Shown here: piece after piece, positions 1-64,000 of the stretch
How positions within the stretch are numbered: position 1 is the first letter of the stretch
Layout of the letters: the number at the start of each line of letters is the position of its first letter
Source: an uncultured Gammaproteobacteria bacterium
Lineage (GTDB): Bacteria; Patescibacteriota; Microgenomatia; UBA1406; HO2-37-13b
Length of the DNA: 64,000 bases
NCBI GenBank assembly: GCA_964422025.1
Contig: CAYQYZ010000001.1
Location: 184,200-248,199, forward strand
Direction: 5' to 3'
Made by a program: the position numbers and the translations under genes
Notes under the pieces: generated by a model
Seen by the model: the letters and a program-made list of their open reading frames with translations, nothing else
What the model was told of the DNA's origin: nothing
The model's database searches: none

Positions 1-832
1 TTGAAAGCCTAACCAAGTCGGTCTTACCTGAGGATGGAACCCCAACAAATAACACCCACAACATGACTGGGTTCTTGAAAAAACCCGACACTACTACTGC
101 AAGTAATAATTTTAATGCGATAGCTGAATCAGGTAAAAAGGCAAGAACCTTTTCTTCTACTTCTAAATAGGTAACTTTTTTTTCTAATAAAATAGGTTGT
201 GCAATAAGCGGAGTTTCTGTCCCGCTATTATCATCTGAAATATTACTTACTAAGTATCTTTCCGCCTTATTGCATAATTCCATAAACTCTTCTCTCGTGT
301 GCCCAAGTCTGAAAAAGTCACCAATATCTTTTACACCCAAATCTATTGGTAAGTTCACAATATATATCTGCAAAAGGGGATTTTGCTTTCTGAGAATTTC
401 AGCAACTTTCGGTGCACCATTGCGCCCAGCAACATCGGCATCGTAAACGATATAAAGTTTGTCCAAGTTTTTGAAGGATAAAGCAAATTCTTCTTTAAAT
501 CCATTTACTCCCCCCGTTGTCGTTATTGCTGGGATTTCAAATGATTCGCAAGTCAAGCAGTCAAGTTCGCCTTCACATAATACACACCACTCATTGCTTG
601 GTAGTGTAGAAGTAGGATAAAGAGTAACTGGAGTGCGTGATGGGTTAATATACTTGTTGCCGACATTCCAAAGTGGGCTTCTTCTAATCTTATATTGCGT
701 TTCATCAGTTTTGGGATTTTTAATAGGAATATAAAGTCGTCCAGCATCAAAACCAATCCCTCTGCTTTCCCAAACCAGTCGCTTAATCATATGTTCCTTT
801 TCGAGAAATTTAACCCAATCATCGTGGCTCAT
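1..832 (-). CDS. Phage/plasmid-type DNA primase-helicase (Toprim domain followed by P-loop NTPase). Partial: C-terminus lies beyond the window start
   Basis: Manual minus-strand translation from ATG at 832 is open to position 1. It gives Toprim motifs (CEGELDCL, YIVYDADVAGR) and a Walker A (GVPSSGKT) at the window edge. The ORF track only shows an internal wrong-frame ORF here. Confidence 0.65.
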   Translation of the reverse strand, partial: MSHDDWVKFLEKEHMIKRLVWESRGIGFDAGRLYIPIKNPKTDETQYKIRRSPLWNVGNKYINPSRTPVTLYPTSTLPSNEWCVLCEGELDCLTCESFEIPAITTTGGVNGFKEEFALSFKNLDKLYIVYDADVAGRNGAPKVAEILRKQNPLLQIYIVNLPIDLGVKDIGDFFRLGHTREEFMELCNKAERYLVSNISDDNSGTETPLIAQPILLEKKVTYLEVEEKVLAFLPDSAIALKLLLAVVVSGFFKNPVMLWVLFVGVPSSGKTDLVRLS

Positions 833-837
833 GCTTT

Positions 838-1086
838 TCATAAATTGTTAAGCAACTCACATGCGTGAGTAAATGTATAACTAAATTTCCTCATTACAAA
901 GTCAATTGCATTTCCACGTGCTTGGCAACCAAAACAATAAAAAGTGTTATCAGGATAGATATAGAATGATGGAGTCCTCTCATCGTGGAACATGCATAAG
1001 GTACATCTTTTACCGCCAATATTCCTTATTGGGGTTTCAATTAAGCTAGTAAAATCCTTTTTTCTTAATTCGTTTAAATTAATCAT
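838..1086 (-). CDS. CHC2-type zinc-finger protein (DnaG/primase N-terminal Zn-binding domain), separate ORF directly upstream of the Toprim ORF
   Basis: 82 aa with C-x2-C...C-x-G-C spacing (CTLCMFHDERTPSF...FYCFGCQARGNAIDF) typical of the primase zinc ribbon. Its stop at 838-840 overlaps the ATG at 832 of the Toprim ORF in another frame. Confidence 0.6.
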   Translation of the reverse strand: MINLNELRKKDFTSLIETPIRNIGGKRCTLCMFHDERTPSFYIYPDNTFYCFGCQARGNAIDFVMRKFSYTFTHACELLNNL

Positions 1087-1197
1087 GTCCCTATTTAATC
1101 ACATTGGGAAAAACCTGTCACTTTGGCTCGGTGACTTATTCGTGCCTGAAATTTTGCGAAATAATTTACTGGTGACTTTTTGGGAGGTTAAAATGAC

Positions 1198-1680
1198 TTA
1201 TTTATGCTTAACTTCTTTCGATGCTTGTATGGTTCGGGGAGAATATATAAGTTGATAAAAAGAATCTATTTTTAAACCATTATTTTTTTCTGTATCAATC
1301 GTAAAACCCCAAATTACAATTTTGCGCTGCAATCTTCCCTTTAATTTTGAGCAGGCCTCTGTTGGAACATCTATCCGTAAACTACGGAGGCTATGAGGTT
1401 CTAAATCAGAAAGAATATCAAGAAGAGACCTTTCTTTTTTTCCTAATTTTGCTATTTTCTTAATTCTAGCTAGTTCCTTTTGTGTTGTCCTTTTTGGAAC
1501 TTTCTTTAAGATATCACTAGATTTATCTGGTATTAATGGAGTGTGTTTATTGGATAATCTTTTATTGATTTTTTTTAATTCCTTAAAGATGTCGTCGTTT
1601 TTCATTACACCTGTTACCATACCAGCAGGATTTTGTATTAAATCATAATCTTCCTCTGGGAAGTAATTGGTATCTACCAT
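1198..1680 (-). CDS. Hypothetical protein, 160 aa, lysine-rich, no recognised domain
   Basis: ORF track; same strand as the primase module, so likely co-operonic. Confidence 0.4.
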   Translation of the reverse strand: MVDTNYFPEEDYDLIQNPAGMVTGVMKNDDIFKELKKINKRLSNKHTPLIPDKSSDILKKVPKRTTQKELARIKKIAKLGKKERSLLDILSDLEPHSLRSLRIDVPTEACSKLKGRLQRKIVIWGFTIDTEKNNGLKIDSFYQLIYSPRTIQASKEVKHK

Positions 1681-1710
1681 AAAAAAAGCCTCTGTGGTGG
1701 TGCACAGAGG
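1681..1710 (-). terminator. Rho-independent terminator downstream of the 1790..2452 gene
   Basis: Inverted repeat cctctgtg / cacagagg (1689-1696 and 1703-1710, 6-nt loop), followed on the minus strand by a T7 run (A-run 1681-1687 on plus). Confidence 0.55.
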
Positions 1711-1789
1711 ACTTTCTCTACAATTATATTATAGTTGCACCACCAACTGTTTGTTCACTATTATATACCCATTTAAAGCGTTACGAGCA

Positions 1790-2452
1790 TTAGTTTCCTG
1801 CACATGAAGAAGCAGCCATCATCACATCAGAAGGAAATTGATTAGTTCGTTTATACTCAGCTTCAATTTGCGCAAATTCATGCATCACATAGTTCGTCTC
1901 AAAGTAGTTAAGAAGACAATTACAATAGTGCTGTTGTTGACTGAGATCTATATCACCAATATTTTTATAGCAACTATTTAAAAATGCGGTGCGCACGGTT
2001 ACTGGATACACATTACCGATTTTGCTAGTAGGAATAGCTGCTGCATGACTTTCCGGTTCTCCGAATTGATTTATAGCTGTTTCAGTTTCTGTATTTTGAG
2101 TATCAGTAGAATATTGTGTTGATGTTTTTGTATAGTCTTGTATAACCCAACCTATCACGATTAGTAAGGCTATCAATACAGTAATAATGCCTGCAGCTGT
2201 ACTCCATGATGCATCTTCCTTATTATTCTCCTTTGTTTTTGGCTTTTCATGGTAAGCCGCCTTCTCTTCTTTATCGTCGAAACCTCCTTCGATACCAATT
2301 TGTGTAAATAACCATAATACCCACGTACCAATTCCACCAAGAACGAGCCATAACACAAAGGCTAGTGCGTCTAGATGAAATAGGGAATTAACTAATTGGA
2401 ACAAGTAAAAGATGAGCCACCCAATGAAAAATATAATCCATCTCATATGCAT
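1790..2452 (-). CDS. Hypothetical membrane protein with 3-4 predicted TM helices and a Cys-containing C-terminal domain
   Basis: 220 aa. Hydrophobic N-terminus (WIIFFIGWLIFYLFQLV..., VLWLVLGGIGTWVLWLF) and a second TM (IITVLIALLIVIGWVI). Transcribed divergently from the XRE gene. Confidence 0.5.
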   Translation of the reverse strand: MHMRWIIFFIGWLIFYLFQLVNSLFHLDALAFVLWLVLGGIGTWVLWLFTQIGIEGGFDDKEEKAAYHEKPKTKENNKEDASWSTAAGIITVLIALLIVIGWVIQDYTKTSTQYSTDTQNTETETAINQFGEPESHAAAIPTSKIGNVYPVTVRTAFLNSCYKNIGDIDLSQQQHYCNCLLNYFETNYVMHEFAQIEAEYKRTNQFPSDVMMAASSCAGN

Positions 2453-2516
2453 TGTATTCTACATTCACATATACGCACATAGCAAGTAGTAATTTATGCC
2501 TAATTGCTCGCTTTAA

Positions 2517-2545
2517 GCTAGTCGCTTTTCTAGCCTTCAGCTAGC
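2517..2545. promoter_or_regulatory. Operator-like inverted/direct repeats in the divergent intergenic region upstream of the XRE regulator
   Basis: GCTAG (2517-2521) ... CTAGC (2530-2534) ... GCTAGC palindrome (2540-2545), sitting 12-40 nt upstream of the ATG at 2557. Confidence 0.3.
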
Positions 2546-2556
2546 AAAATAGTCTC

Positions 2557-2775
2557 ATGTCAGAAAGGATAACTAAAACAAAACTTAGATTGGGGAAAAA
2601 GATTCAACGAATAAGAGGTTTGCACCATCTTACTCAGGAGGAATTATCTGAAAAATTGAATATTAGCAGAACTCATCTAGGACATGTGGAACAAGGCCGT
2701 AAATCACCTTCGATGAAACTCCTAGAGAAAATAGCAAAAATACTTAAAGTAAAACCTCAGGATCTTTTTCCTTAA
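2557..2775 (+). CDS. XRE-family (Cro/CI-like) helix-turn-helix transcriptional regulator
   Basis: 72 aa. LGKKIQRIRGLHHLTQEELSEKLNISRTHLGHVEQGRKSPSMKLLEKIAKIL is a canonical HTH_XRE pattern (Q-x-x-L-A...S...I...E-x-G). Divergent from the primase/membrane gene set. Confidence 0.8.
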   Translation: MSERITKTKLRLGKKIQRIRGLHHLTQEELSEKLNISRTHLGHVEQGRKSPSMKLLEKIAKILKVKPQDLFP

Positions 2776-2899
2776 AAATATTTTGCGTATTTAGAAGGGG
2801 GTAGACTATAGCGTTGTCAATATTACTTTGGGTGGGGTAGGGGTCTCTTATGAGGGTATTTGGATCTCGATTTGCTTAAATTATAGTATAATCTTAGAC

Positions 2900-3331
2900 A
2901 TGGATAAAAATACATCACAACTTCGCTCTGTATCTGCTATTACTGCAACTACAGCACATAATGCAGTTAGCGTTGCTTTTGCAGAAGCAACAAAAGCAGG
3001 TGTTAATATTTCTGTTGCGGTGGTAGATACGTCCCTTACACTTATTGCCTTCGCTAAAGGCGATGGTTCTACTGCTCATAGTGCAGAAACAAGCAAACGA
3101 AAAGCGAATACAGCAGCATCTACTGGAAAAGCAACAGGTTGGATGGATTCAAATCTTGCCACAACGCTTCCTATGGCTTCAGGAAACATACTGACCAATA
3201 TTCCAGGTGGTGTTCCGCTTCGATTCGATGGAGTTCTCGGCGGTGGACTGGGAATTGCTGGCGGAACGGTTGAACAAGATAACGCAATCGCTCACGCTAC
3301 TTTGCTTGCTATTGGCGCTGATACTGCTTGA
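2900..3331 (+). CDS. GlcG/HbpS-like (DUF336) putative heme/cofactor-binding protein
   Basis: Gly/Ala-rich pattern (AAHNAVSVAFAEATKAGVNISVAVVD...GGVPLRFDGVLGGGLGIAGGT) typical of DUF336. I chose the internal ATG at 2900. The ORF-track start at 2828 adds an implausible N-terminal extension. Confidence 0.55.
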   Translation: MDKNTSQLRSVSAITATTAHNAVSVAFAEATKAGVNISVAVVDTSLTLIAFAKGDGSTAHSAETSKRKANTAASTGKATGWMDSNLATTLPMASGNILTNIPGGVPLRFDGVLGGGLGIAGGTVEQDNAIAHATLLAIGADTA

Positions 3332-4746
3332 TACGTGTTTTGTCGCAATCCGTGAATATTATTTCTTCTCTTTTTGACAGTTTCTTCATCTGTCCCTGCA
3401 GTAACCAAAATATTTCCCAACTCCATGCCTTGGGGTGTTGCAACGTAGTACGGAGCGAATCTATTGATAACCATAAGCTCTTTCGGTTTCGAGCGACTAT
3501 TACGAATGTGACTTACGGGGAATCGTGCAGACTCTTGGAATCGTTGAATAACCCAATAGCTTCCGCCATCCAGAGGTTCAGTAAGTGCGGATTCTAGCGC
3601 CCGTTTCCACGAATCAAGGTGAACATCTTCTGAGATTACCAAACCCTTTGATCCGGTTGAACCATCCGTATCTCCACCCCGTTTTAATACCATTTGGAAT
3701 TCTGGTTTTAATTGTGCGACATCATCAATAGTAAATTGCTCTGATCCGATTCGTACTAAACTACTAGTTGAATCGACTACTCCTGTAGGCGCATGCAAAT
3801 CCTGTAAATCTTGCTGTCGATCAAATACTGTTCCGTAAGCAGGATCAAAAAGTGTGCTCAGTAAGATTTTATCCGACAATGGCAATACGGATCCCAACAT
3901 ATCAACTTTGCCGTGCAGAGATGCTCGTACAAGTGCAACTTCAGATTCAAAACTTTTTCCTTTACTAAAGCCTGGGAGCTTGAATTCTCGATCAACAACG
4001 TCAAGTACAATTCGATTGCCGTCCTCTTCAAGGTATACTACATCTTCGCCGTATCTAATGTCGGACAATCGAGCAGTACGCCACGTAATTCCACGCCGTT
4101 TTCCTATTTCGGATGCAATCCGTGCAAAATATCTATTTTGCGAATCATACTCATTTCTGTAATCATCGGGGAGTATGGTAGCTACTTGAATAACTCCTTT
4201 ACCTCCGTGTCTTTGGCTAATTTGTCTTACGAATAATTGAGCTAGATTGGCTCCAATAACTTCCTTTCCTAAAAACTGTCGTGAATAATCGTTGACTCCT
4301 TGAGTATTGCCTTTATCAGCGCCACCATCTGCATTGTATTCAATAACAGTAAAGTCACCATTCGCATCAATAATCATGTCAGGACGTGAACTAAATACCC
4401 GTTCACCTTTCTTTGCCGCTTCAATCCACAATGCAATTGTTTCATCTGGAACTCCTGCAGTTATATATCGATTGAGTTGTTGTAATGATGGAGATAAATT
4501 TCGAGTACTTGGATTCAGTGCATTTCGTAGTAATGAAGCTGATCCATGGTGAAATGAGTGAATTAGCTCAGGTACATCCGTACCAAGAAATAATTCTTGC
4601 CTTTCAGTTACCTCATGAGTATTGAGTGCCAATGTCCAAGAAGCATCACCATTATCACGGGGTTTATCGCCATAGTAAAGATCATGCTCAGTTAAGTAAC
4701 CTTCAATTTGCGATGCAATTAGTTGTGGATCGTATTCGTTTTTCAT
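3292..4746 (-). CDS. Glutathionylspermidine-synthase family (pre-ATP-grasp, GspS/YgiC-like) protein
   Basis: 484 aa. The EYNAD motif (FTVIEYNADGGADKG) recalls the conserved LLEYNADTP of GSP_synth/YgiC-type ATP-grasp enzymes. No search was possible, so the family call is tentative. Confidence 0.45.
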   Translation of the reverse strand: MKNEYDPQLIASQIEGYLTEHDLYYGDKPRDNGDASWTLALNTHEVTERQELFLGTDVPELIHSFHHGSASLLRNALNPSTRNLSPSLQQLNRYITAGVPDETIALWIEAAKKGERVFSSRPDMIIDANGDFTVIEYNADGGADKGNTQGVNDYSRQFLGKEVIGANLAQLFVRQISQRHGGKGVIQVATILPDDYRNEYDSQNRYFARIASEIGKRRGITWRTARLSDIRYGEDVVYLEEDGNRIVLDVVDREFKLPGFSKGKSFESEVALVRASLHGKVDMLGSVLPLSDKILLSTLFDPAYGTVFDRQQDLQDLHAPTGVVDSTSSLVRIGSEQFTIDDVAQLKPEFQMVLKRGGDTDGSTGSKGLVISEDVHLDSWKRALESALTEPLDGGSYWVIQRFQESARFPVSHIRNSRSKPKELMVINRFAPYYVATPQGMELGNILVTAGTDEETVKKRRNNIHGLRQNTYQAVSAPIASKVA

Positions 4747-4922
4747 ACCATAAAAAAACCCCGCCTTTGCGGGGTTAGCAAAAAGAAAAGATAGTGTACT
4801 AACTATCTACCCCGCAAAAAGGCAGGGTGCAACAACAAGGACTATTTAAATTTGTATTTTTCGCTTTCATGATGTGTATTGTATTTTACTCGTTCCTAAA
4901 AAGCAACTGCATTGTGCTTACT

Positions 4923-5423
4923 ATGAAAGGGCAGTATACTTTAAACATGATTACGACAATCCTATCAGATTTCTCTCGTGTTATTCTAAATCCAAAGGAT
5001 TCGACATATCCAGGCTCACTTAACGGACTGTATAAGGAATTAATAGCACGTGGAAAAGAATTTAATTTCGATGATTATTATGTTTTTAATGATGAGCTGC
5101 TTGAGATTTATGAGGAACTTAAACAAAAATATTCAATGAATATTTTTACTAGCGGCTCCATTCAGAAAAATTCTTCAGAAGTCCGAGCAAGAATCGATCC
5201 AATTTTTGAGAATATATTTACAGCACAGGATTATGAACTTAATAAGGAAGATCCACACGCATATCTTTTTATTGCTGAAAAATTAGGAGTCAAACCCGAA
5301 GAAATTCTTTATATTGACGATCTTAGGGAGAATGTGGATGCCGCAGCAAAAGCAAATTTGGTTGCAATGCAGTTTATAACAAATGGAGAGTTGAAAACAG
5401 TTATTCGTGAAATTCTGCTGTGA
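4923..5423 (+). CDS. HAD-superfamily hydrolase-like protein
   Basis: C-terminal YIDDLRENVDAAAKANL resembles HAD motif III/IV. I chose the internal start (MKGQYTLNMITTILSDFSRV), because the ORF-track start at 4827 adds a hydrophobic extension. Motif I is degenerate. Confidence 0.4.
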   Translation: MKGQYTLNMITTILSDFSRVILNPKDSTYPGSLNGLYKELIARGKEFNFDDYYVFNDELLEIYEELKQKYSMNIFTSGSIQKNSSEVRARIDPIFENIFTAQDYELNKEDPHAYLFIAEKLGVKPEEILYIDDLRENVDAAAKANLVAMQFITNGELKTVIREILL

Positions 5424-5451
5424 TAATGGCGTCCAAATATATATTTGCTGT

Positions 5452-5910
5452 TTATCTCCTGACTTCTGCGAGCATCTCTTGAGACTGGGTTTCTACATTC
5501 TGTAATTCCTCCAAAACCTCTTCGTATGTAAGTGAGTTTAGTTGAAATGCGAAGGTATGATCAAGCTCATGTGTTCTATCAACATATACACCTTTCAGCT
5601 TAAGAAGCTCGATATTTGCCTTTAATACAGTTTCTGCGCTGATTTTTTCAGGTTTGAAATTGGCAATTGTGCCAATATTACTTGTAACCGCAGACACGGA
5701 TAGACCTTGCGCGCTCAAAGCCTCGTCTATTGCCTCTCTAACCTCAGGTTTACGGAGGTTCTCGCTTCCTATTGACGTTGCAACAGCTCTACTTTTTACA
5801 TCGTAGGATTGCATTACAGCATCGGTAGGAGATTCACCACTCATTACATGTTTAACAAAAACTGCTTGTTTCCGTGTGAGTTTTTTATTAAGTTTTGTTT
5901 CTCTACCCAT
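5452..5910 (-). CDS. Phage terminase small subunit (TerS-like)
   Basis: 152 aa. N-terminal LTRKQAVFVKHVMSGESPTDAVMQSYDVKS matches the terminase small-subunit HTH region (LT-x-KQ-x-F...Y...NAT-x-A). No large terminase is adjacent, so it is an orphan. Confidence 0.55.
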   Translation of the reverse strand: MGRETKLNKKLTRKQAVFVKHVMSGESPTDAVMQSYDVKSRAVATSIGSENLRKPEVREAIDEALSAQGLSVSAVTSNIGTIANFKPEKISAETVLKANIELLKLKGVYVDRTHELDHTFAFQLNSLTYEEVLEELQNVETQSQEMLAEVRR

Positions 5911-5982
5911 AAATTCATTTTAGCATCATTTATCTCTAATTTCTAAGGTGCGTTTTTAAGAAGAAAGCGATATAATCGGATC

Positions 5983-7758
5983 ATGAAAAAAGATCAATAT
6001 GAAAAGCTAATTGCCGATATTGAAGCACAATCATTTGACATAAAGTATGACTTTGAGATTGCAGAAGCATTCAGTAGGCTCATTGAAGATCATAAAGATA
6101 GATTTACCACAGAGCAAGAGAAGCAACTAAAATGGGAGTTTTTACTGTTCCGGCTGATGACAAAAAACCACTTTGCATCTGACGGCTTGAAGACTGAGCG
6201 GTTTGTCCCAATGGCCACGTTCAATGATGGGAGCATTTTCCCAGATCCCAACTCATTTGCTGAGTCAGCACTTTTATACTTTGCGAGTAGAGCAAAAGAA
6301 TCAAAGAATCCAATTTTAAAAGCACGGTACTTAGATTTTTTATGGGAAAAGTCAAAGGATAAAAAGAAACATTTTTTTGCAATTGAAGCTATTGACCAGT
6401 ACTTACTTACAGTAGATTCCTACCAGGTAGAAGAAGCAATTATAGAACGGCTTGATGGCCTGCAAAGGGCGACTGAACTTGCGCTTATTTTTGAAGCTAA
6501 AAAGACCGAGCAACCACTATGCAGCAAGGTTGTTGCCAAGCTTAATGAGCTTATTGAAACAACAGCAAAGGATAAGAAATACCGATGGCTAATTGAGATG
6601 TTTGAGCTTGTTTTGACCCTTCCATCGTTCTACTCTGAAAAACAGGTTAAAGAGTTTATTTCTTTATGTGAGGCTGCTGCAGAGAGTTATCACGCTGATC
6701 AAAACTTCCATTTGCAAAGACATTTTTTGCAGCTAAAAGCAGACCTAATAAAACTCATAAACACTGCTACCAATCCTCAAAAAGCTGTGGATGAAGAGAT
6801 TGGTAAGGCCTGGATTGATGAAGCGGAAGCAAAATCTGGAAGCGGTCTTGTCAAAGTGCATTTTCTTCAACAAGCCATTGATCATTATTCCAAATTAGGA
6901 AATATGAAGAAAGTGGAAGAGCTTGTAACAGAAGTTAAAGCAGCTACTAAACAAGCCATTGATAACAAGGAGTTCAAACAGTTTTCCTCTACAGTTGAAA
7001 TGAAAAAAGAGGATGTCGAGAAAATGAAAGCAAGTCTTGGTACAGGTGAGGAAGTGCCTGAGAGAATTGGGACAGTGCCAACATTTTTCCCTAATTGGGA
7101 TCAGGCAGTAAAGATGACAGAGAAGCATCGTAAGGAGTTTGTCTTCTTGCATATGGTCAATAAGGTTAGTTATGGCCAGGAGTATCCCATAAGCTCTCCT
7201 CAAACTCCTGAGGAGCAACAGGAAGATCAAGTAATGGACAACTTCAAAATTATTGCTGACCTTTCACTCCAGTGGCTTACCAGTTTCTTAGAGGAGTTAA
7301 AAAAGGAGAAGAAAGTATCATTAAAGGATTTCCAAAAGTTTTTTTCATTTCTGAAGGCTGTTGATGAAGATACTCATGAAACTGTTTTGCAGGGATTAGG
7401 TTCATACTTCAAAGGCGATCATTTCAATGCAACTTATGTTTTAACACTACAATTGGAGGATTTCTTGAGACGATTACTTGCTGGTTTTGGGAAGGAAACT
7501 ACAATGCCTGAGAAAGGGGCTTTCAGAGAGAAAACATTGGGGCCAGTACTCCGTGAACTGAAAGTATATATCCCAGAGCCAATTTACCGGTATATTTGTT
7601 GGGTAATGGTAGATTATCGTGGCTTCAACCTGAGGAATGATATTGCCCATGGCTTTTTCAAGAAGAAGAGAGCAAACCCCATCTATTCAACTGCAGTCAT
7701 CCATATTTTCTGCCTACTGATCGCAAATACAAAGATATCTATTAAGGAGAGGAAATAA
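5983..7758 (+). CDS. Large all-alpha-helical protein with a C-terminal HEPN-like R-x4-H motif (DUF4209-like). Candidate effector of a two-gene defence cassette
   Basis: 591 aa with no Walker A. The C-terminus (YICWVMVDYRGFNLRNDIAHGFF) carries RN-x3-H. This matches the RNxxxH signature I recall for DUF4209 and the HEPN R-x4-6-H RNase motif. A 1-nt gap separates it from the next gene. Confidence 0.55.
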   Translation: MKKDQYEKLIADIEAQSFDIKYDFEIAEAFSRLIEDHKDRFTTEQEKQLKWEFLLFRLMTKNHFASDGLKTERFVPMATFNDGSIFPDPNSFAESALLYFASRAKESKNPILKARYLDFLWEKSKDKKKHFFAIEAIDQYLLTVDSYQVEEAIIERLDGLQRATELALIFEAKKTEQPLCSKVVAKLNELIETTAKDKKYRWLIEMFELVLTLPSFYSEKQVKEFISLCEAAAESYHADQNFHLQRHFLQLKADLIKLINTATNPQKAVDEEIGKAWIDEAEAKSGSGLVKVHFLQQAIDHYSKLGNMKKVEELVTEVKAATKQAIDNKEFKQFSSTVEMKKEDVEKMKASLGTGEEVPERIGTVPTFFPNWDQAVKMTEKHRKEFVFLHMVNKVSYGQEYPISSPQTPEEQQEDQVMDNFKIIADLSLQWLTSFLEELKKEKKVSLKDFQKFFSFLKAVDEDTHETVLQGLGSYFKGDHFNATYVLTLQLEDFLRRLLAGFGKETTMPEKGAFREKTLGPVLRELKVYIPEPIYRYICWVMVDYRGFNLRNDIAHGFFKKKRANPIYSTAVIHIFCLLIANTKISIKERK

Positions 7759-7759
7759 T

Positions 7760-8737
7760 ATGGTTTGGAAAATTGTTACAAAAGATATTGATCCTAATGA
7801 TCAAATAATAAAAGGACTCTTTGATGAAGCTGTTGCAGCTGCTCCGCCCAATTATGTAAAAACAATGGGTAATGGAGAGGTTGAAATGGAAGATACTGTA
7901 GCTTTGTTACCGCGTAATCCAATTAAAGGAAAGTGTCGCTTGTGTGGTCAAGAAGCCGATCTCACAAAAGAACATATCCCACCCAAGTCCAGTGGTAATA
8001 AGCAAAGACATACAAAACTAACTTTTGATGATTGGTTGAAGGATCATTTGGAAGCTAATTCCAATTCAAAGCATACTGTTGAACAGGGAGGTATTTTTGG
8101 ATACACACTTTGTCGCAAATGTAATTCACTTACAGGTAACCTGTATGGGACTGAATATAAGCTTTGGGTAGAAAGGGCACGAAAGCTTATAGATATTGAA
8201 ACTATTACCAAGTTGGACAAAATGATTGGCCCATTTGGAGATAGTCTTAATTTTGGAAGTAAAGAAGATGGTGGGGTCAAACCAGGGGCATTTGTAAGAC
8301 AAGTGCTGTCGTGCATGTGTAGCTTAAGTGGGTCGTGGGATTTAGCTGAAAAATATCCGGTACTTCGCAGGATAATTTTGGAACAGTCTACAGAAAAACT
8401 ACCTGCTGGATTAGAGATAGGTATGACAATTTACTTTGGCCCAAATGTACGCATTCATGGGCCACAGCTGAGAGTGGATAAAAAAACTGGAATATGGCGC
8501 TGGTGTCAAGAAATAGCATTTCCTCCTTTTGCATTCATGATGGTAATAGCCAGCAACAGCAAGAAGCCAGGAGAAGGTCTTCTGATAAACAACATGACAC
8601 AAGCCTCTCCAGATGAAATGCAAAACTTTACAGGTATCGTTGAAATGGGTTTTGGCTGGGCACCATATCCAGGAGACTATCGTTCAAAAGCTAGGATTAT
8701 TGCTGATCGCTCTATAAGAGATAAGATCTCAATGTGA
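7760..8737 (+). CDS. HNH-endonuclease-domain protein (HNH_5-like N-terminal domain plus ~200-aa uncharacterised C-terminal domain)
   Basis: CRLCGQEADLTKEHIPPKSSGN ... LCRKCNSLTG is the C-x2-C ... EH-I-P-x-S-x-G ... C-x2-C-N pattern of HNH nucleases. Start is 2 nt after the stop of the upstream gene. Confidence 0.65.
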   Translation: MVWKIVTKDIDPNDQIIKGLFDEAVAAAPPNYVKTMGNGEVEMEDTVALLPRNPIKGKCRLCGQEADLTKEHIPPKSSGNKQRHTKLTFDDWLKDHLEANSNSKHTVEQGGIFGYTLCRKCNSLTGNLYGTEYKLWVERARKLIDIETITKLDKMIGPFGDSLNFGSKEDGGVKPGAFVRQVLSCMCSLSGSWDLAEKYPVLRRIILEQSTEKLPAGLEIGMTIYFGPNVRIHGPQLRVDKKTGIWRWCQEIAFPPFAFMMVIASNSKKPGEGLLINNMTQASPDEMQNFTGIVEMGFGWAPYPGDYRSKARIIADRSIRDKISM

Positions 8738-8908
8738 AGCTAAGGCGTAATCCTTACTTGAGAAAACTTCAAAAAGTTGTGTCATTTCTTGTATGATCGG
8801 TTCGAGAAGCTCATCGTTAAGCACCCAAAGATAAGATGGACTTCAGAACTCCAATTTTTTTCTTGCGATTAATTTGAATCAAATAACGGCATACTATATA
8901 ATTTCAAT

Positions 8909-9511
8909 ATGGCTAAAGGGAGCAGGCAATTAAAAGTAACGTTCTTAATTATCCCACTGTTTATCGTTTTTATAGCAGCGGTTTTCTGCTCATTTTTATT
9001 CGGCATTCATTGGCAGGAAACTTTAGGAATGAAAAAACTTAATGATAACTCCATCGAGAAATTATTATGCTTTGGAGATAATAACTTTACCGAAACATTT
9101 CAATATAACTGCTATTCCCCTATAACAACTCCATTTAAAGGTTTCACTTCACATTTAGAATGTCGTGTCCTTACCAATCTTCAAATGAATTCACAATCAT
9201 CTAAATATAATGAACTAATGACAATTAAAGCTGACTATATAAAATTTTCTTTGAATTTTAGCAAAAACATGACCCTTATTGAGCAATCACTCCAGCCTGG
9301 AGAACCCGTAAAAGAACTTTATAAAATTGTTGAAAATAACGAAAATATAATTCATGGAATTAGAAATACAAGGCTAGATGATTTTCACGCTGAAGAGTAT
9401 GAATTTATCACACTTTCGAAGAAGACTGGCAAAGGAATGGTTTCTTGGATATATAGTCAAGATAATTTGAATAGTGATAATATTGCTTTAGAATTTTTTC
9501 AATGTAACTAG
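8909..9511 (+). CDS. Hypothetical protein with N-terminal signal anchor, in an AT-rich region
   Basis: 200 aa with N-terminal TM (VTFLIIPLFIVFIAAVFCSFLF). No recognisable domain. Confidence 0.4.
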   Translation: MAKGSRQLKVTFLIIPLFIVFIAAVFCSFLFGIHWQETLGMKKLNDNSIEKLLCFGDNNFTETFQYNCYSPITTPFKGFTSHLECRVLTNLQMNSQSSKYNELMTIKADYIKFSLNFSKNMTLIEQSLQPGEPVKELYKIVENNENIIHGIRNTRLDDFHAEEYEFITLSKKTGKGMVSWIYSQDNLNSDNIALEFFQCN

Positions 9512-9584
9512 ATTTAAACTATTTGGGATCGAAATATCTATCCGGTCACCCGTGACAACCTTCTTAGAATATTCCTCCATCACA

Positions 9585-10163
9585 TTAGAGCACAAGTATA
9601 TACAGATGAGAAAGTAGGTAAAGAATCGAATCTAGTGCAACTGAAATTTGAGTATCTCGCTCAGGCACCAAGCCCATGGGTGATATAAAATATCTGTTTG
9701 TTTCTGAAACTGTTTGTACTACGATGTACCAATTTTCACTCTCTTTAGCTATAAAGGAACGAACAAATTTGCCACTTACTTGGGGAATTTTGAATCCATG
9801 TGTTTTTCCTTCATGTACAAGATTGTCTGTGCAAAATGAAGGATTATTGCCCACCGAAGAAACATACATTGTCGATATAAACACACAACCAGATGGAGTA
9901 ACTACATCATCGATTCTGTCATGATCCATATCTACTCGCACAACATGGGGTAAATTCCAATCTGATATCGAATAAATTTTACTGTATCTATGGAATACAG
10001 AAAATTGATCAAATGTTGGTACTATAAATGTAAGAATATTAGAGCAAAAAACAACAATAGCAGTAATTAAAAAGATCGAAAGCAATATGTAAATGCCAGG
10101 GTACTTCTTAACAAGAGCTTTTTTGAAAATCTTTTTATAATTCATTTCAGATAAGTTTATCAT
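9585..10163 (-). CDS. Hypothetical membrane-anchored protein
   Basis: 192 aa with N-terminal TM (GIYILLSIFLITAIVVFCSNILTFIV). No recognisable domain. Confidence 0.4.
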   Translation of the reverse strand: MINLSEMNYKKIFKKALVKKYPGIYILLSIFLITAIVVFCSNILTFIVPTFDQFSVFHRYSKIYSISDWNLPHVVRVDMDHDRIDDVVTPSGCVFISTMYVSSVGNNPSFCTDNLVHEGKTHGFKIPQVSGKFVRSFIAKESENWYIVVQTVSETNRYFISPMGLVPERDTQISVALDSILYLLSHLYILVL

Positions 10164-10270
10164 ATTGCTATATGGGGTATTTGTGTTCTGAATTCGTCCG
10201 CCCAGTCACCCCGCATGTTTTTAACCCTGTCTTTCTTGAATCCTGCGCAAATTAGGCCAATGAGCCATGT

Positions 10271-10786
10271 GTGCTGTATAATCTCTCAATGTCAGAAAGA
10301 GAACACACAGTATTAAAAGTAACGTCAAGAGTATTTCGTGAGGAAATTTCTGCTGCAGGAATTGTTCCATTTATTGAAGATCTCGTTGCAGAAGAACGTG
10401 GTTTTCCAATATATCAAAGATTGCATGAACAACTCGATGAAGATGGGTTTCCAATAATTCCAAATCCACTTCTAACATACTGCGGTTCTGGCACATTACC
10501 TCTACTTGCACATCCAATCAGTGACGTAGGAGCCATAGCTGTAGTAATTGGGGATAAAAAGTTAGTATTTGATCCTAAGGGGCCTCCTCCGCATGATTTG
10601 AGAGACAATTACCTTTGGTCCTTTTCCCCATATGACTATTACATAGATCCAAATCAGAGAGAATTATTAAAGCTATTCAAAAAAGCTGGCTACTCATTGT
10701 GGGAATCAACAGATTCATGGCAATTTGGTATGGCTGTTTTTCACGGTCAAGATTTCGCTTTAGGCCCTCGATTAGATAACTTGTGA
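10271..10786 (+). CDS. Hypothetical protein, 171 aa
   Basis: ORF track. Flanked by short TCCGCCCAG direct repeats (see findings). Confidence 0.4.
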   Translation: MLYNLSMSEREHTVLKVTSRVFREEISAAGIVPFIEDLVAEERGFPIYQRLHEQLDEDGFPIIPNPLLTYCGSGTLPLLAHPISDVGAIAVVIGDKKLVFDPKGPPPHDLRDNYLWSFSPYDYYIDPNQRELLKLFKKAGYSLWESTDSWQFGMAVFHGQDFALGPRLDNL

Positions 10787-10826
10787 AAAAATTTGACAAC
10801 TTAATCCATCCGCCCAGCACTTCACA

Positions 10827-11390
10827 TCACACCCTCAACAATCCCCTAAATCCTCGGGAAGCATAGTATGATTCTGCACCGTTATGATAAACGAACACAG
10901 TATCGTATCGACGATCTGCAAAACAGGCGCCTCCTAGTTTTCTAATTGATTCAGGAGTTTTAATCCAGCTAGAAGTTTTGGTATCAAATTCTCCTAATTT
11001 CTGCAGTGCGCGATATGCTTCTTCGGTTAACAATTCAATTCCCATTTCTTGAACAACCGTTACTGCAGAACCTGATGGCTTAAACTCTTTTCGCAAAGCC
11101 AAAGCGTCATTGTCATAACATAAACTTCTTCGCAGGGCAGGGGACTGTTCACTACAATCACAGAATAAATATTCATTCGACTGAGCATTAAAACCAATAA
11201 CATCCGGCTCACCACCGGTTCGTTCCATTTCGTTTAATGACCATAGTTTTCCAGAATTTTTCTCTAATTTTGCTCTCACGTTGCTCCAAACAAGCCCCTC
11301 ATGCCGAACCATGTTTTTCTCAAATCGAGTTTCCAATGTTGTAAGTAATTCATTGATTTGTTCGATTGCTAATTCCTTTTTTTGTTCCAT
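10827..11390 (-). CDS. DUF4256-like protein
   Basis: WSLNEMERTGGEPDVIGF segment resembles the DUF4256 family. I chose the start at MEQKKELAIEQ (11390), not the ORF-track 11414. Confidence 0.45.
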   Translation of the reverse strand: MEQKKELAIEQINELLTTLETRFEKNMVRHEGLVWSNVRAKLEKNSGKLWSLNEMERTGGEPDVIGFNAQSNEYLFCDCSEQSPALRRSLCYDNDALALRKEFKPSGSAVTVVQEMGIELLTEEAYRALQKLGEFDTKTSSWIKTPESIRKLGGACFADRRYDTVFVYHNGAESYYASRGFRGLLRV

Positions 11391-11420
11391 ACTAAAGTAT
11401 AGCAAATTACACATACATCC

Positions 11421-11723
11421 CTACGTTTTGATGGTCAAAAACACTTTTATATTTTTGCCTACTACTATAGCTTCTGCGCGTCGCACAGACACTTTTATAG
11501 GGAGTAAATAAGTCGCGGTTTTTGAATCGGGGAATATCGATGTATCCCACGTTGTTTTTCCTATGATTACCCGAACACGTAGCGATCCCCAACCTCGTTT
11601 CAGATCACCAAATCCATTCGTAATCTTTTCTGCAGTATTTTGAGGAACTGAAACAAAATACCAACTCGCCTTTCCAGGATACATCCACACTTTTTCATAC
11701 AAAACAAATTCTGTGTGTTTCAT
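11421..11723 (-). CDS. DUF1905 domain protein
   Basis: 100 aa. WYFVSVP...GWGSLRVRVIIGKTTWDTSIFP...YLLPIK matches the DUF1905 pattern. Confidence 0.6.
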   Translation of the reverse strand: MKHTEFVLYEKVWMYPGKASWYFVSVPQNTAEKITNGFGDLKRGWGSLRVRVIIGKTTWDTSIFPDSKTATYLLPIKVSVRRAEAIVVGKNIKVFLTIKT

Positions 11724-11812
11724 AACGTAAACTATATATCAATAATTTGCTGTACAGTGATAAATTAATCTGCTTGCATTCAGCAATTTTAACAATATAT
11801 ACTAAGTCAACT

Positions 11813-13054
11813 ATGTTAACGTATCTAGCATTCGAAATAATTGCGTCATTAATCGCTATTATATCAATCGGAGCCCTTATGTGGGAATTTCTGAAGAATA
11901 GTCATGCAACAAAGGTAATCACTTCAAAACGAGTAATACTATTACTTACAGTACTTGGACTTTCTATAAGTGTAGGATTCTTTGCTCATAAAACATATCC
12001 TCCAGCATTTGCAATGCCGCCATTTGACCATTCTCATGCTCCTGGGGAATTACCCGCATCGATTCCACTTAGCGGCATTTATAACTTTTTTAAATATCAA
12101 CATGCATTCGAAAAAGTTACCACCATTGGGGCAGATCCAAACAGCGTTCCTAAAACACCCCAAAAACCTGATTCAGATGGAATAATAAGAATTAATTTGA
12201 TTGCACAAGAAGTTATCTCGCAAATCGCGCCCGATATTTATTTTAATTACTGGACGTACAACAGGCAAGTTCCCGGACCTATGCTTCGTATAAAAGAAGG
12301 GGATACGGTGGAAATTTCTTTAACAAACCATCCATCGAGCTTGCATGATCATAACATCGATCTGCACGCAGTTACCGGCCCTGGTGGCGGCGCAAGTTTA
12401 ACCCACGTTAAACCTGGTCAAACAAAAACGTTCCAATTTAAGGCTTTAAATCCGGGATTATATGTGTATCATTGTGCCATGCCTAATGTATCTACACATA
12501 ATTCTCACGGGCAATATGGACTTATTCTTGTAGATCCCAAAAAGCCACTCGCAAAAGTAGATAGAGAATTTTATATTATGCAAGGAGAGCTTTATACAAT
12601 GGGTCAATTAGGAAAAAAAGGGCTCGTTCCATTTGATTCCAAAGCACTTCTTGATGGAAGACCAAATTATATTACATTTAACGGCATGATCGAACGTGCA
12701 CCTCGCATGGAGGCGCGTGTCGGCGATCGAATTCGCATGTACGTTGGCAATGGGGGAGTTAATCTTATTTCTTCATTTCACATAATTGGCGAAATTTTTG
12801 ACACCGTATATCCTGAAGCAAATATTGGGGGAACTATTGAAAAAAACGTTCAAACAACCGCTGTATTAGCCGGAGGAGCAACTATCGTAGACTTTACTGT
12901 TGATGTACCCGGTAAATACCTTTTAGTTGATCATGCGCTCGCCCGTATGAACAAGGGGGCATGGGCAATGCTTACGGTTACCGGACCAAAAAATGAACAT
13001 ATTTTTAAAGAAATCCCATCGGAGAACCAAGAAATGCCTAACACAATGCACTAA
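11813..13054 (+). CDS. nirK: Copper-containing nitrite reductase (NirK)-like two-domain multicopper oxidase, membrane-anchored
   Basis: LHDHNIDLHAVTGPGGGA corresponds to HN(V/I)DFHAATG (T1/T2 Cu His ligands). LYVYHCAMPNVSTHNSHGQYG corresponds to (V/F)YHCAP...H (the His-Cys pair). I chose the start at MLTYLAFEII with an N-terminal TM, not the ORF-track 11747. Confidence 0.6.
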   Translation: MLTYLAFEIIASLIAIISIGALMWEFLKNSHATKVITSKRVILLLTVLGLSISVGFFAHKTYPPAFAMPPFDHSHAPGELPASIPLSGIYNFFKYQHAFEKVTTIGADPNSVPKTPQKPDSDGIIRINLIAQEVISQIAPDIYFNYWTYNRQVPGPMLRIKEGDTVEISLTNHPSSLHDHNIDLHAVTGPGGGASLTHVKPGQTKTFQFKALNPGLYVYHCAMPNVSTHNSHGQYGLILVDPKKPLAKVDREFYIMQGELYTMGQLGKKGLVPFDSKALLDGRPNYITFNGMIERAPRMEARVGDRIRMYVGNGGVNLISSFHIIGEIFDTVYPEANIGGTIEKNVQTTAVLAGGATIVDFTVDVPGKYLLVDHALARMNKGAWAMLTVTGPKNEHIFKEIPSENQEMPNTMH

Positions 13055-13059
13055 GTCAT

Positions 13060-13677
13060 ATGTCTCGAACTACCACATTTTACCTCGTCCGTCATGGACA
13101 AAGTGTTTGGAATACTAAAGAATTAGTTCAAGGACATAATCAATCAGAAGAGAATACATTAACAGAAAAAGGGATTGCTCAAGCCGGAAACATTTCTAAA
13201 ATTTTCAAAGATGTTCATTTTGACGCAGTTTATTCATCGGACTTACTTCGTGCTAAAAAGACCGCAGAAATTGTTGCTCTAGAAAGAGAATTAGCTGTAG
13301 AAGCATCTCATAGACTACGAGAACAAAGTCATGGAGAACATGAGGGAATGCTATCAAAAGACTTTCTGGCATTATTTACTGAATGGGAAAATTTAAGCAA
13401 CGAGCAACGAATGGATTACAAAATCTCTGATTCTGCAGAAACTCCAAATGAGGCGATCACTCGATTTATGCTTTTCTTACAAGAACTTGCAATTACATAT
13501 ACAGACAAGACAATACTGGTAATTACTCACGGCACCATATTAAGAAATCTATTGATTAAATTAAATATAGAAACGTATGATTCTATTCGAAAATTTGAAA
13601 ATACTGGGTATATTAAATTGCTTGTGCAGGATGCCGACTTTATTATTAATGAAGTAGTGGGTGCAATAAGAGAATGA
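13060..13677 (+). CDS. Histidine phosphatase family protein (phosphoglycerate-mutase-like)
   Basis: N-terminal FYLVRHGQSVWN (RHG catalytic motif) and a later HG (ITHGTIL). Confidence 0.7.
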   Translation: MSRTTTFYLVRHGQSVWNTKELVQGHNQSEENTLTEKGIAQAGNISKIFKDVHFDAVYSSDLLRAKKTAEIVALERELAVEASHRLREQSHGEHEGMLSKDFLALFTEWENLSNEQRMDYKISDSAETPNEAITRFMLFLQELAITYTDKTILVITHGTILRNLLIKLNIETYDSIRKFENTGYIKLLVQDADFIINEVVGAIRE

Positions 13678-13685
13678 AGAGGTAA

Positions 13686-14312
13686 CTAGATTCTATTTTT
13701 ATTTAGCACATTCATTAGTTCTCTGGAAGACTCATTAGGAGTCTGTGAATCATACGCAAACGTTTGCCATCCAAAATCTTGAGCTGCTTGTAAATGCTCC
13801 AGACTATTTTCTATAAATAAAATTTCTTCATTTTTAACTCCTGATACTTGTTGAGCAATTTCATACAATCTCTTGTCAGGTTTTTGAAATCCAATCTCAC
13901 TTGAATCAAGAATTATTTCCCATTTTTCCTTTGGGGGGATTAATTTCTGTTCAAATAATGTTGAAAGCATTCGCGGATACATGTTCGTCAAAAGTCCAAT
14001 TCGATACTTTTTTGCAACAGCATCGACCACCGGCCAAATTGACGTGTTAACCGTAAATCTTTTTATAAAACTATTGAGCAATGAATAGTTCTCAGGTAAA
14101 TCAAGTCCCACCTCGGATCTAAATAGAGGAACCAGTGAATCTACATCACAATCAAGACACACTTTATTTTTATATCGACTCCACACATGTTCCCATGCCG
14201 CATTGTTGTCTTCATTCACGCCCATTTCTTTTTTCAATTCTTCCCATTTATTTGTACCTGAAAAATCGAGCATCGCAACTCCACCGACGTCAAAATATAT
14301 AAATGAGATCAT
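13686..14312 (-). CDS. HAD-superfamily hydrolase
   Basis: FDVGGV (motif I DxGGV-like), GLLTN (motif II) and ILFIENS...AAQDFG (motif III/IV region). Confidence 0.6.
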   Translation of the reverse strand: MISFIYFDVGGVAMLDFSGTNKWEELKKEMGVNEDNNAAWEHVWSRYKNKVCLDCDVDSLVPLFRSEVGLDLPENYSLLNSFIKRFTVNTSIWPVVDAVAKKYRIGLLTNMYPRMLSTLFEQKLIPPKEKWEIILDSSEIGFQKPDKRLYEIAQQVSGVKNEEILFIENSLEHLQAAQDFGWQTFAYDSQTPNESSRELMNVLNKNRI

Positions 14313-14358
14313 TGATAGATTATAACAAAGCTATTTGGTTATCTGATATACTCCATAC

Positions 14359-15252
14359 ATGGATCAACTGAATACTTTTGAGGATCGTAAGAATGACCGT
14401 TTGGACACAAAAGATAAACTTGAAACTGTTGTATCACAAGGCACTTCAATTATTGCAGGTTCAAATCTTGTAATTGAGGATACACCTATTGGTGAACATG
14501 AAGTGGAAATTATGAGATCTTTGATTAATGTTACATTTCCATCTTCATCCGATGAAGACGTCAAATCAAAAACGCACCTTGCACTCGCCGGAAGATTTGC
14601 TCACAAATTTGGAGATGCACTTAAAGCAACAGGCAATCCGGCCTACGCTGATCTAAATAGCGATCTACTTGAAATTGCTGCACTCGGACATGATCTTGGC
14701 CGGAGCATAACTCACCGCGCACTTCGACATGATATTGCCGGAGACATGGTTTTAACTCAATTAGGAATGAGAAAAGATATTGTTGCTGCTATGCCATCGG
14801 CTCTTGCTCACACAAAAATTACCCGGCGTTTTTTACATGAATTTCGATCACATCATCCCAACGCATCACCAGAGGAATTACAAAGAGCTTTGAAAAGTTT
14901 GGCACAGCAAACACTCGTTGACTCTTCAATTGAAGAGCGTATAGTGCTTATTTCAGATATTTGTGGGAAGCCTGGAGATGGATTGAAAGGTATTCGAACC
15001 TTTGAAGGAGTAATGGACTATCATCGTACTACACGGGGTAACTACGAGAAGGCTTCAGGTAGAAAAATTTTATTTCCATCTGATCGCCATATTGATCCTG
15101 ATGTGATTGATTTTACTGAACATTTATATCGACTCCACAAAGATTGGCTAGCTAGTGAAGGAGTGGATGTTGAAGAAATTAGAAAAGGTATTCTGGAGGA
15201 TGAAGAAAAAGTCCACAAATCTATTCAATCCAACCCAGATAATAGTATATAA
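14359..15252 (+). CDS. HD-domain phosphohydrolase
   Basis: H...HD motif: LEIAALGHDLGR, with downstream His residues. Confidence 0.55.
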   Translation: MDQLNTFEDRKNDRLDTKDKLETVVSQGTSIIAGSNLVIEDTPIGEHEVEIMRSLINVTFPSSSDEDVKSKTHLALAGRFAHKFGDALKATGNPAYADLNSDLLEIAALGHDLGRSITHRALRHDIAGDMVLTQLGMRKDIVAAMPSALAHTKITRRFLHEFRSHHPNASPEELQRALKSLAQQTLVDSSIEERIVLISDICGKPGDGLKGIRTFEGVMDYHRTTRGNYEKASGRKILFPSDRHIDPDVIDFTEHLYRLHKDWLASEGVDVEEIRKGILEDEEKVHKSIQSNPDNSI

Positions 15253-15289
15253 ATTTGACAATCCCCACACACTTCCGTAAGATTAATAT

Positions 15290-15892
15290 ATGCGTATACC
15301 ACGTCCGGTACTTTTAATTTCCAGCTTCTTTCTTATTGTCATAATCAATATGGTACTGGTTATAAAATATTACAGTGGATTCACGATTCATGCGCACCGA
15401 CAGAATATTCTTACTGAAATTGATTCTATTGCTCAAAATCCCAATAAGCAATTCACGCTCTCAGCGGCTCCGCTCGTGCTAGGAGCAATAAGCGATGAAG
15501 TAACCGTGGCTGATGGCCGAGCAGCTAATTTGCGCAATTTTTTTCGAAAATATAACTCACCGCTGTACGACTATGCAGATGTTCTTGTAGAGGTCCAGGA
15601 CAAGTATGGTATCGATTACAGAGTATTACCTGCCATCGCTATGCAAGAGTCTCAAGGTTGTGTAAGAATCCCTCCGGGAAGCCATAACTGCTGGGGATGG
15701 GGGATCTATGGCGATAAGGTTACGATGTTCTCATCGTACCCCGAAGCTATTGAAACAGTAGCCGCTGGATTAAAAAAGAACTATGTCGATAAAGGGCTTT
15801 ACACTGCAAGTGCTATTATGGAACGCTATACCCCTAGTTCACCGGGAACCTGGGCGCATGCAGTGAATTATTTCTTAAAAGCACTTGAATAA
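15290..15892 (+). CDS. Secreted or membrane-anchored glucosaminidase-like (FlgJ/muramidase-type) peptidoglycan hydrolase, paralog A
   Basis: N-terminal TM. YGIDYRVLPAIAMQESQGC...NCWGWG is shared with the paralog at 16059 and resembles the mannosyl-glycoprotein endo-beta-N-acetylglucosaminidase domain (A-x-A-x-ESGWG). Confidence 0.5.
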   Translation: MRIPRPVLLISSFFLIVIINMVLVIKYYSGFTIHAHRQNILTEIDSIAQNPNKQFTLSAAPLVLGAISDEVTVADGRAANLRNFFRKYNSPLYDYADVLVEVQDKYGIDYRVLPAIAMQESQGCVRIPPGSHNCWGWGIYGDKVTMFSSYPEAIETVAAGLKKNYVDKGLYTASAIMERYTPSSPGTWAHAVNYFLKALE

Positions 15893-15932
15893 AACTATTG
15901 AACAGACCGGAAATGTGGAGTAAAAATACTAC

Positions 15933-15960
15933 TTGACATTTCTATAGGACGTGGTATACT
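15933..15960 (+). promoter_or_regulatory. Sigma70-type promoter (-35 TTGACA, 16-nt spacer, extended -10 TGgTATACT) upstream of the 16059 gene
   Basis: TTGACA at 15933-15938, TG at 15952-15953 and TATACT at 15955-15960. The ~90-nt leader contains a hairpin plus T-run (see findings). Confidence 0.45.
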
Positions 15961-16058
15961 TTATACAGATCCTAGGGTTTGTCGATAGCTTTACCGACAT
16001 GCTCTGGGATCTTTTTTTGTAGTAAAGAATATCCTATAGCATAGAGGTTGTAATTACT

Positions 16059-16604
16059 ATGAAACGACGTGTTTTAGCCACAATTTTACTGCTGTTTACG
16101 CTCAATTTGAGCTCTCCTGTATTTGCCAATGGAACCACTTCAGAGCCTTCTGCAAGCATTATTTTACCCGGTTCAGAAACCAGTAAATCTCAGGAATATT
16201 TGTTAAAACAACGGGTTATTGAAAAAGTATTAACTCGCTATAATTCTCAGTTAGTTGGGGAAGCTGATACGTTTGTAAAATACGCGTATGAATACAATAT
16301 TGACCCCTATTTATTAATCTCGATTTCAGGGCTTGAAAGCTTTTTTGGTCGCCATATGATTCCCGGCAATTACAACGCATGGGGATGGGGTGGGGGGTAT
16401 ATTGGGTTACAAAGCTGGGATCATGCGATTTATACGATAAGTAAGGCACTGCGCGAGAATTATTACGATAAAGGAGCCCAAGACATTCACGACGTTGGTC
16501 GCAAATACGCCGAATCTCCTACTTGGTCAGTCCGTGTACAATATTTCATGGATCAATTCTATAAAGAAGAAGCTAAAATGAAAAAGCTTGATAGACTGTT
16601 ATAA
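16059..16604 (+). CDS. Secreted glucosaminidase-like peptidoglycan hydrolase, paralog B
   Basis: Signal peptide (MKRRVLATILLLFTLNLSSPVFA). YNIDPYLLISISGLESFFG...NAWGWGGG parallels the 15290 gene. Confidence 0.55.
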   Translation: MKRRVLATILLLFTLNLSSPVFANGTTSEPSASIILPGSETSKSQEYLLKQRVIEKVLTRYNSQLVGEADTFVKYAYEYNIDPYLLISISGLESFFGRHMIPGNYNAWGWGGGYIGLQSWDHAIYTISKALRENYYDKGAQDIHDVGRKYAESPTWSVRVQYFMDQFYKEEAKMKKLDRLL

Positions 16605-16613
16605 TATACTTCT

Positions 16614-16676
16614 TGCTCGGGTGGTGATCCGCCAGCTGGCGGATGGTATACACGCAGAGTATAAGGAACAATTGTT
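16614..16676 (+). repeat. Tandem partial copy of the tRNA-Leu 5' half (acceptor and D arm), carrying a 16-nt palindromic insertion
   Basis: tgctcgggtggtga[tccgccagctggcgga]tggtatacacgcag matches tgctcgggtggtga[aat]tggtatacacgcag of the intact tRNA 63 nt downstream. It diverges after the anticodon-stem 5' side. Confidence 0.5.
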
Positions 16677-16677
16677 T

Positions 16678-16765
16678 GCTCGGGTGGTGAAATTGGTATA
16701 CACGCAGGTTTTAGGAACCTGTGCCTTAAACGGCGTGGAGGTTCAAGTCCTCTCCCGAGCACCAT
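16678..16765 (+). tRNA. tRNA-Leu (anticodon TAG), type II with long variable arm, CCA encoded
   Basis: Acceptor GCTCGGG/CCCGAGC, D-arm GTG..CAC, anticodon stem CAGGT/ACCTG with loop ttTAGga, variable stem-loop gcc..ggc, T-arm GGAGGTTCAAGTCCTCT, then ACCA. Confidence 0.8.
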
Positions 16766-16945
16766 AGACAGACCTTTTGCCGAACATTTCACTTCCACTA
16801 CTTCCAAGCCTACTTTAGGCCTATTCGAGATATTAATTTTAAAAATATTGATACGTTTTAATAAAGTAAATACTCAGTTATGATGAAAAGGCATAAAATC
16901 GAATTATTTTTGAAGTTAATTGCATGTTACAATGATCTGAATATA

Positions 16946-19582
16946 ATGAATAAATTTACACTATCTATTGCTGCGTTTTTTATCTGCATGCTTTTCCCCG
17001 CTCCATCATTTGCTACCACATACGACATGGGAGATACGGCAAATTGGAATATCAGATTTGTTGGACCTGCAAATTCAACCTTAGGGTACGCGATCAGCGT
17101 TGTTATTAAGGATATTGATAACAATGGATCAAAAGATATTATAGTTGGTGATTATAGTGCCGACTTCAATTCCCGAGCAGATTCCGGATCGCTTTATGTA
17201 ATCAAGCATGAACTATTTGCCGATCTTGTAGGAACGGGAAACTCGATTGATTTGTCAGATCCAACTAATTACTCTTACAGATTTGATGCGGCAGTTGCTG
17301 GCGATCAATTAGCAACAACCGGTGTTCAAGTTGCAGATATTAACAATAACAATATTCCAGATATAATTGTTGGTTCATCAAGTTCTGATTACAATTCTCG
17401 ATCAGAATCTGGATCTGTATACATTATCTATGATAGTATTTACTCAGCAAGTGAAGGAGCAGGAAATATCTTTGACTTAGCTAATTCCTCATCATATTCT
17501 ATCCGTATTGACGGTGCCGCTGCAGATGATTTACTTTCCCTAGACTCATTGACTGTTAAAGATATCAACAACGATTCTAAGAATGATCTATTAATCGGGT
17601 CTTTTTTTGCTGATAATAATAGCAGATCGAAATCTGGATCAATTTATGCGCTTTATAATTCACTTTTAATGGATTATGTCGGAACTGGAAATACAGTAGA
17701 TCTTTCTACACCCAGTAACTTTAATCTAAGGTTTGATGGAGCTGTTGCAAACAACTTATTAGGTCGAGGACAACACGAAGTGGTCGACATAGACAATGAT
17801 GGTTTTGTAGATCTTACACTAGGAGCGGGTGAAGCTGATTTTAATTCAAAAACAAATTCGGGTTCAGTTTACATTGTGCAGTCATCATTGTTTAGATCAA
17901 TCGCTGGGACAGGGAACACAATAGATATGGCAGAAAGCACAAATTGGACACTACGAATTGATGGAGCTACAGCCGGAGATCAACTCGGAGCATTGGGAAA
18001 ATCTGTAACTGATATAAATAACAATGAATATCCTGATTTTTTACTCGGTGCCTTCGGAGCTGATTTTAATGGACGTTCTGGTTCTGGGTCTTTGTATGCT
18101 GTTTACGACGACATAATCTCTACTTATTCTGGAACTGGTAATACTTTTCAGCTCTCAGATACTTCAAAATGGAATCTCCGCTTTGATGGACCAGTCATCG
18201 GTGATGGTTTTGGTTCTTATACGACGCTCACAGGTGATTTAGATAATGATGGCCAGCGAGATATTGTTGCGGGAACTGCAAACGGAGACGTTGGGAGTTT
18301 TACAAATGCCGGATCTGTTTTTGTTATTTTCAACGATCTTTTTAATTCATTAACTGGCACAGGAAATACAATCGACCTACTCAACTCTTCTAATTACTCA
18401 TTTCGGTATGACGGCCAAGATTCGTATCATTATCTGGGTTTGTCTACAGTAATTGATGATATAAATCTAGATGGTCAGCTTGATCTAATTATGAGCCAAC
18501 CAATGCACACAATCACTATTCCATCTGGAACAGGGTACCTACACGTCATAGATTATTTTCCGCATGTTATAACTCATAGTGAAACTATTGGAGATATTCG
18601 AAAGCCATTTACTTTTAAAGGGCTTGTTACTGCACCAAACAATCCAACATCAATAGCACGGGTTCAATGGGGACATCAACGATCATTTGGGAATCTTACA
18701 GCTACGGTATCGACGGACTTTGAAAATGCTTGGATTGATTGTAATGCAGTTGATGGGGCTTTCAACTCTAACACAGAAGAATTTACATGTTCACATTCAG
18801 CACTCGACGGACGCCCCCACTTTACAATTCCGCATGATGTATTCATACGAGCACAAGACACTAAAGGAATATGGACTCCGGTTGCAAATTACTTTCAACA
18901 CAGATTCCAATTAAACGATACTTCCAACGGCAATAACAATGCATCTGAAAGTCGTCCACATTTAGTCAGAAACGAAGCAGGAATTGTAAAAAATTCAGGA
19001 GGTGGATCCAATATAGTTTCTATAATAGTTTCCGCCAATACAATTCCCTTTGATAGTTTTATTACTGTTGAAAATGAAGTTAAGAAAAGCTTAATACGCA
19101 TTGGGGCATATTGGCAAATTTCTGAAGTAAAAAAAGTGTGGTTTCATTCATTTCATAATCGTGCAACAGTTGCAGAGTCATTGCAAATGAATCCTTCGAT
19201 AATTTCGATGACCTACAGTAATCATGACCTTGCTTCACCAGGCGTTCCTGGATACTTTTTCCCGCAACACAATCTTAAATTAGCTTATTCCTCAGATGGG
19301 ATAAAATGGAAAATACTACAGAATTCAGTTGTTGATACACAAAATAAAACTGTTGCATCAATAAACAAAATTGGTGGCTACTACATGATAGTTGGCACGC
19401 CATATTTGAAATTAAATAGTACAGTCCGTGAGCTATTTGATATACAGCGTCAACAAGATTTTTTAGAAAGTCCAGTTTTAAAATTAAAACCTGTGAAAAA
19501 AGAGGTTAATCTAACTAATAAGCCGATTATCAATAACACTTCGTTTTTCCAAAAAATTTTGAACCACTTTAAATTGTTCTAA
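16946..19582 (+). CDS. Large secreted surface protein with integrin-alpha-type FG-GAP/beta-propeller repeats and a C-terminal domain shared with the next gene
   Basis: Signal peptide (MNKFTLSIAAFFICMLFPAPSFA). More than 8 repeats of the form D(I/V)(N/D)N(D/N)G..D(I/L)(I/L)(V/L)G.....N.....SG(S/A)(V/L)Y(V/I) are typical of FG-GAP. The ORF-track start at 16880 adds an extension before the signal peptide. Confidence 0.65.
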   Translation: MNKFTLSIAAFFICMLFPAPSFATTYDMGDTANWNIRFVGPANSTLGYAISVVIKDIDNNGSKDIIVGDYSADFNSRADSGSLYVIKHELFADLVGTGNSIDLSDPTNYSYRFDAAVAGDQLATTGVQVADINNNNIPDIIVGSSSSDYNSRSESGSVYIIYDSIYSASEGAGNIFDLANSSSYSIRIDGAAADDLLSLDSLTVKDINNDSKNDLLIGSFFADNNSRSKSGSIYALYNSLLMDYVGTGNTVDLSTPSNFNLRFDGAVANNLLGRGQHEVVDIDNDGFVDLTLGAGEADFNSKTNSGSVYIVQSSLFRSIAGTGNTIDMAESTNWTLRIDGATAGDQLGALGKSVTDINNNEYPDFLLGAFGADFNGRSGSGSLYAVYDDIISTYSGTGNTFQLSDTSKWNLRFDGPVIGDGFGSYTTLTGDLDNDGQRDIVAGTANGDVGSFTNAGSVFVIFNDLFNSLTGTGNTIDLLNSSNYSFRYDGQDSYHYLGLSTVIDDINLDGQLDLIMSQPMHTITIPSGTGYLHVIDYFPHVITHSETIGDIRKPFTFKGLVTAPNNPTSIARVQWGHQRSFGNLTATVSTDFENAWIDCNAVDGAFNSNTEEFTCSHSALDGRPHFTIPHDVFIRAQDTKGIWTPVANYFQHRFQLNDTSNGNNNASESRPHLVRNEAGIVKNSGGGSNIVSIIVSANTIPFDSFITVENEVKKSLIRIGAYWQISEVKKVWFHSFHNRATVAESLQMNPSIISMTYSNHDLASPGVPGYFFPQHNLKLAYSSDGIKWKILQNSVVDTQNKTVASINKIGGYYMIVGTPYLKLNSTVRELFDIQRQQDFLESPVLKLKPVKKEVNLTNKPIINNTSFFQKILNHFKLF

Positions 19583-19594
19583 TTTACATGTAGC

Positions 19595-21832
19595 ATGCTT
19601 ACAAAGCCACAATTCATTCGTAACGTATTCATCACATTAGTTACAGTACTAACGATGACTGGAATATTTCACACGTACAGAAACAGTAAGCCAAAAGTTG
19701 CTCAAGGTTCTTTTCACATAGCTCAATATCTGAATGACCAGTGGGAACAAAAACACGATGCTAATTATTCAGTTGAGTATCAAACAAAAGATTTTCAGTT
19801 AATTCCACAAAACAATCAAATCAAAGTTCGTATCAATCAAAATACCGTTTCATACGGAGATATTGAATTTGTACAACTACGTGCTTGTGGAACAATTATT
19901 ACGCCTGAATATGCGCGCTACGTAGATACGGAAGAAAGTGTGCTCAATGATATTCTCTTGGATGACCACAATGTTGTCGTTAACCACGAAAAACCCATTG
20001 AACTTTTATGGAAAATTCCAGAAGAATGTGAGCAAGTTGCAACGCTTTCGTTAAAGGCAAATGAATATGAATCGCCCGAGAAAAATGCTTTTCGTTTCCC
20101 TGATTGGGCAATTCCATTACAGTCATATACGTTTCAAAATAATGGCTCTTTGACTATAGATGGTCTGCTTACTGAAGTCGATGGATTTGCTACCCCCAAG
20201 TATTCGCCTTTTTGGACAGCCGGAACAGGTCACCCTTCGAATAATACGCATATATACATTAAAGACGATGCGGACTACGTATATTTTGCTGTCGACATTA
20301 CTCTCGACAATACAAATGAATTTGGCCCTGATTGGTTAAAAATTTTTGCACAAAATACAAAAACAGGAGAGCCAGTCGAATACCGCGTTGATGACTATCA
20401 AGATAAACACGGAAAATGTAGTTTCGGCTTAACAAGTAAAGTACCATACAAACACCAAACATGTGAAATTCGTATTCCAAAAAAAGTTTTGACGGAAAAT
20501 AAACTCGATTTTATTTTGCGATATTATGGAACTGGAGGAGCCCCAGCTGTAAGTATTGACACCATGAGCTTTAGCGCGACAACATCTGATTCAACGCCAA
20601 CTATATCGGGAAGAGCACTGGCAGAAGATGGAGCTTCCGCACTTACTGGAGTATCATTCGGACTTGCTGACAGCCAAGTAGCTAGTGAAGGAAATATAGT
20701 CCCGAATTATGATGGAACTTGTATTGCCGATGATGGAGCCTTTGATGAGACAATAGATACATTTACCTGTACAACCAGTACCCTTTCGCCGGGTGGCTAC
20801 CGCATGTTTATTAGAGCTACAAATGGATCGCAATCGGGAACAAATAATACGGCTATTTTTACTGTAACTGATGGAACTGCTCCGTCACTTACACTTACAG
20901 CTGTTACCGATCCGACCACCGATACAACTCCTACGCTTTCAGGAACTTCTACCGATGTTTCGGGTACGGTTTCAAGTGTTGAATTTCAAATGGATGGAAC
21001 AGGGGGGAGTTGGTCTGCATGTATCGCTGATGATGGAACATTTGATGAAGCAAGTGAAACATTTACCTGTACACCATCAACACTTTCTGTTGGATCACAC
21101 ACGATGTATGTACGGACAACTGACAATTCATCGAATGTTTCTTCCAACAGCACCGACGAATTCACCATTGCCACTGCTCCAACTTCAACTCCAACACAGG
21201 GCCCTTCTGCTACTCCAGCCCCTAACAATAACAGCAATGAAACAATTCAAATTCCTCAGGGATCAGGTGGAAGTAATGGTGGAGGAGTTATGTCATCAGT
21301 AAAAGATTCAAATACGTTTGGTCAACGAGTATTTTCGATAATTGAACCGAACACTCTAACATTCAATGCTTTCCTTTCGGCTCGAGCTATTGCAGCATCA
21401 TTTCCTAATAACATATTGCCAAACCCTATGACAAATGGTCTTAGTAAAAGCACAGTAAAAACTAATGCAGTGTATGCAGGCGGCACGCATATTGGTATAA
21501 AAACAAGCGCAGGTATTTATTGGCAAGTAGGAAATGTTCAAAATATATGGTATAAAGCGTATGCTCCAACCGGAAGTTCCATTGAACCTGCAAAAATAAT
21601 CCCTGAATTGCAAAAAAAGCCTTCTATTATTACGTTAAGCTATACCGACTCCCAACTTGTTCCACCGGGTCGCCCAAAAACAAAATTTTCACCAAAGGGT
21701 CTAAAAATAGCCACTTCAATAGATGGTGTTACGTGGAAATTATTGCCAACATCAGTAGTTGATAGCAAAAACAAAACAGTCTCAGCATTGCATAAAATCG
21801 GCGGCTACTACATGATTACTGCTAATAAATAA
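19595..21832 (+). CDS. Large surface protein with tandem bacterial Ig-like domains and a Thr/Ser/Pro-rich linker. Its C-terminal ~110 aa are paralogous to the 16946 gene
   Basis: Repeated TPT(I/L)SG...C(I/W)ADDG(A/T)FDE...(T/E)FTCT...G.(R/T)M(F/Y)(I/V)R(A/T)T(N/D) Ig-like units. C-terminal SIITLSYTDSQLVPPG...IGGYYMI aligns with SIISMTYSNHDLASPG...IGGYYMI of the upstream protein. Confidence 0.65.
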   Translation: MLTKPQFIRNVFITLVTVLTMTGIFHTYRNSKPKVAQGSFHIAQYLNDQWEQKHDANYSVEYQTKDFQLIPQNNQIKVRINQNTVSYGDIEFVQLRACGTIITPEYARYVDTEESVLNDILLDDHNVVVNHEKPIELLWKIPEECEQVATLSLKANEYESPEKNAFRFPDWAIPLQSYTFQNNGSLTIDGLLTEVDGFATPKYSPFWTAGTGHPSNNTHIYIKDDADYVYFAVDITLDNTNEFGPDWLKIFAQNTKTGEPVEYRVDDYQDKHGKCSFGLTSKVPYKHQTCEIRIPKKVLTENKLDFILRYYGTGGAPAVSIDTMSFSATTSDSTPTISGRALAEDGASALTGVSFGLADSQVASEGNIVPNYDGTCIADDGAFDETIDTFTCTTSTLSPGGYRMFIRATNGSQSGTNNTAIFTVTDGTAPSLTLTAVTDPTTDTTPTLSGTSTDVSGTVSSVEFQMDGTGGSWSACIADDGTFDEASETFTCTPSTLSVGSHTMYVRTTDNSSNVSSNSTDEFTIATAPTSTPTQGPSATPAPNNNSNETIQIPQGSGGSNGGGVMSSVKDSNTFGQRVFSIIEPNTLTFNAFLSARAIAASFPNNILPNPMTNGLSKSTVKTNAVYAGGTHIGIKTSAGIYWQVGNVQNIWYKAYAPTGSSIEPAKIIPELQKKPSIITLSYTDSQLVPPGRPKTKFSPKGLKIATSIDGVTWKLLPTSVVDSKNKTVSALHKIGGYYMITANK

Positions 21833-21872
21833 AATAGTATTGCATCACAAAGTTTTTATAGTAAAATACTAT

Positions 21873-22274
21873 ATGGAAGCAATAGTAATAAGAAATAGTG
21901 CAATCGAAAGAGTTCGGGCGGCTACTACATGGGCAAAAACCAACGCTGGTCCGCTAGTTTTTTTAGCAGGTGCTATTTCGCTTATTTACTCTCGGACTGC
22001 GCATGAAGAAGATCTTGATACAGCTCAATGTGGACCTATCGGCTGTTTCACCTCACTTGGCAAACTTGTTCCCGTAGGTCTTGCCGATGGACTTGATTAC
22101 TGTGCAAATGTAACTCGTCGATTTGACCAAAACACTGGCACAATAATATTCGATAGCTCAATGACATACAATGGAGTTGACTATTGCATCGAATGGAATC
22201 CTGATCAGCATCGTGGCACCGCAACACGTGTTGGAGGATTTTGTCTGCCAGCAACCCCAGATGTGAACGAATAA
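21873..22274 (+). CDS. Hypothetical small Cys-containing protein, possibly secreted
   Basis: ORF track (frame from 21840). I chose the internal Met at 21873. It has 7 Cys and no known domain. Confidence 0.3.
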   Translation: MEAIVIRNSAIERVRAATTWAKTNAGPLVFLAGAISLIYSRTAHEEDLDTAQCGPIGCFTSLGKLVPVGLADGLDYCANVTRRFDQNTGTIIFDSSMTYNGVDYCIEWNPDQHRGTATRVGGFCLPATPDVNE

Positions 22275-22302
22275 ATAATCGTATCTGCTATAATATACTC
22301 TT

Positions 22303-23175
22303 ATGAAAACCTACACAAAAAAAGATTTGGGCAAGGGAACAATTGAACTTTTGATTACATTAGACAAAGATGTCATTAAAAAAGAGTTCGATGTTACATT
22401 CGATAAAGCGCTAACGGAAGTTGAAGTCGAAGGCTTCCGCAAAGGAAAAGCTCCTAAGGATATGGCTTCAAAACTGGTTGATCGAGAGAAAGTATATGAA
22501 AAAGTAATTGGCGAGTTAATTCCTGTCGCTTATGAGGAAGTTCTTAAAAAAGAATCATTAACACCTGCCACACAACCCCACGTTGAGCTCGTAAACGGCA
22601 AGGAAGGCGAAGATTGGGTAATTAAGATTACATTGGCTCTTCGACCGGTGGTAACAGTAGGGGACTACAAAAAAATTGTAAAAGATGTTAAAGGCGACAT
22701 GAAAAAAGATGAAATTTGGGTTCCAGGTAAGGAAGTAAAGCCTGAAGACAAAAATAAAGCTGAAGAAAATAAGCGAAAAATGTTGAATGCTATCTTAGAT
22801 AAGTTAGCTCATGATTCTACCGTTGAAATGTCTGATTTGATCATGAAAGACGAAGTAAATCGCCGACTTACTCAGCTCCTCGACGACGTAAAGCAAATCG
22901 GCATGACCGTTGAAGAATATGCTCGTTCAAAAAATACAACGCTCGAAGCTATGAAAGCCCAATTTGAGCATGAAATTGAAGATATGTACAAAATTGAACT
23001 CGGACTCGAGAAAATTAGCGATGAAGCTAAAATTACGGTTGAGGAATCTGATTTGGCAGCAATGCTTGGTAACATTACCGACCCGAAAGCAAAAGAACAG
23101 GCACAAAAAAATGCATATTTTTATGCAACAGTCATAAAACGACAAAAAACACTTGACCATCTGCTCAGCCTTTGA
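22303..23175 (+). CDS. tig: Trigger factor (short form lacking the PPIase domain)
   Basis: GFRKGKAPK at the N-terminus is the ribosome-binding signature (GFRxGxxP) of trigger factor. Acidic helical C-terminal domain. 290 aa is consistent with the reduced CPR form. Confidence 0.7.
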   Translation: MKTYTKKDLGKGTIELLITLDKDVIKKEFDVTFDKALTEVEVEGFRKGKAPKDMASKLVDREKVYEKVIGELIPVAYEEVLKKESLTPATQPHVELVNGKEGEDWVIKITLALRPVVTVGDYKKIVKDVKGDMKKDEIWVPGKEVKPEDKNKAEENKRKMLNAILDKLAHDSTVEMSDLIMKDEVNRRLTQLLDDVKQIGMTVEEYARSKNTTLEAMKAQFEHEIEDMYKIELGLEKISDEAKITVEESDLAAMLGNITDPKAKEQAQKNAYFYATVIKRQKTLDHLLSL

Positions 23176-23237
23176 TATCCTTACCTCAAGCACGTGTACC
23201 TTGACGTACTTAACGTCCTGTAGTATAATAGAGGCTT

Positions 23238-23759
23238 ATGAATTTTCCTGTACTTGGCACAAAAAAAAGCAAGTTCGTAAAAAATCCTTTGGAGATAGAT
23301 ACGGCTGTGCGTTCTTACGGCGAGCGCCGTCCTACTCCGACTGCACCTGAAAATAAACAACCACGAACTGAATTCACTATTTTTAGTCAGGTTCACCACA
23401 TTGAAAATGTTGAAAATGCTAAAAAAGTAGATACATTGCTTGCCCAAGTAAAAGAGCAGGTTGATGTTATTCAAAACTATAACAAATCAATTCAATCTGA
23501 AATTAAAGATATAGAAAAAGTTTTAATTACCGGTGTGGCAGAAGGAAACAAAAAAGGATCGTATATTGAAAATATTCTTGAAGTATTCTTGTTTGTGTTG
23601 CGCAATTTAACCTCTAAGTTAGGTGAAGCTAAAACATGGCTTTCTGCAATGGAAACTAAAAAAGCAAAACGAGGTTCTGCATTTGCTGCCCGATCTAAAA
23701 AGAAGGGAACTTCATATTCAATGTCACAAGAACTTTCAAACGCACGATCAGTTCAGTAA
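23238..23759 (+). CDS. Hypothetical protein, 173 aa, basic C-terminus
   Basis: ORF track only. Confidence 0.35.
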   Translation: MNFPVLGTKKSKFVKNPLEIDTAVRSYGERRPTPTAPENKQPRTEFTIFSQVHHIENVENAKKVDTLLAQVKEQVDVIQNYNKSIQSEIKDIEKVLITGVAEGNKKGSYIENILEVFLFVLRNLTSKLGEAKTWLSAMETKKAKRGSAFAARSKKKGTSYSMSQELSNARSVQ

Positions 23760-23783
23760 GATATTTGATATAATAGTCCAATC

Positions 23784-23857
23784 GGGCGGTTAGCTCAGTT
23801 GGCTAGAGCGTTGCATTGACATTGCAAAGGTCACAGGTTCAAGTCCTGTACTGCCCA
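23784..23857 (+). tRNA. tRNA-Val (anticodon GAC), CCA not encoded
   Basis: Acceptor GGGCGGT/ACTGCCC (one G-U), D-arm GCTCAGTTGGCTAGAGC, anticodon stem TTGCA/TGCAA with loop ttGACat, T-arm ACAGGTTCAAGTCCTGT, discriminator A. Confidence 0.8.
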
Positions 23858-23909
23858 CACTCCTCGAACTTGACCCCTTCAGATACTTCCTGTACTATTA
23901 CCTACTACT

Positions 23910-25268
23910 ATGTTGTTCGATAAGCCCCTTTGTTTTGTTGATATTGAAACTACCGGAACGAGCGTAACCCACGATCGGATTATTGAAGTGGGAATGCTTA
24001 AAGTGGTTGATAATGAAGTTGTGGACACGTATGAGTCGCTCATTAATCCGAATGCGCATGTTTCTCCGTTTATAACGAGTATCACCGGTATCTCTCCCTC
24101 GGACCTTGAAGACGCGCCGAGCTTTGAGGCTATTTACCCGGATATTTACAAATTTTTAGAAGGTTCCATTTTTGTTGCGCATAATGCGCGGTTTGATTAT
24201 GGATTCATTCGACAAGAATTTGGAAGATTCGAAATCTCATACAGCTCTCCTTTACTGTGCACCGTACGACTCTCTCGATTACTCTACCCACGGTACAAAC
24301 GCCATAATTTAGACAGTATTATTGAGCGATTTAACATTAATTGTGAGCGCCGGCACCGAGCGCTAGACGATTCTAGAGTTATGTTCGAGTTTTTTACGCA
24401 AACGCAACAAAATTTTTCCGAAGAAACACTCCAAAAGGCGGTAAATACCATTCTCAAAAAGCCTTCTATTCCACTCAATGTTTCAAATGCAATTTTAGAC
24501 GATATCCCACAAACTCCTGGGGTGTACATTTTCTATGGCGAATCAGATACTCCATTATATGTAGGAAAGAGTACTAATATTCGAAATCGAGTTATGTCGC
24601 ATTTTACATCGGATGGTAAGTCTACAAAAGAAATGAATATTGCCCAACAATTACGACGCGTTGAGACAATTCAGACCGCGGGGGAATTAGGTGCACTTAT
24701 AAAGGAATCTAAACTGATAAAAGAAATGCAGCCTACATATAATCGAATGTTGCGGATGAAACGTGAGATAACTGTTCTAACGAAGCTAACGGATGAAAAT
24801 GGGTATGATAGAGTTACCATAGAGAGTCACTCTGCGATTGGCCAAGATCAATTGGATAATATTTTGGCCGTGTGTAAAACAAAACGGCAGGCAAAAGAGT
24901 TGCTTGTAGCAATCTGCAAGGAGCATGGACTGTGCGAGAATCTAATGGGCATTTCCAAAGGAACTGGGAGCTGTTTTTCTTCTAAATTAGGAGTCTGTAA
25001 AGGTGCGTGTACTAATAAAGAGCTGCCGGTGAAATATAACATACGATTTTTGCAGGCGTTTTTTGCCACAAAAATTAAACGCTGGCCATTTGAAGGTCCA
25101 ATACAGATCGTGGAGGAGTCAACCGGTAAATCAGAGGTATTTGAAGTAGATAATTGGTGTTTGGTAGGGGAGAGTGACGGAATTTTTGACTACGACACGT
25201 ACAAAATCCTTGCCCGGTTTATTTTGGATGATAAAAATCAGAATAAAATCTCAACAATATATGCATAA
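23910..25268 (+). CDS. DnaQ-like DEDDh 3'-5' exonuclease fused to a GIY-YIG nuclease domain (DNA Pol III epsilon / UvrC-Cho-like fusion)
   Basis: N-terminal FVDIETTGT...VAHNARFDYGF...HRALDDS (Exo I/II/III). Central PGVYIFYGESDTPLYVGKSTNIRNRVMSHF (GIY-YIG). Confidence 0.75.
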   Translation: MLFDKPLCFVDIETTGTSVTHDRIIEVGMLKVVDNEVVDTYESLINPNAHVSPFITSITGISPSDLEDAPSFEAIYPDIYKFLEGSIFVAHNARFDYGFIRQEFGRFEISYSSPLLCTVRLSRLLYPRYKRHNLDSIIERFNINCERRHRALDDSRVMFEFFTQTQQNFSEETLQKAVNTILKKPSIPLNVSNAILDDIPQTPGVYIFYGESDTPLYVGKSTNIRNRVMSHFTSDGKSTKEMNIAQQLRRVETIQTAGELGALIKESKLIKEMQPTYNRMLRMKREITVLTKLTDENGYDRVTIESHSAIGQDQLDNILAVCKTKRQAKELLVAICKEHGLCENLMGISKGTGSCFSSKLGVCKGACTNKELPVKYNIRFLQAFFATKIKRWPFEGPIQIVEESTGKSEVFEVDNWCLVGESDGIFDYDTYKILARFILDDKNQNKISTIYA

Positions 25269-25695
25269 ACACATGCTTGTTTCTGTCATCATCGTTATTA
25301 AACACTTCAATCAATTTCTTTTGGTACAAAGAAAACACAATGATGATATTTTTCCCGGTAAATGGCAAAATCTAGGTGGAAAAGTCGAACCAGAGGAAAC
25401 GGTAGAAAATGCAATTATTCGCGAAGTAAAAGAAGAAGTAAATATTACGATACCAAAATCACTGCAGCCTGACTTTCTACATAGTTATTCATGGAAAAAA
25501 GAAGATAAAGGACCTAGTAGATTAGGACTTATTTTTTTAGTTACTTTATCAAGAAAACCAAAAGTTATAATTAATGATGAACTTAACAACTACGGATGGT
25601 ACACCTATAAAGAAATGCTACAACTTGACACAATTGGGAAACAATCATCTACAGGTACTCGTGCTCAAATTAGATGGGCAATCGATAGAAAGTAA
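25261..25695 (+). CDS. Nudix hydrolase
   Basis: Nudix box GGKVEPEETVENAIIREVKEEVNI (G-x5-E-x7-REV-x-EE). I chose the start at ATG 25261, overlapping the upstream stop. The ORF-track start at 25174 is inside the previous gene. Confidence 0.6.
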   Translation: MHKHMLVSVIIVIKHFNQFLLVQRKHNDDIFPGKWQNLGGKVEPEETVENAIIREVKEEVNITIPKSLQPDFLHSYSWKKEDKGPSRLGLIFLVTLSRKPKVIINDELNNYGWYTYKEMLQLDTIGKQSSTGTRAQIRWAIDRK

Positions 25696-25715
25696 GTGGT
25701 GTATAATTGCATATA

Positions 25716-27460
25716 TGTCAAACAATTCTGATTTAGATAATCTGCGTCATTCGGCTGCTCATTTGCTTGCAGCTGCTGTTATGGAGTTATGGCCTAGTAC
25801 TAAGCGTACCATCGGTCCTGCTATTGAAAACGGTTTTTATTTTGACTTTGAATTCGAACACCCAGTTTCAGAAAATGATTTTGCCAAAATTGAGCAAAAA
25901 ATGCATGAGCTTGTGAAAAAATGGGAATCATTTGAGCGCAGCGAACTCACTCCTGAAGACGCAAAGAAGGAATACGTAAACAATCCATATAAACATGAAC
26001 TGATCGATGAATTTTCACAAAACGGAGAAACGCTTACTTTTTATAAATCCGGCGATTACTGGGATTTATGTAAAGGCGGACATTGCGAACATCCAAGTCA
26101 AGAACTTAAACACTTCAAACTCCTCTCCGTTGCAGGCGCATATTGGCGCGGAAGCGAAAAAAATAAGATGCTTACTCGCATTTACGGAACTATTTTCCCG
26201 ACTAAAGAGGAACTTGATGCACACTTAACACTCCTCGAGGAAGCTAAAAAACGAGATCACCGAAAAATTGGAGCAGAACAGCAATTATTTTTCATTGACG
26301 ACGTTGTTGGAAAAGGACTGGTTATGTGGCTTCCTAATGGAACGATTATTCGCGATCAAATCGAGAAATTAGCCATTCAAATGGAAGAGAAAGATGGCTA
26401 TGTTCGAGTTGTTACTCCGCATATTGCAAAAGAAGAGCTATTCACAACCTCTGGACACCTACCATACTACAAAGAAGGCATGTTCCCACCGATGGTTATG
26501 GATGATGGCACGTACTATTTAAAAGCCATGAACTGCCCGCATCATCATCGGATCTACCTTCACACACCCAAGTCATATAGAGAGTTACCACTGAGACTTG
26601 CAGAGTATGGAACGGTGTATCGCAATGAAATGTCTGGAACGCTTGCCGGGCTCCTACGTGTTCGGGCCCTTGCCATGAACGACGCTCATATTTATTTGCG
26701 AAAAGATCAAGTAAAAGAAGAATTCAAAAAAGTCTTAAAACTCACAACCGAATATTTCAACATGTTTGGACTAAAAGATTATTGGTTCCGGCTTTCCAAA
26801 TGGGACAAAGCGCATAAAGAAAAATATATTGATGAACCTGAAAACTGGGAATATACCGAGCAAGTTATTCGAGAAGTGCTGCAAGAAGAAAAATATCAGT
26901 TTGAAGAAGTTGCCGATGAAGCCGCGTTTTACGGTCCAAAGGTTGATGTTCAATTTAAGTCAATTATCGGGCGCGAAGAGACTATGTCGACCATTCAGCT
27001 CGATTTTGCTGCAAAATCACGTTTTAATCTCTCTTATACGGATGAGACCGGAGCAGAGAACAATGAAGTATTTGTTATTCACCGCGCACCACTTTCCACG
27101 CATGAACGGTTCATGGCTTTCTTAATCGAGCACTATGCAGGAGCGTTTCCATTTTGGCTTGCGCCCGTACAAGTTTCAATTCTTCCAGTATCCGATAAGT
27201 TCGCTGATTACGCCCAAGAAATTGCTAACGAATTGAAAACTCACGGAGTCCGCGTTTTTGTCGATTCTGACAATAAAACGCTTGGCGCCAAGATTCGGCA
27301 AACCACATTGCAAAAGGTGCCCTTCATGTGTATAATAGGAGAGAAAGAAGTTGAAGCCAAGAATGTTTCGGTTCGAACACGAGAAGGACAGGATCTAGGA
27401 GTTATGTCGCTAGCAGAATTTGCTAACAAGTTATCAAACCACATTGAGAACAAACAATAA
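25716..27460 (+). CDS. thrS: Threonyl-tRNA synthetase
   Basis: HSAAHLLAAAVMELWP (editing/N2 region), class II aaRS motifs and an anticodon-binding C-terminus. I chose the start MSNNSDLDNLRHSAAH, because the ORF-track start at 25574 overlaps the Nudix gene. Confidence 0.85.
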
Positions 27461-27989
27461 TCGCTTTAAAAAAGACACGCGGGTTTGGTATGTCAGAAAT
27501 GAGCATATTTCCGCACCTGAACTGAGATTAATCGATGAAACTGGTCACCAACTTGAAGTCATGAAACGCGACGATGCCTTAGCGCTCGCCCGCGAAAAAG
27601 AAGTCGATTTGGTGTTAATTGCAGCACAAGCGCAACCACCAGTAGCAAAACTTATCGATTTCCAGAAGTTTTTGTATCAAGAGGAAAAAAAGAAAAAGGA
27701 AGCGAAAAAAGGCGTGAAGAAAAGTTCGACTAAAGATGTGCAAATATCACTCTTTATCGGCGCAAACGATTTGGAACGAATGCGAGCAAAAACTAAAGAG
27801 TTTATTGGCGAAGGAAATCAGGTACGAATAAAGCTCGGTTTACGAGGAAGAGAGCTTGGAAAAAAGAACATGGCGTTCGATTTAATGAAGAAATTTATTG
27901 AATCAGTTCCAGATAGCGCAGTTTCAAGCGAGCCAAAATTTGCGGGAAGAGTACTATTATGTGTACTTGTTCGCCGAAAGAAAAGTTAA
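27423..27989 (+). CDS. infC: Translation initiation factor IF-3. The start is probably non-ATG (TTG at 27423, or ATT at 27507) and overlaps the thrS 3' end
   Basis: ISAPELRLIDETGHQLEVM...DLVLIAAQAQPPVAKLIDFQKFLYQ...RGRE matches the IF3 N- and C-domains. There is no in-frame ATG before the conserved region. thrS-infC-rpmI-rplT synteny supports the call. Confidence 0.7.
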   Translation, partial: LTSYQTTLRTNNNRFKKDTRVWYVRNEHISAPELRLIDETGHQLEVMKRDDALALAREKEVDLVLIAAQAQPPVAKLIDFQKFLYQEEKKKKEAKKGVKKSSTKDVQISLFIGANDLERMRAKTKEFIGEGNQVRIKLGLRGRELGKKNMAFDLMKKFIESVPDSAVSSEPKFAGRVLLCVLVRRKKS

Positions 27990-27990
27990 T

Positions 27991-28188
27991 ATGGGAAATA
28001 AATTAAAAACTAGAAAATCAGCAAGCAAACGATTTAAAATGACCAAAACGGGTAAAATTTTACATCGTGCGCATGGTGCTCGACATTTAAAGAGCAACAA
28101 ATCAAAAAAAAGACTTCGTCACTTAAAGGCCGTACGTTCAGTACAAGGTATCTTTAAGAAAAAAATTCGACGAATGTTAGGAAAATAA
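27991..28188 (+). CDS. rpmI: 50S ribosomal protein L35
   Basis: MGNKLKTRKSASKRFKMTKTGKILHRAHGARH is the L35 pattern (K-x-K-T-x-S-x-x-KRF). Confidence 0.8.
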   Translation: MGNKLKTRKSASKRFKMTKTGKILHRAHGARHLKSNKSKKRLRHLKAVRSVQGIFKKKIRRMLGK

Positions 28189-28189
28189 T

Positions 28190-28537
28190 ATGGTACGAGT
28201 AAAAGGTGGCGTTAAATCGCACAGAAATCATAAAAAAGTCTTGGACCTTGCAAAAGGGTATCGAATGACCCGTCGCAAACACTTCCGTTCAGCTATGGAA
28301 GCGGTATTGCACGCGGGTGAATATGCCTTTGCTGGTCGAAAAGATCGAAAATCAAATTTCCGCACATTGTGGATTGTTCGTTTGAATAGTGCACTACGCT
28401 CTATGAACACTACCTACAGTGCATTTATTAACAAGCTTAAAGTGAAAAATATTGAGCTTGATCGAAAGGTACTTGCCAAACTTGCCGTTGAAGAACCGGC
28501 CCTGTTTGAAAAGATCGTGGCTGAAGTCAACAAGTAA
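28190..28537 (+). CDS. rplT: 50S ribosomal protein L20
   Basis: MVRVKGGVKSHRNHKKVLDLAKGYR...NFRTLWIVRLNSA...IELDRKVLAKLAV. Confidence 0.9.
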   Translation: MVRVKGGVKSHRNHKKVLDLAKGYRMTRRKHFRSAMEAVLHAGEYAFAGRKDRKSNFRTLWIVRLNSALRSMNTTYSAFINKLKVKNIELDRKVLAKLAVEEPALFEKIVAEVNK

Positions 28538-28543
28538 CTTTCT

Positions 28544-29596
28544 ATGCCCACCAAAAAAAGCGACATTCTTACGACATTTAGTCAAAAACTCTCCTCTATT
28601 ACCTCACTTTCCACTCTTGAGCAACTCCAAATCGATTATTTAGGTCGTAAGGGACTTGTGAATAAATTGTTTACTGATATGAAGGATGTGAGTGACTCGG
28701 AGAGAGGATCGTATGGGAAGATGGTTAATGAGGTAAAAGATGAAATTACCGCAGTAGTTGAAAATAAGAAAAAAGAACTCACCGACGCTTCACTTAACAA
28801 TGTATGGACCGATGTAACACTTCCAGGCGAGAAGCCTCCTAAAGGGAGCTTACACTTAGTTACGTACGCAATTGAGGAGATTAGTGCAATTTTTGAGCGA
28901 ATCGGCTTTGCTCGCCAGTCATATCCGGAAGTTGAATGGGAATATTTTTCATTTGAAAGTTTAAATATGCCCCCCGGGCACCCAGCCCGAGACGATTTTG
29001 AAACGTTTTTTGTAGAAGCCCCAGCACATGCAAAACACGGTCGAATGGTTCTTACTCCACACACCTCAAATGGCCAAATTCGTGAAATGATGCGTGTTAA
29101 AACACCGCCAATTGCCATGATCAATATTTCCAAAACATACCGCCCTAACTGGGATGTTTCGCATACTCCTATGTTTCATCAGTTCGAAGGACTATGTATT
29201 GATGAGGGAATTACCATTGCGAACTTAAAAGGAACAATCGATTACTTTGCTACTAACTTCTTTGGACCAAACAGAAAAACTCGTTTGCGCCCCTATCATT
29301 TCCAATTTACCGAACCATCATTTGAAGTCGATATTAGTTGTGACATTTGCGATGGAACCGGATTTTTGAAAAAGGATGCAAAATGTAAACTTTGCAAGCA
29401 AGGATGGCTTGAACTTGGAGGAGCCGGCATGGTTCATCCAAATGTTTTGAAAGAAGGGAAAGTTGATACTAATAAATATAGTGGCTTCGCATTCGGTTTT
29501 GGAATTGAACGTGTATACATGATGAAAGGCGGACTAAAACTAGACGATTTGCGAACTATTTATAGCGGCGATATTAGATTTTTAGAACAGTTTTAA
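28544..29596 (+). CDS. pheS: Phenylalanyl-tRNA synthetase alpha subunit
   Basis: Class II core FQFTEPSFEVDISC...GWLELGGAGMVHPNVL...FGFGIERV. Confidence 0.9.
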   Translation: MPTKKSDILTTFSQKLSSITSLSTLEQLQIDYLGRKGLVNKLFTDMKDVSDSERGSYGKMVNEVKDEITAVVENKKKELTDASLNNVWTDVTLPGEKPPKGSLHLVTYAIEEISAIFERIGFARQSYPEVEWEYFSFESLNMPPGHPARDDFETFFVEAPAHAKHGRMVLTPHTSNGQIREMMRVKTPPIAMINISKTYRPNWDVSHTPMFHQFEGLCIDEGITIANLKGTIDYFATNFFGPNRKTRLRPYHFQFTEPSFEVDISCDICDGTGFLKKDAKCKLCKQGWLELGGAGMVHPNVLKEGKVDTNKYSGFAFGFGIERVYMMKGGLKLDDLRTIYSGDIRFLEQF

Positions 29597-29597
29597 T

Positions 29598-31574
29598 ATG
29601 AATATAAAAATTACCCACAATTGGCTGCTTGAATATTTGGATACCGATGCAGATCCATATGAGCTGCAAAAATATCTTTCATTGTGTGGTCCTTCTATTG
29701 AGCGTGTGGAAAAAATTGATGATGATTATTCATTAGATATTGAAGTTACTTCGAATAGAATCGACAGCGCGAGCGTATATGGTATTGCGCAAGAAGCGAG
29801 CGCGATTCTGCCCCAATTTGGAAAAAAAGCAAAACTGAAGTTTAATCCGTTGGAAAAATATACGTTTAAATCTCTTGGTGAACTGACAGGAGAGCTCACC
29901 GCAGAGATTAAACTACTTGATCCTAAACTAGCTTCTCGAGTAACCGCGATCATCCTCTCTAATATAGAAATAGGGAAGTCTCCTGAATTAATCAGTAAGC
30001 GTCTTACCATGTGCGATATAAAATCAATTAATAATGTCGTCGATATTTCCAATTACCTTATGCTTTCATTGGGCCAACCAAATCATACATTTGATTACGA
30101 CAAAATCGTAGATCATAAACTTCACATACGAGAAAGTAAAAAAGGCGAAACAGTAAAAACACTTGATGAAAAAGAAATTATACTTCCGGGTGGCGATATT
30201 GTTATCGAGGACGGATCGGGCAACTTAACTGACTTGGCTGGTATTATGGGCGGCTACGATTCTATGATTTCTGACTCAACAAAAAACGTGCTTCTTTTAC
30301 TAGAAACATACGATCCAAAAAAAATTAGAAAAACTTCTATGACAACAGGGCAAAGAACTATTGCCGCAACCTACTTTGAAAAGGGGCTAGATCCTGAAAG
30401 AATTGAGTCAACATTGGTTTATGGAGTTGGGTTGCTTAAGGAGTATGCATCGGCAACTGTGGATTCAGATGTCATCGATATATACCCGCAGCCTGTAAAA
30501 CCAAAAAACATTACTGTTTCTGTACAAAAAATCAACTCTCTTATTGGAGAACCCGTTGCGGCCAAAAAAATGCAAGAAATTCTTGAAAATATTGGGTTTG
30601 AAACGACTATAAAAGGAGATGCTTTAGATATTCTCATTCCCTCATACCGAATTCGTGACGTAGAAACCTGGCAAGATATTGCCGAAGAAATTGCTCGAAT
30701 TTATGGATACTTTAACATTGTTGGGAAACTACAATCCACTCGAGCGATGAGTGCAGATCAAACACTACAAAAGACTTTTGCCGTTGAACGAAAAGCAAAA
30801 TATTATCTAAAACATACAGGTCTTCAGGAAGCATACAACTACTCAATGATTTCAAAACAAACAATTGATCGAACTAATTATGAAGAAAAAGAATTCTTAA
30901 AATTGAAAAATACAATTTCTGAGAATATTGAATATTTGAAAACTTTACTCCTACCGTCGCTTGTAGAAAACATTGAGCAAAATGAAGGAAAGCGACCAAG
31001 TCTTTCATTTTTTGAAATCGCAAAAACGTACAAAAAAAACGATGGGGAATTGCCGATTGAAAAACGACACCTTGCAATCGCCACTCGAAAATCTTATGCG
31101 CATTTGAAAGGAATTCTCGAAGGGTTATTTGCAGAACTTAATATTACCAACTTTTCATTTGAAGCAGAAAAGGAGAGTCGATTGTTCAATAAGAATTTAG
31201 TTGCAAAAATAAAATTCGGAGACTTATATAACGGCCATATCGGACTAATAGCAGGACAAGCAGATATGTATGGTGTAGAGCTCGACTTTGACCGATTAGT
31301 TTTGGAGGCTAGTTCAATTCCTGCGTATGCTCCAATAAGCACTTATGCAACGATCCGTCTCGATGTAACGTATGTTTCATCACCAAAACTTACATTCAAT
31401 AATATTAAAGATACCGCATTCAAAACAAGCAAATTGCTTAAAGAAGTACACTTACTTGACCGGTATCAAGATAAAGCAACGATTCAGTTCGTTTTCACGA
31501 GTAACAGAGATAATATCACCGAAGAAATTGTAAAAGAAGAACTTGTCAAAATTAAAAAGGGAACAGGAATCTAA
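29598..31574 (+). CDS. pheT: Phenylalanyl-tRNA synthetase beta subunit (short form)
   Basis: Starts 2 nt after pheS. Has B3/4 and B5 domain features. 658 aa lacking the N-terminal tRNA-binding domain. Confidence 0.8.
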   Translation: MNIKITHNWLLEYLDTDADPYELQKYLSLCGPSIERVEKIDDDYSLDIEVTSNRIDSASVYGIAQEASAILPQFGKKAKLKFNPLEKYTFKSLGELTGELTAEIKLLDPKLASRVTAIILSNIEIGKSPELISKRLTMCDIKSINNVVDISNYLMLSLGQPNHTFDYDKIVDHKLHIRESKKGETVKTLDEKEIILPGGDIVIEDGSGNLTDLAGIMGGYDSMISDSTKNVLLLLETYDPKKIRKTSMTTGQRTIAATYFEKGLDPERIESTLVYGVGLLKEYASATVDSDVIDIYPQPVKPKNITVSVQKINSLIGEPVAAKKMQEILENIGFETTIKGDALDILIPSYRIRDVETWQDIAEEIARIYGYFNIVGKLQSTRAMSADQTLQKTFAVERKAKYYLKHTGLQEAYNYSMISKQTIDRTNYEEKEFLKLKNTISENIEYLKTLLLPSLVENIEQNEGKRPSLSFFEIAKTYKKNDGELPIEKRHLAIATRKSYAHLKGILEGLFAELNITNFSFEAEKESRLFNKNLVAKIKFGDLYNGHIGLIAGQADMYGVELDFDRLVLEASSIPAYAPISTYATIRLDVTYVSSPKLTFNNIKDTAFKTSKLLKEVHLLDRYQDKATIQFVFTSNRDNITEEIVKEELVKIKKGTGI

Positions 31575-34118
31575 CTACGGAGTAGGTGTCACTTCATCCC
31601 AATTTTTCTTTATCCCAATCTTTAAAGTAGAATCTGTAGAACTTCCTTTTGAATTGCTCGAAAATACTTTTATCTCATACACACCATCTGGCAAATTTAA
31701 TGTCTCATCAATATCTCGTTGATCATCGGTAAACGTTTTTTTTACCGTTCCATTAACTATGATTTCGGTCTTTTCAACTCTATCAAGCGACGTAATTTTT
31801 GCTCTAACTCGGACATCATTTGACTCTAGTCGACAATGATCACATGGTTCTTTTATTGATACGACAATCTTTCCTGAATTAGAATCAGAAGTATCGGTTG
31901 GTGGTTTGAATTTGCCATCCGATTGTTCATTTCTCCATTCATTTATCGCTTCCTGCCAACGATTTTTTCCGTCTGTGGAAACTGGATCATTTTCGGTAAT
32001 AACAATAAAGTCTTTTTCTTCATAATCACCCATCTTTACTTCCAGCTCATTAGCAATTTTTCCGGTACTTTTTGATATTTTCAGTTTTTTGTAATATGGC
32101 GAAGTATCCTTGGGTTCGGTTCCTTTTATAAAATATTCCGATCGTTGCGGCTGTCCATCTTTAGGCAATCCTCCTAAAAATGCATCAATCTGTAGCGACG
32201 TAACATCATCGGGAACTTCCATAATGCCATTTGGATATTTACCTAATAACGAGGTCATAATTTTGCTCCAAATAGGCGACGCTCCCGTAACGCCTGAAGC
32301 AATTTTGGAATTCATGGGCGAATTATCATTATTTCCAACCCACACACCCACCGTTACTCCTTTGGTGTATCCAACGGTCCAGTTATCGCGCTTATCATTT
32401 GTAGTACCTGTTTTAACTGCAACAGTTTTTCCGGGAATATTCAAAAAACTTCGACCTCCAAAAGCATCTATACGAGCATTGTTATCGGAAAGAATATGGG
32501 AAATTAGAAACGCAGCTCCGGTTGAAAGAACACGTCGTTCATTTTCATCTTTGTTTCGATACAATACTTTTCCACGCGAATCCTTCACTTGCAAAATCGA
32601 TGAATAATCGCGAGCAACTCCTTCACGAGCAAAAACAGAGTATGCACTGGTCAAATCGAGCAGTCGAGTCTCTCCACCACCTAAGGTAATGGCGAGTCCA
32701 AATCGATTCATATTTGCAGTCGTTGGTTCAAATTGTGAAAGTCCCATGTCGTATGATTTCTGCAAGAAATCTTTCACTCCAACCATAGCAACCAGCTTCA
32801 CAGCTGGAACATTGTACGAATTGCCGAGTGCAAAACGAAGCTGCGTTGGACCACGGAATTTTCCGTCATAATTTACCGGGACATACTCTTTCCCACCCTG
32901 ATCAGGGAATACGGTTTTCACATCCATAAGCACCGTTGACGGCGTGTAACCTTTTTCAAACGCAGTAGCGTAGGTCACCGGCTTAATTGCCGAACCCGGT
33001 TGACGAAGCGCGGTAGCTGTATTAAATCGTCCATATTCGTTATCGTTATAATCGTACGAACCCACCATCGACAAAATCTCATTTGTTTCAGAATCCAAAA
33101 CTACGGCAGCACCATTAGTAGCATTTAACGATTTAATCTTCTCAATTTCTTCTTTAACAATCTTTTCGGCATTTGCTTGTACATCAAGTGAGAGCGTTGT
33201 TTTTATTGCCAAACCTTGATCTAGAATTTTATCGCCAAACATTTTGGCCAATTGGTCGCGAACGTAAAACACAAAATGCGGAGCAGGGAATGCAACGTGC
33301 GGGGCAGTAAACTTCATATTATTAAGCTGAATTAAACTATCTAGTTCTTGCTTTTTAGTAATATATCCGTCTTCACGCATTCGGCGAAGTACCGCTTTTG
33401 TTCGGGGAATATACGCACCTTCAACTCCAATAAATGGAGAATATACACTTGGCAACTGGGGTAGACCAGCTAAAAATGCCGATTCTGTTAGATTCAGCTT
33501 ACTGGTATCTTTTCCGAAATATCCTTGGGCCGCGGCTTCAACTCCCCAAAAACTTCCTCCATACGGAGCTTCGTTCATGTACATTTGCAGAATTTCGTCT
33601 TTGGTATAGCGACGTTCAATTTCAATTGAGAGTACTAGTTCTTTAATTTTTCGTGATAATGTTCGCTCGGATGTTAGGAGTACATTCTTTACCAATTGTT
33701 GTGTAAGTGTCGATCCTCCCTCAGTTCGTCTCAGAACGACGGTGTTGAATACTGCACGCAACAATCCCCGAGTGGAGTATCCACTATGCGTGTAAAATTC
33801 GCGGTCTTCAATGGCAACCGTTGCATTCTTCAAATCTTTTGAAACGTTTTTTATATCAACCGGAATTCTATTTTTATCTTTATACATCTGATAAATAATC
33901 TTGTCTTCACGATCATAAAACGTTGTTGCGTTTCCACTAGAATCTTTCAATTTATTCGGAGAAGGAAGATCAGCTGAAAAGTATGCGAAGATTAAAAATG
34001 CAAGAAAAAAAAGACCCACAATGGCACCAATTCCCAGGTATACAAGCTTGAGCGATAAATTCTGAGTCCTAAAAATCCCACCCCCCCTGCGCAATCGTCG
34101 TTTAAAAGCCAATTTCAT
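31575..34118 (-). CDS. Class A penicillin-binding protein (PBP1A-type bifunctional transglycosylase/transpeptidase) with C-terminal extension
   Basis: N-terminal TM, then GT51 motifs (ATVAIEDREFYTHSGY, GGSTLTQQLVKN). The transpeptidase domain has STGAA (SxxK-like region), SxN, KTG (VAVKTGTTND). Confidence 0.85.
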   Translation of the reverse strand: MKLAFKRRLRRGGGIFRTQNLSLKLVYLGIGAIVGLFFLAFLIFAYFSADLPSPNKLKDSSGNATTFYDREDKIIYQMYKDKNRIPVDIKNVSKDLKNATVAIEDREFYTHSGYSTRGLLRAVFNTVVLRRTEGGSTLTQQLVKNVLLTSERTLSRKIKELVLSIEIERRYTKDEILQMYMNEAPYGGSFWGVEAAAQGYFGKDTSKLNLTESAFLAGLPQLPSVYSPFIGVEGAYIPRTKAVLRRMREDGYITKKQELDSLIQLNNMKFTAPHVAFPAPHFVFYVRDQLAKMFGDKILDQGLAIKTTLSLDVQANAEKIVKEEIEKIKSLNATNGAAVVLDSETNEILSMVGSYDYNDNEYGRFNTATALRQPGSAIKPVTYATAFEKGYTPSTVLMDVKTVFPDQGGKEYVPVNYDGKFRGPTQLRFALGNSYNVPAVKLVAMVGVKDFLQKSYDMGLSQFEPTTANMNRFGLAITLGGGETRLLDLTSAYSVFAREGVARDYSSILQVKDSRGKVLYRNKDENERRVLSTGAAFLISHILSDNNARIDAFGGRSFLNIPGKTVAVKTGTTNDKRDNWTVGYTKGVTVGVWVGNNDNSPMNSKIASGVTGASPIWSKIMTSLLGKYPNGIMEVPDDVTSLQIDAFLGGLPKDGQPQRSEYFIKGTEPKDTSPYYKKLKISKSTGKIANELEVKMGDYEEKDFIVITENDPVSTDGKNRWQEAINEWRNEQSDGKFKPPTDTSDSNSGKIVVSIKEPCDHCRLESNDVRVRAKITSLDRVEKTEIIVNGTVKKTFTDDQRDIDETLNLPDGVYEIKVFSSNSKGSSTDSTLKIGIKKNWDEVTPTP

Positions 34119-34203
34119 AGTATCATTATACTAGAAATGAAAATAATGTCCAAATGAGTGGTATTAAGAGTTCAGTTCCATGATAAATAACGTATAATAG
34201 TTC

Positions 34204-34311
34204 TATGAAACTCCGTGAAAAAATTAATGTGCAGATTATTTGGAAAATAATTGTTGTTATCGCTTCGCTCTTGCTGGTGCTTTCATCAATCTTTCCCCTT
34301 TTTATACAGTA
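34204..34311 (+). CDS. Possible small membrane protein (35 aa) upstream of recG
   Basis: Manual: MKLREKINVQIIWKIIVVIASLLLVLSSIFPLFIQ. Too short to be in the ORF track. No homology evidence. Confidence 0.15.
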
Positions 34312-34320
34312 AAATAGGGC

Positions 34321-36393
34321 ATGGATATTGATAGCCCGATTTCAACGCTTCCTCGAACATCTTCACTTACGATTCAAAAATTTAAGTCGCTTGAAATACT
34401 TTCCATCGCTGATTTACTAAACTACTTTCCAACTCGTTATGAGGATTACTCTCTTATTGCACCAATTAAAGACTTGGGGAAATATTTTACGCTTGAAGGC
34501 GAAAAAAAACAGAAAATAACGATTGTTGGAACCGTCGATTCTATGAAAAATGTATTTACTCGACGCGGGTTCAAATTACAAACAGCAGCAATCTCTGACA
34601 ATACCGGGAGCGTTGAGATTGTATGGTTTAATCAATATTATTTAATAAATCTTATTAAAGCTGGGCAAAAGATCTCACTTTCCGGAACGGTAAAGCCCGA
34701 TAAGCGAGGATACACGCTACAAGTTGAAGAATTTGAAATTTTAGATGGAATCAAAGAATCTATTCACAGCGGACGATTGGTTCCTATATATTCTGAAAAA
34801 GTGGGGCTTTCTAATAAAACGATCCGAGAAAAAATATATTCGGTTTTAGGTGAATTGCAAAATACCGATGCATCGATTGTTCCTGATACAGTCGCTACGA
34901 GTGTAGATCTTATGGGTGCTGCTGCGGCGTATAGGGCAATCCACTTTCCGCTAAACGAAGCGGTGGCACAAAAAGCTCGAGCACGACTCTCATTCGACGA
35001 ACTTTTCGTTATGCAACTGGCTTCTCGAATTATTCGAAATAAATGGCATGAAAAGAAAGTTAGCAAAGTTATCACTCTAAAAGAGAGTGATGAGAAAAAA
35101 TTGAACAGTTTTATCGCCTCGTTGCCATTTACCCTCACAGGAGCTCAAGTTCGCTCATTTGAAGAGATTAAAACAGATATATTAAAGCCCTATCCAATGA
35201 ATCGACTGCTGCAGGGTGACGTGGGAAGCGGAAAGACGGTTATTGGCGCACTGGCTGCATATGTAGTTGCTCTGAATGGCTACAAAACACTCTTTATGGC
35301 ACCAACGGAAGTTTTAGCACTGCAACATTTTGAGACAATTCAAAAGTTATTTAAGGAGCATGACTCTATTAAGACCGCGGTTTACACCGGCTCACATAAG
35401 TCATCCGCTGAGGAGCTTGAAAGTGCCTCAATTATCGTAGGAACCCATGCTCTCATAAGTTCCAAATTCCAAACAGAAAATGTGGGGCTGATTATCGTCG
35501 ATGAACAACATAAATTTGGTGTTGCCCAACGCCAGGAATTAAAAAGCAAATCTGCCCGTCCACACCTCCTCTCCATGACCGCAACTCCGATTCCTCGAAC
35601 AGTTAGTCTAACACTCTATGGAGAGCTAGATATTTCGATCATTGATGAACTTCCCAAAGGGCGGCTTGCTATAAAATCGCATGTTGTCCCTCCTACAAAG
35701 AGAGCGGATGGGTATAAGTGGATTGTTGAAGAAATCAAAAAACATAAAACGCAGGTATTTATTGTATGCCCACTTATCGATGAGTCAGAGAGTGAGACAA
35801 TGAAAGAAGTAAAAGCGGTAAAAGCAGAATTTGACATGCTTTCAAAAGGTCCGCTGAAAAAGGTGTCACTCTCACTACTTCACGGACGATTGAGCTCAAA
35901 GGAGAAAGAATCTGTTATGAATGAATTTGCTGCTGGCAAAACGGATGTGCTCGTCTCTACACCTGTTGTCGAGGTCGGAGTAGACATTCCCAATGCTACA
36001 ATTATGATAGTCGAGGCTGCTGAGCGTTTTGGATTGTCGCAACTTCACCAACTCCGGGGGCGGGTAGGACGAGGAGATAAGCAATCCTACTGTTTCTTAT
36101 TCACGGAAAAAACAGATGAAGAAATTATTAAACGTCTTCAATTTTTTGCAAAAACAAGTAATGGATTTGAATTAGCAGAGTACGATTTAAAGCACCGAGG
36201 AAGTGGCGATATTTTTGGGCTCAAACAACATGGACTTTCCAAACTCCGCATTGCTTCCTTTAATGATCTACCTATGGTAAAACTTAGCGGACAAGCTGCA
36301 AATAATTTTATGAAAGAATTTGACGTAGTAAAATTTCCTAAACTGTTCAAAAAAGTTGAACAGTTTGAAATTGAAAAAATTGCAAATGACTAA
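34321..36393 (+). CDS. recG: ATP-dependent DNA helicase RecG
   Basis: Wedge domain N-terminus, helicase motifs (DVGSGKTVIGALA, DEQHKFG, SMTATPIPRT, QLRGRVGRG) and a C-terminal RecG domain. Confidence 0.9.
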   Translation: MDIDSPISTLPRTSSLTIQKFKSLEILSIADLLNYFPTRYEDYSLIAPIKDLGKYFTLEGEKKQKITIVGTVDSMKNVFTRRGFKLQTAAISDNTGSVEIVWFNQYYLINLIKAGQKISLSGTVKPDKRGYTLQVEEFEILDGIKESIHSGRLVPIYSEKVGLSNKTIREKIYSVLGELQNTDASIVPDTVATSVDLMGAAAAYRAIHFPLNEAVAQKARARLSFDELFVMQLASRIIRNKWHEKKVSKVITLKESDEKKLNSFIASLPFTLTGAQVRSFEEIKTDILKPYPMNRLLQGDVGSGKTVIGALAAYVVALNGYKTLFMAPTEVLALQHFETIQKLFKEHDSIKTAVYTGSHKSSAEELESASIIVGTHALISSKFQTENVGLIIVDEQHKFGVAQRQELKSKSARPHLLSMTATPIPRTVSLTLYGELDISIIDELPKGRLAIKSHVVPPTKRADGYKWIVEEIKKHKTQVFIVCPLIDESESETMKEVKAVKAEFDMLSKGPLKKVSLSLLHGRLSSKEKESVMNEFAAGKTDVLVSTPVVEVGVDIPNATIMIVEAAERFGLSQLHQLRGRVGRGDKQSYCFLFTEKTDEEIIKRLQFFAKTSNGFELAEYDLKHRGSGDIFGLKQHGLSKLRIASFNDLPMVKLSGQAANNFMKEFDVVKFPKLFKKVEQFEIEKIAND

Positions 36394-37084
36394 TATGACA
36401 ATAATTGATGAATTGAAAAAAACAGGAAATCCGGAAAAAGCTCTCCATCACGCCCGATTTTTTAAAACTGGAAAAGGAGAATACGGAGAAGGTGATATTT
36501 TCTGGGGAGTAAATGTTCCGACACAACATGCAATTGCAAAGAAATACGTAAACTTACCTCTCGAGGAAATTCAAGAGCTTATTAATAGTCCTGTCCATGA
36601 ATGTCGACTAACGGGACTCCTAATCCTTGTAAATAAATTCAAGAAAGCAGATGAAAAACTCCGAAAGGATCTCCATACCTTCTATATGAACCATTCCAAG
36701 AAGATAAACAACTGGGATCTAGTCGACTCTTCGGCTGAGGAGCTGGTAGGGGAGTACTTGCTAGATAAGGATACTGGGGTATTAGAGAAATATGCACTCT
36801 CCGATAACCTCTGGCAACGTCGCATCGCTATAATAGCGACCTACGCCTTCATTAAGAAAGGTCGTTTTGACGAAACAATAAAGATTGCCACCATCCTCCT
36901 CCACGATCATCACGATCTTATTCACAAAGCTGTCGGCTGGATGTTGCGCGAAGCAGGAAAACGTGATCAGACAGTTCTTATTAGCTTACTCGACAAACAC
37001 TCCAAAACCATGCCCCGAACTATGTTGCGGTACGCGATTGAGAAGCTTGACACACCAATTAGGAAACAATATATGACTCGGTAA
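36383..37084 (+). CDS. DNA alkylation repair protein (AlkD/AlkC-like HEAT-repeat glycosylase family)
   Basis: Helical repeats, NWDLVDSSA...LWQRRIAIIATYAFIKKG...HKAVGWMLRE is the pattern of the PF08713 family. I chose the start at ATG 36383, overlapping the recG stop. Confidence 0.6.
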   Translation, partial: QMTNMTIIDELKKTGNPEKALHHARFFKTGKGEYGEGDIFWGVNVPTQHAIAKKYVNLPLEEIQELINSPVHECRLTGLLILVNKFKKADEKLRKDLHTFYMNHSKKINNWDLVDSSAEELVGEYLLDKDTGVLEKYALSDNLWQRRIAIIATYAFIKKGRFDETIKIATILLHDHHDLIHKAVGWMLREAGKRDQTVLISLLDKHSKTMPRTMLRYAIEKLDTPIRKQYMTR

Positions 37085-37127
37085 TACAATTATTGTAAAA
37101 ACGGGGGTTTTAGTGTAAAATACTCAT

Positions 37128-37277
37128 ATGGCACCACTTCCAAAAAGAAAACATTCAACCGCACGCAAAGGCAAGCGCATGATCGCTCGCAAAACTGCTA
37201 TGCCACAGCTTACCAACTGTGAACATTGCGACGCACCTAAAATTCCCCATCGTGTTTGTAAAAAATGCGGTAAATAG
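37128..37277 (+). CDS. rpmF: 50S ribosomal protein L32
   Basis: Manual translation MAPLPKRKHSTARKGKRMIARKTAMPQLTNCEHCDAPKIPHRVCKKCGK. Too short for the ORF track. Carries the Cys4 zinc ribbon. Confidence 0.7.
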   Translation: MAPLPKRKHSTARKGKRMIARKTAMPQLTNCEHCDAPKIPHRVCKKCGK

Positions 37278-37278
37278 T

Positions 37279-37638
37279 ATGGATAGACGCCACGAAATAC
37301 GCGTTTCGATTGTTCAACAACTATATTCTCTGAAATTTGCACCCCTTGACTCAAGTGACTCCGTAGACGTAAAAGTTCGAACAATCCTAAAAGTTGCTGA
37401 TGAAATTAACAAACTTATTACCGATGCAGCACCAAAATTCCCATTGGAAAAAATTTCAAGAGTCGATTTAAGCATTTTGCAAATGGCAATTTACGAACTC
37501 GTGTTTGAAAAGAAAACCCCACCCAAAGTTATTATTAATGAAGCAATTGAGCTAGCTCACGAAATGGGCAGTGAAAAAACACCCGGGTTTATAAACGCTG
37601 TTTTAGGTAAAATATTTGCAGACTATGAAGGACATTAA
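37279..37638 (+). CDS. nusB: NusB-like transcription antitermination factor
   Basis: Starts 2 nt after rpmF. RVSIVQQLYS...INEAIELAHEMGSEKTPGFINAVLGKI is the NusB pattern. The ORF-track start at 37219 overlaps rpmF. Confidence 0.6.
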   Translation: MDRRHEIRVSIVQQLYSLKFAPLDSSDSVDVKVRTILKVADEINKLITDAAPKFPLEKISRVDLSILQMAIYELVFEKKTPPKVIINEAIELAHEMGSEKTPGFINAVLGKIFADYEGH

Positions 37639-38311
37639 ATCACTCGAAGATAAAATTGGCATTCAATTCAAAGACGAAGAGCTTCTGCGAAGTGCGTTTG
37701 TTCACCGTTCATATTTAAATGAGAATAAAGATTTCAAATTTCCTTCTAATGAAAAGTTGGAATTTTTAGGCGACAGTGTTTTGTCACTTATTACCTCAAT
37801 CTACCTTTTTCGAAAATATCCAACACTTCAAGAAGGCGACTATACCGACATAAAGGCTTCGATTGTAAAAACAGAAAGTCTATTTGAAGCTGCCACCAAG
37901 CTCTCATTAGGAGACTACTTATATCTTTCCAAAGGAGAAGATGACAATAACGGCCGTGAAAGTACTTCAATTCTAGCTGATTGTTTTGAAGCTGTTCTGG
38001 CAACGATCTTTTTAGATCAAGGCTTTGATGTTGCTTATTCCTTTGTTGTTACATTCCTATTTATGGATAAACTCGGCAACATTGTCGAGAGCAAAGAGTA
38101 TTTGTCCGCAAAAAATCGATTGCAAGAATATTGGCAAGAAAAATATAAAACGCTTCCCGTTTACAAACTCATCGTCGAAGAAGGTCCTGAACATCATAAA
38201 AGCTACACAATTGGCGTCTATCACAAAGGAAAATTGCTCGGCCAAGGCAAAGGATGGTCTAAAAAGTCCGCAGAAGAAAAAGCTGCAAAAGATGCATTAA
38301 AAAGTTTGTAA
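37616..38311 (+). CDS. rnc: Ribonuclease III
   Basis: RNase III signature NEKLEFLGDSVL and a C-terminal dsRBD (YKTLPVYKLIVEEGPEHHKSYTIGVY...GKGWSKKSAEEKAAKDAL). Confidence 0.85.
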   Translation: MQTMKDIKSLEDKIGIQFKDEELLRSAFVHRSYLNENKDFKFPSNEKLEFLGDSVLSLITSIYLFRKYPTLQEGDYTDIKASIVKTESLFEAATKLSLGDYLYLSKGEDDNNGRESTSILADCFEAVLATIFLDQGFDVAYSFVVTFLFMDKLGNIVESKEYLSAKNRLQEYWQEKYKTLPVYKLIVEEGPEHHKSYTIGVYHKGKLLGQGKGWSKKSAEEKAAKDALKSL

Positions 38312-38331
38312 GTATGATATAATAAACCTAT

Positions 38332-38571
38332 ATGGCACTGAAAATCAAATTATTTCGAGTCGGAAAACGCAACGATCCAAAATACCGGATTGTTATTTCT
38401 GAACAACACAACAAACGCGAAGGCAAATATATTGACAATATTGGTCATTATGATCCTATTGCTCAACCGCATGTTTTGAAAGTTGACGATGAAAAATTAA
38501 AAAGCTGGATTGCAAAAGGAGCAACATTTACCGAAGGAACTAATAAACTGTTAGGTAAATCTGTTAAATAA
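38332..38571 (+). CDS. rpsP: 30S ribosomal protein S16
   Basis: MALKIKLFRVGKRNDPKYRIVISEQ...GHYDPIAQP. Confidence 0.85.
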   Translation: MALKIKLFRVGKRNDPKYRIVISEQHNKREGKYIDNIGHYDPIAQPHVLKVDDEKLKSWIAKGATFTEGTNKLLGKSVK

Positions 38572-38572
38572 T

Positions 38573-38809
38573 ATGCAGGATTTTCTTCATTACTTAATCG
38601 CACAAATTGTCGATGACGTAGATTCAATTTCTATAACCGAATCTACCGAAGGCGATGCTATTCGATTCGATGTAAAGCTAACTGAAGGCGAATACGGAAA
38701 AGTAATTGGAAAAGGTGGAAAGACAATCAATGCAATCAAAACGCTGCTTTACGTATACCAAGCTAAAAAAGAACAAACTCACCAACCAATCTTCATTAAT
38801 ATCGCATAA
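38573..38809 (+). CDS. KH-domain RNA-binding protein (YlqC/UPF0109-like)
   Basis: GKVIGKGGKTINAIKTLL is a KH GxxG loop. Conserved position after rpsP. Confidence 0.7.
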   Translation: MQDFLHYLIAQIVDDVDSISITESTEGDAIRFDVKLTEGEYGKVIGKGGKTINAIKTLLYVYQAKKEQTHQPIFINIA

Positions 38810-38819
38810 ATTTAAGACT

Positions 38820-39500
38820 CTACTGACTGAACGGATCTTCTTTAGATTCAAGTTGAATTTGTGGTTGACTCTCATCGGAAGGCGCAGCAATATTTCCATC
38901 ACGGGCTTCTATTTTTTGTAGCAGTTGCACCATTTTCTGATTAATCACTGGAACAGTATTAGACATACCATTTGTAGAAACGGCTTTGCTATGAAATTTC
39001 AATCTAAATATGGCCGATGAAATAGGTGGATTAATGGTTATATCTTCAATTGTTGCGACTCGAGTACCGGCCAATTGATATTGCTCTAGAAAGTTCAAGA
39101 AAGATGAAACTGTCCCAGTAGCTTCTGCTGATACTAATACTCCATCGGTACTTGTTCCTGAAAACGGGGATGAGAATGATGTAAACGTAACACCTGTATT
39201 AGTACCCATAACTTCCAACGAATTAAAAATCGAAAAATAATCTTCGGTGCTTGGTAACAGTCTATTAAGCGTGACGACTAATCTATCAAGATCATCGGGC
39301 GAATAACGAACTATCGTATCATTTTGCTTCTGCAAATCGGCAATTTCTGCTTTGGTTGTTTCAATTTTACTATTTGTATCAATAATCGCTCGTACATTGT
39401 TGGTTGATACTAGCGCAAGCATGCCCGTAAAAAGAACTAACGCTACTGCATACAGGACATTTTCTTTTAATATTCGTGTTAGCGCAAAATTTATTTTCAT
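38820..39500 (-). CDS. pilO: Type IV pilus assembly protein PilO-like
   Basis: N-terminal TM, coiled-coil (KAEIADLQKQNDTIV) then C-terminal domain. Sits downstream of pilM and pilN in the operon. Confidence 0.55.
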   Translation of the reverse strand: MKINFALTRILKENVLYAVALVLFTGMLALVSTNNVRAIIDTNSKIETTKAEIADLQKQNDTIVRYSPDDLDRLVVTLNRLLPSTEDYFSIFNSLEVMGTNTGVTFTSFSSPFSGTSTDGVLVSAEATGTVSSFLNFLEQYQLAGTRVATIEDITINPPISSAIFRLKFHSKAVSTNGMSNTVPVINQKMVQLLQKIEARDGNIAAPSDESQPQIQLESKEDPFSQ

Positions 39501-39501
39501 A

Positions 39502-40062
39502 TTATTTAAATGTTCCCGACAAATTCACTGATACAACAGGCCCGTTTTCGACAGTTTGTCCAATCGACAATGAGTCAACAACAAGTGTGGAGAATACATT
39601 TTTAAACATATTGCTTTCTACATTATTCATAAATTCATACGCTTCTGCTTGGCTACCAAAAACGACTGTTGTTTTAAATAGTTTACTTTTATCAACGGTA
39701 AATGTATTAATCGTCGCTGAGCCCGTCGATACGGGAAGAATGCTATTTAGTAGAGTGAAATATGTCTTAAAATGAGGGTCTTTTTCCAGAAGACCTGAAA
39801 GCGCGTTACTTTTTAACGCTATCAATTGCACTTTTTGAACTGTTTCTCGGCGAGTACTAAATTCATTTAACAGCGACTCTTTTTGTGCTAATAATTGTGC
39901 GTAATTGGCTTCAACTCGATTTTTTTGAATAAAAATCACTGAAAGGGCAATTATCGTAATAGCGCCCATTACAAATGTTGCCACACGCAAAAAGAATAGC
40001 GCTGAATGCACCCGAGAACTTACGATCTGTTGTGATAATAAATTTATTCGCTTGCCCGGCAT
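39502..40062 (-). CDS. pilN: Type IV pilus assembly protein PilN-like
   Basis: INLL motif at the N-terminus (MPGKRINLLSQQ), single TM, coiled-coil. Directly downstream of pilM. Confidence 0.6.
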   Translation of the reverse strand: MPGKRINLLSQQIVSSRVHSALFFLRVATFVMGAITIIALSVIFIQKNRVEANYAQLLAQKESLLNEFSTRRETVQKVQLIALKSNALSGLLEKDPHFKTYFTLLNSILPVSTGSATINTFTVDKSKLFKTTVVFGSQAEAYEFMNNVESNMFKNVFSTLVVDSLSIGQTVENGPVVSVNLSGTFK

Positions 40063-40067
40063 GATAG

Positions 40068-41162
40068 TTATATGGGTAACCCAGCTCCAATGGCCGGAAT
40101 AAACAATCCCAAATCCTTTTTGAAGTATTCGATAACCTGATTATTCTGCATAAATGGAGCCGGGGAGAAGCATACAACGGGTATGCCAACGGTTGACGCC
40201 AAGCGTGCATCAAGCCCGGCAAAATGGCATCCTTCGCCAATAATTGCAAGTTTTGAAATCGGCACCGAATACTTTTGTTTTGAAGAAATCACAAATTTTG
40301 AAACATCAGCAGCAAGTTCATTATAAGCAGCTGACAAAACATTTTGTATAGGCACAGGTGCAGGTTGTCCGGTAAGCCCAACTTGGGCTAACATTTTTTC
40401 AGCTTCTTCATCAGAAATATTAAAGTTACTTTTAATTTCTTTAAGAAAAATTTCCATGCCTACCATGAAACTATGCGTTTGCAATGGAATTCCCTGTGCT
40501 ACATCGTACAGAGCCAGCGATGTTGAAGCTGATCCAAGATTTAAGTATAACTCTAGCGAAGGTGCCGCTGCTGGGTTGGCCTTCTGAGTATGTGCTACAT
40601 GCGAAATAAACGTAAACAAAGCACTACTTTCATTCGTTATCGACACGGGTAGCAAATCGGCATGTTCAACGATTCCAGTAATTTTTTCAATAATTGTTTT
40701 GGCGGTCGCTACTAGTAATACCGCGGTTTTCTTATTCTTCTTGTCTTCAGTCAGCATTTGTAAATCAAGTGCGGCTTTATCGATCGGAATAGGAATATAT
40801 TGCTCAGCTTGATATCGAATTGCAGAAATCAACTCCTTTTCGGTTAATGTTGGCATTTCAAGAATTCGGGTATAACTTCGACTATCGGGAATTACAATTG
40901 CTGCATCGCGTGCAGAAATTTTGGTGTCTTTTACCATTTGTTTAATCAGCACGGCCAGTTTATTTGCAGCATCATCTGAGTCATTAATATATACATTTAG
41001 CGGAACGCGCTCATACGCAAGGGTGTCAGCGACAATATGATCCGATGAAACCGAGATTTTAGCCAGTTTTACAAATGTATCGCCAATATCAAGCACTATC
41101 TGATTAGAAGACATAGTTTCAGTATGTAAGATTTTCGGGGTAAAATCAAGTACAAACAGCAC
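40068..41162 (-). CDS. pilM: Type IV pilus assembly protein PilM (actin-like ATPase fold)
   Basis: IVLDIGDTFVKLAKI ... AIIGEGCHFAGL are actin-fold phosphate motifs. The start may be the internal Met at 41114. Confidence 0.7.
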   Translation of the reverse strand: MLFVLDFTPKILHTETMSSNQIVLDIGDTFVKLAKISVSSDHIVADTLAYERVPLNVYINDSDDAANKLAVLIKQMVKDTKISARDAAIVIPDSRSYTRILEMPTLTEKELISAIRYQAEQYIPIPIDKAALDLQMLTEDKKNKKTAVLLVATAKTIIEKITGIVEHADLLPVSITNESSALFTFISHVAHTQKANPAAAPSLELYLNLGSASTSLALYDVAQGIPLQTHSFMVGMEIFLKEIKSNFNISDEEAEKMLAQVGLTGQPAPVPIQNVLSAAYNELAADVSKFVISSKQKYSVPISKLAIIGEGCHFAGLDARLASTVGIPVVCFSPAPFMQNNQVIEYFKKDLGLFIPAIGAGLPI

Positions 41163-41726
41163 TTACTGGTAATTTTGAAGCTTCGTTTTTGTTTGATAGT
41201 AGAGCGTCGCTTTTTCTTCGCGAGTTGCAGGCGATCCAAACTGAGAAACCTGAAAACCAATGCTAACAAGCGGCGGACTAAATGATGATGTTCGTTCGCA
41301 ACTAAGCGAAAAATTGCTCACCACAACTTTTGTATTGGTTAGATATAGAGGGTTCGGACTTATAACAGCAGAATCAGATGCAATTTGTCCGTTTGACAAG
41401 TAAAAATAAAATCGATTTCCACTGGAATCTTTCATGTATACCGTATTTGAAGATGTTGGCGTTGTGGTTCCAGAAGTTGTTGAACACACTTCGGTTGTTA
41501 GCGCCGCGTCAGAATAAAGTGCGCTGGCACGTGTGTGCACGAGTTGTTCAATTGACGCCAGCGCGTCATCTCCATTTCGTTTAACTTGTTGCAAAATAAG
41601 TATTTTGGTCCGACTTTGTAAGTTAATTAAAAACAGACTAAACACTACCGGTAGTGTAAGTGCCAACACTCCGAGCGAAACGATGAGCTCAATAAGCGTA
41701 AATCCGTATTTAGTTTTTTTATACAT
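41163..41726 (-). CDS. Prepilin-type (N-methylation domain) pseudopilin / minor pilin
   Basis: N-terminal KYGFTLIELIVSLGVL class III signal peptide. Confidence 0.65.
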   Translation of the reverse strand: MYKKTKYGFTLIELIVSLGVLALTLPVVFSLFLINLQSRTKILILQQVKRNGDDALASIEQLVHTRASALYSDAALTTEVCSTTSGTTTPTSSNTVYMKDSSGNRFYFYLSNGQIASDSAVISPNPLYLTNTKVVVSNFSLSCERTSSFSPPLVSIGFQVSQFGSPATREEKATLYYQTKTKLQNYQ

Positions 41727-41729
41727 ATG

Positions 41730-42170
41730 TTATTCCCACGATGTAAAACGGGTATTAAGGGGAAGTGTTGTAACCACATTCCCTTCGTTCCATTCAACGG
41801 TTACATTTACATTTACCTGCGTACTGGTCCCATTTGTGAACGAAACATACCGCTTAAATACAATATCTGATCCTTGCCCCAATGTAAACGAGCTACCACA
41901 ATTGCCCGTAGCTCCCCATGCGGTAATCGGCGAGGTATTAAAACATTGTGTTCCCGACTTTGGAAAATTGGCAAAGCTTGTTTCTTTTTGGCCCTTAAGC
42001 CAATCTTTAAGTTCACTAGCGTAATACGTTGCCATAATGCGGCGCTGTGATTGTTTTGTATTACGGAGCGATGAAACCATGGCACTTGTAACAGCTAAAA
42101 AGATCATCGAAAATAGAGCGGAAAAAATTAGTACCTCGATTAGCGAAAAACCTGCACGATTTTTTTTCAT
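41730..42170 (-). CDS. Prepilin-type pseudopilin / minor pilin
   Basis: KKNRAGFSLIEVLIFSALFSMIFL prepilin leader. I chose the internal start at 42170. Confidence 0.6.
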   Translation of the reverse strand: MKKNRAGFSLIEVLIFSALFSMIFLAVTSAMVSSLRNTKQSQRRIMATYYASELKDWLKGQKETSFANFPKSGTQCFNTSPITAWGATGNCGSSFTLGQGSDIVFKRYVSFTNGTSTQVNVNVTVEWNEGNVVTTLPLNTRFTSWE

Positions 42171-42171
42171 A

Positions 42172-42702
42172 TCAGTTTGCTTCAACGATCCCGGCTCCAT
42201 TTATAGTAATTGTTTTAAATTTATTACTTTTTGTATTAGTAACGATTATCGATGAAATTCCAGAAACCGCAACTCCCGATGCTCGAAATTCCACCGAACC
42301 GGTTGTCGGAGTCAAAGACATGGATGGAGCTGTTAAAAAGGAAGCAATAGTTATGTCAGTGCATCCAGGGCCCAATGTACACGACGGCGACACATTTGCA
42401 CACATACTGGCTTGCAAAGCATACGATGAAGCGCTCAAAAGCGTTACTTTATACCCATCCAAGTCACACGCTGACTGATCAACACCCGCCAGAACAATTC
42501 CCGATTTGTCACCCGCCCGCGACTTCTTTTTTGCAAGTTCTATCGTCGAAATAAGCTCATTGGTGCCAGAATCAATTTTTTTGCTTTCGTTGAATGCGGT
42601 GTAGCCGCCTACGGACAGAGTCGAGAAGAGAATCATAATCGATATTACAATAAGGAGCTCTAAAAAAGAGAATCCTGCGTGAAGGTGTTTATTTTTGTCC
42701 AT
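42172..42702 (-). CDS. Prepilin-type pseudopilin / minor pilin
   Basis: HLHAGFSFLELLIVISIMILF prepilin leader. I chose the internal start at 42702. Confidence 0.6.
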   Translation of the reverse strand: MDKNKHLHAGFSFLELLIVISIMILFSTLSVGGYTAFNESKKIDSGTNELISTIELAKKKSRAGDKSGIVLAGVDQSACDLDGYKVTLLSASSYALQASMCANVSPSCTLGPGCTDITIASFLTAPSMSLTPTTGSVEFRASGVAVSGISSIIVTNTKSNKFKTITINGAGIVEAN

Positions 42703-43144
42703 ACGAGCCGTAGCATAAATTACAGACCATTCCTGTGCCGCAGGTATCTGCACCTGGCGTTGGAGCAACCGTACAGGCCGACGTTCCCTCCATCCGTGAT
42801 GCTAATATATAATCGGCTCCATTAAGCGTGTAGTAATACTTGCGTGCCGAGAGCGGATCTTGGGGAACAGTTTGCAGATATACATTTCCTGCTGCATCAG
42901 TTAATGCACCCGTTCCAAAAGGAAGACCATTTGAAGCAACTACCGGAGTCGGATACGCATTATTATTTTCTCGATAATTCTCCAAGGCTCCTCGAATAAG
43001 TTGCATATCAGCCTTTCGACGTCCATCGCGGCCGCCTTGTTGTACATTCGTGTATGAAGCAATGCCGATTGTAGCAAGAATAGTCATAATACTTATCACA
43101 ATCAGAAGTTCAACGAATGAGAATCCATCTTTATTTAGGAACAT
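42689..43144 (-). CDS. Type IV pilin / GspG-like pseudopilin
   Basis: KDGFSFVELLIVISIMTILATIGIASY then RDGRRKADM is the GspG/PilA-like N-terminal helix. C-terminal Cys pair. Confidence 0.65.
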   Translation of the reverse strand: MFLNKDGFSFVELLIVISIMTILATIGIASYTNVQQGGRDGRRKADMQLIRGALENYRENNNAYPTPVVASNGLPFGTGALTDAAGNVYLQTVPQDPLSARKYYYTLNGADYILASRMEGTSACTVAPTPGADTCGTGMVCNLCYGSYGQK

Positions 43145-43793
43145 ACCTTGATTGTACATTTCCAGAATAAAAAATCAAGAGATGATCCACCGCCAACTGA
43201 GGACTAATGTTATTCTTCATAATAAGTGTTCGTGTAGAGATAATTTCAGAAATAAGCTGGGCGATTTTTTGCGTTGGCTTGTTGGTCAGCGCGTGTTCGT
43301 GGAGTGTGGTCTGCATATGTAGTAAGAGTTCATCACAAAATGCTACGGCCTTTTCAGGTTTCTTTTGCATACCGTCATACGTTGTAAGGAGAACGCCGAG
43401 GCTTTTATCTAACGTGATAGGAGTGGATTTTCTGACTTTCTTCTCTAGGAACACCGTTTGAACTCGCGAGAGTATCGTTGGGAGCACCGCAGATTCATCA
43501 CTCGATACTAAAATAAACTGCGAACTTGGCAAACTTTCTTCAAGCGTTTTAAGCAATGTGTTTTGGCTTTCTGACTTTGCCGTTTCAAAATCAAATATAC
43601 ACACGAGAAGGGGAGTATCGCCCAACCGAGAAACCTGCTTATTAATTTCGCGAATTAGATCAATTTTCAGTTGCGTCCCGTCTTTACGGGCCGTTAGCAC
43701 ATGAGCGTCGTGAATACCTAGCTTTTTTTTCACATCAGAAATATATTTCTGCGCTTTTTTTTCATCATCCGTAACTAACAAAAGAGGAATCAT
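43131..43793 (-). CDS. DNA polymerase III delta'-like (clamp-loader-like, no Walker A) protein
   Basis: TILSRVQTVFL resembles the delta' sensor motif T-x-LSRC. 220 aa. Weak call. Confidence 0.4.
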   Translation of the reverse strand: MIPLLLVTDDEKKAQKYISDVKKKLGIHDAHVLTARKDGTQLKIDLIREINKQVSRLGDTPLLVCIFDFETAKSESQNTLLKTLEESLPSSQFILVSSDESAVLPTILSRVQTVFLEKKVRKSTPITLDKSLGVLLTTYDGMQKKPEKAVAFCDELLLHMQTTLHEHALTNKPTQKIAQLISEIISTRTLIMKNNISPQLAVDHLLIFYSGNVQSRYVPK

Positions 43794-43826
43794 AGTGATT
43801 GCATTTTAGCAGAGAATTCGGGTATA

Positions 43827-45554
43827 GTGAAAGTATCTATGGTTATTCCGGTAAAACAATTTCTTGATCTTTTAAAGGGCCAAAAATTGGTCTCTGAACC
43901 CGATGCAGCACGCTACGAGGTAGACGCGATTCGCAGGAATATGGAGATCGACACGTATTTGGCCGAGTTTACTAAAATCTCAAAAATCGACATTCTTAAA
44001 ACAAAAGCACAACTACTAAGCATTGCTTGGGTCGATGTAAGCAGCATTCCAATCGTTCCACAATTGTTAACGCTCGTTTCCGAGCCAGTTGCTCGAAAAT
44101 ATGTACTTATTCCCGTTTCTTTAGAGGAAAATGGTAGCCGACTGAAAGTTGCTATGGCAAATCCGTTTGATTTTCAGGTCATCGAATTTCTCGAGAAAAA
44201 AACTGGCAAAAAAATTGTTCCCACTCTTGCATTAGGTGAAGATATTGGGAAAATGATTGATACATTTTATACACAGGGATTGTCTCCTGACGTAGTCGAA
44301 GCGGTAAGAGATGCCCAGCCGAAAACGAAAACGATTAAAGCTGAGGATTTAGTAAGTGTACATGACGAAGCTCCGGTCGCACGAATCGTAAGTACTATTT
44401 TGGAGTATGCCATGAAAGGACGAGCTTCTGACGTTCATATTGAACCCCAAGAAACTCGAACCCGTATTCGATACAGAATTGATGGAATTCTGCAAGAAAA
44501 AATTACACTACCTAAAGGTATTCATGATTCTTTGGTTTCACGTATTAAGATTCTTTCTGACCTTAAAATCGATGAAAAGCGTATGCCACAAGATGGTCGT
44601 TTTAACTTTAAGCTGGGCGAGAATGAAGTCGATTTGCGCGTATCAACTTTGCCAACTGTTTTTGGAGAAAAAATTGTTATGCGACTTCTAAAAAAAACAG
44701 GTGGCGTTCCGTCACTAAATGAGCTTGGACTGCGCGGACCGCAGCTTAAAATTCTTGAAGAAGCAATTTTAAAACCATATGGAATTATTTTAGTTACTGG
44801 TCCGACAGGATCGGGAAAATCCACAACACTATACTCTGTATTATCCCGATTGAACCAGCCGGGAGTAAATATCTCTACGCTCGAAGACCCTGTTGAATAT
44901 CAGATGGCCGGAATTAATCAGGTGCAAGTCAATACATCTGCAGGACTTACATTTGCCACGGGTTTAAGAGCGTTTTTACGACAAGATCCTAATATTATCC
45001 TTGTAGGAGAAATTCGCGATGAGGAAACCACACAGCTTGCACTGCAGGCCGCTCTTACCGGACATTTGGTATTCTCTACGCTGCACACAAACGACGCTGC
45101 AACTGCGATTCCTCGATTAATTGACCTCGGGGGAGAGCCGTTTTTGATTGCATCGGTTCTAAACGGCGTTCTTGCCCAACGAATTGTGCGAAAAACGTGC
45201 ACGCACTGCGCCACAAAATATACTGCCCCTCCTGAAATTGCCCAGGATATTCGAAATGTCTTAGGTCCGCTGCTTCCACAACAATATGTAACGCCAAATA
45301 CTCCCATCACGCTTGTTAAAGGTGCCGGATGTGGGGAATGTAACAATTCGGGCTATTTGGGAAGAATGGGAATTTATGAAGTCATTAAAGTGACGCCTGC
45401 AATTAATCAGATGATCATCAAACACACCACCGCCCGAGAAATTGAAGACTTAGCCAAAAAAGAGGGAATGATTAAAATGAAAGAAGACGGATACCTTAAG
45501 GCGCTCGAAGGTACCACGACAGTTGAAGAAGTATTGCGCGTAGCGGAAATTTAG
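43827..45554 (+). CDS. pilB: Type IV pilus assembly ATPase PilB (GspE family)
   Basis: N-terminal GSPII_E_N domain. Walker A LVTGPTGSGKSTTLY, Asp box, Walker B, His box and tetracysteine (CTHCATKY...CGEC). Confidence 0.9.
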   Translation: MKVSMVIPVKQFLDLLKGQKLVSEPDAARYEVDAIRRNMEIDTYLAEFTKISKIDILKTKAQLLSIAWVDVSSIPIVPQLLTLVSEPVARKYVLIPVSLEENGSRLKVAMANPFDFQVIEFLEKKTGKKIVPTLALGEDIGKMIDTFYTQGLSPDVVEAVRDAQPKTKTIKAEDLVSVHDEAPVARIVSTILEYAMKGRASDVHIEPQETRTRIRYRIDGILQEKITLPKGIHDSLVSRIKILSDLKIDEKRMPQDGRFNFKLGENEVDLRVSTLPTVFGEKIVMRLLKKTGGVPSLNELGLRGPQLKILEEAILKPYGIILVTGPTGSGKSTTLYSVLSRLNQPGVNISTLEDPVEYQMAGINQVQVNTSAGLTFATGLRAFLRQDPNIILVGEIRDEETTQLALQAALTGHLVFSTLHTNDAATAIPRLIDLGGEPFLIASVLNGVLAQRIVRKTCTHCATKYTAPPEIAQDIRNVLGPLLPQQYVTPNTPITLVKGAGCGECNNSGYLGRMGIYEVIKVTPAINQMIIKHTTAREIEDLAKKEGMIKMKEDGYLKALEGTTTVEEVLRVAEI

Positions 45555-45576
45555 AAATTTTGTTAGATTTAATTAC

Positions 45577-46626
45577 ATGGACTTAGCTCAACTATTACAG
45601 TTAACTATCGAGAAAAAAGCGTCTGATTTGCATATTGTTCCACATTATTATCCGGCCATTCGGGTGAATGGGGAACTTACGCAGCTTAAAACATACCAGA
45701 TAATTGAACCTGCAACTGCGGCGGCTGTACTTACTTCTATTTTAACTTCCGAACAAAAAGAAAACTTCTTCGTTAATCGTGAACTTGATTTTGGATACAA
45801 CTACAATGGCATGCGATTTAGAGTTAATATGTATTTTACCAAAGGGGGAGTAGCGGCGTCATTTCGACTCATTTCTAATATTATACGAAGTCCGGAAGAA
45901 CTTGGATTACCAACAATACTCACATCTTTCACCAAACTGCGTCAAGGATTTGTACTTTTAACTGGTCCAACTGGAGAAGGAAAATCAACCACGCTTGCAT
46001 CTATTATTAATGAAATTAATCTGAATTCCGATCGACATATTTTAACTATTGAAGATCCGATTGAATATATGTACCCCGCAGCCAAAGCTATTGTTTCCCA
46101 ACGAGAGATTGGTCAAGATACTCATAATTGGAGCATTGCATTAAAATCTGCACTTCGTGAAGATCCAGATGTGGTATTAATCGGAGAAATGCGTGATTAT
46201 GAAACTATTCAAGCAGCGTTAACGATTGCAGAAACCGGGCATTTGGTTTTCTCGACCGTTCACACGAATTCGGCTTCTCAAACAATCGATCGTATTATTG
46301 ATGTTTTTCCAAATCATCAGCAAGCACAAATTCGTATACAACTTGCTTCAGTTTTGGCGGGCATTGTTACGCAACGTCTCGTTCCATCAAATACCGAAGG
46401 TCGTGTTCCAGCATGCGAAGTGTTGTTGAATAATTCCGCGACTGCCGCAACGATCCGCGAAGGAAAAACACATATGATTGATAATATTATCCAAACATCT
46501 TCAGCAGAAGGTATGATTTATTTTGAAAATAATTTAGCCAATCTTTATACAAGCGGCAAAATTAGTAAAGAAACAGCTTTGGGATATGCGATCCGACCTA
46601 CTGAAATTCAAAAGCTGATTAGTTAA
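45577..46626 (+). CDS. pilT: Twitching motility / pilus retraction ATPase PilT
   Basis: LLTGPTGEGKSTTLAS Walker A. 349 aa with no N-terminal extension, the PilT/PilU type. Confidence 0.85.
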   Translation: MDLAQLLQLTIEKKASDLHIVPHYYPAIRVNGELTQLKTYQIIEPATAAAVLTSILTSEQKENFFVNRELDFGYNYNGMRFRVNMYFTKGGVAASFRLISNIIRSPEELGLPTILTSFTKLRQGFVLLTGPTGEGKSTTLASIINEINLNSDRHILTIEDPIEYMYPAAKAIVSQREIGQDTHNWSIALKSALREDPDVVLIGEMRDYETIQAALTIAETGHLVFSTVHTNSASQTIDRIIDVFPNHQQAQIRIQLASVLAGIVTQRLVPSNTEGRVPACEVLLNNSATAATIREGKTHMIDNIIQTSSAEGMIYFENNLANLYTSGKISKETALGYAIRPTEIQKLIS

Positions 46627-46637
46627 TTATTTATCTC

Positions 46638-47837
46638 ATGCTATTTTCATATAAAGGTCTACAAAATGACAAACCGGTAAAAGGGTCAATTGAAACCGAC
46701 AATGAAACGAAGGTAATTGAATATTTGAGGTCAAAAGATATTACGATTCTTTCAATTCAAAAAAAGAAGGCGGGATTATCATTTAATGACGATGCACTTT
46801 TTGCTCGTGTTTCTTTTAACGACGTTGTTAATTTAACACGCCAATTGTCAATCATGCTTTCTGCCGGACTTTCTGTGGTAGATAGTTTAGACATTCTAAA
46901 AAAACAGGTCGGAAACCCTGCCGTTGTAAAATTAGTTTCAGAAATTGACGATGATGTTCGGTCGGGAATGAGTTTCTCAAGTGCACTTAAACGACACGGA
47001 AACACATTTGGTACTCTCTACATTGCCCTGGTAAAAGCAGGTGAAGCATCGGGAAAACTCGATGAAATTCTACTCAAACTTGCCGAAGGTCTGGAACGAC
47101 GTCGGGCATTTCAAGGAAAGGTAAAAGGAGCACTTATTTATCCGGCAGTCATTGTTACTGTCATGATTGGCGTGATGTTTATTATGATCACGTTTGTAGT
47201 TCCGCAACTTTTAGTATTATATAAAGACTTTAATGCAACACTGCCGTTACCCACTAGGATACTTTTGAGTGTTTCAAGCTTTTTTCAATCCTATTGGTGG
47301 CTTATGATTGCCGGAACCATTTTCGCCTTTGTTTTACTGCGAAATTATTTCCGTACAAAACATGGTCGTGAAGCAATACATTCGATCACATTGAAGATAC
47401 CGATTGTGAAAAATGTTATCCGTATTTCTGCTTTAGTTAATAGCACCCAAACATTAGCCATATTAACGCAATCAGGTGTTTCTATATTGGACTCGCTTGA
47501 TATTGTAGTGGAATCAACTAATAATGTTGTATTTCAGGAATCGTTTAAAAGAATTCGTCAAAAAGTTGAAAAAGGCGACACGTTGGGCAAAGCGTTAGAA
47601 AGTGAAGGGATTTATCCGCCTATTCTAGTTCAAATGACCACGGTCGGAGAACAAACTGGGCATTTAGACGACACGCTTAAGCATTTAGCAGATTATTTTG
47701 AAAGTGAATCTGAATCGGCAATAAAGGCACTCACAACCCTAATAGAGCCTGCTATTTTAGTAGTTCTAGGAGTCGCTGTAGGCTTTATTGTAATTGCGAT
47801 TATCACCCCAATCTTCGGCCTCTCAAATGCGGTCTAG
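46638..47837 (+). CDS. pilC: Type IV pilus inner-membrane platform protein PilC (GspF family)
   Basis: Two GspF repeats with 3 TM segments. 399 aa. Confidence 0.85.
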   Translation: MLFSYKGLQNDKPVKGSIETDNETKVIEYLRSKDITILSIQKKKAGLSFNDDALFARVSFNDVVNLTRQLSIMLSAGLSVVDSLDILKKQVGNPAVVKLVSEIDDDVRSGMSFSSALKRHGNTFGTLYIALVKAGEASGKLDEILLKLAEGLERRRAFQGKVKGALIYPAVIVTVMIGVMFIMITFVVPQLLVLYKDFNATLPLPTRILLSVSSFFQSYWWLMIAGTIFAFVLLRNYFRTKHGREAIHSITLKIPIVKNVIRISALVNSTQTLAILTQSGVSILDSLDIVVESTNNVVFQESFKRIRQKVEKGDTLGKALESEGIYPPILVQMTTVGEQTGHLDDTLKHLADYFESESESAIKALTTLIEPAILVVLGVAVGFIVIAIITPIFGLSNAV

Positions 47838-47924
47838 AATTAATATATTTACTACTTGACAAGTATATCTAATTTGATCTAGTATAGATTTAAAGCACAT
47901 TTACAAATTTTGCTTAATAATAGT

Positions 47925-48470
47925 ATGAAATTATTCAAAAAAGGCAATAAGGGTTTTACACTCATAGAACTCTTGATTGTTATAGGAATCATGGCCATCT
48001 TAGCAGTTGCGGCATTGATTGCGATCAATCCTGGTGAGGCCAACAATAAAGCCCGCGACGTCGAACGATTAAAGGAAGTTGCTGATTTACAGAAAGTCAT
48101 GGAACAGTGGATGCAAGAATCAACGGCAACCACGGCCTTTACATCGATTTCAACCGCAAACGCTGGATCACCGTTATGTAGTGGATCAGGATGGCTTTCG
48201 GCAGCAGGCTTGAACGTGTGTGCCTACGCCAACACACTAGCAGTTGATCCGGTTAATAAGGCAGCCCAAGCGCATCAAAACTCGACTGCCGCTACTACAG
48301 GTACAGTCGCATACGAAGTCACGTATGACGGTGCTCAACATTACCGAATCTGCACACATTTACAATCCCAAGCTAATCGAGCAATGCTTACTTCCGACGG
48401 AGGTATTCATGCTGACGCCTATGAGATTTCAAATGTGACCGCTGGAAACGGATGTACCGTAATTGACTAA
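47925..48470 (+). CDS. Type IV major pilin (PilA-like)
   Basis: KKGNKGFTLIELLIVIGIMAILAVAAL class III leader plus N-terminal helix. Two Cys pairs at the C-terminus. Strong terminator follows. Confidence 0.75.
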   Translation: MKLFKKGNKGFTLIELLIVIGIMAILAVAALIAINPGEANNKARDVERLKEVADLQKVMEQWMQESTATTAFTSISTANAGSPLCSGSGWLSAAGLNVCAYANTLAVDPVNKAAQAHQNSTAATTGTVAYEVTYDGAQHYRICTHLQSQANRAMLTSDGGIHADAYEISNVTAGNGCTVID

Positions 48471-48493
48471 CACTTCTTAGTAAAGCCGAATTG

Positions 48494-48516
48494 TCCCGCC
48501 GCAAGGCGGGATTTTT
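48494..48516 (+). terminator. Rho-independent terminator after the major pilin gene
   Basis: tcccgcc-gcaa-ggcggga stem-loop followed by TTTTT. Confidence 0.7.
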
Positions 48517-48542
48517 CGTGGGCTATGTGATAGACTAATCCA

Positions 48543-50507
48543 ATGAATGTAGTCGTTTTTTTAGTATCGTGGATATTTTTTCTAATCTTTCAAACAACGA
48601 GTATTTATGGTGGCGATGCTGGCGATCTAGTGACTTCTGCTTATTTACATGGCGTAGCACATCCTCCCGGATTTCCACTGTATACATTGTTAGGATTTTT
48701 AGCTAGTAAGCTGCCATTCTCAACGGTAGCGTTTAGAGTAGGATTATTATCCTCGATAGCAGGTGCAGGAGTGATCACTGTGCTATTCATGTTTTTAAGA
48801 GATATTACTAAAGACACTAAGGCGAGTCTGCTTGCTGTGTGCTCGCTTGGAGGTACCTATCTGTTTTGGCTCTATGCATCTGTACCTGAAGTGTTCATGC
48901 TTCATAGCTTCTTTGTCGCGTTGTTAATATATCTTTTATATAAGTGGGACGCTACAAAAAAAGATCGATATATATCTATATTCACACTTGCTCTGGGACT
49001 ATCGCTTTCGCACCATTTACTCACCGCATTTCTGTTACCCGGCCTTATTTATTTTATTGTTTCCAATAAAAAAACACTCCCAAAACTCTCTCCTAAGTAT
49101 ATTGCAAAAAAAATAGGCTTGCTTGCAGCTGGTCTCACACCCTATCTATATATCTTTGCTGCAGCATTCACGATTCCTGCAATAAGTTGGGATAACGTAA
49201 CTACTATTCCAAACTTCTTTAATTTGATTCTACGAAAGACGTATGGAACCTTCCAATCAGGCCCTTCATTTGCTCAAAGCTTTGTTTCTCGCCTTATTCA
49301 ATTCCCATATATGGGGGAATTCATGCTTTCCGATTTTACAGTTGTAGGAGTTTTGCTTGCAATTGTCGGATTTGTGTCTCAATTTAGACTACGCAGAAAA
49401 TTGTGGAATTTTCTCTTCATTCTATTCTTTTTTATTGGACCGTTCTATTTCTTCTATGCATCGTATTACATTATTGATCGCTTTTCTCTAGCTACATTTG
49501 AGCGGTTTTTGCTTCCTTCATATATGATTATCACTATATGGATCGGTGAGGGGATTGTGGCGAGCATGCGCTTCCTAAGTCGATTTTCGAAAAAATCGCT
49601 TGCTCAGGCATTTTATATTCTTTTTCTTATACTCCCCGTTTCACTTTTCTTTATTAATTATCCTAAAGTTTCTGTTCTTAAAAACGATCGAACAGCAGAA
49701 AATCATGCTCATGATATTCTAATAACAGTTCCAAAGAATTCGGTCATGATTCTGCAATACGATACAACTCTCTTTGATACCCAATATGTATATTACACTC
49801 AAAAAGAGCGACCGGATGTTAAGCTAATCCATTTCTCCAAGTTATTCCAAGGCCAATTAACTGATCAAATTACTAAATATTACCCCGAGTTATATCTTCC
49901 CGGTAACGACGAAGAGGAGTTTATGGATGACTTTGTGCGTGAGAATGCAAAAAAATTTCCTATTTATGTGAATAGTCCACTTCCTATTGGGATAAAAGAT
50001 AGTTATTGGGTTCGACAAGGGTTACTCTTTAGATTCTACACTAAAGACACACTTCCACCGGCAAAAGAAATTTTTGCTGAAAATGAACGATTATGGGCAT
50101 TATATTCTGATCCACGTTCGGGAAGTCTTGGAAAATATGAAAACCTAATGCTTTCCAACGTGCTCGACTTTTATAAAGACGCGCGTCTAGAGCTGGGCAA
50201 AATGTATGAAGATGCACAGATGTATGAAAAAGCGCTCGTTCATTACAAACAGGCACAAAGACTGTTGCCTGAACTACCCGAAGGCCCGTATCGCATGGGA
50301 ATTGTGTATGCAAAACAGGGGAAGTGTAAGGAAAGCGAAAAAGAACTTGCGACGGCAATTGCAATCGATCCGAAAAATGCAGATTACTACTTTAGCATGA
50401 GTCAGGTATACAAAAGCTGTTTCAAAGATCTTTCAAAAGCTGCTGCTTACGAAAAAATGTATCAAGAAAAGCAGAACGCTTCGCAAGTACCAGTAGAAGA
50501 ATTATAA
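48543..50507 (+). CDS. GT-C-fold membrane glycosyltransferase-like protein (DUF2723/TMEM260- or PMT-like) with C-terminal TPR repeats
   Basis: ~11 TM segments. N-terminal YGGDAGDLVTSAYLHGVAHPPGFPLY resembles DUF2723/PMT loop 1. C-terminal TPRs (ARLELGKMYEDAQMYEKALVHYKQAQRL...). Confidence 0.55.
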   Translation: MNVVVFLVSWIFFLIFQTTSIYGGDAGDLVTSAYLHGVAHPPGFPLYTLLGFLASKLPFSTVAFRVGLLSSIAGAGVITVLFMFLRDITKDTKASLLAVCSLGGTYLFWLYASVPEVFMLHSFFVALLIYLLYKWDATKKDRYISIFTLALGLSLSHHLLTAFLLPGLIYFIVSNKKTLPKLSPKYIAKKIGLLAAGLTPYLYIFAAAFTIPAISWDNVTTIPNFFNLILRKTYGTFQSGPSFAQSFVSRLIQFPYMGEFMLSDFTVVGVLLAIVGFVSQFRLRRKLWNFLFILFFFIGPFYFFYASYYIIDRFSLATFERFLLPSYMIITIWIGEGIVASMRFLSRFSKKSLAQAFYILFLILPVSLFFINYPKVSVLKNDRTAENHAHDILITVPKNSVMILQYDTTLFDTQYVYYTQKERPDVKLIHFSKLFQGQLTDQITKYYPELYLPGNDEEEFMDDFVRENAKKFPIYVNSPLPIGIKDSYWVRQGLLFRFYTKDTLPPAKEIFAENERLWALYSDPRSGSLGKYENLMLSNVLDFYKDARLELGKMYEDAQMYEKALVHYKQAQRLLPELPEGPYRMGIVYAKQGKCKESEKELATAIAIDPKNADYYFSMSQVYKSCFKDLSKAAAYEKMYQEKQNASQVPVEEL

Positions 50508-52782
50508 TTCCATAACCCGCTATGGAGATGACGGCTGCAAGTGTACTATTCGTAGGCTTATATTCAAAACGCACGGTGTGTTTTCCTGCAGGCAACACAA
50601 TCGCTCGCTGATTTAAATTCGCCGCCAAAATCTCCGTCTGAGCGCCATCTACATATGCCTTCCATCCAGGGTAATATGAATCTGCGACAACGAGGAGACT
50701 TTCGTGTGTATTTGAAGTCGTAATGTGCAGCGACATGTCCGCGTCTTTAGTAATCTCTGTTTCTGAAGGACACATGGAGCTATTTTCACTGCATTCCTTA
50801 TTAAAAGACTTATCGATATTTCGTTCGAGAACTACATTATTTCCCATATTAAAAGGCGCAGAAACAAGCGTTTGTTGAATTGATTCAAGCGTATTAGCAA
50901 CCGAATAGTTATAAACCATGTGAGCCCGGGGAATAAAATGTTCATTTTCGTATACACCGTAAGCGGCAAGATTGCTCGGATTATTAGTAGTAGTGAACCT
51001 TTTTTTGATGGCATTATTTTGAATATTCTCAGGGGCCACCACGTAACGAACAGATGCAAGTCCCATCAAGCGTGCCGATGTAGTTGCAACATTTAATGTA
51101 TTAATTTTCGGCTCATGAATTCCTGCAGAAATGAGCGTGTTATACGCAAGTTGCCGATTTGTAAGTACTTTTCCAACATACGCATCATATTGATCAATGC
51201 CAGTTAGAATATTGTAATTAGGCGAAAGCCAGTTTCGGAAATATACGTAATTATTTTGTTCGCCCCAGCCGTTTTTCAGGAAATAATCAGTCCATGAATA
51301 TGAACCTAGCACAGAGTAAATTCTGCCTGGTGTATTTGATTTTTTTATATATTGTGCAGTTTGTGGATCCGAAAACCATTCTGAAGCTTTTCCAACTAAG
51401 TGATATCCGCACCAAACCATTAATATGTTGCTAATTGAGAGAATAACGAGCGCGATTCCGATTATCGCTCCCGCAGTCTGATTATCGCCTCGTTTGTAGT
51501 TCTTTATTCGATCTAATAATTCATCAAGTCCGATTGCTGCAAGGGTGCAAAGCGAGAATATAAACATAATAATATATCTCGAGGGAACCCGGAATTTGTT
51601 AAACGGTGGCAGCGTATGAATAAAATAAAACGGGGAGTATTTACCCGTCATAAGGAGTGCAGCGGAGATGAGTAAGAGACTTATAACAACGGTTTTTCTG
51701 TTTTTTCGAATCGTAAGAAGCGCAATTCCAGCAAGTAGCAAGGGAATTAATCCGATGTATCCAGTGTTTTCCCAAAAAATACTTCCATTTACTTTATTGT
51801 AGTGTGGGTACGTGCCATCTTTAGGAGACCCGAGCGCAAACGGATCAAGCATTGTCTTAAAATGTTTAATCGGATATGAATATTGAATATTTTCTGCGGG
51901 CGAAAGACCACTTTTTCGAGCGGTGCGATTAATAAGTTCAGATGTTGGAATTACTTGGATTGCACTAAGCGCAAGTGCACCTCCGATGAGAACTCCCATT
52001 ACTAGCGTGCGAAGTATTGTACTTCTCACCCCATCCTCTCTTTCTATCCACGCATCATACACAATATAGAGCGTTACAAAAATCCATGTTATGAATGCAA
52101 TTTGAGCATATCCGGCAAATATTTGTTGCGACATAAGGAGAATAGCCACAAGAGCATAGAACATTTTTTTCGTTGAGAAAAACTTGTCAACCACTAAGAA
52201 AATCCACGGAATGTAACTCGCAGTCAAAATCATATTCTGATGCGAAATATGCGTTATATAAAATCCTGAAAAAGCAAAAGTAATCGATCCTAAAAATGCA
52301 GCCCCGTACGACAGTCTAATATGTCGTAAAAAGAAGTACATTCCAGCAAACGAGAAGAAGTAAATAATAATAAATTGCAAATTAAAAGCGACCAAATGAG
52401 GAAAAAGGGAATAGAGCAATAGCGAAAATCCATTAAAAAAACCCATCTGACTTTCTGCCAGAATTGGAAATCCGGTTCCAATTGCACTTGTCCACCACGG
52501 AATAAATCCTCCATCAATAGCCTGCGACATCAGTAGCTTGACCGGCACATTAAATTGCCACAAATCCGAAACACCAACTTCTGGGGTAACGAAGAGGGAT
52601 AAGTTCGGGTAAAAAAGCGGAAGAAAGAAAATGCAAATAATTGCAAGCCCTATTAAGTTAAGTAGTATATCTGTATAATGTTTCTTCACTGTATGTATCC
52701 TCTCCAGTAATGAAGAGAGGCTCGAGCGAAGATGATATTTTGCTAAGTCAATTGGGGCCCCTGAGGGGTGAATTGCGAGCAA
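50422..52782 (-). CDS. YfhO-family polytopic membrane protein (putative GT-C glycosyltransferase)
   Basis: 786 aa. Many TM helices at the N-terminus, large extracytoplasmic domain, C-terminal TM. Resembles the YfhO architecture. It has an 86-nt convergent overlap with the upstream gene. Confidence 0.5.
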   Translation of the reverse strand: MLAIHPSGAPIDLAKYHLRSSLSSLLERIHTVKKHYTDILLNLIGLAIICIFFLPLFYPNLSLFVTPEVGVSDLWQFNVPVKLLMSQAIDGGFIPWWTSAIGTGFPILAESQMGFFNGFSLLLYSLFPHLVAFNLQFIIIYFFSFAGMYFFLRHIRLSYGAAFLGSITFAFSGFYITHISHQNMILTASYIPWIFLVVDKFFSTKKMFYALVAILLMSQQIFAGYAQIAFITWIFVTLYIVYDAWIEREDGVRSTILRTLVMGVLIGGALALSAIQVIPTSELINRTARKSGLSPAENIQYSYPIKHFKTMLDPFALGSPKDGTYPHYNKVNGSIFWENTGYIGLIPLLLAGIALLTIRKNRKTVVISLLLISAALLMTGKYSPFYFIHTLPPFNKFRVPSRYIIMFIFSLCTLAAIGLDELLDRIKNYKRGDNQTAGAIIGIALVILSISNILMVWCGYHLVGKASEWFSDPQTAQYIKKSNTPGRIYSVLGSYSWTDYFLKNGWGEQNNYVYFRNWLSPNYNILTGIDQYDAYVGKVLTNRQLAYNTLISAGIHEPKINTLNVATTSARLMGLASVRYVVAPENIQNNAIKKRFTTTNNPSNLAAYGVYENEHFIPRAHMVYNYSVANTLESIQQTLVSAPFNMGNNVVLERNIDKSFNKECSENSSMCPSETEITKDADMSLHITTSNTHESLLVVADSYYPGWKAYVDGAQTEILAANLNQRAIVLPAGKHTVRFEYKPTNSTLAAVISIAGYGIIILLLVLAKRSAFLDTFFRKQQLLKDL

Positions 52783-52843
52783 AATACATCATCGAGCGAG
52801 AGAACCTTTCTTCATTGACCTTCTTTATGTTAAACTCTCCTCT

Positions 52844-53581
52844 ATGAGAACCCATTTTATCAAAGAAATCAAACAAATGGAGGACACGCATTGGTGGCAT
52901 CGAGCAAAACGAGAAATTATTGCATCGGTTATTCAAAAGGAAATTGATAAAAGTAAAAAGAAATTGCGAATTCTTGAAATTGGTGCCGGTACCAGTTTGC
53001 TCATTAAAGAATTCATTAACTCCGCAGAGACCTATGCGCTCGATCGCAGCAAAACCGCCCTGTCACTGAGCAAAAAAAATGGTATTGCAAATACGATCCA
53101 CGCAGATCTCGGCACATACACTGGCTTTAAGAAAAACTTTTATGATATTGTTGTTGCTGCCGATGTGTTAGAGCATTTAGAAGACGATTTGGGCGCCGCT
53201 AAGAAAATTTATCAGATGTTAAAAAAAGGCGGTGTTTTTATAATTCATGTTCCAGCTCATAAATCTCTATTTTCATATTGGGACGAATCATTGGGTCATT
53301 TTAGACGGTATGAAAAAAAGGATCTTCAAAAACTTATTAAAAGTTCTGGCTTTAATACATCTTTTCTTTCTTTCCGACTTCCAACTGTGTATCCATTTGT
53401 AAGATTATTTAGAAAATTCTCTAAAGAAACTAAACAGAGAAGAAAATCCGATTTTGAACAATTTTCATTCCTCAATTTTCCACTATATCTATTTACACGA
53501 GTGGAAGATGCTCTTATACGAAGAAAATCTATTAATCCTCCTTTTGGTTTATCGTTATTCGCAATCGCAAAAAAGAAATGA
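52844..53581 (+). CDS. Class I SAM-dependent methyltransferase
   Basis: Motif I LRILEIGAGTSLL, motif II VVAADVLEHLED, motif III GGVFIIHVP. Confidence 0.7.
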   Translation: MRTHFIKEIKQMEDTHWWHRAKREIIASVIQKEIDKSKKKLRILEIGAGTSLLIKEFINSAETYALDRSKTALSLSKKNGIANTIHADLGTYTGFKKNFYDIVVAADVLEHLEDDLGAAKKIYQMLKKGGVFIIHVPAHKSLFSYWDESLGHFRRYEKKDLQKLIKSSGFNTSFLSFRLPTVYPFVRLFRKFSKETKQRRKSDFEQFSFLNFPLYLFTRVEDALIRRKSINPPFGLSLFAIAKKK

Positions 53582-54288
53582 CGCTTTCAGTAATTGTTCC
53601 CGTATTTAACGAACAAGAGCGTTTTAATAATCCAGCAAAGCTACTTTACTCGTATTTACTCAAAACCTTTCCAAAATCTTCCTGGGAGTTAATTTTTGTC
53701 AATGATGGATCAAAAGATAACACGCTAGAATTTCTTAAAGAGTTTACTAAAAACAATCGAAAGTCACTCTACGTAACGTACAAAACAAATAGGGGAAAGG
53801 GGTATGCAATTTCAAAAGGTATTAAAAAAGCCAAAGGAACGTACGTCTTTTTCATGGATATCGATCTGTCGGTTAAACCGAAGGAGTTGCCTAAAGCGCT
53901 AGCAGCATTCAAAAAAAATAAGATGGATGTTGTTATTGGCTCCCGTAGGGTTGAAGGAAGTGTTATTCGCGTTCATCAGCCAAAACTCCGAGAAACCATG
54001 GGGCATTGCTATACTCTGCTAACGACAACACTCTTAGGACTCCCACTCTCTGACCTGACCTGCGGCTTTAAAGGGTTCAAGAAAAAAGTTGCAGAAGATA
54101 TTTTTAGAAAACTCACCGCAACTCGTTGGTCATTTGATGCAGAAGTTCTTTACAAAGCACACAAAAAAGGCTACGCTATATATGAACTGCCCGTAACATG
54201 GGAGCATGTCGGACAATCGAAAGTGAATATGGGTTTTGATGCTGTTCGATCGTTTATAGAAGTTTTAAAAGTAAGATTTCAAAAATGA
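53578..54288 (+). CDS. Family 2 glycosyltransferase (polyprenol-phosphate sugar transferase / DPM1-like)
   Basis: LSVIVPVFNEQE...VNDGSKDNT...DIDLS (DxD). 4-nt overlap with the upstream methyltransferase. Confidence 0.8.
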   Translation: MTLSVIVPVFNEQERFNNPAKLLYSYLLKTFPKSSWELIFVNDGSKDNTLEFLKEFTKNNRKSLYVTYKTNRGKGYAISKGIKKAKGTYVFFMDIDLSVKPKELPKALAAFKKNKMDVVIGSRRVEGSVIRVHQPKLRETMGHCYTLLTTTLLGLPLSDLTCGFKGFKKKVAEDIFRKLTATRWSFDAEVLYKAHKKGYAIYELPVTWEHVGQSKVNMGFDAVRSFIEVLKVRFQK

Positions 54289-54671
54289 ATTTCTCCAAAC
54301 TTCATCATATTGCTATTATTTGCTCTAATTACGAAAGATCTAAAAAATTCTACACAGAAATCCTGGGTTTTAGAATAGTAAATGAAACCTATCGTAAAGA
54401 GCGAAACTCGTATAAGCTCGATTTAGCAATCAATGAGAGTACTCAAATCGAACTCTTTTCATTCCCCAATCCACCGGCTCGTCTAACCCGCCCAGAAGCC
54501 CAAGGTTTGCGTCATATTGCATTCACAGTGGAGAATATAGATTCGGTAGTTAAAGAGCTGAACGATGCAGGAGTAATCACTGAGAATGTACGAGTAGACG
54601 ATACAACAGGAAAACGATTCACATTCTTTTCCGATCCTGATGACTTGCCAATAGAAATCTACGAGGTTTAA
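54285..54671 (+). CDS. VOC-family (glyoxalase/bleomycin-resistance-like) protein
   Basis: LHHIAIICSNYERSKKFYTEILGF...HIAFTVENIDSVVKEL is a paired βαβββ module. Confidence 0.65.
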   Translation: MNFSKLHHIAIICSNYERSKKFYTEILGFRIVNETYRKERNSYKLDLAINESTQIELFSFPNPPARLTRPEAQGLRHIAFTVENIDSVVKELNDAGVITENVRVDDTTGKRFTFFSDPDDLPIEIYEV

Positions 54672-56785
54672 AAGCTTTTCAATTCCCTCTGTACTTCCTC
54701 ATCATTCTTATCAAAAGTATTCAACATATACTGAAACACTGCTACAGCCTCATCCTTACGGCCAAGTTTCTTTAGAATCAATCCTCGTACATAATATCCA
54801 TCGCGATAATCAGATTTCATTTCAATGGCTCGATTAATCGATGTGAGACCGCGATCAGCCAACGACCGTTTTGCTTGTGCTTTATCTTTAAGCTCCTCAT
54901 TATCAAACTTTGCCAGGTAATATACTGCTCGCGAGTAAAGAATTTTAGGGTCTGTGGGAGCCAAAACTTGTGCAGCATCTACCGCCTTATCACTTAGCAC
55001 AAAATATGCCGGATCTAGCGTAATTTGGTAAAACAAATATAAGTTTTTTGCTCTAGTTTTCCAGAAAACCGGATTATACGGGCTTACTGCAAGCGCTTTA
55101 TCACTCATTTTCTCAGAAAGCGCAATAAGGTTCTTTATTTGTTCGTTCTTCTTATTTTCTTCACCCTGATCAAACGATGCTAAAAATGCCAAGTTTGCAT
55201 AGACACCTGAAAGCTTATCCTGATACAACGGCTCGCTTCGTAACGTAAGCGCACGCTCTAAATATACCCGTGACTTTTCATACTCCTGAATTTTCTGAAG
55301 ATTATCACCTTGGGCATAATTAATATCGGCCAATAAATAACTAACTACAAAAATCGCTCCGAAAATACAGGTTAATACCCCGACATATTGCGCTTTGTTC
55401 TTATTATGAGGAATATATTCTGGCAAAACTCGCTCTTGTTTAAGCCACGTGAAAGCAAACAACAACGCAGGGATTAAATAAAAGTAAATACTAATCGTTG
55501 TAGTCGCAAATCCAAAGAAATTGGTTACATGAATTGTTGAATAGGCAATAAGCATGGTGCTGACAAAATAAAAATGGTCATCGTGCTTTTTGCGACGGAT
55601 CAAATAGACCAGAAAATAACCGTATACGGCTCCAATAAGTAGCAGATACGAGCCAAGACCAATAAATCCGCTCGTCGCCAAAATATTCAAAAATTCATTG
55701 TGGGCCCGGTTGTAAATAAAATCCCATTCTGAAGTATTATTGTGTGCTGCTGGACGGGTAAAATAATAGGAATACGCAAATGTTTCGGGTCCTGTTCCCA
55801 AAGCAGGGTGTTTTAATCCTAATTTTATTGCTCCTTCCCACACAATCTTTCGAATATCAAACGATTCGGTTACGCCTGACGGAGCCTGTTGTTCAACCTT
55901 CTTAGTTTGTCCAAATGTTGGAAAGAACCGGTCGATTGATCCAATTCCAGTTTTGAAAAGAACGCAGCAAACAAGTAGCGTTCCTAAAAACAATACAGCC
56001 ATTTGTCGATCTTTTTTATCCTTTTTAGCCCAGAAATAAAGTGTCGTATATCCGGCAAGCCCTAGGAGTACGGCGAGGAGTGCAGATCGGCTTCGAGTAA
56101 ACAATATCGCTACAAAGCTCAAAACACTTAACGCACCATACCACATCCGCTGCCGTGCAACTAAATAATACAAGCTCATGAAGAACGTTACGCTCAAGTA
56201 TGCCCCGAGCCAATTAGGTTGTCCGAGCGTTGAAAACATGCGTACCGCAGGATTAAATTGATCCGTCCAACAGGCATTGTTTAAATTTCCCGTAAAGAGC
56301 AAACAGGTTAAATCATACCCGAGTTTTCCTGAAAGGCCCCACAAAATTACTAGTACGGAGGAGGCAAGCGAATAATGTATCAGTGTATGAACTGCATCAT
56401 CAACATACTCTTGAAATTGGTCGATATGAGAAACGAGTCCATAAAAGAGTACTAGAAAAGCAAAAATCGATAGCAATCCACCATCGAATCGTCCGTAATA
56501 GCCGTAAAACGAGGTGTGCTTATCGATCGAAAACACCGTCGCAAGAGTCTGCACTCCAACAAAGAGTAATAGGAATTTATCAAAAACCGTTCGCTTAAAT
56601 ACAAATTTTCCCGTTCCAATCCACTCATATAGCCACAATGAGAGTACACTTCCCGTGACTGCGTAAATGAACAACATTTTGTTAAACTCAAAAAGTTCGG
56701 ACGTTTTGTGGTACATTAATAGGGGAGTGACAAGAAAAAGGAGCTTGTAGCAAAGAAAGAAAAGTCGGTTAATTCGCGTTTTCAT
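54668..56785 (-). CDS. O-antigen-ligase/Wzy_C-family polytopic membrane protein with C-terminal TPR repeats (candidate O-oligosaccharyltransferase)
   Basis: ~12 TM helices with a Wzy_C-like periplasmic loop region. C-terminal TPRs (RVYLERALTLRSEPLYQDKLSGVYANLAF...). The architecture resembles PglL/PilO-type pilin O-OTases. Confidence 0.55.
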   Translation of the reverse strand: MKTRINRLFFLCYKLLFLVTPLLMYHKTSELFEFNKMLFIYAVTGSVLSLWLYEWIGTGKFVFKRTVFDKFLLLFVGVQTLATVFSIDKHTSFYGYYGRFDGGLLSIFAFLVLFYGLVSHIDQFQEYVDDAVHTLIHYSLASSVLVILWGLSGKLGYDLTCLLFTGNLNNACWTDQFNPAVRMFSTLGQPNWLGAYLSVTFFMSLYYLVARQRMWYGALSVLSFVAILFTRSRSALLAVLLGLAGYTTLYFWAKKDKKDRQMAVLFLGTLLVCCVLFKTGIGSIDRFFPTFGQTKKVEQQAPSGVTESFDIRKIVWEGAIKLGLKHPALGTGPETFAYSYYFTRPAAHNNTSEWDFIYNRAHNEFLNILATSGFIGLGSYLLLIGAVYGYFLVYLIRRKKHDDHFYFVSTMLIAYSTIHVTNFFGFATTTISIYFYLIPALLFAFTWLKQERVLPEYIPHNKNKAQYVGVLTCIFGAIFVVSYLLADINYAQGDNLQKIQEYEKSRVYLERALTLRSEPLYQDKLSGVYANLAFLASFDQGEENKKNEQIKNLIALSEKMSDKALAVSPYNPVFWKTRAKNLYLFYQITLDPAYFVLSDKAVDAAQVLAPTDPKILYSRAVYYLAKFDNEELKDKAQAKRSLADRGLTSINRAIEMKSDYRDGYYVRGLILKKLGRKDEAVAVFQYMLNTFDKNDEEVQRELKSF

Positions 56786-56814
56786 ACTCGAGATGATTTA
56801 ATTATATACTACCT

Positions 56815-57873
56815 ATGAAATCAATACTAACTCATTTACGAAAAAATGCGAACGCAATTTTGAATGCAAACAGTATTGCAGTCGATTTTGGAACAACAAC
56901 AACTCGAATCGCAATTTTTGGAAAAGGAGTAGTTCTGCGCGAACCTACGTTTATTGGTCTGAATAACCGCACTAACGAATATATTTTCTTTGGAAACGAG
57001 GCTTACGAGATTTTTGGCAAGGCTCCATCATTCATTTCTATCATCCACCCGGTAGATTACGCAATTATTTCCGATTTCGACTCGTCGGTCAAACTCTTAG
57101 AGAGATTTTTCGAGAAAGCCGTACATCCGTTTTTTTTCAAAAACAGGCTTTTTAAATCTAAATATACTGCCTATACCACAGTTCCTGCGTCGGCTACAGA
57201 GGTGGAGCAGAGAGCAATAGAGGAAGCGTTAATTAAGGCAGGTGCGGGAAGCGTACGAATTCTAGAAAAATCTATTGCAACAGGGTACGGAGCAGATCTG
57301 CCCGTTTTTTCAAATGACCCGGCATTTATTATCGACTTAGGAGCAGGACTCATTGAAATGGCAATCGTTACCACCGGCGGCATTATTGCTTCAAAAACGG
57401 TTCGTTCAGGCGGTCTGGCCATGGACACCGTTATTAAAAACTACATTCATCTTAAATATGGAATGGTTATTGGGGAGTCTACAGCTCAAAAACTTAAAAA
57501 CGGACTCATGTCATTTGACGATGAAAAAAAGGTACTCACCGTTCGTGGAAAATCGCTTGAAAATGGCCTACCACGTTCAATACGAGTGACATCAGCCGAC
57601 GTTCGTGAAGCTCTCATCGCCAGTTTTAATGGAATTGTGGACGGAATCAAAGATATACTCGAAACGGTAGCTCCTGAAGTTGTTGATGGAATTGTAAAAA
57701 ACGGAATTACTCTCGCCGGAGGATTGGCCAATATTCCCGATATCGATAAATACATAATGCAAGACATTAAAATTCCGGTAAATGTTCCTGAAAACCCGCA
57801 AGACGCGACTATTCATGGAATACTCAAATTACTGGGGAATAAGGAGAGATTGGAACGAGTAATTATTCGGTAA
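56815..57873 (+). CDS. MreB-like actin-family cytoskeletal protein
   Basis: AVDFGTTTTRIA (phosphate 1), IIDLGAGLIEMAIVTTGGI (phosphate 2), ITLAGGLANIPDID (adenosine motif). ~350 aa. Confidence 0.65.
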   Translation: MKSILTHLRKNANAILNANSIAVDFGTTTTRIAIFGKGVVLREPTFIGLNNRTNEYIFFGNEAYEIFGKAPSFISIIHPVDYAIISDFDSSVKLLERFFEKAVHPFFFKNRLFKSKYTAYTTVPASATEVEQRAIEEALIKAGAGSVRILEKSIATGYGADLPVFSNDPAFIIDLGAGLIEMAIVTTGGIIASKTVRSGGLAMDTVIKNYIHLKYGMVIGESTAQKLKNGLMSFDDEKKVLTVRGKSLENGLPRSIRVTSADVREALIASFNGIVDGIKDILETVAPEVVDGIVKNGITLAGGLANIPDIDKYIMQDIKIPVNVPENPQDATIHGILKLLGNKERLERVIIR

Positions 57874-57876
57874 ATT

Positions 57877-59652
57877 ATGTTTAAAACACTTCACTACGCT
57901 TGGGAAACGCTCAAAACTTCTTATGAGGCCAACGGAATATTTGCGCCACTTTCTATTTTTTCAAAAATATATGAAAATACACTCTTTCCTTTTTTCCAAA
58001 TCTTCCTTCTTTCTCAAATTCTCAATCTCCTCCAGCGTAACCAGCAGCTACAGTTTTCAGATCTAAGCACCTATGCACTGTGGTATGTTATGGCAGCTTT
58101 AACAAAGATACTCTTAGTTAGCTGGATAAATCAGTATCCGGTTGATATTCGATTTGAAGCTCACATTGACAAGCTAATCATTGGAAAATTAACAACTCTT
58201 GATCCTGCGACTTTTGAAAGCTCGCAATTCCAAGAACTGCTTACTCAAATCGAAACAACAAAAGGAACAATGTTAGCACAACTGGAAAGAATAACTGGTT
58301 CTATTGATGCAATTTCTAAAATCATAACCGCAACTCTTGTTCTTCTTCCTATATTCCCACTTTTTGTTCCTCTCATTCTAGTATCAGTAATTCCTTCATT
58401 TTATGTCGGAAATGAATTTCGCAAAAAGCTATGGCCTTACTACACGAGTAAGAAAAGTCCGCTTGATCGACTGACACAATATGTTAAAGATCTTCTTTCG
58501 CAAGACAGTACTTCTAAAGAAGCTACAATTTTTCACACCGGCCCTGTTTTACAGAATAAAGTTATATCAGCCCAGGATGCGTATAAAGTTGGGTATAACA
58601 AGATTAATAATCCATTTATTATAAAAATTTGGGCAAGTAACGTATTTCAACAGATCATTTTTTTATGGACCCAATATGTTAATTTACTGGCCGTATTAAA
58701 AGGAACCTTAGGAATTGGTCAATTTTCGCTAGCGTTTCAACAAACGCTCAGCTTAGCAACGGGCTCACAGCAAGTACTTGATATGTATTCGAGCATGACC
58801 ATGCGCACGCAAATAATTAGTAAATTTTATGAATTTCTCGACTACAAACCCGCAATTATGTCTCCATCCGAACCAATTCAATTACCAACTGCTCCCACAC
58901 CACCGAAAATAGAATTTAAAGATGTTACCTTTCGGTATCCTAAAACGAAACGCGATATTCTTAAGAATTTTAATATAACTATTGAACCCGGTGAAAAGAT
59001 CGCGCTCGTTGGAGAAAATGGCGCCGGTAAAACAACAATTATTAAACTTTTATTGCGCTTTTACGATGTAGCAGAAGGAGAGATTCTTATTAATGGAGTG
59101 AATATTAGCAAACTCTCCCTCGACGAGTGGCATAATCATTTCGGAGCGCTATTCCAAGATTTTATTAAGTATCAATTTACTTTTAAGGAGAATGTATATT
59201 TCGGCATGAGCGATGAGAAAAATAATGTTGAACTATTGCAAGCGGCTTTGACTAAGTCGGGTGCAAGTAGGTACATGGATCAATTGCCCAAGGGAATGGA
59301 TCAAGTTGTAGGAAAAATGTTTGATGGTGGAATTGATTTATCGGGTGGACAATGGCAAAAATTAGCTCTTGCACGAGCGTTTTTTAGAAATGCCCCCATT
59401 TTGATTCTCGATGAGCCTACAAGCGCAATCGATGCTAAAGCCGAATATGAGATTTTTGAAAATGTTCAGAAATTACAAAAAGATAAAACAGTCATTATTA
59501 TTTCTCACCGATTTTCAACCGTCCGCAATGCCGACAGAATTCTTGTTTTAGATGGAGGAAAAATTATTGAGCAGGGGAATCATGAAAAGTTAATGAAGGA
59601 AAAAGGAACGTACGTACAATTGTTCGAGATTCAGGCGAAAGGGTATAAGTAA
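57877..59652 (+). CDS. ABC transporter, fused permease/ATP-binding exporter (MsbA-like)
   Basis: 6-TM domain then Walker A LVGENGAGKTT, signature LSGGQWQKLALARAF, Walker B ILILDEPTSAID and H-loop SHR. Confidence 0.85.
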   Translation: MFKTLHYAWETLKTSYEANGIFAPLSIFSKIYENTLFPFFQIFLLSQILNLLQRNQQLQFSDLSTYALWYVMAALTKILLVSWINQYPVDIRFEAHIDKLIIGKLTTLDPATFESSQFQELLTQIETTKGTMLAQLERITGSIDAISKIITATLVLLPIFPLFVPLILVSVIPSFYVGNEFRKKLWPYYTSKKSPLDRLTQYVKDLLSQDSTSKEATIFHTGPVLQNKVISAQDAYKVGYNKINNPFIIKIWASNVFQQIIFLWTQYVNLLAVLKGTLGIGQFSLAFQQTLSLATGSQQVLDMYSSMTMRTQIISKFYEFLDYKPAIMSPSEPIQLPTAPTPPKIEFKDVTFRYPKTKRDILKNFNITIEPGEKIALVGENGAGKTTIIKLLLRFYDVAEGEILINGVNISKLSLDEWHNHFGALFQDFIKYQFTFKENVYFGMSDEKNNVELLQAALTKSGASRYMDQLPKGMDQVVGKMFDGGIDLSGGQWQKLALARAFFRNAPILILDEPTSAIDAKAEYEIFENVQKLQKDKTVIIISHRFSTVRNADRILVLDGGKIIEQGNHEKLMKEKGTYVQLFEIQAKGYK

Positions 59653-59663
59653 AATTCCGAACA

Positions 59664-60200
59664 CTATTCACTCTCATGCAGCTTCACTTCAAACGGAGCA
59701 CCTTTAAATCCGTTCTTAATATCGTCATTCAGTCGATCGCGAATCCAAAATGGATAGAGCGTTAATGATCGAATTCGATCTAGCGGAACCCATTGGGGAA
59801 TATATACTCCATTTCCCGCATTCATTTTCAATTGTTCAATCGAATCAGCATGCAGAGCAGGTTCGCCTGACACGTACGAACACAAATAGAATAACTGGGT
59901 ATTTCTTTCTGGACGCTGCTCAAAGTATGTAATTTTATAAAGAAGTTTGTTTAATTCAACGGCGATCAATGTTTCTTCTTCAAGCTCTCTGACAGCGGCT
60001 TGTTCGGGAGTTTCACCTTCTTCAACCCCACCTCCGGGAAATACATAATAATGCTGATCGCCCCTCTTTCGTTCCATCAGTAAAACAGAAGAATCTTTAA
60101 TCACAATTCCAGCAGCTCGAGTATCGGTACGCATAGAATAAGTATACCAGAGGTAATTTACATATTGCTTTTTGAAAAGCATGTGATATACTTTACTCAA
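59664..60200 (-). CDS. Nudix hydrolase
   Basis: GGGVEEGETPEQAAVRELEEETLI Nudix box. The actual start may be an internal Met (60133). Confidence 0.65.
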   Translation of the reverse strand: MSKVYHMLFKKQYVNYLWYTYSMRTDTRAAGIVIKDSSVLLMERKRGDQHYYVFPGGGVEEGETPEQAAVRELEEETLIAVELNKLLYKITYFEQRPERNTQLFYLCSYVSGEPALHADSIEQLKMNAGNGVYIPQWVPLDRIRSLTLYPFWIRDRLNDDIKNGFKGAPFEVKLHESE

Positions 60201-60225
60201 CTAAAGCAATTTAGTTAACTAAAGT

Positions 60226-60555
60226 ATGAAAAATAAAACCGATTGGAAAACGAAAGAAATTGACGCACTTTTTGAAGCCATTTTATTGCTTGAAAGCAAA
60301 ACCGAAGCTGCAAATTTTTTCCGCGATTTATTAACTGAGCCAGAACTTGCCGAATTTGCAAATCGCTGGAAAGTTGCACAATTACTCGCTAATAAAACTC
60401 CGTATTCAACTATTGAAAAGCAGACTGGAATGAGTTCCACCACCATTGCTCGTATTAGTAAATGGGTTAACAGCGGCACCGGTGGCTACAAAAAAGCTCT
60501 CTTAAAATCAAACCATCACCATCATAATCTCACCTCATTCGAGGAAGATTCTTGA
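60226..60555 (+). CDS. YerC/YecD (TrpR-like) family DNA-binding protein
   Basis: LTEPELAEFANRWKVAQLLANKTPYSTIEKQTGMSSTTIARISKWV resembles TrpR/YerC. C-terminal His run. Confidence 0.55.
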   Translation: MKNKTDWKTKEIDALFEAILLLESKTEAANFFRDLLTEPELAEFANRWKVAQLLANKTPYSTIEKQTGMSSTTIARISKWVNSGTGGYKKALLKSNHHHHNLTSFEEDS

Positions 60556-60583
60556 TGGCTTAATCATCTTTAAGACCTCATGA

Positions 60584-60610
60584 AACCTTCTCGAAAGAGA
60601 AGGTTTTTTT
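60584..60610 (+). terminator. Rho-independent terminator
   Basis: accttctc-gaaa-gagaaggt hairpin followed by a T7 run. Confidence 0.7.
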
Positions 60611-60626
60611 ATTAGTTCGTACATTT

Positions 60627-61001
60627 ATGAAACAAGTAATAATTTTTGATTTCTATAAAACAATTTTTGATCCAATTACTCTGAAACTGTATTGGGGCGT
60701 GCGTTTGTTGCTTAAAAAGTTAACTAGAAATTATGATCTAGTTTTAATTACGACTGGCGACAGAAAGAGAAAGGAACAAATCGAAAATCTAAATATTTCG
60801 ATATATTTTGATGAAATTATTGTTTGCGAGCGTAAGAGTGAGTCTGTTTACAACAAATACCCAAATCCCATCATAGTTGGAGATAGAGATGACGAGGAGA
60901 TTCATTTTGCTAAGCTCCTGGGGTTTAGATTTATAAAAATTGATGCCGAAATTACCAAACCATATAAATTGTTAAAAATTAGATTGAAAAAATACGTATG
61001 A
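60627..61001 (+). CDS. Small hypothetical protein, possibly a truncated HAD-like fold
   Basis: ORF track. IIFDFYKTIF...LVLITTGDRK...IVGDRDDE is loosely HAD-like. Confidence 0.35.
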   Translation: MKQVIIFDFYKTIFDPITLKLYWGVRLLLKKLTRNYDLVLITTGDRKRKEQIENLNISIYFDEIIVCERKSESVYNKYPNPIIVGDRDDEEIHFAKLLGFRFIKIDAEITKPYKLLKIRLKKYV

Positions 61002-62101
61002 ATTCAGAAAATTTACCCATACTTGAACGGCGATATACTCAACAGACTCCCTACTATGAACAGCTGGCCTCATGGAGAGAAGGCATGAGATATCGGTATT
61101 CTCCTGATATGTACCTCATAACTCAAAACCAATTCGTAGCTCTAAATAGATGTGGTGCGCTAATGGGTGAAATGCTCGATAGATCCTTGGGGGAACAAAT
61201 TCTAGAATTCCGAGTTGACTTTGTATGCGGAAAAGACGATAGGTTGTATGCTACAGAAGTGCAAACAGACGATCGAGGTTTCCCAGCTATGCTCGCAACT
61301 AGGAATGCGACTGGAACACCACAACCAGAACTCCTTTCAGGCGTAGCGGCACCGTTAGTAGCTGCAATGGAGAGAACTGTGGGAAAGCCTAACTTTGATT
61401 TACTCATAACGTATGATGATTATGAGCAATTTTATTATTCTGGTTTTAGCGATGTTTCCAGAATTCTTTGGGATCAGAATCCACAAGCATCATTTTTAGT
61501 CGCACCAAGGAGTGCTATAGCAACAAATGAAAATTCAACAATCTTAACTGTTCCTAACGAAGGTGTTGTACTACAAATCAAGCCTGACTTGATATGGAAT
61601 TTCTCTTCAGATCCTCTACCTGGTAGAGTTATCCAACCTATGGTCAATAAACAAGTATTGTTGGATGCATGGCGATCTGAGGATCCTCTATATCGACAGC
61701 TGCGAGAATTTATTCCAGAAGCTCGTCCAATCGATTTTGAAGGAATGAAGGATGAGAAAAATGACTGGATTTTGAAACCATTAGATGGAAAGTGGAGTCG
61801 CGGTATTACAATCGGGCCACAAGTCTCTGAAGATAAATGGATAAAGGCATTAAGACGAGAAGAGGGATTAATAGCACAGCGTTATATTCCACCACGTACT
61901 GACTGGTTGACAGTTCGTAAGAAGAAAAGTACATACTCAACATATTCAGAGGAACCCCTATATTCTCGTGTTGAGGGATATTATTGCCGAACTCCGCAGG
62001 GCTGGAAATTAGTAGATGTTTTGGCTACATGTACTCCTGATATCCCTGTTCACGGCAAACGTGACTGTATCATGATTCCTGGAGTAATCGCTGATTCGTA
62101 G
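60998..62101 (+). CDS. Hypothetical protein, 367 aa, possibly ATP-grasp-like
   Basis: ORF track. WILKPLDGKWSRGITIG loosely resembles an ATP-grasp phosphate loop. Visibly higher G+C than its neighbours. Confidence 0.4.
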   Translation: MNSENLPILERRYTQQTPYYEQLASWREGMRYRYSPDMYLITQNQFVALNRCGALMGEMLDRSLGEQILEFRVDFVCGKDDRLYATEVQTDDRGFPAMLATRNATGTPQPELLSGVAAPLVAAMERTVGKPNFDLLITYDDYEQFYYSGFSDVSRILWDQNPQASFLVAPRSAIATNENSTILTVPNEGVVLQIKPDLIWNFSSDPLPGRVIQPMVNKQVLLDAWRSEDPLYRQLREFIPEARPIDFEGMKDEKNDWILKPLDGKWSRGITIGPQVSEDKWIKALRREEGLIAQRYIPPRTDWLTVRKKKSTYSTYSEEPLYSRVEGYYCRTPQGWKLVDVLATCTPDIPVHGKRDCIMIPGVIADS

Positions 62102-62102
62102 G

Positions 62103-62726
62103 CTAGGACAGAGTGGGCTTCATAAGCAAGTTTATCTTTTTGCCCAGTCTGAATTTGATCAGCATAAAAACGATCAAATCGAATAAGAAAAGGTATAAAG
62201 GAAAGCCCCAGTATGCGAAGGTCCATGTTTTAAATGTGAGCATAGTTATGGACAGGCTAATAAGAGCTGATAAAAATTCAACCCAGTTTTCTGTTTCTGG
62301 AAACTTATATGATTTAATCAAAGTGGGGATTCCTGCCAATAAATCGGCAAAAATACTAAAAATAATTGCTGTATTAGCATCTTTTGATATGTACCATGCT
62401 ATTAGTCCTGAGACTGAAAGCGCACCACATACCATATCGAACCGTGTCAGCTTCCAATAAGCTTGTTTATTGATGAAAGAACTCAAAAAAACAAGCAAAG
62501 GTACAAGTCCCACAACAAAGGTTGCAAGTGCTTGAAGTCCGACTCCTTGACTCATTTGAGCAAAAGAGGCAATCATCACGGGAACTGCCCACAGTGCCCA
62601 ACTGATCCTATTTGGCTTTGCTTTACCAATAAGAGTGTCTTTAATGTAGCTGATTCCTCCTAAAAGATTGATGATTACTCCAAGATAGATAAAATTCTCA
62701 TTAATCATGACTGCATGATAGCACAT
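62103..62726 (-). CDS. Hypothetical polytopic membrane protein
   Basis: 207 aa with ~6 hydrophobic segments. Confidence 0.45.
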   Translation of the reverse strand: MCYHAVMINENFIYLGVIINLLGGISYIKDTLIGKAKPNRISWALWAVPVMIASFAQMSQGVGLQALATFVVGLVPLLVFLSSFINKQAYWKLTRFDMVCGALSVSGLIAWYISKDANTAIIFSIFADLLAGIPTLIKSYKFPETENWVEFLSALISLSITMLTFKTWTFAYWGFPLYLFLFDLIVFMLIKFRLGKKINLLMKPTLS

Positions 62727-62733
62727 TTTACCC

Positions 62734-62762
62734 TTGCAATTCCAGCCTTGGACGTATATAAT
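62734..62762 (+). promoter_or_regulatory. Candidate rRNA operon promoter (-35 TTGCAA, 17-nt spacer, -10 TATAAT)
   Basis: TTGCAA at 62734-62739 and TATAAT at 62757-62762, ~180 nt upstream of the 16S 5' end. Confidence 0.45.
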
Positions 62763-62943
62763 TTACCTACTTCGAAACATTCGAGAGTTCGGTTACTGTT
62801 TCGCGCACGTTAACAATATGGATGTGGTGGAAAAACTAGTTTAGTTTTCTACAAAATACCAATGCCTATTCTACCGACACCGCAAGGTGAGGCCGGAATG
62901 GTATAGTATTATTTTTGAAAGTTTTTTATAAAAATTTTATTTA

Positions 62944-64000
<1,057 letters not shown>

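Follow-up and report, generated by a model that had tools for sequence, protein, structure and literature searches.

Insertion site, boundaries and gene content

The DNA analysed here, a stretch of 64,000 nucleotides referred to as the window, starts inside a mobile island of about 12.3 kb located at the 3' end of a tRNA-His gene. Contig L001, which is 100% identical to positions 1..11086 of the window, extends 2.76 kb further left, where the primase-helicase is completed and a 61-aa ORF and a large serine recombinase follow. Besides an integrase, the island encodes replication proteins, a repressor and a terminase small subunit (TerS) but no virus-particle genes, and all of its ORFs are intact. 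The features are as follows, from left to right.

2733 nt left of position 1 (from L001): attL, the tRNA-His 3' end
Left of the window: large serine recombinase, at least 520 aa; Resolvase (2.8e-32), Recombinase and Zn_ribbon_recom domains
Left of the window, between primase-helicase and recombinase (from L001): 61-aa ORF
1..832, minus: primase-helicase, N-terminal 277 aa, open at the left window edge; Toprim_2 7.7e-10
838..1086, minus: CHC2 zinc-finger protein, 82 aa; Zn_ribbon_DnaG 2.6e-16
1198..1680, minus: 160-aa protein of the replication operon, function not assigned
1790..2452, minus: membrane protein, about 218-220 aa, gene 1 of the leftward operon, hydrophobic N-terminus
2453..2556: divergent control region, 104-nt intergenic
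2485..2456: promoter-like site for the leftward operon (promoter scan, not above chance)
2517..2545: GCTAG-N8-CTAGC plus GCTAGC palindrome, in the control region
2557..2775, plus: XRE/Cro-CI-type HTH regulator, 72 aa; HTH_3 2.3e-15
2900..5423: three cargo genes between XRE and TerS, examined with Pfam
2900..3331, plus: HbpS-like protein (Pfam)
3292..4746, minus: 484-aa protein, no family match
4827/4914..5423, plus: HAD hydrolase (Pfam)
5452..5910, minus: TerS, 152 aa (Terminase_2, PHROG 51, structure and context)
5983..8737, plus: candidate defence operon (PDC-S39 and HNH), divergent from TerS
5983..7758, plus: PDC-S39 protein, DUF7380 and DUF4209 (Pfam); PADLOC PDC-S39 2e-46
7760..8737, plus: HNH-motif protein; HNH_5 score 27.5, exactly at the cutoff
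8909..9511, plus: 200-aa protein, last element gene, between the HNH gene and attR
9522..9551, plus: attR (R1), degenerate copy of tRNA-His from T-loop to 3' end, terminating in CCGGTCACCC
9552..10826: traces of two earlier insertions at this tRNA
9585..10163, minus: orf192, one-gene leftover
About 10180..10212: remnant R2
10271..10786, plus: orf171, one-gene leftover
About 10792..10824: remnant R3, adjoining the DUF4256 stop codon

Profile searches bore out every gene call of a first-pass annotation of this DNA, namely the Toprim primase-helicase, the CHC2 ORF, the XRE regulator, TerS and a HEPN-like/HNH pair, whose HEPN-like member is the PDC-S39 protein. The integrase expected left of the window is the recombinase on L001, and the proposal that the gene set is a compact integrative element and not a prophage is supported. 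That annotation had also remarked on the lack of TerL, portal and capsid genes near TerS; Pfam and PHROGs profile searches of roughly the first 31 kb of the window detected none of these, nor any tail or lysis gene. The element likewise yielded no recognisable origin, pac site or gene for capsid-size redirection.

The final codons of the recombinase overlap the tRNA-His 3' end in antisense orientation, and L001 terminates with GGTTCGAGCCCCGTCGGTCACCC joined at the tRNA junction to ATAACGAGGG. The tRNA part of this junction matches the tRNA-His of L189 exactly, and its element side carries a TAACGAGGG motif common to L009 and L011, whose recombinases (69% identical) likewise overlap tRNA-His. 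L189 is a related genome with an empty site, its synteny covering window positions 10823..16763; because its tRNA-His directly adjoins the DUF4256 gene (window 10827), about 13.6 kb can be recognised as an insertion in the window genome. The HbpS-like/484-aa/HAD region is missing at this empty site, and the HEPN-like/HNH pair, already regarded as element cargo, lies within the inserted DNA according to the same comparison.

The att repeats that had been sought consist of the tRNA-His 3' end at attL and a degenerate copy at attR, the last 9 nt of R1 being the same as the tRNA-His 3' end. Degenerate copies are found at about 9522-9551, 10180-10212 and 10792-10824, and they mark one intact 12.3-kb element and two one-gene leftovers. 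For R1, the motif CCRGKCACCC was searched and found 3 times against 0.07 expected, and R1 was aligned with the tRNA and with the remnant of L191. The sequence shared by L191 and the window begins at 10202 and runs rightward, and at that point L191 carries a remnant of its own. The element had been thought to extend to 8737; its end lies near 9551 instead. At the level of sequence comparison, these data establish both the integration and the boundaries of the element. A protein named 'Microgenomates group bacterium' shares 99% identity with the DUF4256 neighbour, which places the host, by protein likeness, in the Microgenomates (CPR), and the CPR assignment made earlier was thus upheld.

The primase-helicase has a full length of 628 aa on L001, with the Walker A motif GVPSSGKT at the very left edge of the window. 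It matches DnaG and T7 gp4 primase in a PDB profile search, and its AlphaFold model (pLDDT 81) gives MCM2-7, T7 gp4 and Twinkle as top Foldseek matches; it is a Toprim primase of DnaG/T7 gp4 type combined with an MCM-like AAA+ helicase and a C-terminal winged helix. The CHC2 protein represents the primase zinc-binding domain as its own ORF with a 4-nt overlap with the Toprim ORF, and the same split is present in the relative L004 (57% identity). The 160-aa protein has no match in Pfam, PHROGs, PADLOC or NCBIfam, and its position is taken by unrelated ORFs of similar size in relatives. For the membrane protein nothing above cutoff was obtained in Pfam, PHROGs or PADLOC, and the 200-aa protein has no family match in PHROGs, PADLOC or Pfam.

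The XRE gene is divergent from the leftward operon, in agreement with the first reading, and in relatives this position is likewise taken by homologous XRE genes. As for the operator-like GCTAG repeats, three sites (GCTAG, CTAGC and GCTAGC) are indeed clustered within 2517..2545, but the pentamer is not enriched across the window (54 found, 65 expected), so that only the local cluster of a pattern picked after the fact is worth attention. The HbpS-like, 484-aa and HAD genes, all of non-phage type, were absent from the first-pass annotation. At the TerS end, relatives carry other defence-type genes, such as an OLD/Gabija-like ATPase (L185), a retron-type RT (L025) and an HTH-Mrr-STAND protein (L009).

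TerS and its relatives in CPR genomes

The TerS call survived the HMM test, with a narrow pass for Pfam Terminase_2 (28.0 bits, gathering score 26.1) that covers the N-terminal 56 positions, i.e., the DNA-binding domain only, and a clear match to PHROG 51 (1.8e-11); structure and context agree. The family profile finds the phage SF6 TerS structures in PDB (1e-9), the fold matches the SF6 DNA-binding domain with a TM of 0.83, and residues 10-101 are 36% identical to the TerS of Lactococcus phage TP712. Over residues 1-149 the protein is 39-40% identical to TerS of phage contigs in which TerL, portal and capsid genes adjoin, and an invariant LKANxELL core outside the HTH is common to element and phage TerS. 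The nearest phage TerS, on phage contigs without host assignment, are only about 40% identical. On these likenesses, the window TerS is to be regarded as a genuine homologue of a phage packaging gene.

In all six context look-ups and in many metagenome loci, TerS lies beside XRE, a serine recombinase follows at a distance of 1-6 kb, and neither TerL nor portal is present; these amount to 17 distinct element contexts, against 17 phage contexts defined strictly by TerL or portal adjoining TerS. TerS and XRE directly adjoin each other in most relatives, and one gene is inserted there in L111 and L130. In an NJ tree without support values, element and phage TerS are interleaved, and the TerS of phage L031 is sister to the clade of the window TerS.

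Helicase homologues were found in CPR at least 148 times, and the element belongs to a widespread CPR family. The family order is XRE, small ORFs, a swappable primase/helicase, an ORF of about 60 aa and a serine recombinase overlapping a tRNA, and the order from XRE through helicase and the small ORF to recombinase is kept in at least 17 of 22 loci. The last 12-65 nt of the recombinase overlap an antisense tRNA in 15 of 30 distinct recombinases, and four more reach the contig end. L111 has an exact 16-nt direct repeat of the tRNA-Tyr end enclosing 7.5 kb. Because TerS occurs with this helicase type in only 2 of 21 GTDB relatives, the family is viewed as a mosaic in which TerS-bearing members form one subset, much like tycheposons. 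L009 and L011, close relatives with the same tRNA-His-targeting recombinase, lack TerS, and TerS-bearing relatives without any replication genes also exist (L025, L145, L161 and L165). Minimal elements of about 3 kb consist of XRE, TerS, a small ORF and recombinase (L145, L161, L165 and L178). Structural genes were found in no element of the family, and IMG/VR viral contigs yielded no member of the helicase family apart from one distant phage homologue; the phage contig L031 has both a related TerS and a distant helicase homologue.

Proposed life cycle and alternative explanations

We consider it somewhat probable that the locus is an intact, self-replicating integrative island with a satellite life cycle of helper-phage induction, TerS-led packaging and re-insertion into tRNA-His. 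Because an integrase, replication genes, a repressor and TerS are present without virus-particle genes, the island is at present the strongest candidate for a CPR phage satellite. Helper dependence, induction and packaging are inferred from gene content and the homology of TerS to phage TerS. The XRE protein would bind the GCTAG palindromes and keep silent the divergent operon, which comprises the membrane protein, the 160-aa protein, CHC2, the Toprim-MCM-like primase-helicase, the 61-aa ORF and the recombinase. Upon derepression, probably by helper-phage infection, the recombinase would excise the element, with the 61-aa ORF as a possible directionality factor, and the primase-helicase would replicate the excised circle. 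The element TerS would then recognise element DNA and recruit the helper large terminase, so that helper capsids would be packaged with element DNA for transfer, and the recombinase would re-insert it into tRNA-His. The genes at the TerS end (PDC-S39 and HNH; HbpS-like, HAD and the 484-aa protein) are cargo that would benefit the host.

Another explanation, which we hold to be possible but do not favour, is a phage-independent, self-replicating integrative island comparable to an integrated plasmid or a cargo-type tycheposon. Transformation, vesicles or contact between cells would spread it, and its TerS-like protein would be a repurposed HTH DNA-binder (regulator, directionality factor, or origin- or partition-binding factor). 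TerS always lies beside XRE and near the recombinase, even in the elements of about 3 kb, and because some TerS-bearing relatives lack replication genes, it could serve the recombinase or regulation instead of packaging; the TerS-free tRNA-His-targeting relatives, the near absence of the helicase family from viral collections and the restriction of the strongest likeness to solved TerS structures to the HTH domain point in the same direction. On the other hand, the match to phage TerS beside TerL and portal spans the full length of the protein including LKANxELL, and a directionality factor would more conventionally be sought in the separate conserved ORF of about 60 aa that immediately precedes the recombinase gene. 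In addition, element TerS clades are scattered among phage clades, which suggests repeated exchange with phages, as expected if TerS must fit the packaging motor of a helper.

That the locus is a decayed prophage, i.e., what remains of a temperate CPR phage (its integration, replication and TerS genes) after loss of the structural genes, is very improbable. TerS, primase-helicase, XRE and serine integrase are certainly gene types of temperate phages, and L031 combines related genes, but the same compact layout free of structural genes is seen again and again, with at least 17 distinct loci that bear TerS and at least 17 that bear the helicase, in many CPR lineages and at many tRNA targets. Here, moreover, every ORF is intact, att sites 12.3 kb apart enclose the element, and the searches detected not even fragments of TerL, portal, capsid, tail or lysis genes. 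We give equally little credence to the view that unrelated insertions have piled up at a tRNA hot spot, where TerS and the defence genes would stem from a different, older insertion than the recombinase/replication module. Tandem accretion at tRNA-His is real, with R2 and R3 bounding orf192 and orf171, and three apparently metabolic genes part XRE from TerS; against this, a motif search of the first 28 kb gave only R1 and R2, with no att-like remnant between recombinase and R1, the adjacency of TerS to XRE and their co-occurrence with the recombinase are conserved among relatives, and the insertion of a gene between TerS and XRE recurs in L111 and L130.

Comparison with known satellites

CPR are a little-studied bacterial group, and we found no publication describing CPR satellites in the literature. 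The SatelliteFinder survey located satellites mostly in Proteobacteria and Firmicutes, and the word Patescibacteria is absent from its main text (PMC10085698). Virion-encapsidated integrative mobile elements (VEIMEs) and PLEs can be likened to the CPR element by gene content, being small and integrative with an integrase, primase/helicase and phage-like TerS homologues, and serine recombinases are used by VEIME module 3 and PLEs (PMC9618062). The CPR element is described from its sequence, whereas it is their recovery from virus particles that defines VEIMEs, and PLEs are limited to Vibrio cholerae and phage ICP1 with another core gene set (PMC9618062). PICMI, the minimalist satellites of Vibrionaceae (PMC10803314), are described as very small, of reduced gene content and without capsid-remodelling genes, and resemble the 3-7 kb relatives L145, L161, L111 and L029; they belong to another host group, and their gene families probably differ.

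If the proposed satellite life cycle is correct, the closest functional likeness would be to a PICI or a PICI-like tycheposon. With the PICI/SaPI type of the SatelliteFinder model (PMC10085698) the element shares a size of about 12 kb, an integrase at one end, a divergent regulator, a primase-replicase module and, towards the far end, TerS with accessory or defence genes behind it, with no further phage structural or lysis genes. The earlier designation as a PICI-like satellite holds for the compact integrative element but does not extend to demonstrated membership of PICI proper: the integrase is a serine, not a tyrosine, recombinase that closes the replication operon instead of being paired with the repressor, an XRE regulator stands in place of Stl or AlpA, of which no homologue was found, and nothing recognisable as a gene for capsid morphogenesis or Ppi-type interference was seen.

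PICI-like tycheposons of Prochlorococcus and other marine bacteria (Hackl et al., bioRxiv 10.1101/2020.12.28.424599) carry tyrosine recombinases in 910 of 937 integrases, whereas every member of the CPR family has a large serine recombinase with a frame running into the tRNA, and its hosts are CPR, not cyanobacteria; the likeness drawn here is one of organisation. At that level, both integrate at tRNA sites leaving partial tRNA copies, have an integrase adjoining the tRNA and swappable primase/helicase modules, form tandem-accretion islands with elements of 10-20 kb, and unite terS-carrying 'PICI-like' and cargo-only members in one family.

Gene content of the element and its leftward extension

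A first-pass annotation had proposed a phage-satellite or PICI-like gene set in a CPR host at window positions 1-8737, and each of its gene calls held in our ORF map and family searches. The main genes of the element inside the window are as follows.

Genes of the element inside the window (coordinates, strand, description)
1..832, minus: Toprim_2 primase part, open at the left edge, with the Walker A motif GVPSSGKT at the very edge
838..1086, minus: CHC2 zinc-finger ORF, from the family search
2557..2775, plus: XRE helix-turn-helix (HTH) gene, divergent from the leftward operon
5452..5910, minus: terminase small subunit (TerS); Terminase_2 score 28.0 against the Pfam threshold of 26.1; PHROG 51, 1.8e-11
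5983..7758, plus: DUF7380 and DUF4209 protein; PADLOC defence candidate PDC-S39, 2e-46
7760..8737, plus: HNH protein; HNH_5 score exactly at the cutoff

The TerS call withstood the HMM search, and the PDC-S39 match (157 bits) covers residues 19-568 of a protein whose anti-phage activity has candidate status. The PDC-S39 and HNH genes lie beyond TerS and are divergent from it. Three genes omitted by the first-pass annotation lie between XRE and TerS, encoding an HbpS-like protein, a 484-aa protein without family match and a HAD hydrolase. The GCTAG repeats that had been pointed out near XRE are present at three sites within 29 nt of its intergenic region, the pentamer showing no enrichment across the whole window; this region also carries palindromes, and XRE is a putative master regulator. 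No AlpA or Stl homologue was detected in the element.

The claim that TerL (the large terminase subunit), portal and capsid genes are missing nearby was extended by Pfam and PHROGs searches, which found no TerL, portal, capsid, tail, lysis or holin gene from position 1 to about 31 kb. They likewise revealed no capsid-morphogenesis gene in the element and no structural prophage gene between the att sites or in the flanks examined, the left side being seen as far as tRNA-His. From about 11 kb onward the window carries ordinary chromosomal genes (among them trigger factor, ThrRS, PheRS and FG-GAP surface proteins), with a 16S rRNA gene starting at 62937. Searches for iterons or origin-like repeats located no origin; promoter and terminator scans stayed at chance level, GC content and skew have no step at the element edges, PDB sequence searches returned nothing for the 484-aa, PDC-S39 and HNH proteins, and NCBIfam added nothing for the ORFs without family.

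An integrase had been expected to the left of the window, and leftward extension, proposed as a check for an integrase and att repeats, yielded both a large serine recombinase and an attL at tRNA-His. The extension came from an exact-protein look-up of Logan contigs: L001 (19.5 kb) is 100% identical to window 1..11086, reaches 2.76 kb further left, and supplies the complete 628-aa primase-helicase, a 61-aa ORF and a recombinase of at least 520 aa. This recombinase has the features of large serine recombinases of the phage or ICE integrase type, a class of about 450-700 aa, namely an N-terminal resolvase catalytic domain (Resolvase, 2.8e-32), a recombinase domain (Recombinase, 2.4e-08) and a zinc ribbon (Zn_ribbon_recom, 2.6e-04); the nearest NCBIfam models, CcrB and XisF, are both far below their own cutoffs. 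The primase part of the 628-aa protein resembles the DnaG and T7 gp4 primases in a PDB profile search, and its C-terminal 400 residues group with MCM-type AAA+ helicases in an AlphaFold model (pLDDT 81), T7 gp4 and Twinkle being also among the best Foldseek matches. The element has, together with the CHC2 protein, a primase-replicase module in which a Toprim primase is fused to an MCM-like AAA+ helicase.

Insertion at tRNA-His and the limits of the element

L001 terminates within a tRNA T-arm, its end in the tRNA sense being CGCGGGTTCGAGCCCCGTCGGTCACCC / ATAACGAGGG (here and below a slash marks the junction). The closest relatives, the loci L009 and L011, have recombinases 69% identical to that of the window element; their recombinase ORF covers, antisense, the final 55-61 nt of tRNA-His(GTG), and the motif TAACGAGGG after the tRNA end is common to L009, L011 and L001. 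The independent short-read contigs L001, L006, L185 and L188 all end in the tRNA T-arm (GGTTCGA...) just beyond the recombinase gene; this stop is a recurring assembly break, behind which the integration site stays hidden when such elements are assembled from metagenomes.

The empty site was found in the locus L189 (GCA_964413645.1), which is syntenic with window 10823..16763 at 76-100% nucleotide identity, including an identical tRNA-Leu. There, tRNA-His stands directly against the stop codon of the DUF4256 gene, and the 3' part of this tRNA is identical to the L001 end. Because of this empty site, the whole insertion can be placed between the 3' end of tRNA-His, which lies 2733 nt to the left of position 1, and 10826, a length of about 13.6 kb. 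Within it are three degenerate copies of the tRNA-His stretch from T-loop to 3' end.

Degenerate tRNA-His copies
R1 (attR): about 9522..9551, ending in CCGGTCACCC
R2: about 10180..10212
R3: about 10792..10824, at the position of the original tRNA end

The locus L191 has window sequence in common only from 10202 rightward, with its own, closely R1-like remnant there. The window contains the motif CCRGKCACCC three times where 0.07 occurrences are expected, two of the three being R1 and R2, in a test that is partly circular as the motif was derived from these sites. By comparison of these sequences, site-specific insertion at tRNA-His is established, and the current element, as we delimit it, is the 12.3-kb stretch from attL to R1 with 14 predicted genes, including TerS, PDC-S39, HNH and orf200 (an ORF of 200 aa). 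The ORFs of 192 and 171 aa to its right (orf192 and orf171) seem to be what earlier insertions at this tRNA left behind. Window 9552..10826 consists of two single-gene segments, each between degenerate tRNA-His ends, and L191 has only the inner one.

Junctions of the element
attL, found: tRNA-His...GTCGGTCACCC / ATAACGAGGGATGGG
attR, found: ...ATCTATCCGGTCACCC / GTGACAACCTTC
attP on the circle, predicted: ...ATCTATCCGGTCACCC / ATAACGAGGG
attB at the empty site, predicted: tRNA-His...GTCGGTCACCC / GTGACAACC

The acceptor end seems to hold the crossover, within GGTCACCC, and in that case the tRNA-like portion of R1 would have come with the element as its attP arm. No long direct repeat of the tRNA end turned up in the window, and a blastn-short search with the tRNA end gave a single 9-mer at 9543..9551, for which about 0.2-0.7 occurrences are expected by chance; it becomes credible only because the empty-site comparison and the L191 remnant put it in the series of three remnants. 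Of 17 relatives searched for exact and degenerate repeats, L111 alone gave a clear one, of 16 nt, and L007 may have one of 11 nt. Such short repeats are to be expected, because serine recombinases exchange strands over 2 bp.

An island reaching as far as the tRNA-Leu at 16678, where the Logan contig ends, was considered and rejected, since it is tRNA-His that borders the recombinase and 10823..16763 is host DNA, syntenic in L189. Directly upstream of the intact tRNA-Leu gene (16678..16764), a partial 5' duplicate of it (GCTCGGGTGGTGA...GGTATACACGCAG) occupies 16615..16659, and this could be the scar of another integration or a local duplication. The 7.5-kb contig L107 is not circular. The DUF4256 protein (10827..11414), the first host gene to the right, has near-identical homologues in related Microgenomates assemblies, one of them 99% identical and labelled 'Microgenomates group bacterium'. 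Firmicutes, Bacteroidota, Chloroflexi and Ignavibacteriales also have homologues of it at about 70% identity, which is unusually high conservation for a CPR gene, and this identity across phyla suggests horizontal transfer.

TerS and the element family in CPR bacteria

Several independent lines indicate that TerS is real. The solved structure of the SF6 small terminase is matched by the family profile at 1e-9. The predicted fold of TerS consists of helices only; the N-terminal domain superposes on the SF6 DNA-binding domain with a TM of 0.83, and there are weaker matches to other small terminases. The annotated TerS of Lactococcus phage TP712 is 36% identical over residues 10-101 (tblastn). 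Most telling is the context in two IMG/VR contigs, L031 and L032, where TerS homologues 39-40% identical over the full length are followed by TerL (Terminase_6C) and a P22/SU10-type portal, L032 having also a Mu gpT-type capsid protein. Context was available for 130 distinct TerS relatives: 17 of them lie in serine-recombinase elements, another 17 strictly beside TerL or portal, and many further ones on viral contigs have large downstream ORFs. Element and phage TerS are interleaved in a neighbour-joining tree without support values, where the window TerS falls in an element clade with the phage L031 protein as sister. L031 also encodes at 3496..4854, between TerS and TerL, a 452-aa distant homologue of the helicase (25-26% identity, profile E = 2e-38), and its position beside TerS, TerL and portal links the replication module of the element to phages. 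Single-protein scans of viral contigs with helicase and TerS gave nothing useful, and alignment of the helicase against IMG/VR found nothing.

At least 148 homologues of the helicase were found, all in CPR bacteria (e.g. Daviesbacteria, Roizmanbacteria, Woesebacteria, Levybacteria and Gottesmanbacteria). The helicase occurs in Toprim-fused, PrimPol-fused and standalone forms, and the order of XRE, small ORFs, helicase, ORF of about 60 aa and serine recombinase recurs in at least 17 loci among 21 GTDB genomes and the window. Full-length TerS homologues number about 30 at 40-53% identity, and an exhaustive profile search gave 53 representative clusters at E <= 1e-30. In all six context look-ups and many metagenome loci, TerS adjoins XRE; a serine recombinase lies at a distance of 1-6 kb, and TerL and portal are absent. 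The replication module varies among the loci compared.

Replication module by locus
Window type: L007, L127, L185
DUF3987 type: L188
AAA_25 type: L027, L029
Absent: L025, L145, L161, L165

The recombinase gene commonly reads into its target. The fetched loci encode 30 distinct recombinases with 400 aa or more; 15 of these overlap an antisense tRNA 3' end by 12-65 nt and four more reach the contig end. In one further locus, L023, an opposite-strand tRNA-Phe lies entirely within the final 130 nt of the recombinase ORF. At least twelve different tRNA targets were seen, among them the tRNAs for Asp, His, Gln, Trp, Ile, Met, Tyr, Glu, Lys, Leu and Phe.

TerS abuts XRE in most relatives, and genes are inserted there in the window (three), L111 (one) and L130 (one). 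L111, a 7.5-kb element limited by the 16-nt exact repeat of a tRNA-Tyr end, has three genes beyond TerS; its gene between TerS and XRE (10563..11216) is homing-endonuclease-like, with HNH_3 and AP2. Beyond TerS, L185 has an OLD/Gabija/AriA-like ATPase (2082..3659) and L025 a retron-type reverse transcriptase with an HTH partner (7680..8964); L009, which has no TerS, carries on the same element side a 1357-aa HTH-Mrr-STAND NTPase (3564..7637), and other relatives have genes without assigned function. This cargo position is reminiscent of the places where PICIs and P4-like satellites keep accessory or defence genes. Accessory genes after terS are described for PICIs in one account (PMC10085698).

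In three related tRNA-Asp elements, a non-coding block of 70-85 nt is conserved at 81-87% identity some 1.1 kb upstream of TerS, in otherwise diverged surroundings (L029 8853..8937, L105 89..158, L109 8827..8910). It is not a tRNA; its possible roles include attP arm, promoter and small RNA. L109 also has at 17625..17689 a degenerate second tRNA-Asp with exact stretches of 28 and 17 nt, about 300 nt past the intact tRNA-Asp overlapped by the recombinase. L029 and L109 carry the same element type (recombinase DNA 79% identical) between homologous host flanks (PolX/LemA, LysM protein) in opposite orientation, which suggests local inversion or independent insertion.

Interpretation and comparison with known systems

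Judged from the sequence, the recombinase, primase-helicase, XRE and TerS genes are intact and structural genes are absent. Of the satellite interpretation given in the first-pass annotation, the real mobile element and the satellite gene content stood, and the limits are now defined; the dependence on a helper phage is what we infer. We hold the element to be somewhat more probably a satellite than not. As such, its XRE would repress the leftward operon, whose last gene is the recombinase, and derepression would lead to excision and replication, with the 61-aa ORF as a possible directionality factor; TerS would steer the terminase of a helper phage onto element DNA, and the recombinase would re-insert the element at the tRNA-His of the next cell.

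TerS was found in only 2 of 21 GTDB helicase loci (L007, and weakly L023), and the chief rival is an integrative island independent of phages, whose TerS-like protein would have another DNA-binding role; we regard this as a less probable but serious explanation. A decayed prophage has also been weighed, and with no TerL, portal, major capsid, tail or lysis gene found in the element we consider it very improbable. Equally improbable is an unrelated patchwork.

A wider claim can be built on the satellite reading, and we put that claim at even chances. In it, CPR/Patescibacteria would have here their first phage satellites, in the form of a large, modular family whose serine recombinases target tRNA genes; the members with TerS would take over the terminase of CPR phages and bring anti-phage genes as cargo. 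A large part of bacterial diversity belongs to the CPR, whose genomes are tiny, and to our knowledge little has been known of their mobile elements. If the claim is true, phage satellites extend to ultra-small episymbionts, parasitism gains a third tier, with the satellite living on a phage that itself lives on an episymbiotic bacterium, and the traffic of defence genes and small metabolic modules among genomes without conjugation systems would be explained. The family would also be a natural library of serine integrases, each for a different tRNA gene; the recombinase gene running into the 3' end of its target tRNA is a clean, testable family-wide pattern, and the exact attB and attP predictions may be of interest for genome engineering with serine integrases. 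With the limits placed to within a few bases, existing read sets can serve for a direct check of excision and packaging.

A non-exhaustive literature search found no paper on CPR satellites or on CPR tRNA-targeting serine recombinase elements. Compared by gene content, PICIs are similar in function and layout: the element is discrete and within about 10-15 kb, with att sites 12.3 kb apart and an empty site in L189, has a putative hijacking gene in TerS (identified by Pfam, PHROG, PDB, fold and phage context), and is without tail, holin or other structural genes in itself and its flanks to 31 kb, whereas the integrase at its end is a large serine recombinase instead of a tyrosine integrase. Serine recombinases are also found in PLEs and one VEIME module (PMC9618062). 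Compared by described features, the closest likeness is to the PICI-like tycheposons (bioRxiv 10.1101/2020.12.28.424599), with which the element shares the targeting of a tRNA gene, partial distal tRNA remnants and tandem accretion (here tRNA-His and R1-R3), as well as swappable replication modules and the presence of terS-bearing and terS-less members in one family. Tycheposon hallmark genes are mostly a specific clade of tyrosine recombinases (bioRxiv 10.1101/2020.12.28.424599), and from both PICIs and tycheposons the element differs in its large serine recombinase reading into the tRNA, its CPR-specific helicase and its host group.

What the first reader, a model, noticed from the sequence alone, without database searches (positions are those of the whole stretch)
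5983..8737. Candidate undescribed two-gene defence/abortive-infection cassette: HEPN-like (DUF4209-type Rx4H) helical protein plus HNH nuclease
Two genes separated by 1 nt, so almost certainly co-transcribed. Gene 1 is a 591-aa all-helical protein with no ATPase motifs. Its extreme C-terminus carries NLRNDIAHGF, an R-x4-H signature that defines HEPN RNase active sites and matches the RNxxxH motif I recall for DUF4209. Gene 2 is 325 aa with a clear HNH_5-type nuclease core (C-x2-C ... KEHIPPKSSG ... LCRKCN) and ~200 aa of unassigned C-terminal sequence. The pair sits amid mobile-element genes (orphan TerS immediately upstream, primase-helicase and XRE within 5 kb) and AT-rich hypotheticals. That is the typical context for phage-defence cargo on satellites and prophages. 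Septu (ATPase+HNH) is excluded because the partner has no Walker A. I know of no described system that pairs a DUF4209/HEPN-like protein with an HNH_5 nuclease. A putative RNase (HEPN) and DNase (HNH) pairing is mechanistically suggestive of an abortive-infection effector pair, or of a toxin with its regulator.
Basis: partly seen in the sequence, partly recalled or inferred. Interest (0 to 1): 0.85.

Follow-up and report, generated by a model that had tools for sequence, protein, structure and literature searches.

The report
Two shuffling nuclease defence cassettes, adjacent
The two genes are real and correctly read (a HEPN-type RNase candidate followed by an HNH-type DNase candidate in one operon), but they are not a dedicated two-gene system: each swaps neighbours freely in related genomes, and the first is already catalogued as a single-gene phage-defence candidate.

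The parts
5971..5976 (+). TATAAT -10-like hexamer 6 nt before the gene 1 start codon, with no evident Shine-Dalgarno. Possible promoter of a near-leaderless bicistronic mRNA.
   Evidence: Read directly from the sequence. Not reported by the two-hexamer scan. Inference only.
5983..7758 (+). Gene 1: 591-aa DUF7380 + DUF4209 (HEPN) protein, a PADLOC PDC-S39 homolog.
   Evidence: ORF. Pfam DUF7380 4.3e-11 and DUF4209 7.5e-9, both above cut-off. PDC-S39 2e-46 over residues 19-568. AF2 pLDDT 86, nearly all helical.
6160..6510 (+). DUF7380 region (aa 60-176) within the N-terminal helical-repeat part of gene 1. Presumed sensor or scaffold.
7453..7710 (+). DUF4209 / HEPN domain of gene 1 (aa 491-576).
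7633..7650 (+). Rx4H catalytic motif RNDIAH (R551...H556).
   Evidence: R551 and H556 are invariant in 26 homologs, including three that read RYKVGH.
7744..7752 (+). Shine-Dalgarno AAGGAGAGG for gene 2, embedded in the last codons of gene 1.
   Evidence: Sequence.
7760..8737 (+). Gene 2: 325-aa protein of a large uncharacterised family, with an HNH_5-like His-Me finger and a conserved alpha/beta C-terminal domain.
7925..8137 (+). His-Me finger core (aa 56-126): C59xxC62, E71-H72, N80, an insert of about 35 aa, then C118xxC121-N122.
   Evidence: Invariant columns. HNH_5 match at aa 59-87. The AF2 secondary structure shows a hairpin at 56-72 and a helix at 119-128.
8222..8689 (+). Conserved C-terminal domain of gene 2 (aa ~155-310, mixed helices and a beta-sheet, ending in FGWxPYPGDYRS). 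Function unknown.
   Evidence: Conservation. AF2. No fold match.
8874..8902 (+). Promoter-like site (TTGAAT-17-TATAAT) for the next gene (8909-9511). It marks the likely 3' limit of the bicistronic unit.
   Evidence: Consensus scan, 10 of 12 matches. The total number of sites in the region is no higher than in shuffles, so this is weak evidence.

Best explanation
The locus is a bicistronic operon formed by juxtaposing two autonomous, single-gene nuclease cassettes. Both are drawn from a pool of interchangeable Abi-like genes that shuffle within defence islands of integrative or conjugative elements, here most likely in a Patescibacteria-type genome.

Gene 1 (a PDC-S39 family member) is a helical-repeat protein ending in a HEPN RNase domain. 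By analogy with characterised HEPN defence proteins, it is probably held inactive until an invader-derived cue acts on the N-terminal helical domain. HEPN dimerisation or oligomerisation would then assemble the composite Rx4H site, and RNA cleavage would arrest the cell (abortive infection).

Gene 2 is a zinc-stabilised His-Me (HNH-type) nuclease with a family-specific C-terminal domain. It most likely acts on DNA on its own.

Shown here: domain identities, conserved catalytic residues, operon signals, neighbourhood statistics and partner switching. Inferred: defence function, RNase and DNase activities, the trigger, and independence of action.
For: Gene 1 identity.

Gene 2 identity and family size.

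Facultative pairing: among about 32 distinct gene-2 loci with at least 1.8 kb upstream, a DUF4209 HMM hit occurs in 2.

Other neighbours of gene 2: DUF5677-like (L009, L016, L021, L025), Abi_alpha-like (L008, L022, L026), 8xMP (L013, L035), DUF4238 (L049, L020), DUF4145/PD-T7-4 (L018), Ymh/TIGR02391 (L071), GajA (L017), or none (L001 group, L014, L033, L034, L012).

Other genes downstream of gene 1: a HEPN 259-aa protein, an unknown 228-aa family (three loci), a HEPN-like 359-aa protein, or none.

Partner types interleave at the tips of both trees. The window's gene 2 is 80% identical to copies paired with DUF5677-like genes, but only 72% identical to the copy paired with the 90%-identical gene 1. 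L023's gene 1 is 84% identical to a copy paired with the 228-aa family.

The same families form arrays without gene 2: L079 has DUF5677-like, then Abi_alpha-like, then HEPN-like 371 aa. L022 has DUF5677-like, then Abi_alpha-like, then gene 2.

In L074 gene 2 and a DUF5677-like gene are adjacent but divergently transcribed.

One partner family, DUF4145 (RAZR/PD-T7-4), is experimentally a stand-alone Abi RNase (PMC13017515). PADLOC lists PDC-S39 and DUF4238 under single-gene names.
Against: In the clade of gene 2 most similar to the window copy (about 57% identity or more), roughly 13 of 18 distinct loci have one of only four unrelated families directly beside gene 2. That neighbour is usually upstream, on the same strand, and separated by between a 4-nt overlap and a 21-nt gap. 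Some would read this regularity as functional coupling.

The DUF5677-like/gene 2 adjacency survives an inversion in L074.

Gene 2 has no recognisable promoter of its own in the window.

No member of either family has been tested experimentally, so even a defence function is inference from context.

The sample is dominated by short metagenomic contigs, and gene calls in high-GC loci are uncertain.
Confidence: 0.55

Rival explanations
1. Modular two-component system. Gene 2 is a promiscuous common module, either effector or regulator. It works together with whichever Abi-like protein is encoded just upstream (DUF4209, DUF5677-like, Abi_alpha-like, 8xMP, DUF4238 and others). This would resemble the variable effectors of CBASS, retrons or Lamassu, or the hyper-promiscuous Panacea antitoxin domain.
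For: Tight same-strand coupling recurs with a small set of unrelated families, and each is re-associated with gene 2 at several separate positions on the gene 2 tree. The SD sits inside the upstream gene and there is no internal promoter. The DUF5677-like adjacency is kept even when the genes are divergent. Several partners belong to the HEPN superfamily: DUF4209, DUF4145 and Ymh (PMC3710099).
Against: Gene 2 often stands alone or next to unrelated systems (L001 group, L014, L033, L034, L012, L017). Every partner family also occurs without gene 2. Order and orientation are not fixed (L020, L026, L074). The partners share no detectable homology that could provide a common interface (hhalign probability 0.3%). 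RAZR works alone.
Confidence: 0.22
2. Gene 2 is a selfish, free-standing HNH homing-type endonuclease gene. It inserts immediately behind other genes and borrows their transcription, and its activity promotes local recombination. This would explain the partner switching.
For: An HNH core. A patchy distribution across Patescibacteria, Gammaproteobacteria, Actinomycetes, Planctomycetota, Bathyarchaeia and Bacillota. Usually the downstream, promoterless position. Rapid change of neighbours. HNH_5 genes are reported among integron cassettes (PMC7370490).
Against: No homolog in 50,697 phage genomes. Not found within introns or inteins. A conserved C-terminal domain of about 200 aa with no DNA-binding fold match. 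The neighbours are specifically defence-type genes rather than conserved housekeeping targets. No pairs of otherwise syntenic loci with and without gene 2 were found. With gaps from -4 to +21 nt there is no room for attC sites.
Confidence: 0.1
3. Toxin-antitoxin-like pair. One protein (the HEPN RNase or the HNH nuclease) is a toxin that the other neutralises, and the module is triggered by infection.
Against: Both proteins are large and both keep intact catalytic motifs. Neither has a DNA-binding or MNT-type antitoxin domain. Both occur as solo genes, which a free toxin would not tolerate.
Confidence: 0.08

Closest known systems
PADLOC PDC-S39 (single-gene 'phage defence candidate'; DUF4209 proteins)
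   Same: Gene 1 matches the PDC-S39 HMM almost end to end (2e-46) and has the same DUF7380+DUF4209 architecture as its relatives. It occurs in defence islands without a fixed partner.
   Different: It is a divergent Patescibacteria-centred clade, 20-26% identical to Thermoanaerobacter and other members. Here it is co-transcribed with an HNH gene. PDC-S39 itself has no experimental validation; 'not confirmed' is the wording in PMC11878078.
DUF4209 / C6orf70 (ERMARD) family of the HEPN superfamily (Anantharaman et al. 2013, PMC3710099)
   Same: C-terminal HEPN domain with a conserved Rx4H. The paper notes that bacterial members occur in R-M-related operons. HEPN fold confirmed here.
   Different: The paper lists fusions to TPR and WD40 and R-M neighbourhoods. 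It does not describe an HNH_5 partner. The eukaryotic members are membrane proteins.
RAZR / PD-T7-4 (zinc finger + DUF4145 HEPN; PMC13017515)
   Same: A stand-alone HEPN RNase that acts by abortive infection and is activated by assembling on phage proteins. A RAZR-like gene occupies the gene 1 position upstream of a gene 2 homolog in L018. It is the best mechanistic model for gene 1.
   Different: A different HEPN family and a different N-terminal domain: a zinc ribbon in RAZR, a ~480-aa helical repeat in gene 1. No trigger is known for gene 1.
Septu (PtuA ATPase + PtuB HNH) and other ATPase+HNH pairs
   Same: A two-gene operon ending in an HNH nuclease.
   Different: The partner has no P-loop (no Walker A, no ATPase family hit). 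Gene 2 matches no PADLOC Ptu model.
McrA-type / Type IV HNH restriction nucleases (His-Me finger group 1) and the uncharacterised HNH_5-only group 8 of Jablonska et al. 2017 (PMC5714182)
   Same: A CxxC...[D/E]H...N...CxxC[H/N] zinc-stabilised His-Me finger, with a nuclease domain joined to a second domain that could read the target.
   Different: A ~35-aa insert splits the finger. The last metal ligand is Asn. The C-terminal domain has no known fold relative. No evidence for recognition of modified DNA.
Panacea (SocA-like) hyper-promiscuous antitoxin domain, as an analogy for partner switching
   Same: One conserved gene is found beside many unrelated partner families in tight two-gene operons. 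A Panacea-domain gene even follows gene 2 in L023.
   Different: Gene 2 has an intact nuclease motif, often occurs alone, and has no similarity to Panacea. A neutralising role is untested.

Membership tests
HEPN superfamily, DUF4209 family (gene 1) | Profile match to PF13910 above the curated cut-off | tested here: met
   36.0 bits against a cut-off of 22.3, aa 491-576. All close homologs carry PF13910 + PF24098.
HEPN superfamily, DUF4209 family (gene 1) | Conserved Rx4-6H motif | tested here: met
   R551 and H556 are invariant in 26 sequences down to 20% identity. N549, G547, E492 and R496 are also invariant.
HEPN superfamily, DUF4209 family (gene 1) | Alpha-helical HEPN fold | tested here: met
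HEPN superfamily, DUF4209 family (gene 1) | RNase activity and dimeric composite active site | not testable with these tools
   Needs biochemistry. The multimer state was not predicted.
PADLOC PDC-S39 | Near full-length match to the PDC-S39 HMM | tested here: met
   PDLC05012 2e-46, residues 19-568 aligned to model positions 26-584 of 615. PDLC05011 2.4e-41.
PADLOC PDC-S39 | Single-gene unit with no obligatory partner | tested here: met
   Downstream genes vary or are absent among homologs.
PADLOC PDC-S39 | Demonstrated anti-phage activity | not testable with these tools
   PDC entries are candidates described as 'not confirmed' (PMC11878078).
HNH / His-Me finger nucleases, HNH_5 (gene 2) | Profile match to PF14279 | tested here: met
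   27.5 bits, equal to the cut-off, covering aa 59-87 and the first half of the model only. 47 of 60 family members hit at E<=0.01, best 4.6e-8. Marginal for the single protein, solid for the family.
HNH / His-Me finger nucleases, HNH_5 (gene 2) | Catalytic His, structural Asn, metal-ligand Asn/His and four zinc cysteines all conserved | tested here: met
   C59, C62, E71, H72, C118, C121 and N122 are invariant. N80 is at least 90% conserved.
HNH / His-Me finger nucleases, HNH_5 (gene 2) | Beta-beta-alpha-metal fold recognisable by structure comparison | tested here: inconclusive
Dedicated two-gene defence system (DUF4209 + HNH_5) | Conserved co-occurrence of the two families | tested here: not met
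   About 2 of 32 distinct gene-2 loci carry DUF4209. 0 of 23 gene-1 loci sampled without regard to pairing carry gene 2. The pair was seen only in the window, L010, L023 and L068-70.
Dedicated two-gene defence system (DUF4209 + HNH_5) | Congruent phylogenies of the two genes | tested here: not met
   Partner types interleave on both NJ trees. Gene 1 is 91% identical where gene 2 is 72% identical in the closest pair.
Septu (PtuAB) | P-loop ATPase partner | tested here: not met
   No Walker A. No ATPase family hit. No Ptu hit in PADLOC.
Phage homing HNH endonucleases | Occurrence in phage genomes, introns or inteins | tested here: not met
   No tblastn match in 50,697 phage records. Only 7 IMG/VR loci, mostly 23-31% identical (one 58%).
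Integron gene cassettes | An attC site after each cassette | tested here: not met
   Intergenic distances of -4 to +21 nt leave no room for an attC site.
Type II toxin-antitoxin module | A toxin that cannot exist without its antitoxin; an antitoxin with a DNA-binding or neutralising domain | tested here: not met
   Both genes occur alone. No antitoxin-type domain was found. Toxicity itself is not testable here.

The most novel reading that the evidence does not exclude
Gene 2 may define a large, undescribed family of His-Me-finger proteins with a new fold that acts as a hyper-promiscuous partner module. It would be translationally coupled to at least six unrelated Abi-like proteins (DUF4209, DUF5677-like, Abi_alpha-like, 8xMP, DUF4238, DUF4145/Ymh HEPN). 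On this reading the window's pair is one instance of a new class of mix-and-match two-gene immune or toxin modules that is especially diversified in Patescibacteria.
Probability: 0.2. Interest if true: 0.7.

Novelty: new variant of a known kind. Interest (0 to 1): 0.38.

Why it matters
If the best explanation holds, this is an ordinary piece of a defence island. It serves as a caution that a 1-nt gap in a compact genome does not define a system.

Two points have some value:

1. Gene 2 belongs to a widespread family (about 2,900 clusters at 50% identity). It has an intact nuclease motif, no entry in PADLOC 2.0, no informative annotation and no solved structural relative, and it is consistently embedded among defence genes. 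That makes it a reasonable new candidate for functional testing.

2. The Patescibacteria loci show an unusually clean picture of Abi-like genes behaving as interchangeable, tightly packed cassettes. This could help delimit functional units in genomes where no experimental system exists.

Neither DUF4209/PDC-S39 nor the gene 2 family has been tested. A simple phage-challenge experiment with single genes and with the pair would settle both their function and their independence.

Tried and rejected
1. Obligate DUF4209+HNH system: rejected on the co-occurrence counts and on incongruent trees.

2. All gene 2 partners are HEPN homologs: not supported. DUF5677-like against DUF4209 by hhalign gives probability 0.3%. 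8xMP is a membrane protein. The Abi_alpha-like and DUF5677 matches of the partners are below the Pfam cut-offs, although many homologs carry a precomputed PF18928 hit.

3. The variable genes downstream of gene 1 share gene 2's C-terminal domain: no similarity by BLASTP.

5. Phage homing endonuclease: no phage hits.

6. Septu: no ATPase.

7. Element boundaries: no convincing att-like direct repeats around the locus. The nearest tRNA is 8 kb away.

8. Literature: no paper in the library links DUF4209 with an HNH partner, and DUF7380 is not mentioned anywhere.

9. The first genome-contig scan with the 60-sequence alignment failed for lack of a conserved stretch. It was repeated with 45 sequences.
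Full report
**1. The observation**

The window has two same-strand ORFs at 5983-7758 (591 aa) and 7760-8737 (325 aa). The stop codon of the first (TAA, 7756-7758) is separated from the ATG of the second by one base. A strong Shine-Dalgarno (AAGGAGAGG, 7744-7752) lies inside the last codons of gene 1. The consensus scan finds no terminator-like or promoter-like site between them, and a promoter-like site precedes the next gene at 8874-8902. A TATAAT hexamer ends 6 nt before the gene 1 ATG. A bicistronic operon is therefore plausible from sequence, though not demonstrated. Neither protein has a Walker A motif.

**2. Gene 1**

- **Family hits.** Pfam gives DUF7380 (aa 60-176, 4.3e-11) and DUF4209 (aa 491-576, 7.5e-9), both above the curated cut-offs. 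PADLOC gives PDC-S39 at 2e-46 over nearly the whole length.
- **Prior classification.** DUF4209 was assigned to the HEPN superfamily (the C6orf70 family) by Anantharaman et al. 2013. They predicted it to be catalytically active and noted bacterial members in R-M-related operons (PMC3710099).
- **Conserved residues.** In an alignment of 26 homologs reaching 20% identity, E492, R496, G547, N549, R551 and H556 are invariant. A lone Rx4H would occur by chance about 0.5 times in such a protein, so the conservation is what counts.

**3. Gene 2**

- **Homologs and motif.** There are 120 full-length homologs, none with an informative name. Invariant residues are C59, C62, E71, H72, P74, G111, C118, C121, N122, G126, P256 and R308. 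This is the zinc-stabilised CxxC...EH...N...CxxCN pattern of His-Me finger nucleases, split by an insert of about 35 residues.
- **HNH_5 support.** Pfam HNH_5 scores exactly at its cut-off for this protein (27.5 bits), but 47 of 60 relatives hit it.
- **Family size.** A profile search of 1.84 billion representatives finds 2,856 clusters at E<=1e-3 and 745 at E<=1e-30. Most are about 260 aa and lack the N-terminal ~45 residues.
- **Conclusion.** The nuclease call rests on sequence motifs. The ~200-aa C-terminal domain has no detectable relative among solved structures.

**4. Is it a pair?**

I fetched loci anchored on gene 2 from viral contigs, species-representative genomes, metagenomes and plasmids. 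I fetched loci anchored on gene 1 from public assemblies and viral contigs.

*From the gene 2 side.*
- Of about 32 distinct loci with at least 1.8 kb of upstream sequence, a DUF4209 HMM hit is present in two, L010 and L023.
- Elsewhere the gene directly upstream on the same strand is one of the following:
  - a DUF5677-like protein (L009, L016, L021, L025; 1-nt gap or 4-nt overlap);
  - an Abi_alpha-like protein (L008, L022);
  - an 8xMP membrane protein (L013, L035);
  - DUF4238 (L049);
  - a RAZR-like zinc-ribbon+DUF4145 HEPN protein (L018);
  - a Ymh/TIGR02391 HEPN protein (Iamia plasmid, L071);
  - an unknown 541-aa protein (L039).
- In L020 and L026 the Abi-like neighbour lies downstream. 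In L017 Gabija follows.
- In L001 and its relatives, and in L014, L033, L034 and L012, gene 2 has no same-strand partner.

*From the gene 1 side.*
- Six close homologs (58-70% identical), chosen only for contig length, are followed by a HEPN 259-aa protein, an unknown 228-aa family (three times), a HEPN-like 359-aa protein, or nothing.
- A Thermoanaerobacter homolog sits behind a SIR2-HerA pair.
- None of 16 IMG/VR loci has a gene-2-family ORF within 4 kb.
- Only the 90%-identical homolog P0121 repeats the window's arrangement.

**5. Partner switching**

On a neighbour-joining tree of gene 2, partner types are interleaved at the tips. The window copy (DUF4209 partner) is sister to L021 and L025 (DUF5677-like partner, 79-80% identity). 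L016 (DUF5677-like) is sister to L008 (Abi_alpha-like). L023 (DUF4209) is sister to L009 (DUF5677-like). On the gene 1 tree, L023 (HNH partner) is 84% identical to P0149 (228-aa family partner). In the closest repeat of the pair, gene 1 is 91% identical but gene 2 only 72%.

The same families also form arrays. L079 reads DUF5677-like, then Abi_alpha-like, then HEPN-like 371 aa, then a 209-aa protein. L022 reads DUF5677-like, then Abi_alpha-like, then gene 2. In L074 a gene 2 homolog and a DUF5677-like gene are adjacent but divergent. DUF5677-like and DUF4209 proteins show no profile-profile similarity.

The surroundings include m5C methylases with putative restriction enzymes, Eco47II, integrases, resolvase, relaxase, T4SS genes, and Zeta, YafQ and AbiEii toxins. 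These are defence islands on integrative or conjugative elements, mostly of Patescibacteria.

**6. Interpretation**

The most economical reading is that these are autonomous single-gene cassettes from a common pool, packed head to tail in compact genomes and reshuffled often. The window's pair is one such juxtaposition sharing a promoter. Support from known biology:
- RAZR (DUF4145) works as a single protein by abortive infection, through HEPN RNase activity switched on by assembly on phage proteins (PMC13017515).
- PADLOC lists PDC-S39 and DUF4238 under single-gene names.

For mechanism I therefore propose the following. Gene 1 is a trigger-activated HEPN RNase whose large helical N-terminal part senses the invader and controls oligomerisation. 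Gene 2 is a separately acting HNH-type DNase whose unknown C-terminal domain provides target or trigger specificity. Both are inferences.

The main rival is that gene 2 is a promiscuous common module that really cooperates with whatever Abi-like protein precedes it. It draws on the striking regularity of tight upstream coupling in the clade closest to the window (about 13 of 18 loci) and cannot be excluded computationally. I give it about 0.2. A selfish homing-type HNH gene gets about 0.1; it is weakened by the absence of gene 2 from 50,697 phage genomes. A TA pair gets about 0.08; it is weakened by solo occurrences of both genes.

**7. Comparison with known systems, and novelty**

Gene 1 is a new, divergent member of PDC-S39/DUF4209. 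Gene 2 is a member of a large unnamed family related to HNH_5. An uncharacterised HNH_5-only group is listed in the His-Me finger classification (PMC5714182), but whether it is the same family was not tested. The combination is not Septu, since there is no ATPase, and it is not any PADLOC 2.0 multi-gene system. I found no paper that describes it.

It is best filed as a new variant of a known kind, namely stacked single-gene nuclease defences in an island, rather than a new system. The residual interest lies in gene 2's family and in the cassette-like behaviour of Abi-type genes in Patescibacteria.

**8. Limits**

- Sampling is from fragmentary metagenomic contigs.
- My ORF calls in high-GC loci (L037, L044, L047, L057) are unreliable and were not used.
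- Some partner assignments (Abi_alpha-like, DUF5677-like) are below the Pfam cut-offs for the individual proteins.
- The trees are simple NJ trees.
- The organism is inferred only from the taxonomy of the closest homologs.
- No function has been tested for any of these families except RAZR.

Noticed in passing
window 62937-64000 (+): The 5' two-thirds of a bacterial 16S rRNA gene (Rfam SSU_rRNA_bacteria, 919 bits), cut by the end of the window. It could be used to place the organism, but I did not attempt this. tRNA-Leu(tag) lies at 16678-16764 and tRNA-Val(gac) at 23784-23858.
   Followed up: no
No primase or helicase domain was found next to it.
   Followed up: partly
window 5971-5985 (+): A TATAAT hexamer ends 6 nt before the gene 1 ATG and there is no Shine-Dalgarno, which suggests a leaderless or near-leaderless transcript. 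Gene 2, in contrast, has a strong SD.
   Followed up: no
L013 8001-8974 and L035 6001-6974: In a Bathyarchaeia MAG and in a second metagenome contig, the gene 2 homolog (65% identical) is split into two ORFs at the same point. It follows an 8xMP octameric membrane protein gene (2.9e-41). This could be a shared pseudogene, a recoding event, or the same organism sampled twice.
   Followed up: no
L062 5781-6467, L066 4835-5464, L067 4817-5503: An unannotated family of about 228 aa (67-75% identical to each other, no Pfam or PADLOC hit) lies directly downstream of DUF4209 genes in three loci, overlapping them or at most 34 nt away. It is an alternative occupant of the gene 2 position.
   Followed up: partly
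L079 3001-6323; L075 3001-4949; L065 5787-6866: L079 carries an array: DUF5677-like, then Abi_alpha-like, then a 371-aa protein with an RNQIIHG (Rx4H) motif, then a 209-aa protein. It lies next to an HTH-m5C methylase, a 330-aa putative restriction enzyme and an integrase. The same ~360-aa HEPN-like family follows DUF5677-like in L075 and DUF4209 in L065. It has only a weak HEPN_Apea hit (0.026).
   Followed up: partly
L074 2012-3855: A gene 2 homolog (59% identical, minus strand) and a DUF5677-like gene (plus strand) are transcribed divergently, 30 nt apart, in a Roizmanbacteria contig. Zeta-toxin, YafQ-toxin and GIY-YIG genes lie close by.
   Followed up: partly
L023 2891-3499: A SocA/Panacea antitoxin-domain gene (3.3e-21) lies 46 nt downstream of the DUF4209-gene 2 pair in this metagenome contig.
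   Followed up: no
L071 (Iamia sp. plasmid NZ_CP050949.1) 5001-5882: The 42%-identical gene 2 homolog has no feature in the PLSDB gene table. It lies just after a TIGR02391 (Ymh-type HEPN) gene and a very large methyltransferase-domain gene, and before an XRE/DUF4411 pair and an integrase.
   Followed up: partly
window 3292-4746 (-) and 8909-10163: A 484-aa ORF has no Pfam, NCBIfam or PHROG hit. Two ORFs with an N-terminal hydrophobic stretch that looks like a membrane anchor (200 and 192 aa) lie just downstream of gene 2 and also have no family hits. I did not establish whether they belong to the same island.
   Followed up: no
window 11747-13054 (+): A 435-aa two-domain multicopper oxidase / cupredoxin protein (Cu-oxidase_3 6e-16) with an N-terminal hydrophobic, membrane-anchor-like stretch, in what looks like a Patescibacteria-type genome. 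It is flanked by DUF1905 and DUF4256 genes and a histidine phosphatase.
   Followed up: no
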